A DNA stretch of 51,406 bases from a virus: positions 1-51,406 of IMG/VR virus record IMGVR_UViG_3300027606_000001. One strand, 5' to 3'. How positions within the stretch are numbered: the stretch's first letter is position 1; each line of letters opens with the position of its first letter. Made by a program: the position numbers and the translations under genes. The notes under the pieces are model-generated. The model did not search any database and was not told the DNA's origin. It saw only the letters and a list, made by a program, of their open reading frames with translations. Below, piece by piece: positions 1-51,406 of the stretch.

Positions 1-58
1 TTTCGAATGGTGGAGGCCGAGGTCGGAATCGAACCGGCGTAGACGGATTTGCAATCCG
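1..58. repeat. att core copy (direct repeat of 51349-51406)
   Basis: tttcgaatggtggaggccgaggtcggaatcgaaccggcgtagacggatttgcaatccg is identical to 51349-51406. Confidence 0.95.
11..58 (-). pseudogene. Truncated 3' fragment of tRNA-Cys (duplicated by integration)
   Basis: The reverse complement reads anticodon arm cgga-TTGCAAA-tccg (GCA), T-loop GGTTCGATTCC, acceptor 3' strand ctcggcc, then T-CCA. Bases 59-130 lack the matching 5' acceptor strand GGCCGAG. Confidence 0.8.
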
Positions 59-177
59 CGACTAGTTTTCTTTAATTTCAATAACTTAGGCAAAGATCAG
101 TTCCGCACTAAAGCCATACTCCGGCTTCTGAACGCCTTTGTTTTCAAAGCGCACCAACCTAATTGCGGAACTGATTT

Positions 178-489
178 TCACCCCTTCCCCGGCGTCCTGC
201 CGACCACGATCCGTCCTGGCTCGTCCCTCTCCCACTCCTCTGCAGATTCATACCTCAACAGGCCCATGGCCCAGGCTTCTTCGTGCTCCAGTAGAGCCCA
301 CGTCCTGGCTGCCTCGGCAAGCTCCAGCATGTCGGATAGCGTGCCGGCATCAACCTCTCGCCGGCGGCTGGCCGCATAGGCCATTTCGTTAAGCACCGCG
401 GCGCGCCCATCCGGATCGGTGACCATGGCCGAACTGTCGTATAGCTCGTCCAGCCACGGCCTCGGAATGCCCGCCAGGTTACTCAACAC
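178..489 (-). CDS. Hypothetical acidic helical protein (103 aa), second gene of the LexA-box-proximal pair
   Basis: ORF track; GTG start at 489 overlaps the upstream gene's stop by 11 nt (alternative ATG at 426); no family recognised. Confidence 0.55.
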
Positions 490-772
490 GGCACCACCAC
501 GACTGCGAGTACAGCACGCCGTCGACCTCTTCGAAGCCTGTGATGTTCATGCCCTGCTGGGCCATGCCGTTAACGCAGGCGTCGTGCAGGCGCGGGATGA
601 TGTCGCCGCTTGGGGTTGGGTTGAACACCCACGCCTCAATGCACGGCCGGCCAAGTACCTTGCTGTGCCCGTACTCGATGTGCACGTCTGCACGCAGCGG
701 CTTGATCTTGGCAAGCTTGTCGTTGGGGATGGCAACGCCGCGCTCACGGCGGCGAACAAGGAGGAAGTACAT
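479..772 (-). CDS. Hypothetical protein (97 aa from [12 protein letters not shown]; the ORF is open to 811)
   Basis: ORF 479..811. A start at 811 would place the LexA box inside the CDS and has no SD, so ATG 772 is preferred. Confidence 0.5.
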
Positions 773-782
773 ACGGCACCAA

Positions 783-802
783 TACTGTATATCGATACAG
801 TA
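783..802. promoter_or_regulatory. LexA (SOS) box TACTGTATATCGATACAGTA
   Basis: Perfect 20-bp palindrome matching CTGT-N8-ACAG / TACTG(TA)5CAGTA at 18 of 20 positions. It lies between the divergent gene starting at 772 (-) and the SRAP gene starting at 879 (+), next to TTGACC at 804-809. Confidence 0.8.
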
Positions 803-878
803 TTTGACCATTCAAACGGAGGGGCAGGCCAGTACCGCCCGGCGGGCTATGCTTCTGGCTCAAGCAGGAGGACCGGAC

Positions 879-1553
879 ATGTGCGGAAGGTTGAGTCAGT
901 ACCGCGGGATCCATGACTTCGTTGAGACGCTGAGCATGCCAGAAGTCTGGCGGAACAACGTCGGTGACCAGGACCTGGGGCGGTACAACGTCGCGCCGAC
1001 CACGCAGGTCGCCGTGCTCCGGGTAGATGACGCAGGCCCGAGGGCGGACCTGGTGAGATGGGGGTGGCGGCCGCATTGGGCGACCGACCGCGCCGCGCCT
1101 ATCAACGCCCGTGTCGAGAAGGTGGCGCACGGCCCCTTCTTCAGGGCGATCTGGCCGCATCGAGCGATCACGCCGGTGGATGGCTGGTACGAGTGGGTGG
1201 ACGAAGGCGGTCCGAAGAAGCAGCCCTACTACATCCGCCGGCGGGATGGGCGCCCTGCCCTGTGCGCCTCAATCGGTCAGTTCGTCGGCAATGAGCACGA
1301 CGGGTTCGTGATCATCACTGCCGACGCCCAGGGCGGCCTGGTCGATGTGCACGACCGCCGGCCGGTCGTGCTGTCGCCTGATCTGGCGGTTGAATGGATC
1401 GCAGCAGGCATGCCCGGCGAGCATGCCGAACAGATGGTGCTGAACATGGGTGAGCCGGCGGAGACCTTCGAGTGGTACCGGGTTGGCACCGCTGTCGGCA
1501 ATGTGCGAAATCAGGGGCCGGACCTGATCTCTCCAGTCAGTAGCGCATCATAG
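879..1553 (+). CDS. SOS response-associated peptidase (SRAP, YedK/HMCES family)
   Basis: The translation starts MCGR (catalytic Cys2) and is SRAP-like throughout (WGWRPHW, PINARVE, PVDGWYEW, HDRRPVVL); SD aggagga at 865-871. Confidence 0.85.
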   Translation: MCGRLSQYRGIHDFVETLSMPEVWRNNVGDQDLGRYNVAPTTQVAVLRVDDAGPRADLVRWGWRPHWATDRAAPINARVEKVAHGPFFRAIWPHRAITPVDGWYEWVDEGGPKKQPYYIRRRDGRPALCASIGQFVGNEHDGFVIITADAQGGLVDVHDRRPVVLSPDLAVEWIAAGMPGEHAEQMVLNMGEPAETFEWYRVGTAVGNVRNQGPDLISPVSSAS

Positions 1554-2029
1554 GACGCCTCGCAAGCCAGGCCAGCTACTCGGGCGCGGTCATACGCTGC
1601 CGCCAGCTCTCGATTCGTTTCGACAGACCTGTCGAGCAGGTCGGAGAGCACCATTGCGGCGCGGCGGGCTGCCTCGCCTCGAGCGGCAACGGCGGGATCC
1701 TGGCCGGGGCAACCAACGGTGGCAACGAGCTTGCCTGCTTCGTCGTGCAGCCGCTGGCCAGCAGCATCAGCCCCAGCAGCAGCGGTTTCAGCAATGGTGC
1801 GTTGTTCCTGTGCATGCTCCCTGACCTCCTCGTGCGCCGCGGCGCGGCGATGTTCTTCCTGGCGTTCTCCGCGCTCGCCCAGCACCTCGGCCAGGCGATC
1901 GCCGCTGTCTCGCTGCGCAGATGTCGTTGCTGCCTCGGCGCGCTCCACCGACCGACCGTGTTGGTAGACGAGCCAGTACGACCCGACCACGACCAGCAGC
2001 GCAATCACGCGCACGCCCCAGCCGCTCAC
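1511..2029 (-). CDS. Rz: i-spanin (Rz-like, DUF2514-type)
   Basis: N-terminal TM segment (VIALLVVVGSYWLV) followed by a charged coiled coil; ATGA-type overlap with the endolysin stop; position directly after the endolysin. Confidence 0.8.
   Translation of the reverse strand: MSGWGVRVIALLVVVGSYWLVYQHGRSVERAEAATTSAQRDSGDRLAEVLGERGERQEEHRRAAAHEEVREHAQEQRTIAETAAAGADAAGQRLHDEAGKLVATVGCPGQDPAVAARGEAARRAAMVLSDLLDRSVETNRELAAAYDRARVAGLACEASYDALLTGEIRSGP
1576..1815 (-). CDS. Rz1: o-spanin lipoprotein (Rz1-like), fully embedded in the +1 frame of Rz
   Basis: MHRNNAPLLKPLLLGLMLLASGC has a signal peptide and lipobox (LASG/C); the mature part is proline-rich; it lies entirely inside 1511-2029. Confidence 0.75.
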   Translation of the reverse strand: MHRNNAPLLKPLLLGLMLLASGCTTKQASSLPPLVAPARIPPLPLEARQPAAPQWCSPTCSTGLSKRIESWRQRMTAPE

Positions 2030-2457
2030 GCAGCCCCCAGGAACAGATCACGCTCAGCGGCGCGGCGGCGGACCAGGCCCGGCAGAACCTTGCCACCCGC
2101 CTTGTTCCACCGCGGGAACTGCTCAGCGGCGGCGGCATAGTCCCCGGCATTGAGCAGGCGCCGCAGCGTGGACGATTCGAGGTTGGCCGAGCCCAGGTTG
2201 TAGGTGAAGCTCATCAGGGCGTCCCACTGGTTCTGATTCAGCGGTACCGTGACCAAGCGCTGCACCTCCGGCTCGAACCGCTGCACGTCGTTCAGCAGCA
2301 TCCGCTCGGCCTGCTCCTTGCTGATCGACATGCCGGCCTTCACACCCCGGGTGGTGCCGTAGCCGATGGTCCAGACGCCGACGGCATCTTGGTACGCCTG
2401 CAGGCGCAGGCCCTCGAACGACTTGATAAGGCTCAAGCCGCGTTGCGATGTACGCAT
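2026..2457 (-). CDS. Endolysin, GH24 lysozyme family
   Basis: MRTSQRGLSLIKSFEGLRLQAYQDAVGVWTIGYGTT is a T4/lambda-type lysozyme signature; SD ggagaaa upstream of ATG 2457. Confidence 0.9.
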   Translation of the reverse strand: MRTSQRGLSLIKSFEGLRLQAYQDAVGVWTIGYGTTRGVKAGMSISKEQAERMLLNDVQRFEPEVQRLVTVPLNQNQWDALMSFTYNLGSANLESSTLRRLLNAGDYAAAAEQFPRWNKAGGKVLPGLVRRRAAERDLFLGAA

Positions 2458-2472
2458 TGGGTTTTCTCCAGG

Positions 2473-2497
2473 CAAAAAAATACCGCCAGGCGGCGGT
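2473..2497 (-). terminator. Intrinsic terminator between the fibre chaperone and the endolysin
   Basis: Minus strand: accgcc-gcct-ggcggt followed by atttttttg. Confidence 0.6.
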
Positions 2498-2534
2498 CGG
2501 TGGTGTTCGAGGGACGGCAGGTCGTGCGGCCAGA

Positions 2535-3077
2535 TCAGGCTGGAGGTGTGGGCCATTCGATGGTCTCGGGATAGCCCGCTTGTTCGGGCAGGCGTTTCAG
2601 CGCAACCCGGAAGCGCTTCCACTCCTTCAGCAGCGCGACCTCTGCCTCGGTCGCCTCCTCCAGATCGACTGCGTCCTGCAGCGGCGCAATGGCGGCGTCG
2701 GCAATCACGCGCGACCTGGCCTCTTCCTCCAGGGCCTGCTGCAGTGGGGCGGCCGGTACCGGCTCTGGCGGCAATGGCACGGGCGCCTCTTCCACCGACA
2801 CATGCAAGGTGATGCTGTGCAACAGATCCGCCGGCTCACCGTCCTTGGCCACGCTCACCAGCAGCACGTCATCGGCAAAGCTGGTGGCCACCGAGGCGCC
2901 AGCGTCCATGTGGTTGATCACATACCCCCAGCCTTCCGGCGGTGGACACATGCCCAACGTGCCGCCCACCAGATACTGGCCGGGGCCAGGGTGCCCGACG
3001 GTGATATCAGCCTTGCCGAGCGACGTGATGTCGAGGATTGAGCCATCGCCCTTGATGTTGATTGCTGCTCTTGCCAT
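2535..3077 (-). CDS. Tail fibre assembly chaperone (Tfa-like C-terminus)
   Basis: The C-terminal EAEVALLKEWKRFRVALKRLPEQAGYPETIEWPTPP is typical of Caudovirales tail fibre assembly proteins; the gene follows the tail fibre gene. Confidence 0.75.
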   Translation of the reverse strand: MARAAINIKGDGSILDITSLGKADITVGHPGPGQYLVGGTLGMCPPPEGWGYVINHMDAGASVATSFADDVLLVSVAKDGEPADLLHSITLHVSVEEAPVPLPPEPVPAAPLQQALEEEARSRVIADAAIAPLQDAVDLEEATEAEVALLKEWKRFRVALKRLPEQAGYPETIEWPTPPA

Positions 3078-3079
3078 GG

Positions 3080-3931
3080 TCAGATCGCCTTCAGTGTGCC
3101 GTCAGCGGCTCGGGTGGTATTGCCGGTGTGATAGAGCTCGATCATCGGAGTGGCCTCGCCGTTATACACCGACCACATCTTGATGGTCCCCGTGATACCG
3201 GTAAGCCCGTACGGCCAGGCGATCATCAAGCGGTTACCGCCGGTGCCGAATCGGATGGTTTGCTTGTACCAGTAGCCAGTGCCTCCAGTGGGAGCATTCG
3301 GCGCGCCTGGGGCATAAAGGACTGGATCAAATCCCTGATCCAAGTCTGTGTACCAATTTTTCGTTGAGGATGAGTTTTGCGCATAGCCAAGAGCTTCGGC
3401 GCGCGCCACCTGACCAGGTGTAAATCCAAGATTCGCCACTGCAGCGGTGCCAAGTTCAAGTCCAGCCCTCGCCGCAGCAGCTGTAGCGCCGCCAGTGCCA
3501 CCTTTTGCGACTGGGACAATCGATTCCGTTGCCACAGTTCCAAGCCCCAGCCCCGAACGAGCATCCGACGCGGTGGTACCCCCGGTGCCACCCTTTGCAA
3601 CTGGCAAGACGTCATAGTTGCCCGTAGTGCCGAGAGCAGCCAGCTTGTTGCCGTACTGGTTGACGATGGCTCGCAACGCATCGGCCGAGTCCTTGACGTA
3701 GCCCTGCATCGGAGCGAGGCCATACCCGCCAGCGGATACGGTAGCCCCTTGGTAAGCCGGCAGGATGCTCAGCACCGTAGCGCTCGCGATGTTGGACACC
3801 TCATACCAACGGCCATCAGGCCCTTGGAAGGCATCCCCCACCCTGGCATTCGCGGCGAAGTTAGTGTTCGTGCCGACCACCGATGTTTGGCCGGCCGTGA
3901 TCGCGACCGTGCCTGATCTGTACCAAGGCAT
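3080..3931 (-). CDS. Tail fibre protein
   Basis: N-terminus MPWYRSGTVAITAGQTSVVGTNTNF; tandem PVAKGGTGG-TA--AR-GL-LGT repeats typical of phage fibres. Confidence 0.8.
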   Translation of the reverse strand: MPWYRSGTVAITAGQTSVVGTNTNFAANARVGDAFQGPDGRWYEVSNIASATVLSILPAYQGATVSAGGYGLAPMQGYVKDSADALRAIVNQYGNKLAALGTTGNYDVLPVAKGGTGGTTASDARSGLGLGTVATESIVPVAKGGTGGATAAAARAGLELGTAAVANLGFTPGQVARAEALGYAQNSSSTKNWYTDLDQGFDPVLYAPGAPNAPTGGTGYWYKQTIRFGTGGNRLMIAWPYGLTGITGTIKMWSVYNGEATPMIELYHTGNTTRAADGTLKAI

Positions 3932-3944
3932 GCAATTTTTCCTT

Positions 3945-4997
3945 TCAAAGTGGCTTCATTGGGCGGGACGCGAATAGCGTCCGTCCGTTCGCAGTCAATG
4001 GGTTGATGCCTGAACCGTTGTCACAGTACATCTGCAAGATCGAACGATTGCTTGGCAGGAAACCGCCGAAGTTGGCGCGAATTGGTTGAGTTGTTGCGCC
4101 GATGTTCGTGCATGAAAACAGCGCATTGGCCAGAACATAATCCGCGTAGTTGCCAGTCCATGGCATCTGCTGGCTCGGCGCGTAGTAGTTTGGCCGGGTG
4201 ATTGGTGTGCCAGTGTTTACGAAGGCTGTACTTGCGGGCTGGCTATTGAGGAGGGACAGGTTCGCAGTGGTGACGAAAGTCCGATTTCCACTGGCGTCAC
4301 GGACTGACGCACCGTACTCACCTTCCGGGGTATTCGGCGCCATGTAGCTCGCGCAATACCATTTGATCTGCATCGGATATAGCCATACATCACCATGGGT
4401 TGGATCGTTCCACGCCTTGACACGGAACCCCGTCCAGTTTCCTGGGCTCCCTATAACGTAGAAGTTTCCCACCATCATGTAATTGGCAGCGTTCAAAAAT
4501 ATCAGCGGCCTTTCATAGGTCGTGATAGGTGACGAAAAGTCTGCCCCACCCCACTGAATTTGCGTACCGCTGCCTGGGCCCTGAAATCCGATATTGAAGT
4601 TCCCGCTGTAGCGCACAGTGAGCACTCGGTTTATCGCATCGATCTGCGTCTTAACGTTGTTGTTGAAAGCCCGAATGCCATAACTGCCAGGCGCAGAGAA
4701 TGGCTCTCCGCCCTGTGACAGGATCATGACTTGCCATTGATTGCTGTATGGCTGCCGCAACTGCAAAGTACCTGTCGAGTACCAAGCCTGCGGCGAAGAA
4801 GTATTCTCCCCAAGGTTCTGCAGGGTATCGACCACCACGAACGACTGGGCTTGAATCTCGGGGATCGAAATGTACTGATCGAATGCCCCGTTGCCGGTCA
4901 CCTGCATCATTTTCAGCGAGCGAATCGGCGTGATCGTGGTGTCTAGCGTAACGGCCCCGGACGCATCCCGCGTCCGGAGCCCATACTGCACAGCCAT
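3945..4997 (-). CDS. Hypothetical tail-associated protein (350 aa), between J and the fibre
   Basis: Long ORF, start coupled to the J stop, visibly more A/T-rich than its neighbours; no family recognised. Confidence 0.6.
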   Translation of the reverse strand: MAVQYGLRTRDASGAVTLDTTITPIRSLKMMQVTGNGAFDQYISIPEIQAQSFVVVDTLQNLGENTSSPQAWYSTGTLQLRQPYSNQWQVMILSQGGEPFSAPGSYGIRAFNNNVKTQIDAINRVLTVRYSGNFNIGFQGPGSGTQIQWGGADFSSPITTYERPLIFLNAANYMMVGNFYVIGSPGNWTGFRVKAWNDPTHGDVWLYPMQIKWYCASYMAPNTPEGEYGASVRDASGNRTFVTTANLSLLNSQPASTAFVNTGTPITRPNYYAPSQQMPWTGNYADYVLANALFSCTNIGATTQPIRANFGGFLPSNRSILQMYCDNGSGINPLTANGRTLFASRPMKPL

Positions 4998-7930
4998 CAG
5001 GTCATCCTCCCCAGAGCCGCGCGCTCGATGTTGTTCAGGTCGTAGACGTAGATGCCGCCGTTGTTGATCAGCGTTGACCCGTTTCCGTCCTGGCCGCGAA
5101 GGGTGAAAGTACCGTTCACCATGTTCAGCTCGATCAGTGGCCGACCTTGGGAGTCGACCGCCTGGGACCGAAGCGTCATACCCAGGATGAGCTGCTGAAT
5201 GAAAGCGGAGTTGATGAATGCGGTGTTGACGTACATCTGCCCGTTCTGGAAAACGAATAGGTTGGCCTCCGGGCCGCTCAGGCCGTTGGCGATGACGACC
5301 TGATCGGCAGACATGATGATCTGACCGACGCTTCCGTCACTGCCTTGGACGATGCCCGTGGCCACCTTCTTGCCGTTGACGTTGGTCTCGGTCTTCCAGG
5401 AGGAGATCGCAGACACCTTGCCGTCAATGCCGGCAACGACTTCGTCTGTCCTTTGGATCGCCGACTTGGCGTCCCCCACCTGGGCTGTCAAGGTTTCCGT
5501 GCTGCGGGCGAGCGCGGTGGTTTCGGTTGTCCGCACCATTTCCTCGCGAACAATCGCCGCCGTTGATGACCACAGCTTAAGTGCTCCAGCGAGTTCGCCC
5601 TCGGCGTCATCGTCCCGCGACGAAGCCCGCAGGACCTGAACACTTTCTGCGGTGAAGGTTACCTTGCCGTCGACCTCCTGAATCTTGGCCGTGTTGGTTT
5701 GGACTTGCTGAGCCAGGCCGTTGGCAGATTCAACTGACTGGCCAACGTCGATCCATAGCGAGGTGTTCGGCGGGGCATTCGCGCCCGACGGGTCAGCCGG
5801 TACTGGCACTTTCGCCTGGTAGATCCGCCCCTCCTCGACGACCATCTGTCCAACTTCATAGGGCTCGTCCTTGTTGTAAGCCTTGAGCCCGTCCAGTGCA
5901 TCGATCTGCTCCTGCAAGCCATCGATCTCTTCACCAAGCACTGGCCCGATCTGCCCTCGCTCAATCTTCCCTTTGAGCGCCTCGAGCATCGTGCTCACGT
6001 CGGTCGAGGTAGAGGCCGATATCTTCAGGTAACCACTTACTCCGTAGGCGTTCTTGGACCTGATGAAGTAGTAGTAGTTGGTGAAGAAGGCCAAGCCGGT
6101 GTGAGTCAGGCTCAGGCCCTGCCCCAGGTACTCGGCCTGCGACACTGGCGCCTGCGGATCCAGCGTGTAGAAGTACTCGTAGGTGCCCCCGTTCAGGCCG
6201 TGCTGTACGTTGCTGGGTGCCAGGTTGATGCTCTCGATCGTCGATGTCACAACGCAGGCTTCCGGCACAGGGGGGCCATCGATGTTGACGGTAATACTCG
6301 CCTCGCCCGAGCGGGCCAGGGGACCAAGCGCGGCCACGCTCATGGTGTAGTTGCCGGACGGCAGGCCAGACAGCGGCAGCTGCAAGGTTGTCTCCGGCAC
6401 CTGGTGCGCCTGAACGGCTACGCCGGCCTGGCGCACGGTCACAGCGAACCCCGTCACGATCCCGAACGGTCGATCCCAGCTGAGCACGCCCTGAGTGACC
6501 TCGGCGGTTTCGTCCTGGGTCCAAGCCAGATTGGTGGGCGAGCCGAGACCGCCGGCGGGCATGTTGATGAAGCCGATCGGGTTGTAGGGCTGACCCACAG
6601 CATCATCGAACTGGCCGGCGTCATATTGCTGGACAGCGGCTGTGCATCCCTCGCTGGTGCCCATGCTCCAGTTGGTGACGATGAACTCGCCGAGGATGTT
6701 GAGTGAGGGCAGGTTCACCCGTACCACGCGACCCGGGCGGCAGTTGTAGCCCGTCAGGTTGAGAGGGATGCTGATCACCCCGCCCGCGCGACGCCGGCGC
6801 AGCTCTATGTTGGCCAAGCGTTGTGCCTGGTATGGATCAGTGACGTAGGAGAACGTCAGCGTTTCTGCGGCCTCACCACCATCAGCAATCACCCACTCGT
6901 CGACGCTCACCTCTGGATAATCGGTCTCGGTCCAGGACTGTTTCGTGTCTATGAAGGTGCCGCGGATCGTGTTGATTGCTGCATCGTTGGTAGGCTCAGT
7001 GCTGCCAGTGATGGTGCCGATCACCATGTCCTCGGTGATTTCGAAGTCCCACGGCCCGTAGTAAGCGCCGGCCTGGAACATCCAGCGTCCGCCGACGCGG
7101 ATGACCTTGCCGCCGCACGCGGCCTCCAGCTTCTGCAGGACATTGGTGCGCTGCTCATCGGCACCAATCACGCAACTGCTGCGGTACCGCGGGCTGGTCG
7201 TTCCATCTGGGTTTGCCACCGACTCATCACACACGTTGGCCCCGCTGGCGAACGTCTCGAAGACGATCTCGTCATCCGGCACTCCGCACCGATTGCGCAG
7301 AAACCACAGAGCATGAAGCGCAGTGTTCTCGGTGTACGCAGCCATGCCGGTGCGCGGATCGTAGATATCGTTACGCCCACGCACGACGAAGCGAACATCC
7401 GGGATGCCAGACGGGAATCTCTCGGCGCTGTAGCGCAGCGACAGACGCACGAATGACAGGCCACGACCTATCTGCTCATCCTTCCAGTCAGGGCAGTGAG
7501 CCTTGAGGTAAGCGTTCACCTGGGTAGGGTTAACTACCAGTTCATACGCCGCATGATCGGCGTAGGTCGCAATCTCCTCTTCGCCCAGATAGATGTTTTC
7601 GATTCCATCAACCGCGCCCTCGCACAGGACATAGACCATGTGCAGCCACTCACCGTCGGCCTCACCGCCTGGCTGCTCCTGTGCCCACACCAGAACGCCG
7701 CCTGTGCTGACCTTGCCCAGAATGAAACGCACTGCAGCTTTCGAGGATCGAACAGTCTGTGCCGAAGGCTCATTGTCCCTGAGAGGGGACTTGGTATTCA
7801 GCTTCTCCTGCTGCTCGGCGGCATAGAAGGCCAGTCCTGCGCCAATAGCAGCACCGACAGGTCCGCCCGAGATGAAGCCAACAACCGCCCCCACCGCCAC
7901 TTGGGCGATCTTCTTGACGCCTCCACTCAT
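4997..7930 (-). CDS. Host specificity / central tail fibre protein (lambda J-like)
   Basis: 977 aa from MSGGVKKIA (TAATG overlap with the upstream stop); J-like regions (LVWAQEQP, VRFVVRGRNDIYDPRTG), FN3-like middle, J C-terminal motif. Confidence 0.85.
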   Translation of the reverse strand: MSGGVKKIAQVAVGAVVGFISGGPVGAAIGAGLAFYAAEQQEKLNTKSPLRDNEPSAQTVRSSKAAVRFILGKVSTGGVLVWAQEQPGGEADGEWLHMVYVLCEGAVDGIENIYLGEEEIATYADHAAYELVVNPTQVNAYLKAHCPDWKDEQIGRGLSFVRLSLRYSAERFPSGIPDVRFVVRGRNDIYDPRTGMAAYTENTALHALWFLRNRCGVPDDEIVFETFASGANVCDESVANPDGTTSPRYRSSCVIGADEQRTNVLQKLEAACGGKVIRVGGRWMFQAGAYYGPWDFEITEDMVIGTITGSTEPTNDAAINTIRGTFIDTKQSWTETDYPEVSVDEWVIADGGEAAETLTFSYVTDPYQAQRLANIELRRRRAGGVISIPLNLTGYNCRPGRVVRVNLPSLNILGEFIVTNWSMGTSEGCTAAVQQYDAGQFDDAVGQPYNPIGFINMPAGGLGSPTNLAWTQDETAEVTQGVLSWDRPFGIVTGFAVTVRQAGVAVQAHQVPETTLQLPLSGLPSGNYTMSVAALGPLARSGEASITVNIDGPPVPEACVVTSTIESINLAPSNVQHGLNGGTYEYFYTLDPQAPVSQAEYLGQGLSLTHTGLAFFTNYYYFIRSKNAYGVSGYLKISASTSTDVSTMLEALKGKIERGQIGPVLGEEIDGLQEQIDALDGLKAYNKDEPYEVGQMVVEEGRIYQAKVPVPADPSGANAPPNTSLWIDVGQSVESANGLAQQVQTNTAKIQEVDGKVTFTAESVQVLRASSRDDDAEGELAGALKLWSSTAAIVREEMVRTTETTALARSTETLTAQVGDAKSAIQRTDEVVAGIDGKVSAISSWKTETNVNGKKVATGIVQGSDGSVGQIIMSADQVVIANGLSGPEANLFVFQNGQMYVNTAFINSAFIQQLILGMTLRSQAVDSQGRPLIELNMVNGTFTLRGQDGNGSTLINNGGIYVYDLNNIERAALGRMT

Positions 7931-8328
7931 TACTCGATTCTCCAGGCAGCAATGGGATCGCACACCACTTTGGCTACGCCGTCTTCAGTCGTGGCCCAGA
8001 ACTCGCCAGCCCAGAAGACCGCCATGGATCTACCGCCGGGAGCGTCATAAATGACAACGTCGCCGCGCTGTATGAAGGCAGGAGCCACCCGCGCAAAGTG
8101 AAAGTCCCAGGCAGCCTCAAGGCTTCCGTGATTTTTCTTCAAGGCCCGCTTGGCGCCGGCTTCGGTCTTGTAGGTTCCGCGGTAGACCTGGGCCGGATCT
8201 GTACCGCACACGGCCATTGCGCAGTCAGCAGCGAACAGGCAGCAGTCAAATTCTCCCCATGAAAAAGGCCGCTCTCTGGCGGCCTTGATCACGTCGTTGA
8301 GACGCACTGTCCAATCTCGATTGCGCAT
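7930..8328 (-). CDS. Tail tip protein, NlpC/P60-like (lambda K-position)
   Basis: 132 aa from MRNRDW; WGEFDCCLFAADCA is a Cys-containing motif; it lies between the L-like and J-like genes. Confidence 0.6.
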   Translation of the reverse strand: MRNRDWTVRLNDVIKAARERPFSWGEFDCCLFAADCAMAVCGTDPAQVYRGTYKTEAGAKRALKKNHGSLEAAWDFHFARVAPAFIQRGDVVIYDAPGGRSMAVFWAGEFWATTEDGVAKVVCDPIAAWRIE

Positions 8329-8330
8329 GT

Positions 8331-8933
8331 CTATTTCTCGTAGTTGAAGGCCGGCGCGTCCTTGCTGGAGCCCCAATAGATCGGCCACTCGGACAGCTGG
8401 GCGACGGCGTAGAAGAAGCGGTCGCCCTGGTGGCGGGCACGGTGGTTTTCGTCGGTGAAGCGCTCGGTACCGGTGCGACTCCACTCGGCCATCCGGTCAA
8501 CGATCGGCACCGTGATCTTGTTGCCGTCCTCGCCATTGCCGGCGTAGGAGAACGTGGCCGCGTCCATGCGCCCTGAGAACAGGATGTCCACGGCGTAATT
8601 TCCAGCCTCGTCGAACACCACAAACAGCAGCTTGCCCGAACGCCCACGGCAGCCGCGGATATTCGTCTCGGTGATGATGTAGCTGTCCAGGCCGTTCAAG
8701 CTCAGTTCTACGGACATGGGCGAGTTGGAGTTGTCGCTCTCCTGCGACTGGCCAACATCGCCGAACTGTCCCACCCCGAGGTAGGTAATGCCGTCGATCA
8801 CCAGGTCGCCGGTACCGGTATGGGCGTACACCGGGCCATCCTCGAAGTCGAGTTGGCAGGCGTAGACAGTCATGAATCGTCCAGTGGCAATGATATCGAC
8901 CACGCTTTGGCTGAAGGGGAATGTCGAGGGCAT
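8331..8933 (-). CDS. Minor tail / tail tip protein (DUF2163 / BR0599-like by recall)
   Basis: 200-aa ORF in the conserved tail-tip gene order; family assigned by recall only. Confidence 0.55.
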   Translation of the reverse strand: MPSTFPFSQSVVDIIATGRFMTVYACQLDFEDGPVYAHTGTGDLVIDGITYLGVGQFGDVGQSQESDNSNSPMSVELSLNGLDSYIITETNIRGCRGRSGKLLFVVFDEAGNYAVDILFSGRMDAATFSYAGNGEDGNKITVPIVDRMAEWSRTGTERFTDENHRARHQGDRFFYAVAQLSEWPIYWGSSKDAPAFNYEK

Positions 8934-9517
8934 CAGAAAGCCTCCCTGAACTGATAGCTGCCGCTGGAAACGACCGGGCGCACGACCATGTTCCAGGTGT
9001 CCTGGGTCATGCGCATCTCGGAATAGGGGTTGAGGTACTCGATCGCTGCCCCTGGCGTCAGCGTGCGCCGGATCCGCTTGTTGAGCGGGACGACAGCCTG
9101 GCCTTGGGCAGTGGCGGTGACCGGCCGTACCACTTCGAACATTTCGCCGGCCACTGTGAGGTAGTCGCCTGGAGCGAACACCTGGACGCCAGGCGGTGCC
9201 CCAGAAACCTGCATTGAGCGTGACTGAGCCGTGCCGGTCACCACGGAGAGATTGCCGACGCTATCGGTGCGACGCCGCGTGAGCGCAGGCAGGTTGAAGG
9301 TGCCGAACATCCCATCCAGATCACCGAGGAACGCCGAAAGCTGACGCTCCTGCGCCCGGGTGAGCAACCCGAAGGTCAAGGTACACTGCCAGTACGCCCC
9401 TGGCTGGCCAACGATCTGCTGAGCGTTGGACAGCGTCGAGGTGAATGCCCGGCTGTTGTTGACTATGCCCCACGTCATTTCAGACACGGGCAGCGATGCC
9501 GGCCATGCGAGAGCCAT
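8933..9517 (-). CDS. Minor tail protein (distal tail, M-position)
   Basis: 194-aa ORF directly after the tape measure gene; ATGA-type coupling to the next gene. Confidence 0.55.
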   Translation of the reverse strand: MALAWPASLPVSEMTWGIVNNSRAFTSTLSNAQQIVGQPGAYWQCTLTFGLLTRAQERQLSAFLGDLDGMFGTFNLPALTRRRTDSVGNLSVVTGTAQSRSMQVSGAPPGVQVFAPGDYLTVAGEMFEVVRPVTATAQGQAVVPLNKRIRRTLTPGAAIEYLNPYSEMRMTQDTWNMVVRPVVSSGSYQFREAF

Positions 9518-9532
9518 GCAGTACTCCTTGAT

Positions 9533-12202
9533 CTATCGGTTGCGGGCGATGAGCTGACGGGCCGGGCCGTTGGTCTTCAAGTCGCGCAGGACCATGTTGT
9601 AGCCGTCCTGCGCACCTTTCTGGGCGGCCTGCTGGATGCGGGCCAGGGTGGCGTCGTCGGCGGTGCCTTGAACGGTGATGTGCTGGACAATCGAAGGAAG
9701 GCTGGCGACTGCTGAAGGCGCAGGCGTAGAGCCCTGCGCTGGAGCTCCAGCGGGCTCAACGTATCCGCCACTGGCATACCCCTTCCTGTTGAGCCGGTCG
9801 AGGTGGTCGCGCATACCGGGCTGGCTGACGACCTCCTTGCGGACCACGTACTCGCCGCCGTGAACGACGCCCTTCGGCTCGAACTTGCCTCCGTCGCCGG
9901 TGTAGCCGCCGGCCGCGAAGCCAGACCGCGAAATCGTCTCGCTGAACCCGGTCATGGTGCCGCTGCCTGCCGCTGCAGCGCCCCCTCCTCCGCCAAAAAG
10001 CCCGAGGGCGGAGCCCAAGAAGCCTGCCGCAGCCTGCCTCACCTGAATCCGAATGAGGTCGGCCACCACCTGGTCAGCGAAGTCCTTGAAGGAAAGCTTG
10101 CCGGTCTTCACAAAGTCGACCACGGCGTCTTCCATGTTGCCGAAGGCGTTCGAGAACAGGTTGCGAGTCTGTCCCGCCACGTCCCGGGCACTGTCCATGT
10201 AGTCCTGGAAGGCGCCGCGGGCGCCGTTGCTCCAGTCGGCCTGGGCCTGGTCGATCTGCGCCCATCCCTCGCGCTGGGCAGCCACGCGCTTCTGGAGGAA
10301 CTCGCGCTCGATGTCGATCTGCGCCTGCAGGTCCTGCCGCTGCTTCTCGCCCTGGGCGTTGGCCAACTCGGTCTGCAACTGCAGGATGCGGTTGTTGGTG
10401 TCCTGCTCGATCCGCAGGCGCTCCTGCATGCGCGTAGCATCCTTCTGCCCCATGCCTACGGCGTCCGCCTGCGCGGCGTACTCCATGCGCTGGGTGGCCA
10501 GCTGCCGCTCCATCTGGGCGCGGTACTGCTCGGCCTGGGTCAGGCCCTGGGCGCCCTTGATCGCCGCGGCATAGTTCGTCGAGGCCTGCGCCAGCGCCTT
10601 GCCGTACTCCTCCTGACTGATCTTGCCCTTCTTGAGGGCCAGGTCCAGCTGCTGCTGTTCCTTGGTCAGGGCGCGGGCGGCCTGGGATGCTGGGTCGTAC
10701 TGGGCGTAGAGACGGGCGAAGGTGTTCAACGATTCAGAGAGCCCTTTGCCGGTTGCGGCTTGAGCCTTGGCTGCCTCCGCAGCTGCTTTCTTGGACGCCT
10801 TCTCTGCTGCGGCCTTTGCATCCTTTTCCTGGGCGTATTTCAGAAGTAGCTTTTCTTGCTCGGGGAGCAGCTTCCCAAGTTCGCCAGCCTCAATTGCATA
10901 ACGGACCTTTGCGGCTTCGGTGTTTTCGCCTTCGAGTGCAGCCTGTTTTTTCAGGTTGGCTAGAAGCTTCTCGTACTCAGCATTCACCTTCTTACCGGGA
11001 TCATCCCCTTTCGGTGACTGGAGAGATGGCTGTGCTGCTGTTTTCTGCATCTGCGCAACTACTGCCCTGACAGATGTGGCTCGGCTCTCCAGCCCGGCAA
11101 TTTCCTTGTCCAGTTCATCGCGGTTGTAGAGCTTGAACTTGAAGAAAACCGTGTCACTCGAGTCGGTAGAAGACAGCTTTGACCTTGCATTCTGCAGGTC
11201 TCGAATTCCAGCCAGAGTTACGCTGAGCTCATTGTTCAGCCCGGCCACTGTCTGCTTGTCGTCCCGGAAGAAATCCAGGAACTCGCCTGAGTTGAACCTG
11301 TCCATGGCCTCTGCCATGGATACGATTCCACGAGCCAGACGGGCGCTGGCACCGGTAGCCTCATCAAGCTTCCCGACCGTAGTCACCAGCGAGTTGTTGA
11401 ATGCCGTTATCGACTGGCTGACCGTGACCTGAAGGCTGCCGCTGAGCTCGTCCACTTTTTCTTTCTGGCTCTGCAGCGCCTTAACGACTGCCTCAGACGT
11501 CAGCTTCCCCTCAGCCCCCATGGTGCGCAATTGCCCAATAGAGACGCCGAGACCGCGCGCAATCGCCTGGGCGAGGGCCGGTGTTTGTTCCATTATGCTG
11601 TTGAGCTCATCGCCGCGAAGGGTGCCAGAGGCGAGAGCCTGACCAAACTGGACCATGGAGGCCTCAGCGGCCTGGGCGCTGGCGCCACTCAGTGCCACGG
11701 TCTTCGATACGGTCTCAGTGACGCTCTCCACGTCAGCAAAACTCAGCCCAAGCTGTCTAGCATTCTGGGCCACTCGCTGATAGACCTCGGCGGTACTTTG
11801 CAGGGATTGCCTAGAGTTCTGAGCAACCCTGTAAACGGAATCCTGCGCAAACGCTAATTGCTCAGTTCCTTCGGTAACAAGCCTCAGACGGTTTGTGAGG
11901 TTGGTGTACTGCTCCGAATACTGCGCGATCTTCGAAACACTGAAGGCTGCCGCAAATGGCGCGGCCAGCCCTCCCACGGCGCCGAGCAGCTTATCGGTTT
12001 CGGCTGCCAGGCCGCCGACCTTTCTTGAGCTTGCATCAGAACGCCGGCCAGCCCCTTCGATAGATGCGCCGGCCTTGTCCATTGCCGGCGCTACACGATT
12101 ACCCGATGACTCAAGAGACTCGAGCTCTTTTCTCATAGACGCTGCGTCACGCTGCGCGCCGCGTGAGTCAATGGTTACGGCAAGGCGCGATTCTTGAGCC
12201 AT
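9533..12202 (-). CDS. Tail tape measure protein
   Basis: 889 aa from MAQESRLAV (SD ggag); long Ala/Gln-rich helical protein with a Gly-rich region near the C-terminus. Confidence 0.9.
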   Translation of the reverse strand: MAQESRLAVTIDSRGAQRDAASMRKELESLESSGNRVAPAMDKAGASIEGAGRRSDASSRKVGGLAAETDKLLGAVGGLAAPFAAAFSVSKIAQYSEQYTNLTNRLRLVTEGTEQLAFAQDSVYRVAQNSRQSLQSTAEVYQRVAQNARQLGLSFADVESVTETVSKTVALSGASAQAAEASMVQFGQALASGTLRGDELNSIMEQTPALAQAIARGLGVSIGQLRTMGAEGKLTSEAVVKALQSQKEKVDELSGSLQVTVSQSITAFNNSLVTTVGKLDEATGASARLARGIVSMAEAMDRFNSGEFLDFFRDDKQTVAGLNNELSVTLAGIRDLQNARSKLSSTDSSDTVFFKFKLYNRDELDKEIAGLESRATSVRAVVAQMQKTAAQPSLQSPKGDDPGKKVNAEYEKLLANLKKQAALEGENTEAAKVRYAIEAGELGKLLPEQEKLLLKYAQEKDAKAAAEKASKKAAAEAAKAQAATGKGLSESLNTFARLYAQYDPASQAARALTKEQQQLDLALKKGKISQEEYGKALAQASTNYAAAIKGAQGLTQAEQYRAQMERQLATQRMEYAAQADAVGMGQKDATRMQERLRIEQDTNNRILQLQTELANAQGEKQRQDLQAQIDIEREFLQKRVAAQREGWAQIDQAQADWSNGARGAFQDYMDSARDVAGQTRNLFSNAFGNMEDAVVDFVKTGKLSFKDFADQVVADLIRIQVRQAAAGFLGSALGLFGGGGGAAAAGSGTMTGFSETISRSGFAAGGYTGDGGKFEPKGVVHGGEYVVRKEVVSQPGMRDHLDRLNRKGYASGGYVEPAGAPAQGSTPAPSAVASLPSIVQHITVQGTADDATLARIQQAAQKGAQDGYNMVLRDLKTNGPARQLIARNR

Positions 12203-12217
12203 GCAATATCTCCAGGC

Positions 12218-12244
12218 ATAAAAAAACCCGCGCATGGCGGGTTT
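12218..12244 (-). terminator. Intrinsic terminator after the zinc-ribbon membrane gene
   Basis: Minus strand: aaacccgc-catgc-gcgggttt followed by a T-run. Confidence 0.7.
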
Positions 12245-12263
12245 ATCTTCGTTTGGGCTCAGG

Positions 12264-12560
12264 TCATTCTTTGACCGGTTCTAGGTCAGACTGGCAGTGT
12301 TTGCACTTGATGGCTTCCCTCTGGACCACCTCGGCGCAGAACGGGCACTTTCGATAAAGGGAGGAGGTACCAAACTTCCTGGCGATCTCGATACTCTTCT
12401 GCTCGTCCACCCCCAAGGGGTTTGCCAGCCATACAGCGATAAGTCCGATGGCTGGGAAGACAAAGCCAAGGATGAACCAACCCACAGGATTTCTGCCCTT
12501 CTGATTTGCGAAATAGGCAGTCACGCCAGCCAACGCCAGCCAGATGATGAACAGTTCCAT
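12264..12560 (-). CDS. Small membrane protein with a C-terminal zinc ribbon (98 aa)
   Basis: MELFIIWLALAGVTAYF and WFILGFVFPAIGLIAVWL form two TM segments, followed by CPFC-N13-CKHC; A/T-richer than its flanks; has its own terminator. Confidence 0.7.
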   Translation of the reverse strand: MELFIIWLALAGVTAYFANQKGRNPVGWFILGFVFPAIGLIAVWLANPLGVDEQKSIEIARKFGTSSLYRKCPFCAEVVQREAIKCKHCQSDLEPVKE

Positions 12561-12645
12561 GAACCCTCCTTGTCGATGCGAGCAATCTACCATTTCACGG
12601 CCGGCATGGGTTAGCCTGCGATCCAATCCTAAAAGGAGTAAATCT

Positions 12646-13038
12646 ATGGGCTGGACGCTGAAAGCTGAGGATATCCTGCGCCAATCTAGTGCTCTCGCAG
12701 AGGTTGACGGAAAACCTACCAGCTCCTTCGCTGCGCAGAAGAATGACCTGGAGACGATGCTCAGCTGCTGCGATGCAGAGGAGTCTACATATTGGCGTCA
12801 GGCGCCAGGCTCGAGAATTAGTGCCGCACCATTTTTCTTCGAGCGCGCAGCCATAATTCTCAGCAAGCGCAAGCAGTACGCAGACGTTGTAACGATATGC
12901 AATCGCTGGGTGGCTATTGCCGATGACTACCGAAACCAGCCAATGGTCTTTAATGGATCAGCTGCACAATGCCACTTAGGCCCAAGGGCTCGGGCGATCG
13001 AAAAGCAAAGGGCTCGAGCCATTTCGAAGCTGGGATAG
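12646..13038 (+). CDS. Hypothetical protein (130 aa), divergent from the zinc-ribbon gene
   Basis: SD aaaggag 7 nt upstream of ATG 12646; A/T-richer than the phage backbone. Confidence 0.6.
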   Translation: MGWTLKAEDILRQSSALAEVDGKPTSSFAAQKNDLETMLSCCDAEESTYWRQAPGSRISAAPFFFERAAIILSKRKQYADVVTICNRWVAIADDYRNQPMVFNGSAAQCHLGPRARAIEKQRARAISKLG

Positions 13039-13143
13039 GGATCTCAGCTTGAGACTTCTCGATGCGGCCAGCCGCCGCTCGCCGACAAGCGCCATCCGCT
13101 CCCCCTCCCATTTGGTCTACCCTTACCCTCCCCAATCACTCAC

Positions 13144-13353
13144 ATGAAGGGTGCGAAGATGCCCGACGATGAGAAGCGGAGATTTGCCGAGGCGCTGGAG
13201 CACTGGGCGGAAGCTGTGGATGCGATCCGCGCCCGGGATCGGGCCGAGGCCATTGCCCAGGTCGAAGAACTACGGAGCAGGCACCTGATGCGGGCTTTCC
13301 ACACCAGCGCGCTATGGGAGCACTATGCGTGGAAGCGCCGGGGCCCGGGGTGA
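13144..13353 (+). CDS. Hypothetical small protein (69 aa; alternative start 13159)
   Basis: GC-rich third codon positions in this frame; no family recognised. Confidence 0.4.
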   Translation: MKGAKMPDDEKRRFAEALEHWAEAVDAIRARDRAEAIAQVEELRSRHLMRAFHTSALWEHYAWKRRGPG

Positions 13354-13494
13354 GTCCAAGCCGGTCATCGAAGCCAAGCGCCAGCCATCGGGCATTTGTT
13401 TTCCCTTCCGCACCACCTCCAAAGCGTATAGTACTCAGTGGTATGGCCCCAGGCGGTGAAGCGCGCCGGGACCAGGGCGGTATCAGCCCGAATT

Positions 13495-13779
13495 TCAATC
13501 AGCGCTGCTGAATTTTTTCGTATCGATAGCGGGTGCGACAAACTCTGGACCATCACCAGCTGCCCGCCACCGCACGTTAGTAAGTCCGTAACGCTCAGCC
13601 ATAGGACGGCTGACCTTCTTGATCTTGTGCTGACCAAAGCGCGGGATTATACCCACTCCAGCGTCGCAGCTCGCCCAGTGCCACGCCTCAACATTGTCCA
13701 TCCGTTCAAGTCGGATTATGAAGGTACGGTACTCACCGCGGATCTCATACTCGATCACATACAACTGTTGCCCTGCCAT
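13495..13779 (-). CDS. Hypothetical protein (94 aa, MAGQQLYVIEYEIRGEYRTF...)
   Basis: SD aaggag upstream of ATG 13779; possibly a Pseudomonas DUF family (recall only). Confidence 0.55.
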   Translation of the reverse strand: MAGQQLYVIEYEIRGEYRTFIIRLERMDNVEAWHWASCDAGVGIIPRFGQHKIKKVSRPMAERYGLTNVRWRAAGDGPEFVAPAIDTKKFSSAD

Positions 13780-13949
13780 CAAGCCATCTCCTTTCTCAGT
13801 CCACGGCTGATGGAGTGCAAACTGAACTAAAAAATTCATTCGGAATTGGCGATCCCTGGGGGTGAAACAGCGGCACCGATTAGCTATACGCTGGCGTGCT
13901 AAACCGTGATCTGTCGCAGCAATCATTCGTAGAGGATGGGCACATCATA

Positions 13950-14486
13950 ATGAGCAATTTTGTCATCATTTCCGGCTGCTCAGGCGGAGGCAAATCCACG
14001 CTTCTCTCCGAGCTTCAGCGACGCGGATACGCCGTGATCGAAGAGCCGGGGCGGCGCGTCGTGCAAGAGCAAATACATACTGGAGGACAAGCGTTGCCAT
14101 GGCTCGACATGGAGGCCTTCTTGCGGCGCGCAATCAATGTAGCTCTGGATGACTATGCCAATGCACCAGCCTGCGGTTCTCACTGGGTGTTCTTCGATCG
14201 GGGTCTAGTTGATGCAGCTGCGGCCCTTCAAGCGCTGACCGATGAGCCCCTCCTCGACAAACTACGTCAGCAGAATCGCTATCATTCACACGTTTTCCTA
14301 ACGCCGCCATGGCCCGAAATCTACGTGCAGGACGATGAGCGTCGCCACGACATGACTGTCGCTCTGCGTGAATATGAGCGACTCCAGACAACTTATCCGT
14401 CTCTAGGCTATTCGGTATCGCTGGTGCCGAAAGTCAGCGTGGCCGAGCGTGCCGACTTCGTGCTGACTACCTTAGGAAATCGCTGA
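13950..14486 (+). CDS. P-loop NTPase (AAA_28 / NadR-kinase-like)
   Basis: The Walker A motif GCSGGGKST lies directly after the start MSNFVIISG; FFDRG is a Walker-B-like motif; 178 aa. Confidence 0.7.
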   Translation: MSNFVIISGCSGGGKSTLLSELQRRGYAVIEEPGRRVVQEQIHTGGQALPWLDMEAFLRRAINVALDDYANAPACGSHWVFFDRGLVDAAAALQALTDEPLLDKLRQQNRYHSHVFLTPPWPEIYVQDDERRHDMTVALREYERLQTTYPSLGYSVSLVPKVSVAERADFVLTTLGNR

Positions 14487-14524
14487 CCAGCAGAATTGGG
14501 TATGACAGGTGTGAAAGCCAGATG

Positions 14525-14557
14525 CAAAAAGCCCAGCGCGGGGCTGGGCTCTTCTTG
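14525..14557. terminator. Bidirectional hairpin terminator between convergent genes
   Basis: aaaaagcccagc-gcggg-gctgggct-cttctt; the T-run is on the minus strand, with a weaker one on the plus strand. Confidence 0.65.
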
Positions 14558-14567
14558 CAATTAGAGT

Positions 14568-14861
14568 CTAGCAGTGTGCGACCTTGCGCTTTCTTTCGGC
14601 TGTGAAGGCTGTCTGCCTGGCCTTGTCAACGCCCCAAGCCAGCGCAGTAGTCATCGTTTCCCCTGGTCGTGAGTCGAAAGACACTTCATACAAAGTTCGG
14701 CCAGATGGCTCATACACCCCGATGAACATCTGCGTGCTGCCCGTGCGCGACAACCTCACCTGGACGTCGATCGACGTTCCGTCATCCAGGGTTTCATCGT
14801 GGTCACGATGGTGCAGGCTCGGATCGGCCCAATCCCAGAACACATCTCCTCGCATCCGCAT
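14568..14861 (-). CDS. Hypothetical protein (97 aa)
   Basis: ORF track; terminator directly downstream; no family recognised. Confidence 0.5.
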   Translation of the reverse strand: MRMRGDVFWDWADPSLHHRDHDETLDDGTSIDVQVRLSRTGSTQMFIGVYEPSGRTLYEVSFDSRPGETMTTALAWGVDKARQTAFTAERKRKVAHC

Positions 14862-15146
14862 GCCGACCTCCTACGACTTTCGTCTCAATGGTGAATGTCA
14901 TCCCACCATAGCGCCGTCAACTGATCGCACAAGAAATTGACGTCAAAATACGTCGTAAAACTGACCGCCGGGCCTGATATCTGTACGAGGAGTAATGCTT
15001 GTATAGAGTTTGGATAATGCTAGCGGCTGCCCCTGTCCACCCATCCACCCTGGACGGAAAGCCAGTGGAAGGATTGGATCCAGCCGTAGTAGCGTTGTGA
15101 CCCCATGCGGCAGTCGCATGGCGATCAACCCTCACGAGTACATTTC

Positions 15147-15416
15147 ATGACCGCTGACGCTGAATTCCTTCGCGAAAAGTCCAAGAAAGGACAAAAAAAC
15201 ATCGAGTTCCGGGAGTTGATGGATTCCATCAAGTGTGAAATCAATGATCAAACCCAAGCAGGCTTTTACAGCACCACCTACAAGCTCAGCGACGATAAAG
15301 TTGAATTCGCAGACGCGGTAGTTGAGCGCTTTGAAGAAAGCGAAGATCCATGCAAAGTGACCTTCGACGCCGATAAGTCCACGCTTCACATCAGCTGGGA
15401 AAAACCAGAAGAGTAA
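15147..15416 (+). CDS. Hypothetical acidic protein (89 aa)
   Basis: Starts MTADAEFLREKSKKGQ; A/T-rich; first gene of a plus-strand two-gene unit. Confidence 0.5.
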   Translation: MTADAEFLREKSKKGQKNIEFRELMDSIKCEINDQTQAGFYSTTYKLSDDKVEFADAVVERFEESEDPCKVTFDADKSTLHISWEKPEE

Positions 15417-15484
15417 CCCTCCAACCATGCCCCGGTCCGTTGCCGAAAAGCCCATGGACTGGGGTCTGCCCAAAAGGAATTCCG

Positions 15485-15682
15485 ATGAAGAACAGTAAGA
15501 AGGTCGTCCACGAGTTGAATTCCGCTGTCCAGAAATTCAACCAGACGATGAGGTCCGTCGGCTCCAGCAGGCCAGATGCTCAGGCCGCAGCAGATTGCTT
15601 CAATCGACTTGTAGCAGCCATTTCCGACATCGACCAGCGCCTTGTAGAGCTGGAGGAGGCCCACGAGAGCGCCCAGCTATAG
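15485..15682 (+). CDS. Hypothetical small helical protein (65 aa)
   Basis: Starts MKNSKKVVHEL, with aaaagga upstream. Confidence 0.45.
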   Translation: MKNSKKVVHELNSAVQKFNQTMRSVGSSRPDAQAAADCFNRLVAAISDIDQRLVELEEAHESAQL

Positions 15683-15689
15683 GGGAAAG

Positions 15690-15896
15690 CTAGCTCAGTG
15701 CCGCAGTGAATTCGATGGTGACATCTCCGTAACCTTCAACATCTGGAAGAATCCTTTCCAAATGCATTCGGGTCATCTCTCCATGATCGAACGACGGGTC
15801 GTTGCCGTACTTTAGACGGAGTGCGGCGATGACCTCCTCGGCACTGAGGATGAACGTATCGATTCGGTGGTGAATGGTGGTTGTGGTCTTGCCCAT
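15690..15896 (-). CDS. Hypothetical small protein (68 aa)
   Basis: SD aggagagg upstream of ATG 15896; directly downstream of the GT stop. Confidence 0.5.
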   Translation of the reverse strand: MGKTTTTIHHRIDTFILSAEEVIAALRLKYGNDPSFDHGEMTRMHLERILPDVEGYGDVTIEFTAALS

Positions 15897-15921
15897 ACCC
15901 CTCTCCTGCGGCCTGGCCGCG

Positions 15922-16694
15922 TCAGTCGTTGCTGTTCTGCTCCGCCCAGTTGGCGCGGAATTCTTCGTCCAAGGCGAACACCACGGCCTCAAGCTCGTCG
16001 CGATCGATGGCGGTCGGGTGCCGGGCCAGGTACTCGCTGACCATGCCCGCCGTGATTGGCGCCGGTGCGGCCATCATGCCGACGTACTGCCGGGACCTGC
16101 TGATCGCGTTGTACGCGTCGAGCAGATGGTCGGTGACCGGGTCAATCTCCGGGGCCATCGGTACCGCACCTACGCCACTCAGGCGCTCGCGCTTCCACCT
16201 CTTTTTCTCGTTGCCCTCGCCCGCCCAGTCACGACCCCATCGGTAGACGGCGAGAGCTTTCCCACCGACTCCTTGATGCGCTCCTCGACGCGGTTGGCGA
16301 TGTCGACGCCGGTGCGCAGGGCCAGGAAGTAGACGCTGGGCATCTGCTCGATCAGGGCCTTGCCCAGTTCCGGGGTGTAAGCTGCCGGCTCACCCGGGCG
16401 CTCGGCCACGTCGACGCCCTCCCAGCCCTTGATCAAGTGGTGCGCCACCAGGTCCATGTAGAGCTCGTCGTCGACCTCGATCTCGGCCTGGGGGATCTGG
16501 GCAACGCTGAACTGCTTGGTGCCGACGCCGGCCTGGGAGTCGACTGCTGCCAGGTGCCGGTTGATCAGCGCGCGGTGAGATCGGTACACGGGGTCGGCGG
16601 TGGAGCCAACCAGAATCTTGGCGCCTGGGGCGAACTCCACCCAGCGCTGGCCGTGGAGGTCCAGCTCGGGCTTGCGAGCAATGGTGAATCCCAT
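15922..16694 (-). CDS. Tail assembly chaperone fusion (GT-like) made by a programmed -1 frameshift
   Basis: After the G GGA AAG slip, the -1 frame reads GKALAVYRWGRDWAGEGNEKKRWKRERLSGVGAVPMAPEID... with no stop until 15922. Confidence 0.75.
16179..16694 (-). CDS. Tail assembly chaperone (lambda G-like)
   Basis: 171 aa from MGFTIARKPEL (SD gaggaag); follows the major tail gene; contains a slippery heptamer near its 3' end. Confidence 0.8.
   Translation of the reverse strand: MGFTIARKPELDLHGQRWVEFAPGAKILVGSTADPVYRSHRALINRHLAAVDSQAGVGTKQFSVAQIPQAEIEVDDELYMDLVAHHLIKGWEGVDVAERPGEPAAYTPELGKALIEQMPSVYFLALRTGVDIANRVEERIKESVGKLSPSTDGVVTGRARATRKRGGSASA
16257..16263 (-). promoter_or_regulatory. Slippery heptamer GGGAAAG (-1 ribosomal frameshift site)
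   Basis: The minus strand reads gtc-ggt-G-GGA-AAG-ctc in the G frame, the same heptamer as lambda G/GT. Confidence 0.75.
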
Positions 16695-16750
16695 GGTCTT
16701 CCTCTGCGGTAAAAGGCCCGACACGCACCGCAGGGCGCGCCGGGCAATGG

Positions 16751-17920
16751 TTACGCCGTGACGGTGATCGCCGCGGTGCCTTTCTTGGTGCCATCCACGG
16801 TGCTGGTGGCGGTGATGGTCGCGCTGCCGACGGCCACACCTGTCACGACACCGGAGGCGCTGACAGTGGCCTTGCTCACATCGGAGCTGGACCAGGTGAC
16901 TGTCTGGGACGCGCCGACCGGGGCCACGGTGGCGGCCAGGTTGGTGGTCGCTGCCACTGCCACGCTGGCGGTCGATGGAGCCACGGTCACGCCGGTGGGC
17001 GCCGGCGGTGCCGGGCGGCGGGTGATGGTCGGCGACACGCGGCGGGCGGTGTAGGTCAACTCCACCTGGATGATGTCGGTGGCTCCGCCATCCGGCCAGG
17101 ACCCGCTGATCTCCATCTCCGGGATCAGGAAGTCGTAGGCGCCATCGGCATTGCCCAGCGTGAACTCGAAGCTGATCGCGTCGCCGGTCTGCTGCTTCTT
17201 CCACAGCTCGTAGGCCGTCTTGGCCCAGCTCAGGGTGATGCTGCCCGACGGCGTGAAGGTGGTCGGGATGATGTTGCCGGCGAAGGGGTTGCCGTTGCCA
17301 ATGCAGCGCTGGGTCTGCACCGCGTTGTCGAACTGCAGGTTGAAGGTGTCGACGCAGACGTTGTTGTCGCCGACCTGAATCCCGTTGAGCTTGAGGCCAG
17401 AGACATCCTTGAAGCCGTAGCGGCGCTGGAAGGCCTCGGCCACCGGAGTGAGGATGAAGTTGGTGTCGTCGGCCTTGTCCTGCCAGCCGGTCGCGGCGAA
17501 GGTGGTGGTCACCTCGATCTCGCCGTCGTTCGGCACCTGGATGTTCATGGTGGCGACCTGGGCGCCGGTGGCCTTGCCGGCGATGCCGACGTCCGCGGCG
17601 TAGTAGCCCAGGCTGAAGCTGATGCGGTCGTTCCCCATGGTCAGGACGTTGTTGTCCCAGTCCTTGCCGAAGCAGGAGGCCATGAACTCGTCTAGTGCGC
17701 CGAAGCGCATCTTCGTACCGACATCGCCGGCTACGTCCACGGTGGTCTGCGCGGTGCCCTGCGACATCCGGTCTTCGCCGATCTCGTTGTTCTCGGCGGT
17801 GTTGTAGGTGGGCCCGACACCGAAGCTGGTACGCGTCAGCACGTTCCAGGGGCCCGGCGGGGTGGTGCCTGGCGTGACTTCACGAATCCAGGCGGTTGCA
17901 ACCTTGGCACCACTCGACAT
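16751..17920 (-). CDS. Major tail protein with a C-terminal Ig-like (Big_2-type) domain
   Basis: 389 aa; the C-terminal TVAPSTASVAVAATTNLAATVAP...VTWSSSD...TATITATS is an Ig-like repeat signature. Confidence 0.85.
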   Translation of the reverse strand: MSSGAKVATAWIREVTPGTTPPGPWNVLTRTSFGVGPTYNTAENNEIGEDRMSQGTAQTTVDVAGDVGTKMRFGALDEFMASCFGKDWDNNVLTMGNDRISFSLGYYAADVGIAGKATGAQVATMNIQVPNDGEIEVTTTFAATGWQDKADDTNFILTPVAEAFQRRYGFKDVSGLKLNGIQVGDNNVCVDTFNLQFDNAVQTQRCIGNGNPFAGNIIPTTFTPSGSITLSWAKTAYELWKKQQTGDAISFEFTLGNADGAYDFLIPEMEISGSWPDGGATDIIQVELTYTARRVSPTITRRPAPPAPTGVTVAPSTASVAVAATTNLAATVAPVGASQTVTWSSSDVSKATVSASGVVTGVAVGSATITATSTVDGTKKGTAAITVTA

Positions 17921-17945
17921 GGCGTGTTTCTCCTATCAATAGGCG

Positions 17946-17968
17946 TAAAAAAACCGCCATGTGGCGGG
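17946..17968 (-). terminator. Short-stem intrinsic terminator upstream of the major tail gene
   Basis: Minus strand: ccgcc-acat-ggcgg followed by T7. Confidence 0.5.
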
Positions 17969-17983
17969 TTGGTTGTGGTGTGC

Positions 17984-18478
17984 TCAGCGGCGGTAGAGCA
18001 TGCCGCCAGGTCTGGTTTCCTTGCGGATTACCTCGCGAACAGCGTCGTGCAGGCTGCTCTCCTTCGCGTCGATCTCATCCCGCAGCGACGAGGCCATGGC
18101 TGACCGACCAACTGTCTCGCAGATAAAATCGAGCACAGCCCCAGCCCCTTTTGCTCGCGCCTTCTCGAACTCGCTTACGCCGAGGCCAATGCCGGCGGCC
18201 ACGTACTGACCGTTACTGTTCTGCTCGAGCCTTATCGACCAGCGCGCTGGGTCAACGATCTGCTGGCAGCTGATGTCTTGCTCGGGATTGCCTGCCTCTG
18301 GGTGCGAATTTCGAAGGGTGATCGACCCGCCACCCAGGTCCATCTCGATCAGGGGCTTACCCGCCGAATCGACAGCCTTGGATGTGATTTTCGCGCTCAC
18401 GGCGACCTGTCTGACCAGGCCTTCGTTGATGAAGATGACCCCGTCAACCACGATGAACGGCTTATCTGGGCTTTGCAT
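17984..18478 (-). CDS. Hypothetical protein whose N-terminus resembles the J C-terminal motif
   Basis: FINEGLVRQVAVSAKITSKAVDSAGKPLIEMDLGGGSITLR aligns with J FINSAFIQQLILGMTLRSQAVDSQGRPLIELNMVNGTFTLR. Confidence 0.6.
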   Translation of the reverse strand: MQSPDKPFIVVDGVIFINEGLVRQVAVSAKITSKAVDSAGKPLIEMDLGGGSITLRNSHPEAGNPEQDISCQQIVDPARWSIRLEQNSNGQYVAAGIGLGVSEFEKARAKGAGAVLDFICETVGRSAMASSLRDEIDAKESSLHDAVREVIRKETRPGGMLYRR

Positions 18479-18496
18479 TGATGCTCCTGATCGGCC

Positions 18497-18901
18497 TCAG
18501 TAGGCCCGGTATGGAATGGACAGGTTGACCTGGTACCAGCCGTGGCCGTCATCGCCGATGGTGCTGGCAGAGGCCGCATAGCACTCGAATGGACCGGTCG
18601 GGTCGCTGTAGAACTGGAAGTGCTGCACCAGCGTGTCAGCGGCCTTGGTGATGGCAAGGGTACCCTTGTAGCTGGGCACGAACAGCTGAATCATGATGAT
18701 GCCGGTACGGCGCACGCACGGGCCGATGCCGACCTCGGGCGCGCTGGACAGCCCTGGCACATCCGCCAGCCTGGCCCAGATCGGCTTGCCGGCCGGGTCG
18801 AATGGCGCGCTGTTATTCGGGTAGTCCACTGCTCCAGCCGGAATACCGGCCCACTGCTGCATGCGGCCGATCACGATGCCGCGGATCTGTTCGAAGGTCA
18901 T
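18497..18901 (-). CDS. Tail terminator protein (U-like, DUF4128-type by recall)
   Basis: 134 aa, positioned between the HK97 gp10-like gene and the tail tube module. Confidence 0.6.
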   Translation of the reverse strand: MTFEQIRGIVIGRMQQWAGIPAGAVDYPNNSAPFDPAGKPIWARLADVPGLSSAPEVGIGPCVRRTGIIMIQLFVPSYKGTLAITKAADTLVQHFQFYSDPTGPFECYAASASTIGDDGHGWYQVNLSIPYRAY

Positions 18902-19287
18902 GAGCTGTAGGCCTGGGAAACACCGTTGAACGACACCGCATAGACGCCGCCGGGCGCCTGCTTCGAATGGCCGTCCTCCAGCGCGGTGGCGTATGGAAGG
19001 TTGTTCTGGATATAGACCTGCGTGTACGGCTCCAGGCCGCTCATCGCGGATAGGCCGCGCTGGATGGTCTCAGACCCCGATGGATCGAGGTTCTCGCTGC
19101 TGGCATACACTGGCGCGCCCACGCTCACGATGTTGTTACCCCGGAATCGGCCGGTATCGACCGGCGACCGCAGCACGATCTCGTTAAGCATGGCCAGAGC
19201 GATGACCCGTACGCGCTGGGTAAGCTCCTCCTCAACCACGCCCGCGAACAGGCTCGGCGGTGTGCTCCACCCTCTTCCGTTGGCCAT
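18898..19287 (-). CDS. Head-tail joining protein (HK97 gp10-like)
   Basis: 129 aa from MANGRGW (SD gaggaag); VDTGRFRGNN is a motif typical of the gp10 family. Confidence 0.65.
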   Translation of the reverse strand: MANGRGWSTPPSLFAGVVEEELTQRVRVIALAMLNEIVLRSPVDTGRFRGNNIVSVGAPVYASSENLDPSGSETIQRGLSAMSGLEPYTQVYIQNNLPYATALEDGHSKQAPGGVYAVSFNGVSQAYSS

Positions 19288-19289
19288 GG

Positions 19290-19670
19290 TCACTTCCTCA
19301 GCTGGATTTCGTAGTGCGCCGACGCTGGGTCCACGCCTGGGCTGACGATGCGGTATACGGCTGGCTGCCCTGTGATCAGGTCGGTGACCGTGATCTGGTG
19401 CCCGACCGCCGGCTTGTCCGTGACTTCGTTGGCCAGGCAAATCAGCAGCAGGTCGCCAACTAGGATGTTCAGGCCGTCGATGCGCCGGCTGTCGTAGCTG
19501 TCGAGTACGCCGCGCCCGGTGTACGTCACCGGCTGCGCCGTTGTCGTCTCGTTGATCGGGTCCCACACGCCAGGCCCCATGTAGGTTCCGGTAAACGTCG
19601 ACACCGCGTCGGCCAGGTCTTCATCGAAGGCCCCGGCCAGGTCTACCTGGATTTCGTCGCGGAGGCCCAT
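19290..19670 (-). CDS. Head-tail adaptor / head closure protein
   Basis: 126 aa; assigned by position in the connector gene series. Confidence 0.5.
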   Translation of the reverse strand: MGLRDEIQVDLAGAFDEDLADAVSTFTGTYMGPGVWDPINETTTAQPVTYTGRGVLDSYDSRRIDGLNILVGDLLLICLANEVTDKPAVGHQITVTDLITGQPAVYRIVSPGVDPASAHYEIQLRK

Positions 19671-19672
19671 GG

Positions 19673-20065
19673 CTACCCCCTTTTCACAGCAAAGGCGAAC
19701 GGATTGCTGCGCCAGGGCGTCAGCAGGGCCAGTGCCAGCTGCACACAGGCTGGCTGGGCGACAGTGCTGGTCTTGTCGATCGAGCCGAAGGTCTTACTGG
19801 TCGATACCGACCCGGCCTTGACCGTCTTCGCCTCGAGCGAGCCCTCGGTCTGCTGCTGGTACAGCTTGCCCTGCGAGGCGCATTTTGCCAGCCTGGCGCC
19901 AGCCTGCTTTACATCGTCAGGGATGTTGTCCATGTCGATGCCGACCAGGTTGAGCGCGGTCAGATAGGCATTTGCCTCGAAGACCGCATCGTCCTTCAGC
20001 TCTGGAGCTGCCCAGTCAGGCCCGAGGATGGCGTCTACGTCGGCCACAGTGATGTAGGTAGCCAT
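19673..20065 (-). CDS. Head-tail connector protein (gp6-like)
   Basis: The N-terminus MATYITVADVDAILG... is typical of phage head-tail connector proteins. Confidence 0.55.
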   Translation of the reverse strand: MATYITVADVDAILGPDWAAPELKDDAVFEANAYLTALNLVGIDMDNIPDDVKQAGARLAKCASQGKLYQQQTEGSLEAKTVKAGSVSTSKTFGSIDKTSTVAQPACVQLALALLTPWRSNPFAFAVKRG

Positions 20066-20104
20066 CAGGCCTCCGCTTAAATGAGTGGGGCCAAGGCCCC
20101 GGGA

Positions 20105-20707
20105 TTACTGCTGGCCGAGTTCGGCTACCTGCTTCTGCAGCGACTCTTTCGAGGCGTTGGAGCGGTAGGAGACATTCGCGGCGTCGAGCTTGGCCTTCAG
20201 CGCCTCGACCTCGGGGTCAGCGTTTGCTGCCTTGAGGGATTCGATTTGCTTGAGCAGTTCGGCATTCTTCTTCAGCAACTCTGCCTTCTCCTGCTCCAGG
20301 CCTGCGACCTTCTGCACTTCGCCGTCGCGCTCACGCTGCAGGCTGGAAATGCCAGCATTCACCGCCTCCAGCACCTCGAACAGGCGCGACGCGGTTTCGC
20401 CCAGGTCACCAGAAGGTCGCTCCAAGCTCTGGCCCGCGAACGATTCGACGATCACGCCGATGGAGCCGAGCTCAGCGGTCAAGCGATCGACAACGTCCGG
20501 GCTCAAACTGCCGGCCTCAACGACTACCGCCAGGGCCTGCAGCTCGGGGCGAATGGTTACCTCGGGAACGTCTTTGGCAGCGCCTTTGCGACCCTCCGCC
20601 ACATTGGCGTCGACAATGACCAGCCCGTGTTCCCGGGCGAGTTCCTTGACGTTCTCCTGGTACTGGTGGAACGGCCCAGGCAGGTACCAGATGTTGTTTC
20701 TACTCAT
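20105..20707 (-). CDS. Hypothetical coiled-coil protein between the capsid and connector genes
   Basis: 200 aa; SD gagga; C-terminal heptad-like region and a HeH-like tail (recall). Confidence 0.6.
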   Translation of the reverse strand: MSRNNIWYLPGPFHQYQENVKELAREHGLVIVDANVAEGRKGAAKDVPEVTIRPELQALAVVVEAGSLSPDVVDRLTAELGSIGVIVESFAGQSLERPSGDLGETASRLFEVLEAVNAGISSLQRERDGEVQKVAGLEQEKAELLKKNAELLKQIESLKAANADPEVEALKAKLDAANVSYRSNASKESLQKQVAELGQQ

Positions 20708-20755
20708 GCGCTTGTCCTCAGCAGGCTAAGCCATCGGCCCAGCCCGCCATCAGGG

Positions 20756-21724
20756 TTACTTGGAAGCGTCACCGATCAGAGCAACACCGGCGGTGTGCTT
20801 GATGCTGGTGGCGGTCTTGTCCCAGTTGGTGCCGGTGGCGATCTCGGCATCGGTCGGGGATTTGCCGCCGTTGGTTTGATCCCAGGTGTAGCCCTTGAGG
20901 CCCAGGCCGAAGTCGTAGTCCACCTGCAGGGTGGTCTCGATGCGCTCCTTGCCGTTGGTGGTCGACACGTTGCTGACCATGTTGCGGCCGTCGTGCACCA
21001 GTGCGGCGCCCTGAACCAGGGAAAGGATGATTTCCTTGTTCGGGGTGCCCGCCTGCATCAGTGCCGGGGCATCGGTGACCACCGAGACCTTGCCCAGGAT
21101 GTCAACAACGCGGACGTTGCCAGCCTGGAACAGCTGCTCGGAGTTGGTCAGGGCCTGGCCGATCAGCTTGTGGTAGGTGGTGCCCTGCATCACCTGGGTT
21201 ACCAGGTTCTGGCTGGCGTCACCGAACTTGGCGTGGGCGTTGTTGAGACCGACCTGAGTGATGCCAGCGGTTGCCGAGACATCGTTTACGGCAGCGGCCT
21301 GGGCAGTGATCGCAGCAACCAGCGCAGCGATGGCGGTGTTCAGCTGGTCCTTCAGCAGGATCTCAGCGAACGCCCGGGATGCCACCTCGACGCCTTGAGC
21401 GGTTGGGCGCTCCAGCCAGGTCATCTGCGACGGCTCGTAGCGAACCGGGCCGAAGCCGCCGGCCACCTTCACCGAGGTGTTTTTCAGCTCGGTCAGGTCG
21501 GTGATCGGAGCAGCGCCGTTGGCTGCGTAGCGATCGACGCGGCGTTGGGCTGCGGCCAGGGTCTGGAAGAACGACTCTTGGAGGAAGTCGCCGGTGAACC
21601 CGTCCGGGGACAGCACGATGGCGCCGCGGCTGGCGGCGTTGAACGCAACGAGCATCTGATCCAGCGTCTCGATGGTCGCCGGCATGATGTACTCGTTGAA
21701 AACCTGCATTTGCGACAGGGACAT
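20756..21724 (-). CDS. Major capsid protein
   Basis: 322 aa directly after the scaffold gene; SD aaggaa; composition typical of major capsid proteins. Confidence 0.8.
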   Translation of the reverse strand: MSLSQMQVFNEYIMPATIETLDQMLVAFNAASRGAIVLSPDGFTGDFLQESFFQTLAAAQRRVDRYAANGAAPITDLTELKNTSVKVAGGFGPVRYEPSQMTWLERPTAQGVEVASRAFAEILLKDQLNTAIAALVAAITAQAAAVNDVSATAGITQVGLNNAHAKFGDASQNLVTQVMQGTTYHKLIGQALTNSEQLFQAGNVRVVDILGKVSVVTDAPALMQAGTPNKEIILSLVQGAALVHDGRNMVSNVSTTNGKERIETTLQVDYDFGLGLKGYTWDQTNGGKSPTDAEIATGTNWDKTATSIKHTAGVALIGDASK

Positions 21725-21736
21725 AGGTGTTTTTCC

Positions 21737-22447
21737 TTACGATTGAGGGAGGTCTGGGAACCGGCTGGCGATGGCCGCCGTGCGTTCCGCTTTGTTACCG
21801 CCGAAATTGCCTTTTGCGGCCCCGCCGCCCTTTCCAGCACCCCCGGCCCCGCCGCCAGATGCCTTGCTGCCAGCGATCAGCGGGCCAAAGGCCGGATCGT
21901 TGGTGAATTCTGCTTTCAGCTCGTCCAGCGTTGCCGCCGAGAGCTTGCCGGCGGCGTCCAGCACCACAACGGTTGGTTTACCGTCGCGCTGCTCGACGCT
22001 CAGCCGGCGTTCGATATGAGGAAGCAATGCCTTGGCGCTGCCTGGCACGGCCAGAGCAGTCGCGATCTCGGTAGCGGTGCGGCCCACGGTCAGATCCCGG
22101 ATCTGGCCTTGCAGGGTGGCGCGCTCGCTTTCGAGGGTGCCGGTCAGCTCAGCTTCGCGGCGGTTGTACTTCTCGGACCAGGACTTTTCGAGCTCCTCGA
22201 CGTTGCCCGACTTGCGGGCTGCCTCCTCGGCCTCGGCGCGCGCCTTTTCTTCGGCCTCGCGACGGGCTTTCTCGGCGGCCTTCTTCTCGCCCAGGAGTTC
22301 CTCCACCTTGGCCTTCAGGCCGGTGACATCCTCCTGCTGCGGCAGCCCATCGATGCCCAGGACGAACTTGCCGTCCTTCTCGACGTACAGGGCTGCTACC
22401 GATTCTTCGACGCCTTCGAGGCTGTCCAGTTGGAATTTCAAGGTCAT
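21737..22447 (-). CDS. Scaffolding protein
   Basis: 236 aa from MTLKFQLD; a charged EEKARAEAEEAARK coiled coil and a Gly-rich C-terminal tail; precedes the capsid gene. Confidence 0.75.
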   Translation of the reverse strand: MTLKFQLDSLEGVEESVAALYVEKDGKFVLGIDGLPQQEDVTGLKAKVEELLGEKKAAEKARREAEEKARAEAEEAARKSGNVEELEKSWSEKYNRREAELTGTLESERATLQGQIRDLTVGRTATEIATALAVPGSAKALLPHIERRLSVEQRDGKPTVVVLDAAGKLSAATLDELKAEFTNDPAFGPLIAGSKASGGGAGGAGKGGGAAKGNFGGNKAERTAAIASRFPDLPQS

Positions 22448-22489
22448 TGCTGTCTCCCAGAGACGTTGAGCAGGCCCTGCCTGCGGGTA

Positions 22490-22516
22490 CAAAAAAGCCC
22501 CGGCTCAGCCAGGGCT
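22490..22516 (-). terminator. Intrinsic terminator upstream of the scaffold gene
   Basis: Minus strand: gccctggc-tga-gccggggc (one G-U pair) followed by ttttttg. Confidence 0.65.
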
Positions 22517-22526
22517 TGGAAATTGC

Positions 22527-22561
22527 GCGCCACGAAAAGGAGGCGCTGTGTTTTGTGGCGC
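22527..22561. repeat. Palindromic element copy a (GCGCCAC-N21-GTGGCGC)
   Basis: gcgccacgaaaaggaggcgctgtgttttgtggcgc. Confidence 0.8.
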
Positions 22562-22564
22562 TGA

Positions 22565-23620
22565 TCAGTTCAGACCGGCCCGCTCGAAAGCCATCGGCTC
22601 ACGCTCGCGCAGCTGCTTGAGGGTCAGGGTCCGGCCGTCATCGTCCACAAACCGGTCGATGGTGAGCTCGCCCTTGCTGAACAGCTTGTAGCGAGCCGGG
22701 CCGAGCACATCCTCTTGGAACGCTGCCGGCTGGCGTGCGAGCCATTCACCGTAGGTAGTCTTGCTGCTGACCAGTTCGGCGCCATCAGGACCAACCGCTG
22801 GGCGAGTCGAGCCGGGTATGTCCCGGGCAAACTCGTCCTTGAGCACCGGTATTTCGGTGGTCCGGCAATTCCAGTGGAATGGTGGCGACGGCGCTGTCAT
22901 GGGCACCACAGTGCCGTCCAGCGCCCGGCACAGCGGCGTGGTCCTGCCGTCCAGCGTGGCGACCCGGCGCTTACCCTTCAGGATGTCGTCGTTGTCGGCC
23001 ATGACTTGCGACCTCGCCGAACTGGCGATGTGGTTGGTCATGGTACGCACCAGCGCCCCGGCCTGGTCGCGCTGCTGCACGCCAAGCGATGTGAGCCGGC
23101 GGCTGATCTGGTCAGTCGTCTCGCCCAGCGCCGACCCCATGCGAATCTCGCTGATGATCTCGGCGCTCTTCTTGGTGCCGTACTGGTCGAGCGCGCCGGC
23201 GATGCTGATGCGCTGCCGGCCCTTGCCGACCTCAAGGTCGAGCGGATCGGCCAGCGCTGCAGCTGCCACCTGCTCGATGCTGGGCTTGCTCAGCTGCACC
23301 ACCGTCTTCACGACCTTGCCCAGCAGGGTCATGTTGAACTCGGCTTCATACCCGGCGAATTCCGTCAGGTTGAGCACGGCCTGCTGCTTCATCTCGCCGT
23401 ACACGCTCGCCAGCTCGCCCTGCAGCTCCTGAATCTGCTTCTCGTACCTTTGGGTTCCGTAACGGCTCAATCCCTCTGATACGCGCGATTTGGCGGCGAT
23501 GATGGCCTTCGTGATGAATTTGGCCAGGCGCTTGAGGCTACCGCCGGCGTAGCGCTGCACGTGCACCTGGTGGCGAGTCGCTGCGTCCGACAGGTAGCCA
23601 TCACTGCTCATCTGCGCCAT
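22565..23620 (-). CDS. Head morphogenesis protein (SPP1 gp7 / Mu F-like)
   Basis: 351 aa after the portal gene; the region ATLDGRTTPLCRALDG...PPFHWNCR is characteristic of the Mu F family; alternative start at 23611. Confidence 0.8.
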   Translation of the reverse strand: MAQMSSDGYLSDAATRHQVHVQRYAGGSLKRLAKFITKAIIAAKSRVSEGLSRYGTQRYEKQIQELQGELASVYGEMKQQAVLNLTEFAGYEAEFNMTLLGKVVKTVVQLSKPSIEQVAAAALADPLDLEVGKGRQRISIAGALDQYGTKKSAEIISEIRMGSALGETTDQISRRLTSLGVQQRDQAGALVRTMTNHIASSARSQVMADNDDILKGKRRVATLDGRTTPLCRALDGTVVPMTAPSPPFHWNCRTTEIPVLKDEFARDIPGSTRPAVGPDGAELVSSKTTYGEWLARQPAAFQEDVLGPARYKLFSKGELTIDRFVDDDGRTLTLKQLREREPMAFERAGLN

Positions 23621-25025
23621 CTCCGGTGTCGTTGCCGGTCACCGGCGGCTGCTCGGCCAGTTCATCGTCGATCAGCTCGTCGGTGCGGTCGGCCTCAAGC
23701 ACACCGCCCTGGCGCAGGTTGGTGCGCAGGTCGGACTTCGCGATGATGCCCTGCTGCCAGAGCTGGACTTGAGCCAGGATGTCCTGGGCAGTCATGGTCT
23801 CGTCGAAGAACGACTGGTTGAGCCAGAAGACCGTCCCAGCCTCGTCCGGCTCGCCCATCATGAAGCGCTCAGCATCGAGGATGGCCCGTTTCAGGGCCTC
23901 GGACACGTTGCCCGCGATAGTGCCCAGCACGCTGTTGTCCGAGCTGTAGCGGATGCGCACGGCCTCGGCCGTCTCGGCTCCGCCCGCCTTCTGCACGATG
24001 CGGGCGCCGATCATCAGCATCTGTTCTTCCTTGTCCTTCAGCAGCGTGCGGGCCAGCTGACTCTCGGTTGCCTGGACAAGGGTCGCGGTTCCGCTCTTGC
24101 CCAGGTTGTAACCCCGGGTCGATCCGATGTGCATCCCGTTCGGATTCACCTTGGCGAACTCGTCAGCGCTGATGTCGGTGGTGATGAACAGGGTGGGCTG
24201 GCTGCTGATGAAGCCGCTCTCCTCCACCGTGGCGCTGTTGCCGTAGTGGAGGATGTTCACATCAGCCAGATCTTCCAGTGGCGACTTGTCGATGCTGGCG
24301 TCGTTGTCCTCGGCCCCGTAGAAGCTGAACAGGATGTGGTCGAATGGCTGGCCATTCTTGTCGAGCGGCTGGGTTTCCGTGTAGGTCTTGCCGTCCTTTC
24401 CGTAGACGCGCTGGACGTACTTGCCGTCAATCAGCAGCAAAACCCGGTACTGGGTGTCCTTGGTGCGATCGAGGTTTTCCTGGCTGAATTCGGACACGCA
24501 TTCAAGCAGGCAGACGTAGACCAGGCGCAAGACGCCATCAATGACCTGCTCTTCCCAGTCGATGATCGAGGTTGCGCCGTAATGGTGGATCAGCGCTCGC
24601 CGGCCCTGCATATCGGCCATGGAGGACACACCCTCAACTGGCGGGAAGTCCACCAGGAAACCGCCACGCCCGGTGTCCAGGCACTCGCCCACAGAGCGCT
24701 TGGAAAGCTGCTCCAGGCTCGTGCCGTCGCCGCTGGCGTTCTCCTTCAGGTACTCCACGCCGGCGGGCAGCTGCAGCTCGGCTGTCTTGCGGAAAACTGC
24801 TCCCAGCAGGCCAGTGCGCGTGCGCCCGGTGACGTTGAGGAACATCGCCCGCTTCTTGTACTGCTTGTACCGCGCCAGGTTTTCCGAAGACTTGTTCTCC
24901 GGGTCAGGCATCGGCAGATATTCGTCGTGCTTGCGCACCTCGCGGGCGCCGGCCACGCAGCGTTTGACCAGCTGCCAGCCGGGCAAGGCCTCCGAGTACT
25001 CTGCCCGGGGAATGAAGTTCGGCAT
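23601..25025 (-). CDS. Portal protein
   Basis: 474 aa from MPNFIPRAEY, directly after terL; acidic C-terminus. Confidence 0.8.
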   Translation of the reverse strand: MPNFIPRAEYSEALPGWQLVKRCVAGAREVRKHDEYLPMPDPENKSSENLARYKQYKKRAMFLNVTGRTRTGLLGAVFRKTAELQLPAGVEYLKENASGDGTSLEQLSKRSVGECLDTGRGGFLVDFPPVEGVSSMADMQGRRALIHHYGATSIIDWEEQVIDGVLRLVYVCLLECVSEFSQENLDRTKDTQYRVLLLIDGKYVQRVYGKDGKTYTETQPLDKNGQPFDHILFSFYGAEDNDASIDKSPLEDLADVNILHYGNSATVEESGFISSQPTLFITTDISADEFAKVNPNGMHIGSTRGYNLGKSGTATLVQATESQLARTLLKDKEEQMLMIGARIVQKAGGAETAEAVRIRYSSDNSVLGTIAGNVSEALKRAILDAERFMMGEPDEAGTVFWLNQSFFDETMTAQDILAQVQLWQQGIIAKSDLRTNLRQGGVLEADRTDELIDDELAEQPPVTGNDTGDGADEQ

Positions 25026-25033
25026 GGGTGGCC

Positions 25034-26521
25034 TCAGAAAGTGAACGTGATAGGTACGTGCTTGACCACGGAGCGCTTGGTCTTGGCCACGGCGAAGTAA
25101 CGGAAGGCGTCGGACGGGTGAGATGACCAGTCGTGTAAGGGCTTGTCTTTCCAGCAGCCGCGCTTGTCGTCCCACTCCTTGCGGTAGCTCTCCAGGGCAG
25201 TGATACCCTCCTCGCACTTGGCCTCGTCGAAGGCGCAGTTAGGGAGGATTTCCCGGGCCTGCTCGATGCCTTCGTCTACGCCGAGCTTCGGCACCACCTG
25301 GAAGGTCAGCGAATAGCGCTGTCCGTCTATCTCGTAGCCCTCTCGCGCGAGTTCACGCCGAGTCTTGCCGTCGCTACCAAATTCTCGGTTGTCGATGTCA
25401 TGGGGGCCCCAGTGCTCGCCGTAGGTGTAGCCGCGATCCTTGAGCACCTTCATGTAGTGCCGTAGGCCTTCGCCGCTGTTCTGGTAGAAGTCGACGATGT
25501 GGTACTCCTCGCCGACGATCCTGACGAACCAGATGGCCGTGGAGTCGCCCACGCCGATGTCCCAGAACGTGTGCACCGGCAGGTGACTGTTGTCTGGTAG
25601 CTTGCCTATCCGCTGGGCGGCGTAGAGCTTGGTGAACTGCTTGGCGTAGTAGGCGCCTTCGATAGTCTGCTGGAATGCCTCGGCAGGTATCGACGGGTAT
25701 TCCCGCTTCATGTCGTCGCCGAGGGTCTTTTCCTTGGCGGCGTACCAGGCGCGCTGGCCTGGGTTGGTGACGATCCCGTGCTTGGCGGCCAGGTCATCGA
25801 AATACTTGGTGAGTCGGTCCGGAATCAGGACGTCGGTCGGATCCAACCAGTAGAGCGGGTTCCGCCACCAGCTGAAGAAAAAGAACTTCCAGTCAAGCAG
25901 GCCCAGGGGCACGCCGGCCAGCTGCTGCTTCTCGGCAGACTGGCTGTAGTCGAAGAAATACCCGGCCCGGCCTTCTGCCGTCGATTCGATGGTGACGAAA
26001 CACTCAGCGGCCACGGCCTCGAACGCACCCGTGACAATCTCCCGCGCCTTGTGCGGGAATTTGGCGCAGATCTTCCCGAATTCGGAAACGTGCAGGTATC
26101 GCAGCGTGCCGCCCCGGAATGAGGTGGACACGTACAGCGACCCACCCTTGCTGAACACCAGCTCACCCGCGGCGTCATTGCGCGCCGGGTTGGCCGCCTT
26201 GATCTCTTTCGGCAGGTTGTCGTAAGCGTACTTCACCTTCTCCCGGAACAGGCGCTTGGCGTCGTTCAGGGTGTGAGCAATTAGCGCGCACTTGGCAGCC
26301 TCGAACAGCGCGGCATCCAGCTGGACGATGCACACCAGCGTGGTGAACCCAAGCTGCCGGGCCTTGAGGATGATGTTGCGGGTGTGCATCCCCTGGAAGT
26401 AGTCGATCTGCTCCTGGGTCATCCGGAAGCGGACCTTCTTTCCCTGCTTGTCCGTGATGAAGTACAGGTTGTTCAGCCGCCAGAACCGATCCCGGAGCAG
26501 CTTCATGTGCTCGGGTTTCAT
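25034..26521 (-). CDS. terL: Terminase large subunit
   Basis: 495 aa; the ATPase region ILKARQLGFTT is Walker-A-like, with a nuclease-type C-terminal half; follows terS. Confidence 0.85.
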   Translation of the reverse strand: MKPEHMKLLRDRFWRLNNLYFITDKQGKKVRFRMTQEQIDYFQGMHTRNIILKARQLGFTTLVCIVQLDAALFEAAKCALIAHTLNDAKRLFREKVKYAYDNLPKEIKAANPARNDAAGELVFSKGGSLYVSTSFRGGTLRYLHVSEFGKICAKFPHKAREIVTGAFEAVAAECFVTIESTAEGRAGYFFDYSQSAEKQQLAGVPLGLLDWKFFFFSWWRNPLYWLDPTDVLIPDRLTKYFDDLAAKHGIVTNPGQRAWYAAKEKTLGDDMKREYPSIPAEAFQQTIEGAYYAKQFTKLYAAQRIGKLPDNSHLPVHTFWDIGVGDSTAIWFVRIVGEEYHIVDFYQNSGEGLRHYMKVLKDRGYTYGEHWGPHDIDNREFGSDGKTRRELAREGYEIDGQRYSLTFQVVPKLGVDEGIEQAREILPNCAFDEAKCEEGITALESYRKEWDDKRGCWKDKPLHDWSSHPSDAFRYFAVAKTKRSVVKHVPITFTF

Positions 26522-26524
26522 GGG

Positions 26525-27133
26525 TCAGGCTTCCTTCGATAGTTCGTCCATCAGCTTGGATAGGGTGTCTTCCTCGCTACCGCCTTGTTTGACGTCAAGG
26601 TCATAGGCTTGGCGCTCCAGCGCAACCAGCGTCTTCAGCGTCTCGGCCAACTCCTTCATCGTCTTGGTGCGGCCGGGCAGATCGATGATCTTGTTGTACA
26701 GGTCGTTGCGCTTGTCCTGGCCATTGTCATCAGGATTGCGCATCAGCTCGCCTAGCTCTTCGAACAGGTGCCGGTTGTCGGTGAGACCTTCGAGCTCATC
26801 CAGCAGCTTGTTTGTCAGCCGACGGCTGCGGGAAATGTCTCCCCGGTGCGCCATGCGGATGTTGGCGATAACCTCGGCATTGAGCTCGATGATCTCTCTT
26901 TCGGTTTCCGCCTTTTTGCTGGAAACCTCTGTGGAAACCTCGCGCTTGGAAACCAGCGCATCAGCCTTTGCCTTGATCTTCGCCTTGAGGTCTCGATCCC
27001 AGCCTTCGCGCTTGGCGCGCTTGTTGATGGCGGTATGGGAGACCTCGTGCGCTGCTGCGATCTCTCGTACAGAAAGCACGCCGGCCCGGTAGGCTCGTTC
27101 GATCGCCTCCCAGTCGGGTTGCTTGGTTGTCAT
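26525..27133 (-). CDS. terS: Terminase small subunit (N-terminal HTH)
   Basis: 202 aa from MTTKQPDWEAIERAYRAGVLSVREIAAAHEVSHTAINKRAKREGW; precedes terL. Confidence 0.75.
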   Translation of the reverse strand: MTTKQPDWEAIERAYRAGVLSVREIAAAHEVSHTAINKRAKREGWDRDLKAKIKAKADALVSKREVSTEVSSKKAETEREIIELNAEVIANIRMAHRGDISRSRRLTNKLLDELEGLTDNRHLFEELGELMRNPDDNGQDKRNDLYNKIIDLPGRTKTMKELAETLKTLVALERQAYDLDVKQGGSEEDTLSKLMDELSKEA

Positions 27134-27143
27134 ATGTTCCCTC

Positions 27144-27178
27144 GCGCCACGAAACGGCGCACCTCTGTTTTGTGGCGC
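27144..27178. repeat. Palindromic element copy b (GCGCCAC-N21-GTGGCGC)
   Basis: gcgccacgaaacggcgcacctctgttttgtggcgc. Confidence 0.8.
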
Positions 27179-27179
27179 G

Positions 27180-27482
27180 CTACCTGCGCCGCGACTGATC
27201 GAACAACCTGGCCACATTCCCCTTCGAGCGCAGCGCCAGGATGAACAGGATCCCGAAGATCAGTGTGCTTGGTACCGAGGTGACCGGCCACTGTCCGTAC
27301 AGCAGGATCGCGCCGATGATGCTCAGCCACTCCTGGCCAAACAGGGAAGCCAGGCAGAAGGCGCACAGGCTGGGCAGGAACTTGTAGCTCGAGCCGCCCC
27401 GCCGGTACATGAACGCGATGACGAAGCAGATCCCGCCGCAGAACCCGGCATGGGCCAGGGTGATGGTTTGGTCTAGGGTCAT
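27180..27482 (-). CDS. Holin-like membrane protein (100 aa)
   Basis: Three hydrophobic segments and the basic tail RSKGNVARLFDQSRRR; ATGA overlap with the upstream gene. Confidence 0.6.
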   Translation of the reverse strand: MTLDQTITLAHAGFCGGICFVIAFMYRRGGSSYKFLPSLCAFCLASLFGQEWLSIIGAILLYGQWPVTSVPSTLIFGILFILALRSKGNVARLFDQSRRR

Positions 27483-27868
27483 TGGCCCCCTCGCTTGGGG
27501 AACAGGCTGCCAATCGCTGCTGGCAGCTCGGTTACCCACTTCGGCAGTTTGCCGGTGTTGAACGACTCCAGAACGCTGATGCTCACCAGGACCGTCACGA
27601 GGCCGCAGCCGAATGCCGCGATACCGCTGGTCTTCGTCCAGGCCTGGGCCAGGATCTCGGCAGAGCCGTAGTACCCGCCGATCCAGCCGACCAGGAGGTA
27701 ACCCAGGCGCTGCCATAGGGTCAGGTCTTTGGCCCAGAGGACAAAGAGCAGAGAGCTCCCGAACGCACAGACGACAGCATTCAGGTCAATCGTTGGTAGG
27801 CAGCTGGCAAGGGCGATACCTCCAGCCCCTACAACCGCACAAGCTGCTGGGGTAGCGGCATCGGCCAT
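27479..27868 (-). CDS. Holin-like / membrane protein (129 aa)
   Basis: Three to four hydrophobic segments; SD aaggga. Confidence 0.55.
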   Translation of the reverse strand: MADAATPAACAVVGAGGIALASCLPTIDLNAVVCAFGSSLLFVLWAKDLTLWQRLGYLLVGWIGGYYGSAEILAQAWTKTSGIAAFGCGLVTVLVSISVLESFNTGKLPKWVTELPAAIGSLFPKRGGQ

Positions 27869-27878
27869 GTTCAGTCCC

Positions 27879-28142
27879 TTAGTGTTTGTAGCGAAATGGC
27901 GCTGGGCCGCGGACGTCGAGACCGGTGGCGAGCACCCACAGCGCAAAAAGGAGGATTCCAGCGCTCAGTGCGGCCGCCAGGAATGTGGCCCGGCGCTCTT
28001 GGGCCGAACCATCGGGCCTTTTGAGGCCCTGAATGATGAATACGCAGCCAAGGAAGACATTGGCGCTGATGTCGCGGTGCAGTGCGTAGCTGGCCAGGGC
28101 CATGGCGAATGCCAGGAGGCTCCATGCGGTTGATGGCTTCAT
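27879..28142 (-). CDS. Small membrane protein (87 aa, three predicted TM segments)
   Basis: Starts MKPSTAWSLLAFAMALASYAL; first gene after the late terminator. Confidence 0.55.
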   Translation of the reverse strand: MKPSTAWSLLAFAMALASYALHRDISANVFLGCVFIIQGLKRPDGSAQERRATFLAAALSAGILLFALWVLATGLDVRGPAPFRYKH

Positions 28143-28160
28143 GCGATTTCCTGCGGGCAA

Positions 28161-28188
28161 CAAAAAGCCCGACACGATAGCCGGGCTT
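28161..28188 (-). terminator. Intrinsic terminator just downstream of the putative late promoter (tR'-like)
   Basis: Minus strand: aaagcccg-gctatcgtgt-cgggcttttt-g. Confidence 0.7.
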
Positions 28189-28232
28189 TGTGCGTCACTC
28201 CTCAACACGCGCAGGAATGACAGGATGGAGCA

Positions 28233-28262
28233 AATTTACGACATGGCGACATGATATTGCAA
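28233..28262 (-). promoter_or_regulatory. Putative late promoter (PR'-like)
   Basis: Minus strand: TTGCAA-N18-TAAATT, about 40 nt upstream of the terminator hairpin. Confidence 0.4.
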
Positions 28263-28280
28263 GCACTTTTGAGGGCCTTC

Positions 28281-28961
28281 TCATGCAGCCTCGCCGGACA
28301 GCACGCCAACCGCCTCCAGCATGTGCTGGGCCTCTACCAGGGCCTCGTCCACCATCGACTCCAGGTTGTCACGGATCGCCTTGCTCCAGCGCTGGTAGGT
28401 GCGCTCGGTGAGCCCCTGCGAATCCCATGTGGTCATGTCGTAGTTCGACTCGGCAAGAACGATCATCTCGCCCGGTTTCGAATCGGCCAAGGCTCGGGCA
28501 TGCTTATTCGCGCGCGCGACTGATTCGGCAGCCGCCTTGTTACGCCAATCCCACTGCCGTTCCCTTTTGTTCTCGCGCGGCTCCGGCGCCTTTGCCTGGG
28601 TAACCCTGCGGGCAATGCCCTTGCACTGCTGCGGAACAGCCCAGGTCAGCACCGCCTGCTGGGTGAACCGGCGCGGCGCCGGACTTTCCACCACGGCCAC
28701 CAGGCGCCCAATGGAATCGATTTTCCGCCCTCGGTGCGTGCTGTACTTCGCCACCAGGGCATTCCAGTGTCGCGGGCTGAGCTGGGCGTGCAGCAGCTTG
28801 TGCACGATCGAGTCAGCCAGCAGCGCTGCATCCTTCCCCGATATCTCGCCCTTGAGCTTGCTAGTCTGCACCCGAGGCTCGACATTGCAGCCGCCGGCGC
28901 TGTTGATCGTCTCGGCCGCCAGGGCCCGAACCACCGCTGAAATAACGTTCTGATAGCTCAT
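28281..28961 (-). CDS. Hypothetical protein (226 aa) in the position of a late-gene regulator / antiterminator
   Basis: SD ggagaa; last early gene before the promoter-terminator pair and the late operon; no family recognised. Confidence 0.6.
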   Translation of the reverse strand: MSYQNVISAVVRALAAETINSAGGCNVEPRVQTSKLKGEISGKDAALLADSIVHKLLHAQLSPRHWNALVAKYSTHRGRKIDSIGRLVAVVESPAPRRFTQQAVLTWAVPQQCKGIARRVTQAKAPEPRENKRERQWDWRNKAAAESVARANKHARALADSKPGEMIVLAESNYDMTTWDSQGLTERTYQRWSKAIRDNLESMVDEALVEAQHMLEAVGVLSGEAA

Positions 28962-29080
28962 TGGCCGTTCTCCTTCTTCCGGCGATTCGCGATGAGATGG
29001 GCGCGCGTGACGCACCAGGTGGAGCTGAGGAACATGGCCAACAGGAGCAGGCCGACGATTTGTTCGATGGTCCAGGTCAT
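28958..29080 (-). CDS. Micro-ORF encoding a 40-aa single-TM peptide
   Basis: MTWTIEQIVGLLLLAMFLSSTWCVTRAHLIANRRKKENGQ; ATGA overlaps at both ends, with the ninG stop and the next gene's start. Confidence 0.45.
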   Translation of the reverse strand: MTWTIEQIVGLLLLAMFLSSTWCVTRAHLIANRRKKENGQ

Positions 29081-29682
29081 GCTGCTGCCCTCTTGAGGTC
29101 ACGGAGCTTCTGGCGGTACAGCGCCTTGATGGCCTGCAGGTCTTCGATAGTCAGGCGCTGGGGCTTATGAGGGCCTTCCAGCCACTCGACTTGGTCGGCG
29201 CCGATGCGCTTCACCAGGCGGATGCGGTACTCGACCGCGTTGCCCGACAGGTTCCGGTTGCACTTCACGCACTGGCGGTGGACGTTCAACGGCTCGAACC
29301 GGAGTTCCGGACATGCGCCCACTGACCGGTAGTGTCCAGCGTCCCAGCGGCTGCCGGTGATGAGGTCGTGGTCGCTCGGCAGCGAGTCGCAGCTGATGCA
29401 CGGCAGGCCGGCGTCGCGCTCGCGGATGTAGGCGTTGAACACCTTCTGCGCTTCGGCTAGATGCTCGCGCCGATCTTTCAGCTTCTCCCGGCGCTCCTTG
29501 AGGTCTTCCCGCTTCTGCTTGGCGATGGCCTTGGCCGCCACCCTCTGCGCCTTCGGTTCCTTGGCCATGGCCAGGGCACAGGCGACGCTGCAAACCTTCT
29601 GCGTGGTCATGGCCGGCTTGAAGTGCTTGCCGCAGCCTGGCGCTTTGCACTTCTTCGGTTTGATCTCCTTGGCCAGTGTCAT
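29077..29682 (-). CDS. ninG: NinG / Rap-like recombination endonuclease
   Basis: The Cys-rich N-terminus (CKAPGCGKHF...CSVAC) and the ISCDS...GHY...CVKCN motifs match lambda NinG. Confidence 0.8.
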   Translation of the reverse strand: MTLAKEIKPKKCKAPGCGKHFKPAMTTQKVCSVACALAMAKEPKAQRVAAKAIAKQKREDLKERREKLKDRREHLAEAQKVFNAYIRERDAGLPCISCDSLPSDHDLITGSRWDAGHYRSVGACPELRFEPLNVHRQCVKCNRNLSGNAVEYRIRLVKRIGADQVEWLEGPHKPQRLTIEDLQAIKALYRQKLRDLKRAAA

Positions 29683-30149
29683 GCTGCCTCCTCACTCAGC
29701 AGATCGCTGAACACCACACCCTGCGGCGTGAACTCGGCCACGATGCGGTCGGTGTAGTGGCAGCCCTGGGCCCGATCAAACAGCCGGGTCACCGGAAAGC
29801 CATCCGGCCCGAACATGGCGCACGGCCCCATCAGGCGAAGCTTCACCTCATACGGCAGGTGAATGAACGACTCGGCCCAGCCGCTGCGGAACTCCTCACA
29901 ACCAGCGCGCATGATCGGCACGCCGAAGTGCAGCTTGCAGTACCGGCGCACATCCTCGATGTCGCCCATCTCGGTGCTCTTGGCGATGCGGTCGTACATG
30001 GCGAACCACAAGGCGTTCTGGTCCAGGGTGCGGTCTTTGCCCGGCCGCATGCTGACCACAACGAACTTCTTGTCGCGGAATAGGCGGGTGAGCATGGTGA
30101 CGGCCTCGGACAGCTTGGCCTGGCAGTTGACGCTGATGCGCTCAGACAT
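29679..30149 (-). CDS. ninB: NinB / Orf-family recombination protein
   Basis: 156 aa; RTLDQNALWFAMYDRIA is a NinB-like motif; SD caggagg. Confidence 0.7.
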   Translation of the reverse strand: MSERISVNCQAKLSEAVTMLTRLFRDKKFVVVSMRPGKDRTLDQNALWFAMYDRIAKSTEMGDIEDVRRYCKLHFGVPIMRAGCEEFRSGWAESFIHLPYEVKLRLMGPCAMFGPDGFPVTRLFDRAQGCHYTDRIVAEFTPQGVVFSDLLSEEAA

Positions 30150-30363
30150 TCGTAACCTCCTGCAGCTGCTTCTCCGCGGTGCGAATCCGGGCGGTGAGCT
30201 GGCTGATCTCTTCCAGCAGGCCCAGCGCCACCTCCTCCATCGTCGTCTCGCCGAGGAACTCGTCCAAGGCGTCTGTGTGGCGCTCGAGCGCATCACTGTC
30301 GGCGCGCCAGGAGGCAACTACCGACCACAGCAGGGGCTGGAGCTTTTGCTTGTCGATGGTCAT
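30142..30363 (-). CDS. Hypothetical small protein (73 aa)
   Basis: SD aaggagg; first gene after a 170-nt intergenic region. Confidence 0.55.
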   Translation of the reverse strand: MTIDKQKLQPLLWSVVASWRADSDALERHTDALDEFLGETTMEEVALGLLEEISQLTARIRTAEKQLQEVTNV

Positions 30364-30532
30364 GCGCGACCTCCTTGCAAGCGAATGTTTAACTCAGCCA
30401 TCCATCCCTCTTGAACAACACTTTTCGGATTTATAAAATCTCGCGCAACGGCCTCAAGCCCGCGGAAACCTTGCGGAAAAGTGTCATCGCGGGTGAGAGG
30501 CCGATCAGTTTTCCCGCTCAAGATTTCACTCT

Positions 30533-31294
30533 TCACACCCCCTCCCCGGCCGGCTGCCCGGCGCGCTTGATGTTCAACTTGGCCAGCAGGTGTGCACGGC
30601 ACGCGGCGGCGCTGGTTGGGATCTGCTGGATCTCCAGCAGCCGCACCTGGCGCTGGGCGGCGTATTCGTCAGCGAGCTGAGCCAGCCCCTTCTGACTGTC
30701 GTGGCCGATGCCGGTGGCGATGTCGCCCAGTGGCTCGCCGGCGACCAACATGCGAATGGTGATGTCGTAGGCCCGGGCGAACACCTTCTCGGCCCGCTCC
30801 ACCTCCATCGACCCCAGGTTCTGCGCTTCGCATTGCAGGGCCGCGTGGCGCACCGCTGAATGCGTCCAAACGCGTGACCCTGCCCTGCTGGGGTGGAAGT
30901 TCTCCAGCGCCTCTGCCAGGGCCCGCGCAAGCGGCGGAATGCCCATCTCTTCCGGAGTCGGCTGGCACAACTTGATGAACTTGCCGCTGCTTGGGGCGAA
31001 GTCGGTACCCAGCACCCGACACTTCTGTATGCCGAAGCGGATCTGCTCGAGCGTGTTGATGCCTGCGGCGACAAAGGACTTGATCCAGCTGCGCTTGGCA
31101 GCCTTCAGGGCCTCGTCGTCCGGCCAGGCCTGCTTCCATGCCGGGAAGATGGCCTGCAGCTCCTTGAACAGGGCGTTGACCACTTCGGTGGTGCCTGGGT
31201 CCAGCTGCTTGGCCGGGACCTGGGCCTCGGCGGGCAGATTGCGGGCCGTGGCCATGATCTGCGTGACGCTATTGGGAGCGCTCGGCGTGCTCAT
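30533..31294 (-). CDS. Replication protein P-like (helicase loader family)
   Basis: FPAWKQAWPDDEALKAAKRSWIKSF...IRFGIQKCR...FAPSSGKFIKLC resembles lambda P family proteins. Confidence 0.7.
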   Translation of the reverse strand: MSTPSAPNSVTQIMATARNLPAEAQVPAKQLDPGTTEVVNALFKELQAIFPAWKQAWPDDEALKAAKRSWIKSFVAAGINTLEQIRFGIQKCRVLGTDFAPSSGKFIKLCQPTPEEMGIPPLARALAEALENFHPSRAGSRVWTHSAVRHAALQCEAQNLGSMEVERAEKVFARAYDITIRMLVAGEPLGDIATGIGHDSQKGLAQLADEYAAQRQVRLLEIQQIPTSAAACRAHLLAKLNIKRAGQPAGEGV

Positions 31295-32067
31295 AGCGCC
31301 CCCAAGTCATCAGCCCATGTCGTGTCGTTGAAGTCGGGACCATTGACCTGGCGCTTCACCGGGAACGGGCGAACGTTGCTCGCGGCAGCCACGTCACGCT
31401 TCACCCACTTGACCAGCAGACTCACCCACGAGGCTTGCGTCTCGCAGCGGCCTGATGCCGAGTAGTGGCAGACGAATGCGGCGGTCGCCTCATCGGTGAA
31501 CAGGTCGACAGGGATTCCCATACGGGTCGCGTAGGCTTTCAGCAGCTTCTGGTCAGGCTTCCACTCAAGGTCCATCTCGGTCGGAAGCTTTGGGTCAAAG
31601 CCGGATTCCTCGCCCGCGCGTTGTGTGTTGTGTTCTTCCTTTCCATTCCCTTCCCTTCCGGGGTCAACCGGTCGACGACCAGTCGACGACTCCTCGGCGA
31701 ATTGTCGACGAGCGCTCTCCGACTCATCGTCGATTTCTGCCGGCGGCGCTGGGTACTTGAAGTTCTTTTTCTCGATCTTCTGGTGCTTCCAGCCGCAGAT
31801 GTGCAGGTAGTTTTTCCCCGCAGCCCAGTAGCTGCGGGTCAGCTCGGCCCCCTCCAGCTCACCCAGGAGCGCGGATACCTCCTCCGTGGTGATGTCGTCA
31901 CCGGGGAAGACCAGGGCCTTGATCGTGCGGGCGGCCAGCGGGTGGTTGCCACCGTCATCGCAGAAGTTCCAGAGGCCAATGAACAGGAGCCTGGCCAACG
32001 GGCGGCAGGACATGACCTGCTCGCTCGACCAGAATTCGGGCTTGATGGTGCGGATGCGGGCCATCAT
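31291..32067 (-). CDS. Replication initiator (O-like, DnaT-like C-terminal domain)
   Basis: Starts MARIRTIKPEFWSSEQV; has a low-complexity acidic linker; contains iteron-like repeats; precedes the P-like gene. Confidence 0.65.
   Translation of the reverse strand: MMARIRTIKPEFWSSEQVMSCRPLARLLFIGLWNFCDDGGNHPLAARTIKALVFPGDDITTEEVSALLGELEGAELTRSYWAAGKNYLHICGWKHQKIEKKNFKYPAPPAEIDDESESARRQFAEESSTGRRPVDPGREGNGKEEHNTQRAGEESGFDPKLPTEMDLEWKPDQKLLKAYATRMGIPVDLFTDEATAAFVCHYSASGRCETQASWVSLLVKWVKRDVAAASNVRPFPVKRQVNGPDFNDTTWADDLGAL
31671..31734. repeat. Iteron-like repeats GTCGACGA(C/G) x3 plus one inverted partial copy
   Basis: Copies at 31671, 31682 and 31704 (offsets of 11 and 22 bp); inverted tcgtcgat at 31727; adjacent polypyrimidine tract at 31621-31660. 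Confidence 0.55.
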
Positions 32068-32822
32068 TGGACCTCCAGGTTGTACTGCGCCCACAGGCCG
32101 GCCACCCAGGTAACGCCCTTTGGGGTGAATTTGGTCTGGTTGAAGGCGTGGCCGTTCTCGGCAGTGTCGGTTTTGACTTCGAATCGCCCGGCGTCGATGT
32201 GCTGCTGATACGCCTGCCACTCACCGCCCATGCGGTACATGATCTTCCTGTCGAGCAGGAACTCCCGGAAGCGGGCCTCATTAGCCCTCAGCAGCTTGGC
32301 GGTTTGGCGGAATCCCTTGAGGCCAGTCGACTGCACGTATTTGTCGACGAACTCGACCTTTGGCGCGGCAATGGCCAGGGCCTGCTGGGCAATCTGCTTC
32401 TGCTCCATTTCATCAGCCCAGGCACGAGCTGCAGCCACTGGATTGGAAAAGTCAGGAAGTGTTGCTATGACACGTGGGGCTTCGAGGGACTTGAGCTTGG
32501 CCAATACGCTTCGACGTACAGCCTTCGACTCACGCATGCCAACCAGCATGCATTGATCCAGCGTCAGCCTGTAGGTGGCGACCTGGTTGCCGTGTACAGG
32601 GGTGAAATATTTTTGCACCCCCTCAAGATCATCGCCTAACTCGTCTTCTACCCGAGAGAGAAACTGGTCATTTCTGACTTTCGGCTCGCCAGCTGTAAGG
32701 CGTGCATCGTTGATGAGGTCACGAAGCTCGATGCTGCTCATCGTGCGCGCCACGAAATCGTGGTTCGCATTTTGTGGCGCGGGCCGGATGAGGGCCTGTA
32801 CACTTGGGGTCTGTGGATGCAT
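32064..32822 (-). CDS. Antirepressor-type protein (Rha-like N-terminus, KilAC C-terminal domain)
   Basis: SSIELRDLINDA...VRNDQFLSRVEDEL is Rha-like; PVAAARAWADEMEQKQIAQQALAIAAPKVEFVDKYV is KilAC-like; the start is uncertain (32822 or 32741). Confidence 0.7.
   Translation of the reverse strand: MHPQTPSVQALIRPAPQNANHDFVARTMSSIELRDLINDARLTAGEPKVRNDQFLSRVEDELGDDLEGVQKYFTPVHGNQVATYRLTLDQCMLVGMRESKAVRRSVLAKLKSLEAPRVIATLPDFSNPVAAARAWADEMEQKQIAQQALAIAAPKVEFVDKYVQSTGLKGFRQTAKLLRANEARFREFLLDRKIMYRMGGEWQAYQQHIDAGRFEVKTDTAENGHAFNQTKFTPKGVTWVAGLWAQYNLEVQ
32747..32780. repeat. Palindromic element copy c (GCGCCAC-N20-GTGGCGC)
   Basis: gcgccacgaaatcgtggttcgcattttgtggcgc. Confidence 0.8.
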
Positions 32823-32831
32823 AATTGGTCT

Positions 32832-32877
32832 CACTTTTATGCGTTGCAGAGAGCCGGGGTGCCACCCGGCTTTTTTG
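32832..32877 (+). ncRNA. Candidate short antisense RNA (sar/oop-like) opposite the antirepressor translation start region
   Basis: Plus-strand promoter TGTACA-N17-CATAAT (32797-32825) followed about 45 nt later by the terminator at 32852-32877. Confidence 0.35.
32852..32877 (+). terminator. Strong plus-strand intrinsic terminator inside the minus-strand early operon
   Basis: agccggg-gtgcca-cccggc followed by tttttt. Confidence 0.7.
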
Positions 32878-32907
32878 TGCCCGATATTCGGGCTTATCAG
32901 GGCCTGT

Positions 32908-33087
32908 TCAGGCCTTGCGCTGGAACGGAAGGACCGTCCCCCTCGCGCTTCGAGGTTTCGTTCGGCTGGCCAGCTCTCGATCAATCAGCTCGGCTGCTAG
33001 CGCTTCAGGGGTGACCCCCCGCTTCCGCGCCTCTCGCTCAAGTAATTCCATCGAGCCCGGATCCAGACCGAATTTTTCGGTCGGCAT
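32908..33087 (-). CDS. Small protein (59 aa, below the ORF-track cut-off)
   Basis: MPTEKFGLDPGSMELLEREARKRGVTPEALAAELIDRELASRTKPRSARGTVLPFQRKA; strong SD gaggagg 5 nt upstream of ATG 33087. Confidence 0.6.
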   Translation of the reverse strand: MPTEKFGLDPGSMELLEREARKRGVTPEALAAELIDRELASRTKPRSARGTVLPFQRKA

Positions 33088-33105
33088 AGGGCCTCCTCGC
33101 GGCCT

Positions 33106-33294
33106 TCAGGCAGCGCTCTGATCGCCGGTATTCTCCGAAGCCAATGCGGCCAGCTGGGCTTCCAGTAGTTCGCGGCACAACACAGCACGCTGAGTGCGGT
33201 GATAGGCAGCCAGCGCCTGAATCAGGTTGAACGTGTCCTCATCGACCCGGACCTTGATCTCGCGGTCATGCAGGTGATTGCGGTTGGCGTACAT
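33106..33294 (-). CDS. Small RHH-like (Arc/TraY-like) protein, 62 aa
   Basis: REIKVRVDEDTFNLIQALAAYHRTQRAVLCRELL fits a beta-strand then helix-helix pattern; follows cro. Confidence 0.5.
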   Translation of the reverse strand: MYANRNHLHDREIKVRVDEDTFNLIQALAAYHRTQRAVLCRELLEAQLAALASENTGDQSAA

Positions 33295-33324
33295 GCAGTG
33301 GAGGCTCCTTGTTGGGGAAATGTA

Positions 33325-33531
33325 TTAAGCGGCAGTCTTCTTGATCGCCACTTGGCACGGGAACGGGCGGATCTCTTCAGCACTGAAGCTCCCGTCTGCG
33401 TTTTCTGTAACAAACACAACCCGGCCTACGCGGATCGCTTTGCTCAAAGCGCCTTGGGTCATTCCAAGAAGCGCGGCAGCTTCTGCCTGGCCGCGCTGGC
33501 TGGCGAACTGCGCTATGTGAATTCGGCTCAT
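33325..33531 (-). CDS. cro: Cro-like HTH repressor
   Basis: 68 aa from MSRIHIAQFASQRGQAEAAALLGMTQGALSKAI (HTH); divergent from cI across the operator region. Confidence 0.75.
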   Translation of the reverse strand: MSRIHIAQFASQRGQAEAAALLGMTQGALSKAIRVGRVVFVTENADGSFSAEEIRPFPCQVAIKKTAA

Positions 33532-33561
33532 GGGCGGTCTCCATGGATTGCTCATGAAGGA

Positions 33562-33631
33562 ATATTACCTATGGCATTTATAAAATTCAATGCCATCGGC
33601 GTTTGTCGTGTATTACCGCTAGGAATACGAT
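33562..33631. promoter_or_regulatory. OR-like switch region with divergent PR and PRM candidates and operator 16-mers
   Basis: TATTACCTATGGCATT (33563-78) and the inverted AATGCCATCGGCGTTT (33589-604); PR on the minus strand is TTGAAT-N17-TAATAT; PRM on the plus strand is TTGTCG-N17-TACGAT, ending 7 nt before the cI ATG. Confidence 0.6.
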
Positions 33632-33638
33632 TCGTCGC

Positions 33639-34436
33639 ATGAAAAAACGCGCGCTACCAGAAGACCGAAAAGCTGAGTGCCTTCGCCTGAAGGCAATTTT
33701 CAATTCAAAGAAGAAAGACCTGGGTCTTACCCAGGAGAAGCTGGCGCACCTGCTGGACATGAACCAGAGCTCCGTCAGCCACTATCTGAACGGAGTGAAT
33801 CCGCTAAACGCCCAGGTGGCAGCCGCTTTTTCGCGCATCCTGCAGGTTCCGGTGCGAGACTTCAGTGAGCGTCTTGCCGATGAGATCGAGGGGATTGCGG
33901 CTGCCGCTTCGATCGTTTCGAAAGCTGTTCCTAGGGTTGGAGCTGCATTGGCCAACGCCTCTATGATCGGCCCGATTTCTGTATGGGACGACGACACACC
34001 GCTGGATGACGACGAGGTTTATGTGCCGTTCCTCAAGGAAGTGGAGCTATCCGCTGGCTCCGGCCGGACGGTGATTGAGAAGTCCAGCTCCCGAAAGCTT
34101 CGCTTTGGCAAGATAACCTTGCGCAACCAGGGCGTTCAGTTCGACCAGGCAGTCTGTGTGACTGTGCATGGTAATAGCATGGAGCCAGTGCTTCCGGATG
34201 GCAGTACGGTCGGCGTCGACCGCGCATGCACCGCGGTGAAGGACGGGAAGATGTATGCGGTTGACCACGGCGGCGAGTTGCGGGTGAAAACGCTTTACCG
34301 GATGCCTGGCGGCGGCCTGCGCTTCCGCAGCTTCAACCAGGATGAGCACCCTGATGAGGAGTACACCGCGCAGCAGCTGGATGAGAGAGGAATCAGCGTG
34401 CTGGGCAAGGTGTTTTGGTACTCCGTCTTGCTCTGA
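33639..34436 (+). CDS. cI: CI-type repressor (XRE HTH plus S24 LexA-like autopeptidase)
   Basis: LGLTQEKLAHLLDMNQSSVSHYLNG is the HTH; C-terminal GNSMEP...GKMY is the S24 Ser/Lys signature. Confidence 0.9.
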   Translation: MKKRALPEDRKAECLRLKAIFNSKKKDLGLTQEKLAHLLDMNQSSVSHYLNGVNPLNAQVAAAFSRILQVPVRDFSERLADEIEGIAAAASIVSKAVPRVGAALANASMIGPISVWDDDTPLDDDEVYVPFLKEVELSAGSGRTVIEKSSSRKLRFGKITLRNQGVQFDQAVCVTVHGNSMEPVLPDGSTVGVDRACTAVKDGKMYAVDHGGELRVKTLYRMPGGGLRFRSFNQDEHPDEEYTAQQLDERGISVLGKVFWYSVLL

Positions 34437-34518
34437 ACTGGCGAGTCATCCGCAATCCTTGAGGGTAGCATTCCCATCCCTTCGACATGGGCAGCGTAAA
34501 GAGCATGGAAGAAAAATA

Positions 34519-35262
34519 ATGCCTGAGTGCATTACGGCTGTTGAAATCATAAGGCAGAGCCATCAGGGCTTTTCGATCAAGCCATTCATCATCCGTGGCG
34601 ATGATGGAAACACATACTTTGTGAAGGGTCATGAGAAAGCCGGCGGCCCAGCTCTGATTTCTGAGGTGCTAGGAGCAGAAATTGGATTGCGGATGGGTCT
34701 ACCAATTCCCCCATGGTCGCTTATGCACATCCCCGGAGAGTTGATTTCGTTCAGTGCCATGGCGAATGTCGACGACCTGCGCGGCGGGATGGCCTTCGCC
34801 TCTCGAGCGGTTGAGAATGCGACCGACTTCAGCTTGAGCAGCATCGATTCGACGCCTGCAGATCTCCGCCGAAGGATCCTCCTTTTCGACTGGTGGGTAC
34901 GAAATGGGGACCGTTGTCTTGGCCAGCACGGTGGAAACGTCAACCTTATCCTCGACTCAAACGGCGACCTCAACGTGATCGATCACAATCTCGCGTTTGA
35001 CAGAACCTTCGATCCCCAGGCATTTATGGAGTGGCACGTTTTCCGCGAATGCAGGTCATTCTTCCGAGATCTGGTTGTTCGTCAGGAGTACATGCAAATG
35101 CTTGGCGGGATAGTCGACAGCTGGGGTACGATCACCGACCTTTTGCCAGAGGACTGGCTGTATCGGGATGCGGATCAGATAGATCAAACGGAGCCGACGG
35201 TAGCTGAAAGGCTGGAAATGCTGGAAGTGTTCAGGGACGAGCGGTTCTGGGGAGCGCTATGA
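34519..35262 (+). CDS. Putative HipA / PI3K-4K-like protein kinase-fold protein (247 aa)
   Basis: TYFVKG (candidate ATP Lys36), WWVRNGDRCLGQHGGNVNLI (catalytic-loop-like D131, N140/N142) and VIDHNLAF (DFG-like D155); A/T-richer than cI. Confidence 0.55.
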   Translation: MPECITAVEIIRQSHQGFSIKPFIIRGDDGNTYFVKGHEKAGGPALISEVLGAEIGLRMGLPIPPWSLMHIPGELISFSAMANVDDLRGGMAFASRAVENATDFSLSSIDSTPADLRRRILLFDWWVRNGDRCLGQHGGNVNLILDSNGDLNVIDHNLAFDRTFDPQAFMEWHVFRECRSFFRDLVVRQEYMQMLGGIVDSWGTITDLLPEDWLYRDADQIDQTEPTVAERLEMLEVFRDERFWGAL

Positions 35263-36095
35263 AGTACATCTGCAACTACTCTATTTTGAGGTTCTTGCCT
35301 TACCCAGAAACAGGCGAATTTGTGAACATTGGGGTCGTCTTGATCGCCAACAATGGTGACTTTCGCTTCAAAATTGAGAAGAAGCGTCAGCGAGTGACGA
35401 ATTTCTTCCCCAGCTTGGAGGCGAAGATTTTCCTTCGCGCTCGACGTGAGATTGAGGCGGAATTGACCAGGCTCAGCGGCTTCTTCACCACTGATCGGTC
35501 GGATCTCTCAGCAATCCTCGGCACTTTCAAGCATCTCATCCACCCTCGTGAAACGATGATGCGATTTAGCGATCCTGGGACGATGGCAATTGAAAACGCT
35601 AACGACGCGATCAACGTGCTCTTTGACCACTACGTAAATCACAGCTTCGCCAACAAGGAGTATCAAGAGACCGTCCTTGAGCGACAGCTCGGAAAGCTTC
35701 TATCGTCCAACAATCTTAAGCAGAAATACAGCGACATGAAGCTTGGCAGCACTGACTACATGGTCAAATTTCCGTTCGTAATGGTTAATGGCAGTGAGCC
35801 GGTGCAAGCACTCAAACCCCTTCACCTGGGGCATGACGAGCCAGCCAAAATCATTGATCATGGCGACGCTTGGATCTCCAAAATTCGCCGCCTCAAGGGG
35901 ACAGGGGACCTAGCGCGAGATACCCTGTTCATAGCTGGGCCGCCCGAGGATGGCAGACCAAAACTGCTAAAAGCCTTCAAGGAAATTTGCAGCGAACTTC
36001 AAAATTTCCCAGGCGTGAGGGTTACCAGTACTGCTGAAACCCAGAAACATATTCTCGAGGAAATCCGAAAGGGAATCCCAGGAACAGTGCACTGA
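35259..36095 (+). CDS. DUF3037-like protein (278 aa)
   Basis: The N-terminus MKYICNYSILRFLPYPETGEFVNIGVVLIANNG matches my recollection of the DUF3037 signature; ATGA overlap with the kinase gene. Confidence 0.55.
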   Translation: MKYICNYSILRFLPYPETGEFVNIGVVLIANNGDFRFKIEKKRQRVTNFFPSLEAKIFLRARREIEAELTRLSGFFTTDRSDLSAILGTFKHLIHPRETMMRFSDPGTMAIENANDAINVLFDHYVNHSFANKEYQETVLERQLGKLLSSNNLKQKYSDMKLGSTDYMVKFPFVMVNGSEPVQALKPLHLGHDEPAKIIDHGDAWISKIRRLKGTGDLARDTLFIAGPPEDGRPKLLKAFKEICSELQNFPGVRVTSTAETQKHILEEIRKGIPGTVH

Positions 36096-36099
36096 TCTC

Positions 36100-36123
36100 A
36101 AGCCCGCCTCGGCGGGCTTTTTT
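36100..36123 (+). terminator. Intrinsic terminator ending the cI-cargo operon
   Basis: aagcccgc-ctcg-gcgggctt followed by ttttt. Confidence 0.8.
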
Positions 36124-36166
36124 CATGCTCGCGCGCCGGCCTGGCGCCTGAAACCTACCCTCCTGT

Positions 36167-36190
36167 AGCCCGCCGCTGAGCGGGTTTTCT
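36167..36190 (+). terminator. Second (tandem) intrinsic terminator
   Basis: agcccgc-cgctga-gcgggtt followed by ttct. Confidence 0.55.
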
Positions 36191-36207
36191 GTGCCTGAAC
36201 GAAAAAA

Positions 36208-36251
36208 TATTACCATCGGCATTGACAGCTAAATAATGCCATTGGTAATGT
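36208..36251 (+). promoter_or_regulatory. OL/PL-like operator-promoter
   Basis: TATTACCATCGGCATT (36208-23) and the inverted AATGCCATTGGTAATG (36235-50) flank TTGACA (36222-27) -N18- TAATGT; the same 16-mer family occurs at OR. Confidence 0.6.
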
Positions 36252-36799
36252 TTACTTCATCGAGGCGCTACACAGTCCCTCGGGAGGCCCCTCACCGGCC
36301 GCCGCTCTTTCACATTGATGGGAACCTCGCGGATCGATCCCGGCAACGGTACAGCGCGAGCAATAAATTCGATCCCCATGCCAGCTCTGGAACTGGTGAA
36401 CAGACCGCATTGCCTCTACCGGCGACCGGCGCCAGACAGCCCCGAAAGGCTGCCCACGACAGGGAGAACCCTGTACGGCTGACGAAGGCGAAATGCCTGA
36501 ACCGAGCGAATGACCTGGCAAGCAATGCGCCCCGCGAATCCCAGCGGCAGAAGGGAGAGACACCGATTCGAATTAGCGCCCCGAGCTTCAGCATGGGGCG
36601 CCGGACCTCATGCGCCCTGCCCCGACCAGTCAGGGCGCCAGAGCTGCAGCGAGCATGTTGTAAGGACCTCCGATCCATGGCGAACAGATGCTGATTCCCG
36701 CCATGAGGAGGAAGCTCGCCGCCCGAACCGACGACGAAGATGGCGCCAGACCTGCAATCAGCAGCGGGAATGGCGCACACATCGCTGACGCAAGAGACC

Positions 36800-36853
36800 G
36801 CGACCGACGCCAGTAGCGGATCGCGGTACATTCTCTCAACGCCCCTCTCGCGA
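36800..36853. repeat. 54-bp direct repeat, copy A (flanks the DUF1993-like cassette)
   Basis: gcgaccgacgccagtagcggatcgcggtacattctctcaacgcccctctcgcga; 45 of 54 positions identical to copy B. Confidence 0.8.
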
Positions 36854-36858
36854 TCGGC

Positions 36859-37377
36859 TTACTGTCGCAGATAGGCGAACATGTGCTGAACATAATCGGC
36901 CTTCCCGAGCGGAACGCCGTTGTGACGCAGAATGTTATAAGCAGTGACTAAATGGAAGTAGAACTGGGGTGTAACCCAGTTAACTGCGTACTCACTTCCA
37001 GTCATATCAAAATTAATGTTATTTGGTAGTTCGATTGCGATCTTGAGGTCTGCTGCTGCATCTATCGCTGCGGCATCAGCAGTTTCTAGAATATGTAACG
37101 TTCGCTCAATCAAAGCCTTTGCTGATGAAATGTCTTCTGGCGGAGAGAGCGTCTCAAGCGGCTGCTGTGTAAGTCGCTGAACCGCCTCCAGCCCTTGGAC
37201 GCACGCATATTGGACCTGCCGAGCAAGATTGTGCATATCAGGCGCCAGCCGAGACTCAAGCAAGACTACCGGATCGTAGCCCCCTTCAAGTGCGTGGGTC
37301 TCACCTTTGGACAAAATTTCCGATAGGGACCGTAACATTTGGGAAAAACAGGGGATTGTGATTGCATAAATGGACAT
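36859..37377 (-). CDS. DUF1993-like protein (172 aa)
   Basis: MSIYAITIPCFSQMLRSLSEILSKG...FYFHLVTAYNILRHNGVPLGKADY matches my recollection of DUF1993; A/T-rich; opposite strand to the early-left operon. Confidence 0.65.
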   Translation of the reverse strand: MSIYAITIPCFSQMLRSLSEILSKGETHALEGGYDPVVLLESRLAPDMHNLARQVQYACVQGLEAVQRLTQQPLETLSPPEDISSAKALIERTLHILETADAAAIDAAADLKIAIELPNNINFDMTGSEYAVNWVTPQFYFHLVTAYNILRHNGVPLGKADYVQHMFAYLRQ

Positions 37378-37525
37378 ATCTTTTCCCTAAGTGGTTGTTC
37401 GACACGGATGCAAGAAGCCAATGTTTATCAACTTCCCTGTGTGATGAATCTTAGCAGACAACGAAATCCCTTCTGGCAACAGCATTTTTTCTGGAAAAAG
37501 TTCTTTGAAATGGCGACTTGAGCCA

Positions 37526-37579
37526 GCGACCGACGCCAGTAGCGGGTCGCGGCAGATTTCCTCGGTGCCCTTCTCGCGA
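37526..37579. repeat. 54-bp direct repeat, copy B
   Basis: gcgaccgacgccagtagcgggtcgcggcagatttcctcggtgcccttctcgcga. Confidence 0.8.
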
Positions 37580-37618
37580 GGGGCATCAGGGAAATCACCC
37601 CAACAGAAAGGAGCTCAC

Positions 37619-37798
37619 ATGAGCGGATTCACGAAAGGCCAGGCCGTAATCCTCACCAACCCGCGCGGCGCCGAGAAGTCGGGCAAGTACCTGCGCACCG
37701 AAAACCTTGGCCAAGGTCGCGGCATGGGCCTGTACCTGGTTGTCGATGTCGCCGGCAAGGAGCTGAGAGCGCGAGCCAGCAAGGTGCGCGCTGCCTGA
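37619..37798 (+). CDS. Small protein (59 aa)
   Basis: SD aaaggag 6 nt upstream of the ATG; starts MSGFTKGQAVILTNPRGAEKSGKYLR. Confidence 0.6.
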   Translation: MSGFTKGQAVILTNPRGAEKSGKYLRTENLGQGRGMGLYLVVDVAGKELRARASKVRAA

Positions 37799-37854
37799 CG
37801 ATTCACTGATGCCGCTTCGATGAGGCGGCATTGGGAATCCACTGGAGGTCTGTC

Positions 37855-37974
37855 ATGTACTCGAAAAAACCTCAGCGCACCGAAAAGCGAAGCCGATTTG
37901 ATACTCGGGCGCAGCGCAAGGCCCGCAAGTTGACACGCCTAAAGGCCCTGCAGCTTGCGGCCTTCAGCAAGTAA
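37855..37974 (+). CDS. 39-aa Arg/Lys-rich peptide
   Basis: MYSKKPQRTEKRSRFDTRAQRKARKLTRLKALQLAAFSK (14 of 39 residues are K or R); SD ggagg 6 nt upstream. Confidence 0.5.
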   Translation: MYSKKPQRTEKRSRFDTRAQRKARKLTRLKALQLAAFSK

Positions 37975-37998
37975 TCAACCGCCCTGGAGGGCAAGAAG

Positions 37999-38172
37999 AT
38001 GTACCTGTTCATTTTCGAAGACGGATTGATCCAGAAAGCCAGCGCGGTTGGCGATGACGACTTGCAGGCCTGCGACGATGAATGCATTGAAATCATTGAC
38101 ATCACCGCCCCGGAAAATCCCAAACGTCGTTTCGATGGCGAGTGGGAGAAAATCGAATCCATCGACAACTGA
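37999..38172 (+). CDS. 57-aa acidic small protein
   Basis: Starts MYLFIFEDGLIQKASAVGDDDLQACDDECIEIIDI; SD ggaggg upstream. Confidence 0.5.
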   Translation: MYLFIFEDGLIQKASAVGDDDLQACDDECIEIIDITAPENPKRRFDGEWEKIESIDN

Positions 38173-38970
38173 TCAACCAACGCCAAGTGCCCGCCCATGC
38201 GGGGCTTCATCACCAGCGCAGAGCGTCCTGCCCCATAAACGATTCAGGGGAGACAGAACAGGGCGTTCTGCGGTGTTGATGCGGCGTTGGAAGCTGGGTT
38301 GAACGCTTCGGCGGCCCTGGAGAAACGCAGCTAGATGGCGCCCCGGCATAGCGCGGGAGCGTCGCCGACCGGTCGTTCCGAAAGGGCCCGGTCTTGCCGG
38401 ATTCGTGGCCGGCCATCAATACCAATCGCAGCCCCGCCGCCGAGCGGTGAAATCCCGACGCGACTTGATCGTGGGTCACGTGGCGGGGCTGCACCTATCC
38501 CTTGACTGCCAGGAAAGACTGGCCCGATGCCCTGCTCCCCATCCAAGGCTGCATCGGTGAGCGATCTGTTGAAGTCAGTAGGGCTCTTCCCGGCGCCGGG
38601 GATCCCGTAAAGGGCCGACCCTTGTCCGGCGGTTCCGCTGATACCGGTGTTACTGGGTGGTTCGACTCCATCCGCAGATCGTTCACCGATGCATTCTGCA
38701 TCACCTTCTTGAGTGCCGCTGCGATTCCAGCGCGCGATCACCGGAGGACTTGCCATGTAAAAGGACAGCGCGCCGAGGCCTTCCATCTCGGCACTGCCTC
38801 AGAGAGCAGCACCTTTGATGAAAGCCCGGGCAATCCTCGGGCTTTCACGTTTCACCCCTTCCCTTCACTTCGACCGCATTGGCAGGCGCCAGGCCACCTT
38901 TCACGGTGGGTTTGGTCACCTTCGCCTGGCTCCTGGCCAATGCGGCCGCGCAACCAACATGGAGGACGCC

Positions 38971-39399
38971 ATGGGCGCACTTCGAGCAGCACAGTTTGAG
39001 TACGACAACCGGATGCCGCCGGCGGTGATCGACGATGACGCCGAACAGGTGGAGTGGATCGAGAAGCACGCGGCTCAGCTGGTCCTGGGGTATCGGGTCG
39101 GCTGGGGCTACCGCGGCGAACGCGGCGAGATTACGCAGGCCGACTTCGCCCGGGCGGTGCAAGACCACTTGAACAACCGCCAGATCGACGGCCTTGACCA
39201 GCAGGATGCCTTAGGCAAGCTGGTCATGGCTGGCATGGGTACCGGCAGCGCAGGCTTCATCATGGAGTTGTGCACCTACCTTCTTGGCGGACCGAAGGCG
39301 CTCAAGGAGATCGCCGCCGACCTGATACGCCCGGTGGCCGCGAAGGCCGTCGCCGCCGAGCAGGATCGCGAGCGCGACATTCAGGAGTACGGATTTTGA
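38971..39399 (+). CDS. Hypothetical protein (142 aa)
   Basis: SD ggagga 4 nt upstream of ATG 38971; good GC3 codon style. Confidence 0.6.
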   Translation: MGALRAAQFEYDNRMPPAVIDDDAEQVEWIEKHAAQLVLGYRVGWGYRGERGEITQADFARAVQDHLNNRQIDGLDQQDALGKLVMAGMGTGSAGFIMELCTYLLGGPKALKEIAADLIRPVAAKAVAAEQDRERDIQEYGF

Positions 39400-39623
39400 A
39401 CAGCGCCGAGCAGATGCACGCCCTGGCGATCGGCGAGGTGATGTCGCAGCTTCGCCAGCTGGCCAAATCACCCACCCCTGTTCCGGACCAGACCTTTGTC
39501 CTAGGCATGATCGAGGGCTTCGAGAAGATCGGAATCTTCGACCTTCAGACCCTCACCAACATCCGCGACAAGGTCTTCGTCACCACTACTCAACGCGTTG
39601 AGCGACTGAGGGAATCAGCATGA
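39396..39623 (+). CDS. Hypothetical protein (75 aa, TTG start; alternative ATG 39414)
   Basis: TTGA overlap with the upstream stop; SD aggag 8 nt upstream. Confidence 0.5.
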   Translation: MNSAEQMHALAIGEVMSQLRQLAKSPTPVPDQTFVLGMIEGFEKIGIFDLQTLTNIRDKVFVTTTQRVERLRESA

Positions 39624-39790
39624 CCACAGCACCTGTGAAGTCCCTGATTGACGAGCAGCTTGAGCAGATCGAGCGCAGCCTGGCGATCATTGGCGTTGGC
39701 CTACCCCGCGAACTGCCGGTGCAGAAGCTGCCGCCGGAGATCGTCGCGGCGCTCAAGTCCGGCCAGATCGCTGTGAGGCCCCGGCCATGA
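39620..39790 (+). CDS. Hypothetical small protein (56 aa)
   Basis: ATGA overlaps at both ends; below the ORF-track cut-off. Confidence 0.5.
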   Translation: MTTAPVKSLIDEQLEQIERSLAIIGVGLPRELPVQKLPPEIVAALKSGQIAVRPRP

Positions 39791-39903
39791 CCCGCTACCA
39801 GCGAGCCCGGCGCTTTGCCACCTGGCGCGGTTCGTTCATCGCCCTTTCCTTCTGCACATTCTGGATGCTGGCCAGCGCACTGGCTGGCTCCATTACCCAA
39901 TAA
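39787..39903 (+). CDS. 38-aa single-TM peptide
   Basis: MTRYQRARRFATWRGSFIALSFCTFWMLASALAGSITQ; ATGA coupling to the upstream gene. Confidence 0.4.
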   Translation: MTRYQRARRFATWRGSFIALSFCTFWMLASALAGSITQ

Positions 39904-39947
39904 CCAACTTGTCAGCGCCCACCGCATGGATGGCGCGGGAGATTCGT

Positions 39948-41072
39948 ATGTCCGCAGAACAGAAACTGATCGCGATCGAAGAGATCAGCGAGGCGAACGC
40001 CCCGGCCATCTACGTGGCCGGCGGCCTGCAGCAATTCATCGACCTTGTGAAGGGTGAAGTCGAGGGCGAAGTGCCCGACCTGAAAACCCGCAAGGGCCGC
40101 GAGCGCATCGCCAGCCTGGCCGCCAAGGTTAGCAAGTCGAAGACCGCCGTCGAGAAGCCGGGCCGTGACTACCTGTGCCGCCTGAAGGAAATGCCGAAGG
40201 TGGTCGAGGCCGAGCTTCGCGACTTCGTGACCAAGATGGATACGCTGCGGGACGAAACTCGCCGGCCACTCACCGAGTGGGAAGCCGCCGAGGATGCGCG
40301 AATCGATCGCCACAACGACGCCATCACACGCATGAAGGATCTGGCTCTGGAACTGGGCTCGTTGGACGCCGAGCAGCTGCAGGCGCGCATCGCCGAGCTT
40401 TCCGCTTTCGTCCTGGGCGATGCCTGGGAGGAATTCGAGGCCGAGGCTGCTCGGGCCAAAGAGACCTCGCTGAATGCTGTGCAGTCCGCCTTGGCCGCCC
40501 GCCAGAAGTACGACGCCGAACAGGCCGAACTGGCCCGCCTGCGCCGTGAAGCAGAAGAGCGGGCCGAACTGGACCGTATCCGCCTGGCACAGGAGGCCGC
40601 AGTTGAGGCGGAGCGTCAGCGTGTGGCCCAGGAGCAGCAGGCAGAACGCGAAGCCGCAGCCCGCCGCGAGCAGGAACTGCTTGACCAGGCCGCAGCTCAA
40701 GAGCGCGAAGCCGAGAACCAGCGCCTGCAACTCAAGTTGCAGGCCGAGCAGGCCGAGCGCGCCCGGATTCAGGCTGAGGCCGACCGCGTCGCCACCGAAC
40801 AGCGGATGGAGCAGGAGCGCCAGGCCGCAGCCCGACGGCAGGAAGAAGCGGCAGAGCAGGCGCGTCAGGAAGAGCGCCGCCGAGCCGATGCCGCTGCCGC
40901 CGAGATCCTCCGCCAGCAAGAAGCCCGCGAGCGCGACAAGGCGCACCGCGCCAGCATCAACCGCGCCGCCCTGGAAGCCTTCGTCGCCGGCGGCATGACC
41001 GAGGAATGCGCCAAGCAAGCCATCACCCTGGTCGCCCAGCGCAAGATCCCAAACATCGCCATTTCCTACTGA
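39948..41072 (+). CDS. Coiled-coil protein preceding the recombinase (DUF1351-like by recall)
   Basis: 374 aa with a very long Glu/Arg/Ala/Gln coiled coil; upstream of the ERF gene. Confidence 0.6.
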   Translation: MSAEQKLIAIEEISEANAPAIYVAGGLQQFIDLVKGEVEGEVPDLKTRKGRERIASLAAKVSKSKTAVEKPGRDYLCRLKEMPKVVEAELRDFVTKMDTLRDETRRPLTEWEAAEDARIDRHNDAITRMKDLALELGSLDAEQLQARIAELSAFVLGDAWEEFEAEAARAKETSLNAVQSALAARQKYDAEQAELARLRREAEERAELDRIRLAQEAAVEAERQRVAQEQQAEREAAARREQELLDQAAAQEREAENQRLQLKLQAEQAERARIQAEADRVATEQRMEQERQAAARRQEEAAEQARQEERRRADAAAAEILRQQEARERDKAHRASINRAALEAFVAGGMTEECAKQAITLVAQRKIPNIAISY

Positions 41073-41082
41073 GGCAAAGACC

Positions 41083-41844
41083 ATGACCAGCGCAATCATT
41101 GTGCCCGACCAGCGCCGCCAGGCAGTGGCTGCGCCCGGCCCCGTCGATAACAGCATCATGGCGGTCATCAGCCGAGCGGCCGCCGATCCTACATGCGACA
41201 TCGAGAAGATGGAACGCCTCCTGGCCATGCATGAGCGCATGCAGGCCAAGACAGCTGAAGCAGCTTTCAACGCTGGCATGGCCCAGATGCAGTGCGAGAT
41301 CCCGACCGTGTTCGAAGCGGCGGTGAACCTGCACACCGGAAATGCCTACGCAACCCTCGACGACATCACCCGGGTGGTAAAACCGATCATGCAGCGGCAC
41401 GGGTTCGCGATCACCTTCAAGGTGGAGAACCAGGACAAGTCGATCAGCGTCACCGGCATCCTGATGCACCGCGACGGCCACCGCGAGCAGACAACCATGA
41501 CCCTGCCGGCCGATATCGGCAAAGGCCGGAACGATGTTCAGGCGGTCGGTTCGTCCACCACCTACGGCAAGCGCTACGTGATGTGCGCCTTGCTGAACAT
41601 CACAACCGGCGACGTCAGGGACGATGACGCGCAATCGTCGGACGGCTCCGATACGGCAGAAGTGCGGGCCCAGGCGGTGAACGACATCCTTGCCCAGGTC
41701 GAAGCTGCCGCCACGCCAGACGAGCTCAAGGATGTGTGGCAGGCATCCGTAAAGGTCATGCAGGCCAGCGGCGACAAAGCCGGATACGACGCGGTGAAGA
41801 TCGCCGTGACCAAGCGGAAAACAGTACTGGAGGCCACCCCATGA
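41083..41844 (+). CDS. erf: ERF-family single-strand annealing protein
   Basis: NAYATLDDITRVVKPIMQRHGF...STTYGKRYVMCALLNI is an ERF superfamily signature. Confidence 0.8.
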   Translation: MTSAIIVPDQRRQAVAAPGPVDNSIMAVISRAAADPTCDIEKMERLLAMHERMQAKTAEAAFNAGMAQMQCEIPTVFEAAVNLHTGNAYATLDDITRVVKPIMQRHGFAITFKVENQDKSISVTGILMHRDGHREQTTMTLPADIGKGRNDVQAVGSSTTYGKRYVMCALLNITTGDVRDDDAQSSDGSDTAEVRAQAVNDILAQVEAAATPDELKDVWQASVKVMQASGDKAGYDAVKIAVTKRKTVLEATP

Positions 41845-42608
41845 TCATCGTCAATTGCACCCAGGGCTCGCCCGAGTGGCTGCAGGCCCGCGCCGGCGTT
41901 ATCACCGCCAGCATGTTCAGCACCGCCCGTTCCAAAGTGAACGGGCTCACCACCCAGCAGCGCACCTACGTCGACGCAATCTTGGACGGCCGCAGCGAGG
42001 CCAAGGCGCGCGAACTGGCCGGCTACAAGGCTGCACCAAAGGCCGAGGTTGTGCAGCGTGCCCTGGATGGCGAGAAGGTCGGCGAGCCGTCCAATGCCGC
42101 CCTCACCTACGCCTTCGAGCTTGCGGTCGAGCGCATCGGTGGCGCCCCGCTCGATGGCGGGTTCGAGACCTGGCAGATGCGCCGAGGCCACGAACTGGAG
42201 CCGGAAGCCCGGATGGAGCATGAAATCCAGACGGGGCTGATCGTCACCCAGGTCGGCCTGGTGAAAACGGATGACGGCTCATTCGGCGCCAGCGCGGACG
42301 GCTTCATCGGTGAGGACGGCGGCAGCGAGTACAAGTGCTTCCTGGCTCCGGACAAGCTCCGCGCCTTCCATATCGACAACGACGCCAGCGACGTCATCGA
42401 CCAGGCGCAGGGCTGCATGTGGATCACAGGCCGGAAGTGGTGGCACATCGGGATGTACTGCCCCCTGCTCAAGCCGGTAGGCCGCCAGCTCTGGTGGCGT
42501 GAGTTCAAGCGCGATGACGACTACATCGAACAGCTCGAGCAGGACCTGTGGGAATTCAAGCTGCTGGTCGACGGCTTCGAGAAACAGTTAAGGAGCAAAG
42601 CAGCATGA
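41841..42608 (+). CDS. YqaJ / lambda-exonuclease-like recombination exonuclease
   Basis: [19 protein letters not shown] is the YqaJ N-terminal motif, and ...SADGFI...EYKC is PD-(D/E)XK-like; ATGA overlap with erf. Confidence 0.8.
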
Positions 42609-43141
42609 GAGGCGTCAACAAAGTCATCCTGGTCGGCACCTGCGGCCAGGACCCTGAGGTCCGCTACACGCCAAACGGCAATGCGGTCACCAATCTTAGC
42701 TTGGCCACCAGCGAGGCCTGGACCGATAAGCAGACAGGCCAGAAGGTCGAGAAGACCGAATGGCACCGGGTGGTACTGTTTGGCAAGGTCGCAGAGATCG
42801 CTGGCGAGTATCTGCGTAAAGGGTCGCAGTGCTACATCGAAGGCAAGCTCAAGACCCGTGAATGGGAAAAGGACGGCATAAAGCGGTACAGCACCGAGGT
42901 GCACGTCGACATCAACGGCACCATGCAGCTGCTGGGCGGCCGGCCTGAAAACCAGGGCGGTGGTCAGCAGCAACAACAGCGGCAGCCTCAACAACAGAGG
43001 CAACAGCGTCAACAGCCTCGCCAGCAGCATAACTACAACCAGAATGACAACTATGGACAGCAGAGCCAGCAGTCGGCGCCGCCAGATAACTTCGACGACG
43101 ACATACCGTTCGCCCCGCTCCACCACCTCGCAGGTGCATAG
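42605..43141 (+). CDS. ssb: Single-stranded DNA-binding protein with a 9-aa extension after the DDDIPF tip
   Basis: [25 protein letters not shown] is the OB fold; followed by a Gln-rich linker, then [15 protein letters not shown]-stop. Confidence 0.9.
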
Positions 43142-43143
43142 CC

Positions 43144-43332
43144 ATGCCGCTCGCAACCATCCTAGATCTGCTCCAGCGCCGAAAGGAACTGGAGCAGCAC
43201 CTGCAGCTGCTGTTCAGCCGCAGCTGCCAATGGGGCCGTGCCGAACGAGTGCGCGGCTCTTCCACCATCGAGAACCTGACCCAGCAACTGGTCGAGGTCA
43301 CCGAGCAGCTCGACGCGGCGCGCGCGGCATGA
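43144..43332 (+). CDS. Hypothetical small protein (62 aa)
   Basis: ORF track; starts 2 nt after the ssb stop. Confidence 0.5.
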   Translation: MPLATILDLLQRRKELEQHLQLLFSRSCQWGRAERVRGSSTIENLTQQLVEVTEQLDAARAA

Positions 43333-43413
43333 GACGGATCAACAACCTGGTCCGCCAGCGCCGCCGGCAAGAACAGTTCCACCTGCCGCCCAGCGGCCTA
43401 CTGGAGCACAGAC

Positions 43414-43779
43414 ATGCAAAAAGCACCTTCTGGAGTGGTAACCCTTCCGGCCTGGCTGAATCGGCCGGTCAAGAAGCTGTACAACACCCGAAGCGGCGGC
43501 CAGTACCGTGCTGACGAAGTAGCTCTGGCCTTCGCGCTGAGCCTGCGCGAGCACGACAGCGCCGATCACCTGCGCAGGCTGGCCCGGCGTCTGGTCGATA
43601 AAGTCTGCCTTGAGCACCAGCCGAACATGAAGCGCCTGGCCCGCGAGCCTGACGACGCCAAGGTGTTCGAAGCCGCGCTCAAGATCATCAACCGGGTGTG
43701 CGACCTGCTGGAGTACGCCCCGGGCACCCGCTTTGTGCGCAATGGAGGCAATGATGGCTCTGACGCAGCAGCAGCGTGA
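43414..43779 (+). CDS. Hypothetical protein (121 aa)
   Basis: SD ggag upstream; GC-rich third positions. Confidence 0.6.
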   Translation: MQKAPSGVVTLPAWLNRPVKKLYNTRSGGQYRADEVALAFALSLREHDSADHLRRLARRLVDKVCLEHQPNMKRLAREPDDAKVFEAALKIINRVCDLLEYAPGTRFVRNGGNDGSDAAAA

Positions 43780-44113
43780 CGCGAAGCGCAGGGCCAAGGA
43801 TGCCAAGGCCAAGTTCGAAGACCTGCGGATGAAAGCAGGCGAAGGCACCCGCCAGGCCCTGGCCGAGATCATGCAATGGGCCGATGTCGAGGAAAACGGC
43901 GAGGCTATGACCCTGCTGATCCACCGCATCCATGAATTAGGGCCTGAAGCGGCCCGCCACTTCCTCAGTGCGCCGCGCCACGAAATCGTTGTTTCGGATC
44001 TTGTGGCGCGCCGTCTCGACAAATTCCGCATTGGGCGCGAGCTTCGCGCTCCCGACCTGGTGCTGGGCGACGACCCAGACGATACCGGCCTGTTGCTGAT
44101 CGGCAACGCCTGA
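43754..44113 (+). CDS. Hypothetical protein (119 aa)
   Basis: SD ggagg 5 nt upstream of ATG 43754; contains palindromic element copy d. Confidence 0.55.
   Translation: MALTQQQRDAKRRAKDAKAKFEDLRMKAGEGTRQALAEIMQWADVEENGEAMTLLIHRIHELGPEAARHFLSAPRHEIVVSDLVARRLDKFRIGRELRAPDLVLGDDPDDTGLLLIGNA
43975..44009. repeat. Palindromic element copy d (GCGCCAC-N21-GTGGCGC)
   Basis: gcgccacgaaatcgttgtttcggatcttgtggcgc. Confidence 0.8.
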
Positions 44114-44174
44114 AACCACCTAATACCACCATGCCGCCACCAGCACGGAGGGCGGCGCATGCATGGAGAAAGCC

Positions 44175-44813
44175 ATGAGCAGAAAGCCGAAAGCTGACCC
44201 AGCGCCACGCAAGGTGTTGGCCTACACCGTCGAAACCAACGACCCTGAGGAATCCACGATCCAGTTCGCCACGTCGAACGCTGCAGCCAGGCGCCAGGGC
44301 GCGGAAGAGATCGGGGCCGACTTCGGTGACGTGTCATGCCGCCGTGCGCAATGGGCGGATCAGTATGCCGATCAGCCCTTCATCCCTGCCCAGGCCTACA
44401 TCGATGCCGGCTGGTGGTTCGACTGCAACCACTGCGGCACGAGGTGCGACAGCGATGCCAGCCACTGGGACGAAGAAGCTGAAACCGATATCCCTCTGGA
44501 CCTGGTGTTCGACGGTCGCGTCGTCTATTGCTCGGCGGAATGCAAGGAAGGCCACGAGAGCGAGGTGGCGGCACGCAACGCCAGGTTCGAAAAGTTCAAG
44601 GAGCGCGTCGTTGCAGCCAGGCCCGGCGTCACCTTCACCGAGTTCACTGGTGGATACCCGTACTGCGGAGACGGCGCAAGATTCACCTTCCCCGGCGCCC
44701 AGTACGGCGGCTCGGTCAGCGAAGCCGAGGATGGCCATGGCCTGAAGTGGTTTGTGGCCCAGGGCGACAAAGCCGCCTGGGACTACTTCATCGCCGAAAA
44801 GCCTGCCGCCTGA
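44175..44813 (+). CDS. Hypothetical Cys-rich protein (212 aa)
   Basis: SD ggagaa upstream of ATG 44175; CNHCGTRC...CSAEC are zinc-binding-like motifs. Confidence 0.6.
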   Translation: MSRKPKADPAPRKVLAYTVETNDPEESTIQFATSNAAARRQGAEEIGADFGDVSCRRAQWADQYADQPFIPAQAYIDAGWWFDCNHCGTRCDSDASHWDEEAETDIPLDLVFDGRVVYCSAECKEGHESEVAARNARFEKFKERVVAARPGVTFTEFTGGYPYCGDGARFTFPGAQYGGSVSEAEDGHGLKWFVAQGDKAAWDYFIAEKPAA

Positions 44814-44880
44814 CCCTCCGGCGCTGCCCACCAGCGCCTTCCCCTATTCAACGATAACGCCTCCCCGGCGAGGGACGACT

Positions 44881-45558
44881 ATGCCCGAGAAAAACATCGC
44901 GATCTTCCTGTGTGATCTGACCGGAGTCATGGCCGCCCCATGGGTAGAGGCTGGCTACCACGCAATTCTGGTAGATCCTCAGCATCCAGAAGGCGTGCAC
45001 GATACCGACGACCTCACCAAGGTCGGCCACATTATCGACCACCCGATTACCTGGTCTGTGATCAGCCAGGCGCTGAGCACTGGGCGGGTGAAATTCGTTG
45101 GCGGATTCCCACCGTGCACCGACTTAGCTGTGAGTGGCGCTCGATGGTTCGAGACAAAGCGCGAAGCCGACCCTGCATTCCAGTTCAAGGCAATGCACGT
45201 TGTCTGGCAGTGCCAAATCATCGGCGAGCTGTCCGGAGCTCCATGGTTCGCTGAGAACCCGGTGAGCCAGATCAGCAGCCTCTGGCGTAAGCCAGATCAC
45301 ATATTCAGCCCAGAACAGTTCACCGGTTTCTGCGCAGAGGACAACTACACGAAGAAGACCTGCCTGTGGACAGGGGGGGGCTTCGTGATGCCGGAGCAGT
45401 TCAGAGATGACTCGCTTGGCGCGCCCGACGACCGCATCCACAAATGCCCGCCTGGGGCTGAGCGGGCAAACATCCGCAGCGCCACACCGGCGGGATTCGC
45501 CCGGGCTGTATTTCTTGCCAATCACCGACCGGCGGCAGCCAAAGCCATCGCCGCATAG
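44881..45558 (+). CDS. Compact DNA C5-methyltransferase-like protein (225 aa)
   Basis: GGFPPCTDLAVSG is like the motif IV PC dipeptide, and FAENPV is like the motif VI ENV; no obvious target-recognition domain. Confidence 0.5.
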   Translation: MPEKNIAIFLCDLTGVMAAPWVEAGYHAILVDPQHPEGVHDTDDLTKVGHIIDHPITWSVISQALSTGRVKFVGGFPPCTDLAVSGARWFETKREADPAFQFKAMHVVWQCQIIGELSGAPWFAENPVSQISSLWRKPDHIFSPEQFTGFCAEDNYTKKTCLWTGGGFVMPEQFRDDSLGAPDDRIHKCPPGAERANIRSATPAGFARAVFLANHRPAAAKAIAA

Positions 45559-45587
45559 TCAGCGCCAGCCCGGCGCATGGAGATCGC

Positions 45588-45896
45588 ATGAGCATCCCAC
45601 TAAATGCCCTGAAGGAAGATGAGCTTCTGCACTACGCCGCACTCGACCCAGGCGCCGCAGCGGAGCTTGCACGGCGTATCGCGGATCAAGGCATGGACCC
45701 AAGCGCCAACGCCGAGAGCCTGCGCGAGGAAATTCGCACCCTGGAAAGCCAGCTCGAAGACGAATCGAATGACGCCGATGAGCTGCGCGACAACGCCGAG
45801 GATGCCTGCCGCTGGATCCGGCGCGCACTCGACCCCGATGACCGCGAGCTTTCGGTTGAGCAGCTGCTCCAGAAAGCCCTGGACTGCCTGGAGTGA
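45588..45896 (+). CDS. Hypothetical acidic protein (102 aa)
   Basis: ORF track; good codon style. Confidence 0.55.
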   Translation: MSIPLNALKEDELLHYAALDPGAAAELARRIADQGMDPSANAESLREEIRTLESQLEDESNDADELRDNAEDACRWIRRALDPDDRELSVEQLLQKALDCLE

Positions 45897-45899
45897 GCC

Positions 45900-46286
45900 A
45901 TGAGCACGTTCGCAGTTTTTGGCATGACCGCCGCCCAGGCGCTTGCCGACGCACGCAAGAGCACCAAAAACACCAAGCCCAGCGGAAAGCAAGGGGTGCC
46001 GCCAGTTGAGATCACTCTTGAAGAGTGGCTTGAAGCTGTTCAGCGCAATGCTGACGCCACCATGGCCGGAGTGAAGGTCAAGCAGCTAAGCACCCTGTTC
46101 GACACCCCGCAGCACGCGAGGCAGTTCATCGAGCTGGCAAAAAAGGCCGGCGCATGCCGCGACCTCAAGATCCGCTGCAAAGCAGCCCTGCTCGACGAGA
46201 AGGGCAAGAAGATCCTCAGTCCAAAGACCAGAATGCCCGTTATCGGCTGGGCGGACTGGACACCCGAAAGCCACGAGGCCGCCTGA
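45900..46286 (+). CDS. Hypothetical protein (128 aa)
   Basis: ORF track. Confidence 0.55.
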   Translation: MSTFAVFGMTAAQALADARKSTKNTKPSGKQGVPPVEITLEEWLEAVQRNADATMAGVKVKQLSTLFDTPQHARQFIELAKKAGACRDLKIRCKAALLDEKGKKILSPKTRMPVIGWADWTPESHEAA

Positions 46287-46299
46287 GCCGGAGCTACCC

Positions 46300-46797
46300 A
46301 TGCCCACAGAAAACCGATCCAGCAACACAGAGATGGTCAGCGTGCCGAAAGTGCGCGCCGAACTGCTCATCAACCTGCTGGCCGAAGTGGCCAGAACTGC
46401 GCACTGGCTGGCCGATAACAGCGAGGATTGCGGGGACGAAGGCATTGACTGCCAGCGAGTCGACTTCGAGGCCTTGAGCGACGCCCTGGGCAAGTGTGAA
46501 GAACTGCCGGAGCTGCCTGATAGCGTGTACGTGCGCGACGGCTGGCTGCGTGCTGCTGATGAGCTGCGCGCCCTACTGGCTCAGCCAGCCGAGCAGCACC
46601 AGGACGAGCCAGTGGTGCGTGATGAGCGGGCGGAGTTCGAGGCATGCATCCGCCGTGAATGGCCGATGGCGCCGATCAGCCGTAAGCGCGACCTGCTGCC
46701 GAAGGACGACCCCTGCTACGGCGACTACTGCGACGAACCACTGCAACGCGCCTGGGTAGGCTGGCAGATGCGTGCCGCCCTGGAGCGCAAGCCATGA
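46300..46797 (+). CDS. Hypothetical protein (165 aa)
   Basis: ORF track. Confidence 0.55.
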   Translation: MPTENRSSNTEMVSVPKVRAELLINLLAEVARTAHWLADNSEDCGDEGIDCQRVDFEALSDALGKCEELPELPDSVYVRDGWLRAADELRALLAQPAEQHQDEPVVRDERAEFEACIRREWPMAPISRKRDLLPKDDPCYGDYCDEPLQRAWVGWQMRAALERKP

Positions 46798-47186
46798 GCC
46801 TCCAGCGCAAACTGAATGAACGCGAACGCATGGCCTATTCAACCATTGCTCAGCTTGAGCAGAGGGTGGCTCAACTTCAGGCTGACCTCTCGGCTCGCGA
46901 CCAACGCATCGACCAGCTGGAGAATGGAGAACTCGCCTGGATGGACCCGCGCCGCGCCAAGGTCTTTGCCGATGGTCGCAACGCAGGGCTGAACGAGGCA
47001 TCAGAACTGTGCAGCCGCATGGGCTGGGCCGCCTACTTCCCGCCTGGCACCCGATACCGCGCCTTTGTGCCTAAGAGCCGAACCGCCCTGGGTGACCTGC
47101 TGATCGAGGCTGCCAACGCCATCGCCGGCTTGCCTGACGGACCATACGAGCGCTTCAAGGCACGCCAGGCCAAGAAGAAACCCTGA
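46794..47186 (+). CDS. Hypothetical protein (130 aa)
   Basis: ATGA overlap with the upstream gene. Confidence 0.55.
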   Translation: MSLQRKLNERERMAYSTIAQLEQRVAQLQADLSARDQRIDQLENGELAWMDPRRAKVFADGRNAGLNEASELCSRMGWAAYFPPGTRYRAFVPKSRTALGDLLIEAANAIAGLPDGPYERFKARQAKKKP

Positions 47187-47243
47187 CTGGAGCACATTTG
47201 TACTCCTGACGCTGTAACCCCTCTCCCCCTCTATTCACTGCCG

Positions 47244-47468
47244 CTAGGTTGTCTCAATACCTTCGTCGTGGCTGCTGGCGGCATCGACTTGCACGGCAGC
47301 GAACCGCATCCACTCCTCAAATGCGATTCGGTGCGAGCGGCACGTTTCCTCCCAGTCAACCCCGCTCATTCGTCCGTAGGCGATTTGATTCATGGTTTCG
47401 GAAATCTGGGAATCAAGCTCTTTCAGAAGCTTGTAGGCCTGGTAGCGACCTTCTTTGGCGCTAGGCAT
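47244..47468 (-). CDS. Hypothetical small protein (74 aa) on the opposite strand to the early-left operon
   Basis: SD aaggtgag upstream of ATG 47468; A/T-richer than its flanks. Confidence 0.5.
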   Translation of the reverse strand: MPSAKEGRYQAYKLLKELDSQISETMNQIAYGRMSGVDWEETCRSHRIAFEEWMRFAAVQVDAASSHDEGIETT

Positions 47469-47591
47469 ATAGCTCACCTTTTTGGTGGATGAATGAGCTA
47501 TCAGCTTCAACGGCTCATGCGGTGGACCTCCCCACCAGCTTTTAAATCCCTGCGGTTTTAACCATCGCCGAGAATTCGGCAGGAGTATCTC

Positions 47592-47921
47592 ATGCCTGAG
47601 GAAATCAAACTGATCCAGCCGGCGCCGGTCGTGCGCGATGAATATGGAATGTTCCAACACCCCGACCTGCCCGACTTCGACGAGGGCGACGGCGAGAAGT
47701 GTAAGGCCTGGGTCGCACAGCAGGGCCTGCAGCTCACCATGTTCCACCTGGAGACCGACACACCGGAGGACATCGCAGAACGCTACTTCGAGTCTGGCGA
47801 CCCAGATTGCAGCTACTGGAATCCCAGCAAGCCAGATGGCGATGGCTGGTTCTGCCTGGCCATCCACGACACCGACGACGGGCCATCTTGCTGGTGGGGC
47901 CGTCGAGTGGTGACACCATGA
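47592..47921 (+). CDS. Hypothetical acidic protein (109 aa)
   Basis: SD caggag upstream. Confidence 0.55.
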   Translation: MPEEIKLIQPAPVVRDEYGMFQHPDLPDFDEGDGEKCKAWVAQQGLQLTMFHLETDTPEDIAERYFESGDPDCSYWNPSKPDGDGWFCLAIHDTDDGPSCWWGRRVVTP

Positions 47922-48196
47922 CCCGCCTCGCCCTCTGCCTCCTGCTGCTTGCCACCGGCGCCAGCGCAGATCCAATCGTGCTCGAGCGCTTAATCCCGAG
48001 CGGCCTATCCCGGTACGACGACGTTGAACGCGGCGTCACCTGCTGGATGACCGGTATGGGTTCTGGCATCAGCTGCCTGCCAATGCGCGATCGCCAGGCC
48101 GGCAACCAGCGCCAGCTCTCCCCGCACGAAACACAACCCGAACCTACACCCGCACTGGCGCCTGGGCGCTGGATTGATGAGAGGTATCAGCTGTGA
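47918..48196 (+). CDS. Secreted small protein (92 aa, signal peptide)
   Basis: MTRLALCLLLLATGASADP is signal-peptide-like; ATGA overlap. Confidence 0.55.
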   Translation: MTRLALCLLLLATGASADPIVLERLIPSGLSRYDDVERGVTCWMTGMGSGISCLPMRDRQAGNQRQLSPHETQPEPTPALAPGRWIDERYQL

Positions 48197-48681
48197 GCGC
48201 AATAATCAGCCCTTGCGGGCTATACCGCTACCGCCTCGAGCGCGAGGTGCAGGACGAGGGCAAGGTTTTCGCCTTCTTCGGTATCAACCCGAGCACGGCA
48301 GACGCCACCCTGGACGACGCCACCGTGCGCAAGTGGCGCGGATTTACCCAGCGCAACGGAGGCCGGAGCTTTATCGTCGGCAACGTATTCAGCTACCGGG
48401 CGACCGATGTGCGCCAGCTGGCGAAAGTGCCATTCCAGCAAGGGCCCCAGCACTTCACGCATCTGCAGCAGATCATCGCCGATGCCGACGTGCTGGTACC
48501 GTGCTGGGGCGCCAGCGGAAAAGTGCCAGCCGAGATACGACAACAGGTAGAAATTCTGCTTGAGCACCTTCTCCGCACCGGGAAGCCGGTGATGCACTTC
48601 GGCCTGACCGCTAGTGGCGACCCGAAGCACCCATTGATGCTGGGCTATGACACTCCACTGATCCCGTGGGTGCAGCCATGA
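48193..48681 (+). CDS. DUF1643-like protein
   Basis: CGLYRYRLEREV...FFGINPSTADATLDDATVRKW matches my recollection of the DUF1643 N-terminal signature. Confidence 0.65.
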   Translation: MSAIISPCGLYRYRLEREVQDEGKVFAFFGINPSTADATLDDATVRKWRGFTQRNGGRSFIVGNVFSYRATDVRQLAKVPFQQGPQHFTHLQQIIADADVLVPCWGASGKVPAEIRQQVEILLEHLLRTGKPVMHFGLTASGDPKHPLMLGYDTPLIPWVQP

Positions 48682-49070
48682 CCGACCTGATCGAAGTGAA
48701 GACGGCTGAGCTGACCGGCGAAGCCCTGGGCTGGGCGGTCGGGATCGCTGAAGGCCTGGACCTTATCCTGGTGCATCCGGAGTACGGCAACCCCTGGCGG
48801 GTGTTCGCCCGGCACCAGGCTACGGCCACCGAGTACACCAAGCGCTACAACCCGTGGGAAGACTGGGCGCTGGGCGGGCCACTGATCGAGAAGCATGTGC
48901 GGCTGATCGAAGCCACTGCCTCAAGCGAAGTTGCCAGCGCTGTGTGGTGCCCAGTAGCAGAGCGCGAAGGTGAAGGCTGGGGAGGAACAGTTCTGACTTC
49001 TTCGATGCTCGCAATCGTCGCCGCCAAGCTCGGCAATACCGTACAGGTGCCCAAGGAGCTGATGCCATGA
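48678..49070 (+). CDS. DUF2591 (NinX-like) protein
   Basis: MTDLIEVKTAELTGEALGWAVGIAEG is typical of phage DUF2591 proteins (recall). Confidence 0.55.
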   Translation: MTDLIEVKTAELTGEALGWAVGIAEGLDLILVHPEYGNPWRVFARHQATATEYTKRYNPWEDWALGGPLIEKHVRLIEATASSEVASAVWCPVAEREGEGWGGTVLTSSMLAIVAAKLGNTVQVPKELMP

Positions 49071-49113
49071 TCGCCCTCGCCTACATGGCCTACCTGATCT
49101 ATCGGGCACCGCG

Positions 49114-49305
49114 ATGATCCCGCATAAAGGCTGGCTACGGCGCCAGCTCGAGTCGGCGCTGATCCTACTGGCCGCCTGGATCCTTGGCGGCCGCAACGTC
49201 ACCAGGTCCGGGGTTGTCTCGCGCCGTGACAACAATGAGATGTTCGAGATGGACGGCGACCTACGCGCCATCGCCAGCCGCATACGCAGGCAGTACAGCG
49301 AGTAA
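49114..49305 (+). CDS. Hypothetical small membrane-associated protein (63 aa)
   Basis: ORF track. Confidence 0.4.
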   Translation: MIPHKGWLRRQLESALILLAAWILGGRNVTRSGVVSRRDNNEMFEMDGDLRAIASRIRRQYSE

Positions 49306-49321
49306 CCCCTCCCCCAACTAC

Positions 49322-49492
49322 TCAAGCCCGCCGGCGAAATCCTGCAGCTAGTAGTACAAGGCCTGGCACCAACAAGCCAATCGCGGTGTAACCGAAAGCA
49401 GCCTGCCCAGATGCTCCGATAGCGGCGAATGCAGCGCCGATCGAAATCAGTGGCGCAGCAACGAAGTAGAACGGTTTGGCTGTCTTGCCCAT
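49322..49492 (-). CDS. 56-aa two-TM peptide (below the ORF-track cut-off)
   Basis: MGKTAKPFYFVAAPLISIGAAFAAIGASGQAAFGYTAIGLLVPGLVLLAAGFRRRA; strong SD aggagg 6 nt upstream. Confidence 0.55.
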   Translation of the reverse strand: MGKTAKPFYFVAAPLISIGAAFAAIGASGQAAFGYTAIGLLVPGLVLLAAGFRRRA

Positions 49493-49566
49493 ATCGATCC
49501 TCCTGTTTGATCAACCCTTTTAACACATGAGCCCGCCGACATGCGCGGGCATGGAGAGCTATTGCC

Positions 49567-49914
49567 ATGACGAAAAACATGCACACGCCAGGACCTTGGC
49601 TCATTGAAGGAGTCGTCCAAAACACCGGCTCGATATCGATCTGCGCAGGTCGGTTCGGAATTGCAGATGTAACGAATGCAGTGAGCGCAGGTGATCTGGT
49701 GCTCGGCAACTCGCCAAGGGCGCAAATGGCAAACGCCCAGCTGATCGCCGCGGCACCGGCCATTCTGGCCGACCTGATCGACGCTGCCGCCCAGCTGCGC
49801 AAGTACGAAACCCTGCACCGGGCCAAGGGCAACGCCGACAGCCTGGCCAAGGCCGAGGTCAACGCCGAGCTGGCCTCGCGATTCGAGCAGACCATCGCCC
49901 AGGCCACGGCCTGA
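49567..49914 (+). CDS. Hypothetical protein (115 aa)
   Basis: ORF track; SD ggagag. Confidence 0.55.
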   Translation: MTKNMHTPGPWLIEGVVQNTGSISICAGRFGIADVTNAVSAGDLVLGNSPRAQMANAQLIAAAPAILADLIDAAAQLRKYETLHRAKGNADSLAKAEVNAELASRFEQTIAQATA

Positions 49915-49953
49915 CCACCAACCTGCCGCCACCGGCGGCGTGGAGACCATCCC

Positions 49954-50190
49954 ATGGAACATGCAAGCGAGTTCCTCGACGAGGAAGAGGTGGCGCGAGT
50001 CACCGGCTTCCAGCTACCGAGCAAGCAAATCGCCTGGCTGGCCAACAATGGCTGGCAGTACACGCTCACCGGCGCCAGGCGACCAGTTGTAGGGCGGGTG
50101 TATGCCCGCCTGAAAATGGCCGGTGTGAAGCCCACGGCAACGAATGCCGCGGCGGAAACCTGGACTTTGGATCTATCGCGTGTGGGGTAA
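49954..50190 (+). CDS. DUF4224-type protein, excisionase candidate
   Basis: FLDEEEVARVTGFQLPSKQIAWLANNGW matches DUF4224-like proteins found upstream of integrases. Confidence 0.6.
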   Translation: MEHASEFLDEEEVARVTGFQLPSKQIAWLANNGWQYTLTGARRPVVGRVYARLKMAGVKPTATNAAAETWTLDLSRVG

Positions 50191-50193
50191 CAG

Positions 50194-51258
50194 ATGCGCA
50201 ACAGAAAGGCATCGAACAAGGACCTGCCGCCCAGGATGCTGCGGCGGGTCCGAAAGATGAAGAGCGGGAAATTGTGGGTTGGGTACTACTACGACGGGAG
50301 GGATGCAGACGGGAAGCGGAGGGAGGTACCGCTGGGGACTGACCTCGCTGAGGCCAAGCTGGAATGGGCGCGACTGGAACACAAGGCCGCGCCGAAGGTG
50401 ATGTCGACGATGGGCGAGCTGTTCAACCGGTACGAGCGGGACATTATCCCGACCAAGTCGCCGCGCACCCAGAAGGACAACATGTACGAGCTGGAGCGCC
50501 TGCGCAAAGCATTCGCCGAAGCCCCGATCGAGGCAATCACGCCGCCGGTTATTGCTCAGTACCGGGACGCACGAACTGCGAAAACACGGGCAAACCGGGA
50601 GATCGCCCTGCTGTCTCACGTGTTTACCATGTCCATGGAGTGGGGCTTCGCCGAACGCAACCCCTGCCTGGCAGTTCGTCGAAACAAGGAGAAGGTTCGC
50701 GACTTCTACGCTGCCGACGAGATCTGGGATGCCGTGTATGGCGAAGGTGACCAGGGACTCAAGGACGCTATGGACCTGGCCTACCTGGCCGGCCAGCGGC
50801 CTGCCGACACATTGAAGTTCAGCACCGTCGACCTCGACGAGGATTACCTGTGGGTCGACCAGAACAAGACCGACAAGAAGCTGCGGATTCGCCGGCACAT
50901 CGATGGCGTTCTGACCGGGCTTGGCCTGTTCATCGAGGCGCTGCTCGAGCGGCGCAAGTTGCAGGGCGTCCGCAACTCGCGCCTCATCACTAACGACTCC
51001 GGCCTGCGCATGAGCTGGGAGATGCTGAGGAACCGCTTCAGCGAAGCGCGGGACAAGGCAGCGAGAAAGCTAACCGCCGACGGCAACACCGATCTGGCCG
51101 CCAAGGTTCGGCAGTTCCAATTCCGTGACATCCGACCAAAGGCAGCCTCGGAAATTGAGGACATCAGCCAAGCGAGCAGGCTGCTTGGCCACTCCAAGGA
51201 GGACATCACAAAGCGGGTGTACCGCCGTGTCGGTGAAGTCGTCAGCCCAACCAAGTAG
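50194..51258 (+). CDS. int: Tyrosine integrase (lambda Int family)
   Basis: Arm-binding N-terminus; catalytic-domain motifs AYLAGQRPADTL, LLGHS and VYRR; adjacent to the att site. Confidence 0.9.
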   Translation: MRNRKASNKDLPPRMLRRVRKMKSGKLWVGYYYDGRDADGKRREVPLGTDLAEAKLEWARLEHKAAPKVMSTMGELFNRYERDIIPTKSPRTQKDNMYELERLRKAFAEAPIEAITPPVIAQYRDARTAKTRANREIALLSHVFTMSMEWGFAERNPCLAVRRNKEKVRDFYAADEIWDAVYGEGDQGLKDAMDLAYLAGQRPADTLKFSTVDLDEDYLWVDQNKTDKKLRIRRHIDGVLTGLGLFIEALLERRKLQGVRNSRLITNDSGLRMSWEMLRNRFSEARDKAARKLTADGNTDLAAKVRQFQFRDIRPKAASEIEDISQASRLLGHSKEDITKRVYRRVGEVVSPTK

Positions 51259-51317
51259 CAGGCTGATGCGGAAACGATGCCTGATTATGCGGAAACGATC
51301 TGCTTTTCTCGGCACAA

Positions 51318-51351
51318 AGAAAAACCCCGCAGACCTAGATCTGCGGGGTTT
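51318..51351 (-). terminator. Intrinsic terminator downstream of tRNA-Cys (also follows int on the plus strand)
   Basis: ccccgcaga-cctaga-tctgcgggg; the T-run is on the minus strand; the hairpin abuts the att repeat. Confidence 0.7.
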
Positions 51352-51406
51352 CGAATGGTGGAGGCCGAGGTCGGAATCGAACCGGCGTAGACGGATTTGC
51401 AATCCG
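51349..51406. repeat. att core copy (direct repeat of 1-58)
   Basis: Identical to 1-58; the window ends inside the tRNA. Confidence 0.95.
51359..51406 (-). tRNA. tRNA-Cys (GCA), 3' portion; the 5' part lies beyond the window end
   Basis: Anticodon loop TTGCAAA, T-loop TTCGATT, acceptor strand plus discriminator T, then CCA; presumed to be the intact copy because the left copy is demonstrably truncated. Confidence 0.75.

Follow-up and report, generated by a model that had tools for sequence, protein, structure and literature searches.

The slot downstream of the phage repressor gene cI houses exclusion systems in lambda and in P. putida, in both cases RexAB (PMC12894663). DS-6 is a two-gene system that protects E. 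coli: defence is lost when DS-6A carries a catalytic mutation, DS-6A and DS-6B form a complex in AlphaFold3 predictions, and DS-6B has been described as a DUF3037 plus DUF1829 protein (PMC13092281). According to the citation in that article, DS-6 was validated and renamed HipAD by Brenes & Laub (2025). In the E. coli phage PhiR5_1 (PV340545.1), the annotation names such a pair, located directly after cI, HipA toxin and HipD antitoxin. The pairing is also listed as PDC-M66 in PADLOC-DB v2.0.0, where it is itself a computational candidate only (the main text of the preprint by Payne et al. 2024 contains no mention of HipA or PDC-M66). Finally, a kinase gene and a DUF3037 gene are found in the Retron-Sda1 operon: deletion of the former abolishes defence, deletion of the latter is toxic, and the RT and the ncRNA are dispensable (PMC12548924). 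The pairing has therefore already been predicted, named and experimentally validated, and the locus described below is not a new kind of system, contrary to the preliminary description, which had presented the pairing as undescribed.

We analysed a pair of this type in the immunity region of a 51,406-nt stretch of viral DNA (IMG/VR record IMGVR_UViG_3300027606_000001; hereafter the window). Homology and gene order make it quite likely that the pair represents the HipAD family (DS-6, PDC-M66) in a Pseudomonas phage, i.e. that it is a two-gene toxin–antitoxin-type anti-phage system acting by the mechanism proposed below. The proposal made at the outset, that two genes at the rexAB position form an anti-phage or abortive-infection module and are probably expressed in the lysogen, finds as much support as sequence can give, with homologues that defend in a kinase-dependent manner (PMC13092281, PMC12548924). 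The features of the region are collected in Table 1.

Table 1. Features of the immunity region, in window coordinates
Feature	Position	Strand	Description	Basis
cro	33325..33555	-	divergent from cI	Pfam Cro PF09048, E 3.7e-19
OR-type operator region between cro and cI	33563..33626		exact 16-mer 33563-33578, degenerate copies to 33626	pattern search; repeat families D3, D4, I4
cI-type repressor gene	33639..34436	+	S24 autopeptidase; phrog_4 transcriptional repressor	HTH_3 E 1.1e-08, Peptidase_S24 E 1e-21
cI–hipA spacer	34437..34518	+	82 nt	scan and fold
HipA_2-family kinase gene (ORF1, hipA)	34519..35262	+	247 aa; presumed toxin/effector	
DUF3037 gene (ORF2, hipD)	35259..36095	+	278 aa; presumed antitoxin	
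Intrinsic terminator closing cI-hipA-hipD	36100..36125 (hairpin 36100-36119)	+	8-bp G+C-rich stem and T6	dG -16.9 kcal/mol, z -4.05
Second terminator-like hairpin, weak	36167..36190 (hairpin to 36186)	+	7-bp stem	dG -11.1, z -0.95
OL/PL-type operator pair	36208..36250 (36208-36223, 36235-36250)	+		pattern search; repeat family I5

The pair lies between cI and the OL/PL-type operator, and its two genes meet in an ATGA junction, in which the ATG of ORF2 (35259-35261) overlaps the TGA of ORF1 (35260-35262). The spacer that separates cI from ORF1 contains no terminator-like site by scan and no stable fold (z +1.08), and neither the scan nor a reading of the sequence reveals a promoter-like site in it. 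Because the spacer is devoid of both kinds of signal and a strong terminator follows hipD, hipA and hipD are probably co-transcribed with cI, as judged from the layout of the region; a weak internal promoter may also be present within the cI-hipA-hipD unit. The coordinates of cI and the two ORFs, the overlap and the terminator-free gap were borne out as first described. The two tandem terminators described along with them were only half supported: the hairpin at 36100 is a strong one, whereas the hairpin at 36167 is weak (29 of 200 shuffles fold equally well).

The 16-mer TATTACCNNNGGCATT, said to be common to both operators, does occur exactly at 33563 and 36208, and with one mismatch on the minus strand at 36235; the pattern search found no further site with fewer than three mismatches elsewhere in the 51 kb. 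Overlapping the second operator pair, a promoter-like site (TTGACA-17-GGTAAT) that we recognized by reading the sequence faces the early-left genes (the scan reports an overlapping site), and genes for an ERF recombinase and an integrase follow downstream of the operator on the plus strand. The A/T-richness of the pair, previously judged by eye, was confirmed: no 1577-nt stretch of the window has less G+C than the pair, at 52.0% (window mean 61.0%; cI 57.5%).

Both protein assignments of the preliminary description, made from motifs, held up in profile searches. Protein 1 matches the HipA_2 family (PF20613, E 7.4e-68, 238 of 240 profile positions covered), which is its sole Pfam match, and the PADLOC model PDC-M66A (E 4.9e-11). 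K36, D131, R132, N140, N142 and D155-H156-N157 are invariant in 33 homologues whose identity goes as low as 37%, and E49 is almost invariant; the catalytic residues of the kinase thus appear intact, with putative roles for the individual positions. The AF2 model (pLDDT 91, pTM 0.90) displays a kinase fold of the PI4K/CtkA-like type, and its best Foldseek matches in the PDB are PI4KII-alpha and H. pylori CtkA, followed by RIO and PIKK kinases; E. coli HipA is absent from the top 50 fold matches. A search of PDB sequences with the kinase alone or with the 33-sequence profile gave no match, and no NCBIfam model matches either protein of the pair. Identification of the kinase as a canonical HipA was rejected: when the family profile was aligned with E. 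coli K-12 HipA, hhalign returned a probability of 3%, which is not significant. On sequence grounds, 'HipA' is a loose name for this protein.

Protein 2 carries an N-terminal DUF3037 domain (PF11236, E 2.9e-20, residues 7-126), which is also matched in all 41 diverse relatives that we compared, and the protein matches PDC-M66B over residues 6-249 (E 5.4e-20). The DUF3037 profile gave chance-level matches only against PDB sequences, and no HTH domain was matched in protein 2. Pfam hmmscan detected no DUF1829 domain in protein 2, in PhiR5_1 HipD or in the 41 relatives; the DUF1829 call for DS-6B (PMC13092281) probably stems from a more sensitive method. The C-terminal domain is predicted to be alpha/beta, with an alpha-beta-beta-beta-alpha-beta topology, in a whole-protein model whose pTM is only 0.56.

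At the protein level, the closest described counterpart that we compared in detail is the PhiR5_1 pair. The kinase is 35% identical to PhiR5_1 HipA over nearly its full length (E 1e-36), protein 2 is 30% identical to HipD over its full length (E 6e-32), and PhiR5_1 HipA itself matches the HipA_2 model (E 9.7e-77). The two loci share both Pfam families, similar protein lengths (249/275 aa in PhiR5_1 and 247/278 aa here), the 4-nt overlap and the gene order cro<-|cI->hipA->hipD, with the pair after cI and cro divergent. They differ in host (E. coli for PhiR5_1, Pseudomonas-type here, with 61% G+C) and in sequence, with identity of only 35%/30%. As judged from these alignments, the homology to E. 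coli HipAD is distant but clear. Since both PDC-M66 models are matched with moderate scores, the pair is a divergent member of that family; the matches to PADLOC and the Foldseek results given above are the outcome of two checks suggested in the preliminary description.

Other known systems resemble the locus less closely. By description, the Retron-Sda1 pair has the same two domains, defends on its own and requires its kinase (PMC12548924). Its setting is a type III retron operon, whereas the present pair lies in a prophage immunity region, and the two are further set apart, again by description, by the C-terminus of the DUF3037 protein, which resembles a retron DNA-binding protein in Retron-Sda1 and, weakly, restriction endonucleases here. 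Canonical HipBA of E. coli K-12 likewise combines a Ser/Thr-kinase-type toxin of PI3/4-kinase-like fold with an operon-encoded partner that neutralises it. Yet no significant sequence relation was found, and HipA is 440 aa long compared to 247 aa for the present kinase, so that most of its extra length is without counterpart here. Moreover, the partner of HipA is the upstream-encoded HTH antitoxin HipB, whereas the DUF3037 partner is encoded downstream; upstream of the pair, the HTH protein is phage cI with its S24 domain. With RexAB of lambda and P. putida, which are likewise accessory genes and exclude other phages, the pair shares a position only: within the immunity region, 3' of cI and before an OL/PL-type operator. 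No Rex family appears among the Pfam, PHROG and PADLOC results for the pair and, given this lack of homology and a predicted soluble kinase effector in place of the membrane protein RexB, the RexAB mechanism would be unrelated.

We surveyed related loci for co-occurrence of the two families and for adjacency to cI, as had also been suggested. Megablast of positions 33300-36300 against GenBank phages gave no match, and relatives were found at the protein level only. The kinase gene lies directly 5' of the DUF3037 gene in 91 of 94 related loci (76/76 in IMG/VR, a survey of viral contigs, and 15/18 genome loci), and 90 of 92 related pairs have the ATGA junction. Identity to the window's pair co-varies between the two proteins (r = 0.98). 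Of the 76 viral loci, 71 encode an S24-type repressor upstream of the pair and on its strand (as counted with an iterated S24 profile; two phmmer queries detect 57/76), with a gap shorter than 350 nt in 58/76. The slot after cI is thus conserved across dozens of prophages, in agreement with the rexAB-like position initially ascribed to the pair. In nine genomes from outside Pseudomonas, no S24 repressor is encoded within 2.5 kb upstream of the pair, which is also found in chromosomal, non-prophage settings of betaproteobacteria. Pairs at the related loci have 53-92% identity to that of the window, while the cI adjoining them shows 25-58% identity or no detectable similarity. The pair is marked as an accessory cassette by its low G+C content and by its presence, in other phages, beside cI genes of unrelated type; in lambda, the slot that it occupies belongs to rexAB. 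As a docking site for HipAD, this slot in lambdoid-type immunity regions is conserved far beyond E. coli, and phages of Pseudomonas, Pantoea, Salmonella and Klebsiella carry the cassette there, beside many unrelated cI types.

The available homologue experiments indicate that the kinase is both toxin and effector and that the DUF3037 protein neutralises it, roles that would carry over to the present pair by analogy. Of the two functions first suggested for the kinase, that of effector is favoured by these experiments and that of sensor finds no support. We propose that in a lysogen the repressor promoter would drive cI, hipA and hipD as one unit, up to the terminator at 36100, and that translation of hipA and hipD would be coupled through their overlap. 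The 247-aa kinase, as a growth-arresting toxin, would be held inactive by the DUF3037 protein. Infection by another phage would upset this balance, upon which the kinase would phosphorylate its target and the cell would stop supporting phage growth. HipA and HipT phosphorylate aminoacyl-tRNA synthetases, which by analogy makes a host translation factor the probable target; for an aminoacyl-tRNA synthetase in particular, the argument is one of analogy only, because the kinase family is not detectably related to HipA. The divergence of the Pseudomonas copy (30-35% identity) and its clean operon layout could help in finding the kinase target and the trigger. A variant of this mechanism that we regard as rather unlikely is that the DUF3037 protein is no passive antitoxin and that its C-terminal domain senses a phage cue, either nucleic acid or protein, and then releases the kinase, or that the kinase acts on something other than an aminoacyl-tRNA synthetase, e.g. 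a phage protein. If true, either would represent a way of sensing or killing that is as yet undescribed in the HipAD family.

The pair could act solely as an addiction module (post-segregational killing) that stabilises the prophage or penalises loss of the immunity region and plays no part against other phages: the toxicity of the DUF3037-gene deletion in Retron-Sda1 (PMC12548924) fits a plain toxin–antitoxin pair equally well, and both the tight linkage to cI and the chromosomal betaproteobacterial copies are compatible with it. We nevertheless hold this to be improbable, as two independent homologues cut phage plating in a kinase-dependent manner (PMC13092281, PMC12548924) and exclusion systems are known to reside downstream of cI (RexAB of lambda and P. 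putida; PMC12894663). That the kinase acts on the lysis–lysogeny circuit of the prophage or on host physiology (e.g. persistence), with defence as a secondary effect, seems very improbable indeed. The pair does sit within the immunity region, where it probably shares the regulation of cI, canonical HipA causes persistence, and the summary given in PMC12894663 has RexA modulating the lambda switch, but the cassette is found beside unrelated cI types and in non-prophage loci, which argues against a repressor-specific partner.

There is also little to recommend the idea that the DUF3037 protein does more than neutralise the kinase, with its C-terminal domain sensing or cutting nucleic acid and the kinase regulating it or being regulated by it. 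In its favour are the topology of the domain and an over-representation of PD-(D/E)xK nucleases among the fold matches: BstEII (E 0.0095), SfsA, Mus81 and EcoO109I, along with a restriction endonuclease of Synechococcus phage S-CAM7 (E 1.3e-3); in addition, AlphaFold3 gives a moderate DNA contact for DS-6B (ipTM 0.67; PMC13092281). These fold matches are weak, however (TM 0.2-0.35), the low pTM of the whole-protein model likewise tells against the idea, and mutation of the kinase alone was sufficient to abolish DS-6 defence (PMC13092281). A catalytic nuclease is unlikely on account of the conservation pattern as well: the only residues of the C-terminal domain that at least 90% of the 41 diverse relatives have in common are P172, I185, P187, W205 and L212, none of which is acidic or a lysine.

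The pair is, as judged from its sequence, a new Pseudomonas member of a kind of two-gene system already known as HipAD, DS-6 or PADLOC candidate PDC-M66. PADLOC, a check proposed in the preliminary description, matched the ORF1 product to M66A (E 4.9e-11) and the ORF2 product to M66B (E 5.4e-20). A tblastn search of GenBank phages matched three records, including Escherichia phage PhiR5_1 (PV340545.1), where the match is annotated 'HipD antitoxin'. The PhiR5_1 order is a leftward cro, then rightward cI, 'HipA toxin' and 'HipD antitoxin', followed by kil, gam and bet, with a 4-nt hipA/hipD overlap: slot and layout are identical to those of the window pair, whose proteins share 35% identity with HipA (E 1e-36) and 30%, over the full length, with HipD (E 6e-32).

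DS-6 comprises a HipA-related kinase (DS-6A) and a DUF3037 (plus DUF1829) protein (DS-6B); it is an experimentally validated defence system, and a catalytic mutant of the kinase loses defence (DefensePredictor study, PMC13092281). As cited there, it was found independently in E. coli prophages by the same authors and renamed HipAD (Brenes & Laub 2025). The Retron-Sda1 operon also contains a HipA-like/DUF3037 pair: kinase deletion abolished defence against phage Bas51, deletion of the DUF3037 gene was toxic, and neither the retron RT nor the ncRNA was needed (PMC12548924). The pairing, which had been presented as undescribed, is therefore not new. The window locus has all sequence-level features of HipAD/DS-6/PDC-M66 that were tested except DUF1829: whereas DS-6B is described with this domain, hmmscan did not find it in the ORF2 product, PhiR5_1 HipD or 41 relatives. 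Canonical HipBA membership was rejected, as neither the N- nor the C-terminal domain of HipA is present in the window kinase, and no HipB is encoded upstream. Position is the sole feature that the pair has in common with lambda RexAB and P. putida RexAB (PMC12894663).

The immunity region is organized as initially described, with cI, a spacer (82 nt) and two ORFs that overlap in an ATGA. The spacer contained no terminator-like or promoter-like site when scanned, and no stable structure when folded (z +1.08). Two tandem terminators had been proposed downstream; the one directly after ORF2 is strong and the second hairpin is weak, so that one of the two is convincing. The 16-mer TATTACCNNNGGCATT, reported as common to the cI/cro switch and a second operator, indeed occurs in exact copies at 33563 and 36208, with a one-mismatch copy at 36235 (minus strand); all other matches within the 51 kb have three mismatches. 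The downstream site pair (36208, 36235) flanks a promoter-like element, TTGACA-17-GGTAAT, that points toward the ERF recombinase and integrase genes on the plus strand, the whole being the mirror image of the lambda OL/PL arrangement. A weak TTGTCG-17-TACGAT element, recognized by reading alone in the 33596-33641 region and not called in the promoter scan, stops some 7 nt short of the cI start codon (ATG, 33639). Should it serve as the maintenance promoter, cI would be transcribed with almost no leader, as from lambda PRM. The cro-side early operon includes genes for a KilAC/ANT antirepressor-domain protein and, after it, a DnaT-domain replication protein.

Features of the immunity region and of the low-G+C loci in the window
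Feature	Position	Strand	Evidence or remark
Tape-measure gene	9533-12235		
Small membrane and zinc-ribbon protein (island)	12264-12626	minus	
DUF6555 protein (island)	13495-13926	minus	
AAA_28 ATPase (island)	13896-14486	plus	E 1.1e-41
DnaT-domain protein	31291-32220		
KilAC/ANT-domain protein	32064-32984	minus	PF03374, E 3.6e-25
cro, lambda-type, divergent from cI	33325-33555	minus	PF09048, E 3.7e-19
cI	33639-34436	plus	HTH_3 and Peptidase_S24 domains
ORF1, 247 aa	34519-35262	plus	sequence
ORF2, 278 aa	35259-36095	plus	sequence
Strong intrinsic terminator, directly after ORF2	36100-36119	plus	T6 run; dG -16.9 kcal/mol, z -4.05
Second hairpin, weak	36167-36186	plus	z -0.95
DUF1993 gene	36859-37377	minus	PF09351, E 4.5e-48
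ERF recombinase gene	41083-41844	plus	
Integrase gene	50194-51258	plus	

An alignment of 12 DUF3037 proteins served to fetch 18 loci in reference genomes and 76 in IMG/VR. As the scans rest on short conserved peptides and IMG/VR comprises viral contigs only, the fractions reflect the sampling of the family and not how it is distributed overall. The gene immediately preceding the DUF3037 gene encodes a HipA_2 homologue at 15 of 18 genome loci and at all 76 viral loci, the co-occurrence that the preliminary description had suggested surveying. The kinase stop codon falls within ATGA in 90/92 pairs, and the identities of both proteins to the window pair co-vary (r = 0.98). At L011 and L019 the DUF3037 gene is present and no upstream kinase was detectable; at L018 (Duganella) a single ORF matches both proteins over partial lengths and may have arisen by fusion or by decay.

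The neighbouring repressor, also on the list of proposed checks, was sought with an iterated S24-domain profile. A same-strand cI-type repressor lies upstream at 71/76 viral loci (58 of them with a distance below 350 nt) and at 6/15 genome loci, all Pseudomonas or Pantoea. The profile found none within 2.5 kb upstream at the other nine (one Pseudomonas, mostly betaproteobacteria, one Lentisphaerae MAG). Flanking ORFs inspected at such loci have the look of ordinary chromosomal genes, so the system also occurs outside prophage immunity regions. Loci L008-L017, without an S24 repressor in the 2.5 kb upstream, come from one Pseudomonas, several betaproteobacteria (Methyloversatilis, Rugamonas, Duganella, Rhodocyclaceae/Burkholderiales MAGs) and one Lentisphaerae genome; in most of them the kinase gene immediately precedes the DUF3037 gene. 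Pairs with 53-92% identity to the window pair adjoin cI proteins with 25-58% identity or no detectable similarity, so the cassette is shared among immunity types. This fits the low G+C of the pair, which at 52.0% is the lowest 1577-nt stretch in the window (mean 61.0%; cI 57.5%) and confirms the A/T-richness judged by eye.

The ORF1 product matches Pfam HipA_2 'HipA-like kinase' over the full profile (E 7.4e-68) and also phrog_3162; that of ORF2 matches DUF3037 (E 2.9e-20, residues 7-126) and, along its entire length, phrog_5137. The kinase and DUF3037 assignments agree with the motifs recognized beforehand. Close homologues, mostly from Pseudomonas, are named 'HipA family kinase' and 'DUF3037 domain-containing protein' in NCBI records; NCBIfam gave no model for either product. 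The AlphaFold2 model of ORF1 (33 homologues) is confident (pLDDT 91.1, pTM 0.90), its best PDB fold matches being type II PI4-kinase alpha (E 1.1e-5), H. pylori CtkA, RIO kinases and PIKKs; HipA is not among the top 50. K36 (in YFVKG), D131-R132, N140, N142 and D155-H156-N157 stay invariant in homologues as distant as 37% identity, so the D131A and D155A mutants proposed earlier are a sound choice. Type II PI4-kinases have catalytic and activation-loop motifs that the RNxDR...N...IDxxLAF pattern resembles.

The sequence shows an operon-like layout, translational coupling of the two genes, kinase residues that are intact and the signature of an accessory cassette. By transfer from homologous pairs, which defend and require their kinase, the pair would defend against phage through its kinase, whose toxicity the DUF3037 protein would prevent, in keeping with the anti-phage or abortive-infection role first put forward. 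The cI promoter would drive cI, ORF1 and ORF2 in the lysogen; infection would release the kinase, which would phosphorylate a host factor, and the infected cell would stop growing, as in abortive infection. An aminoacyl-tRNA synthetase as target, by analogy with HipA and HipT, is a weak proposal because the family shows no significant similarity to E. coli HipA (hhalign probability 3%).

Three other readings have less support than defence: the pair is purely an addiction module, it acts in the switch of the phage itself, or the C-terminal domain of the DUF3037 protein has a sensing or nuclease role. For the last, the ORF2 model is moderate (pLDDT 81.6, pTM 0.56), with an alpha-beta-beta-beta-alpha-beta C-terminal half among whose weak fold matches restriction-endonuclease-like proteins are enriched (in the PDB, BstEII with E 0.0095, SfsA, Mus81 and EcoO109I; in BFVD, a restriction endonuclease of Synechococcus phage S-CAM7 with E 1.3e-3). 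However, no acidic or lysine residue of this half is conserved in at least 90% of 41 diverse relatives, which makes catalytic nuclease activity unlikely. In an exhaustive search, 784 clusters (50% identity) were related to ORF2 at E <= 0.001, of which 154 reached E <= 1e-30; the majority span nearly its whole length.

Other low-G+C genes are present. An accessory island (12260-15990; about 54% G+C around 13700-14400) breaks up the block of tail genes beside the tape-measure gene and also holds several unassigned ORFs on both strands. PADLOC matched neither the island genes nor the DUF1993 product. Just downstream of the second operator/promoter, the DUF1993 gene (about 48-51% G+C) lies on the strand opposite to the presumed PL-type early-left operon, an unusual orientation, and it too looks acquired.
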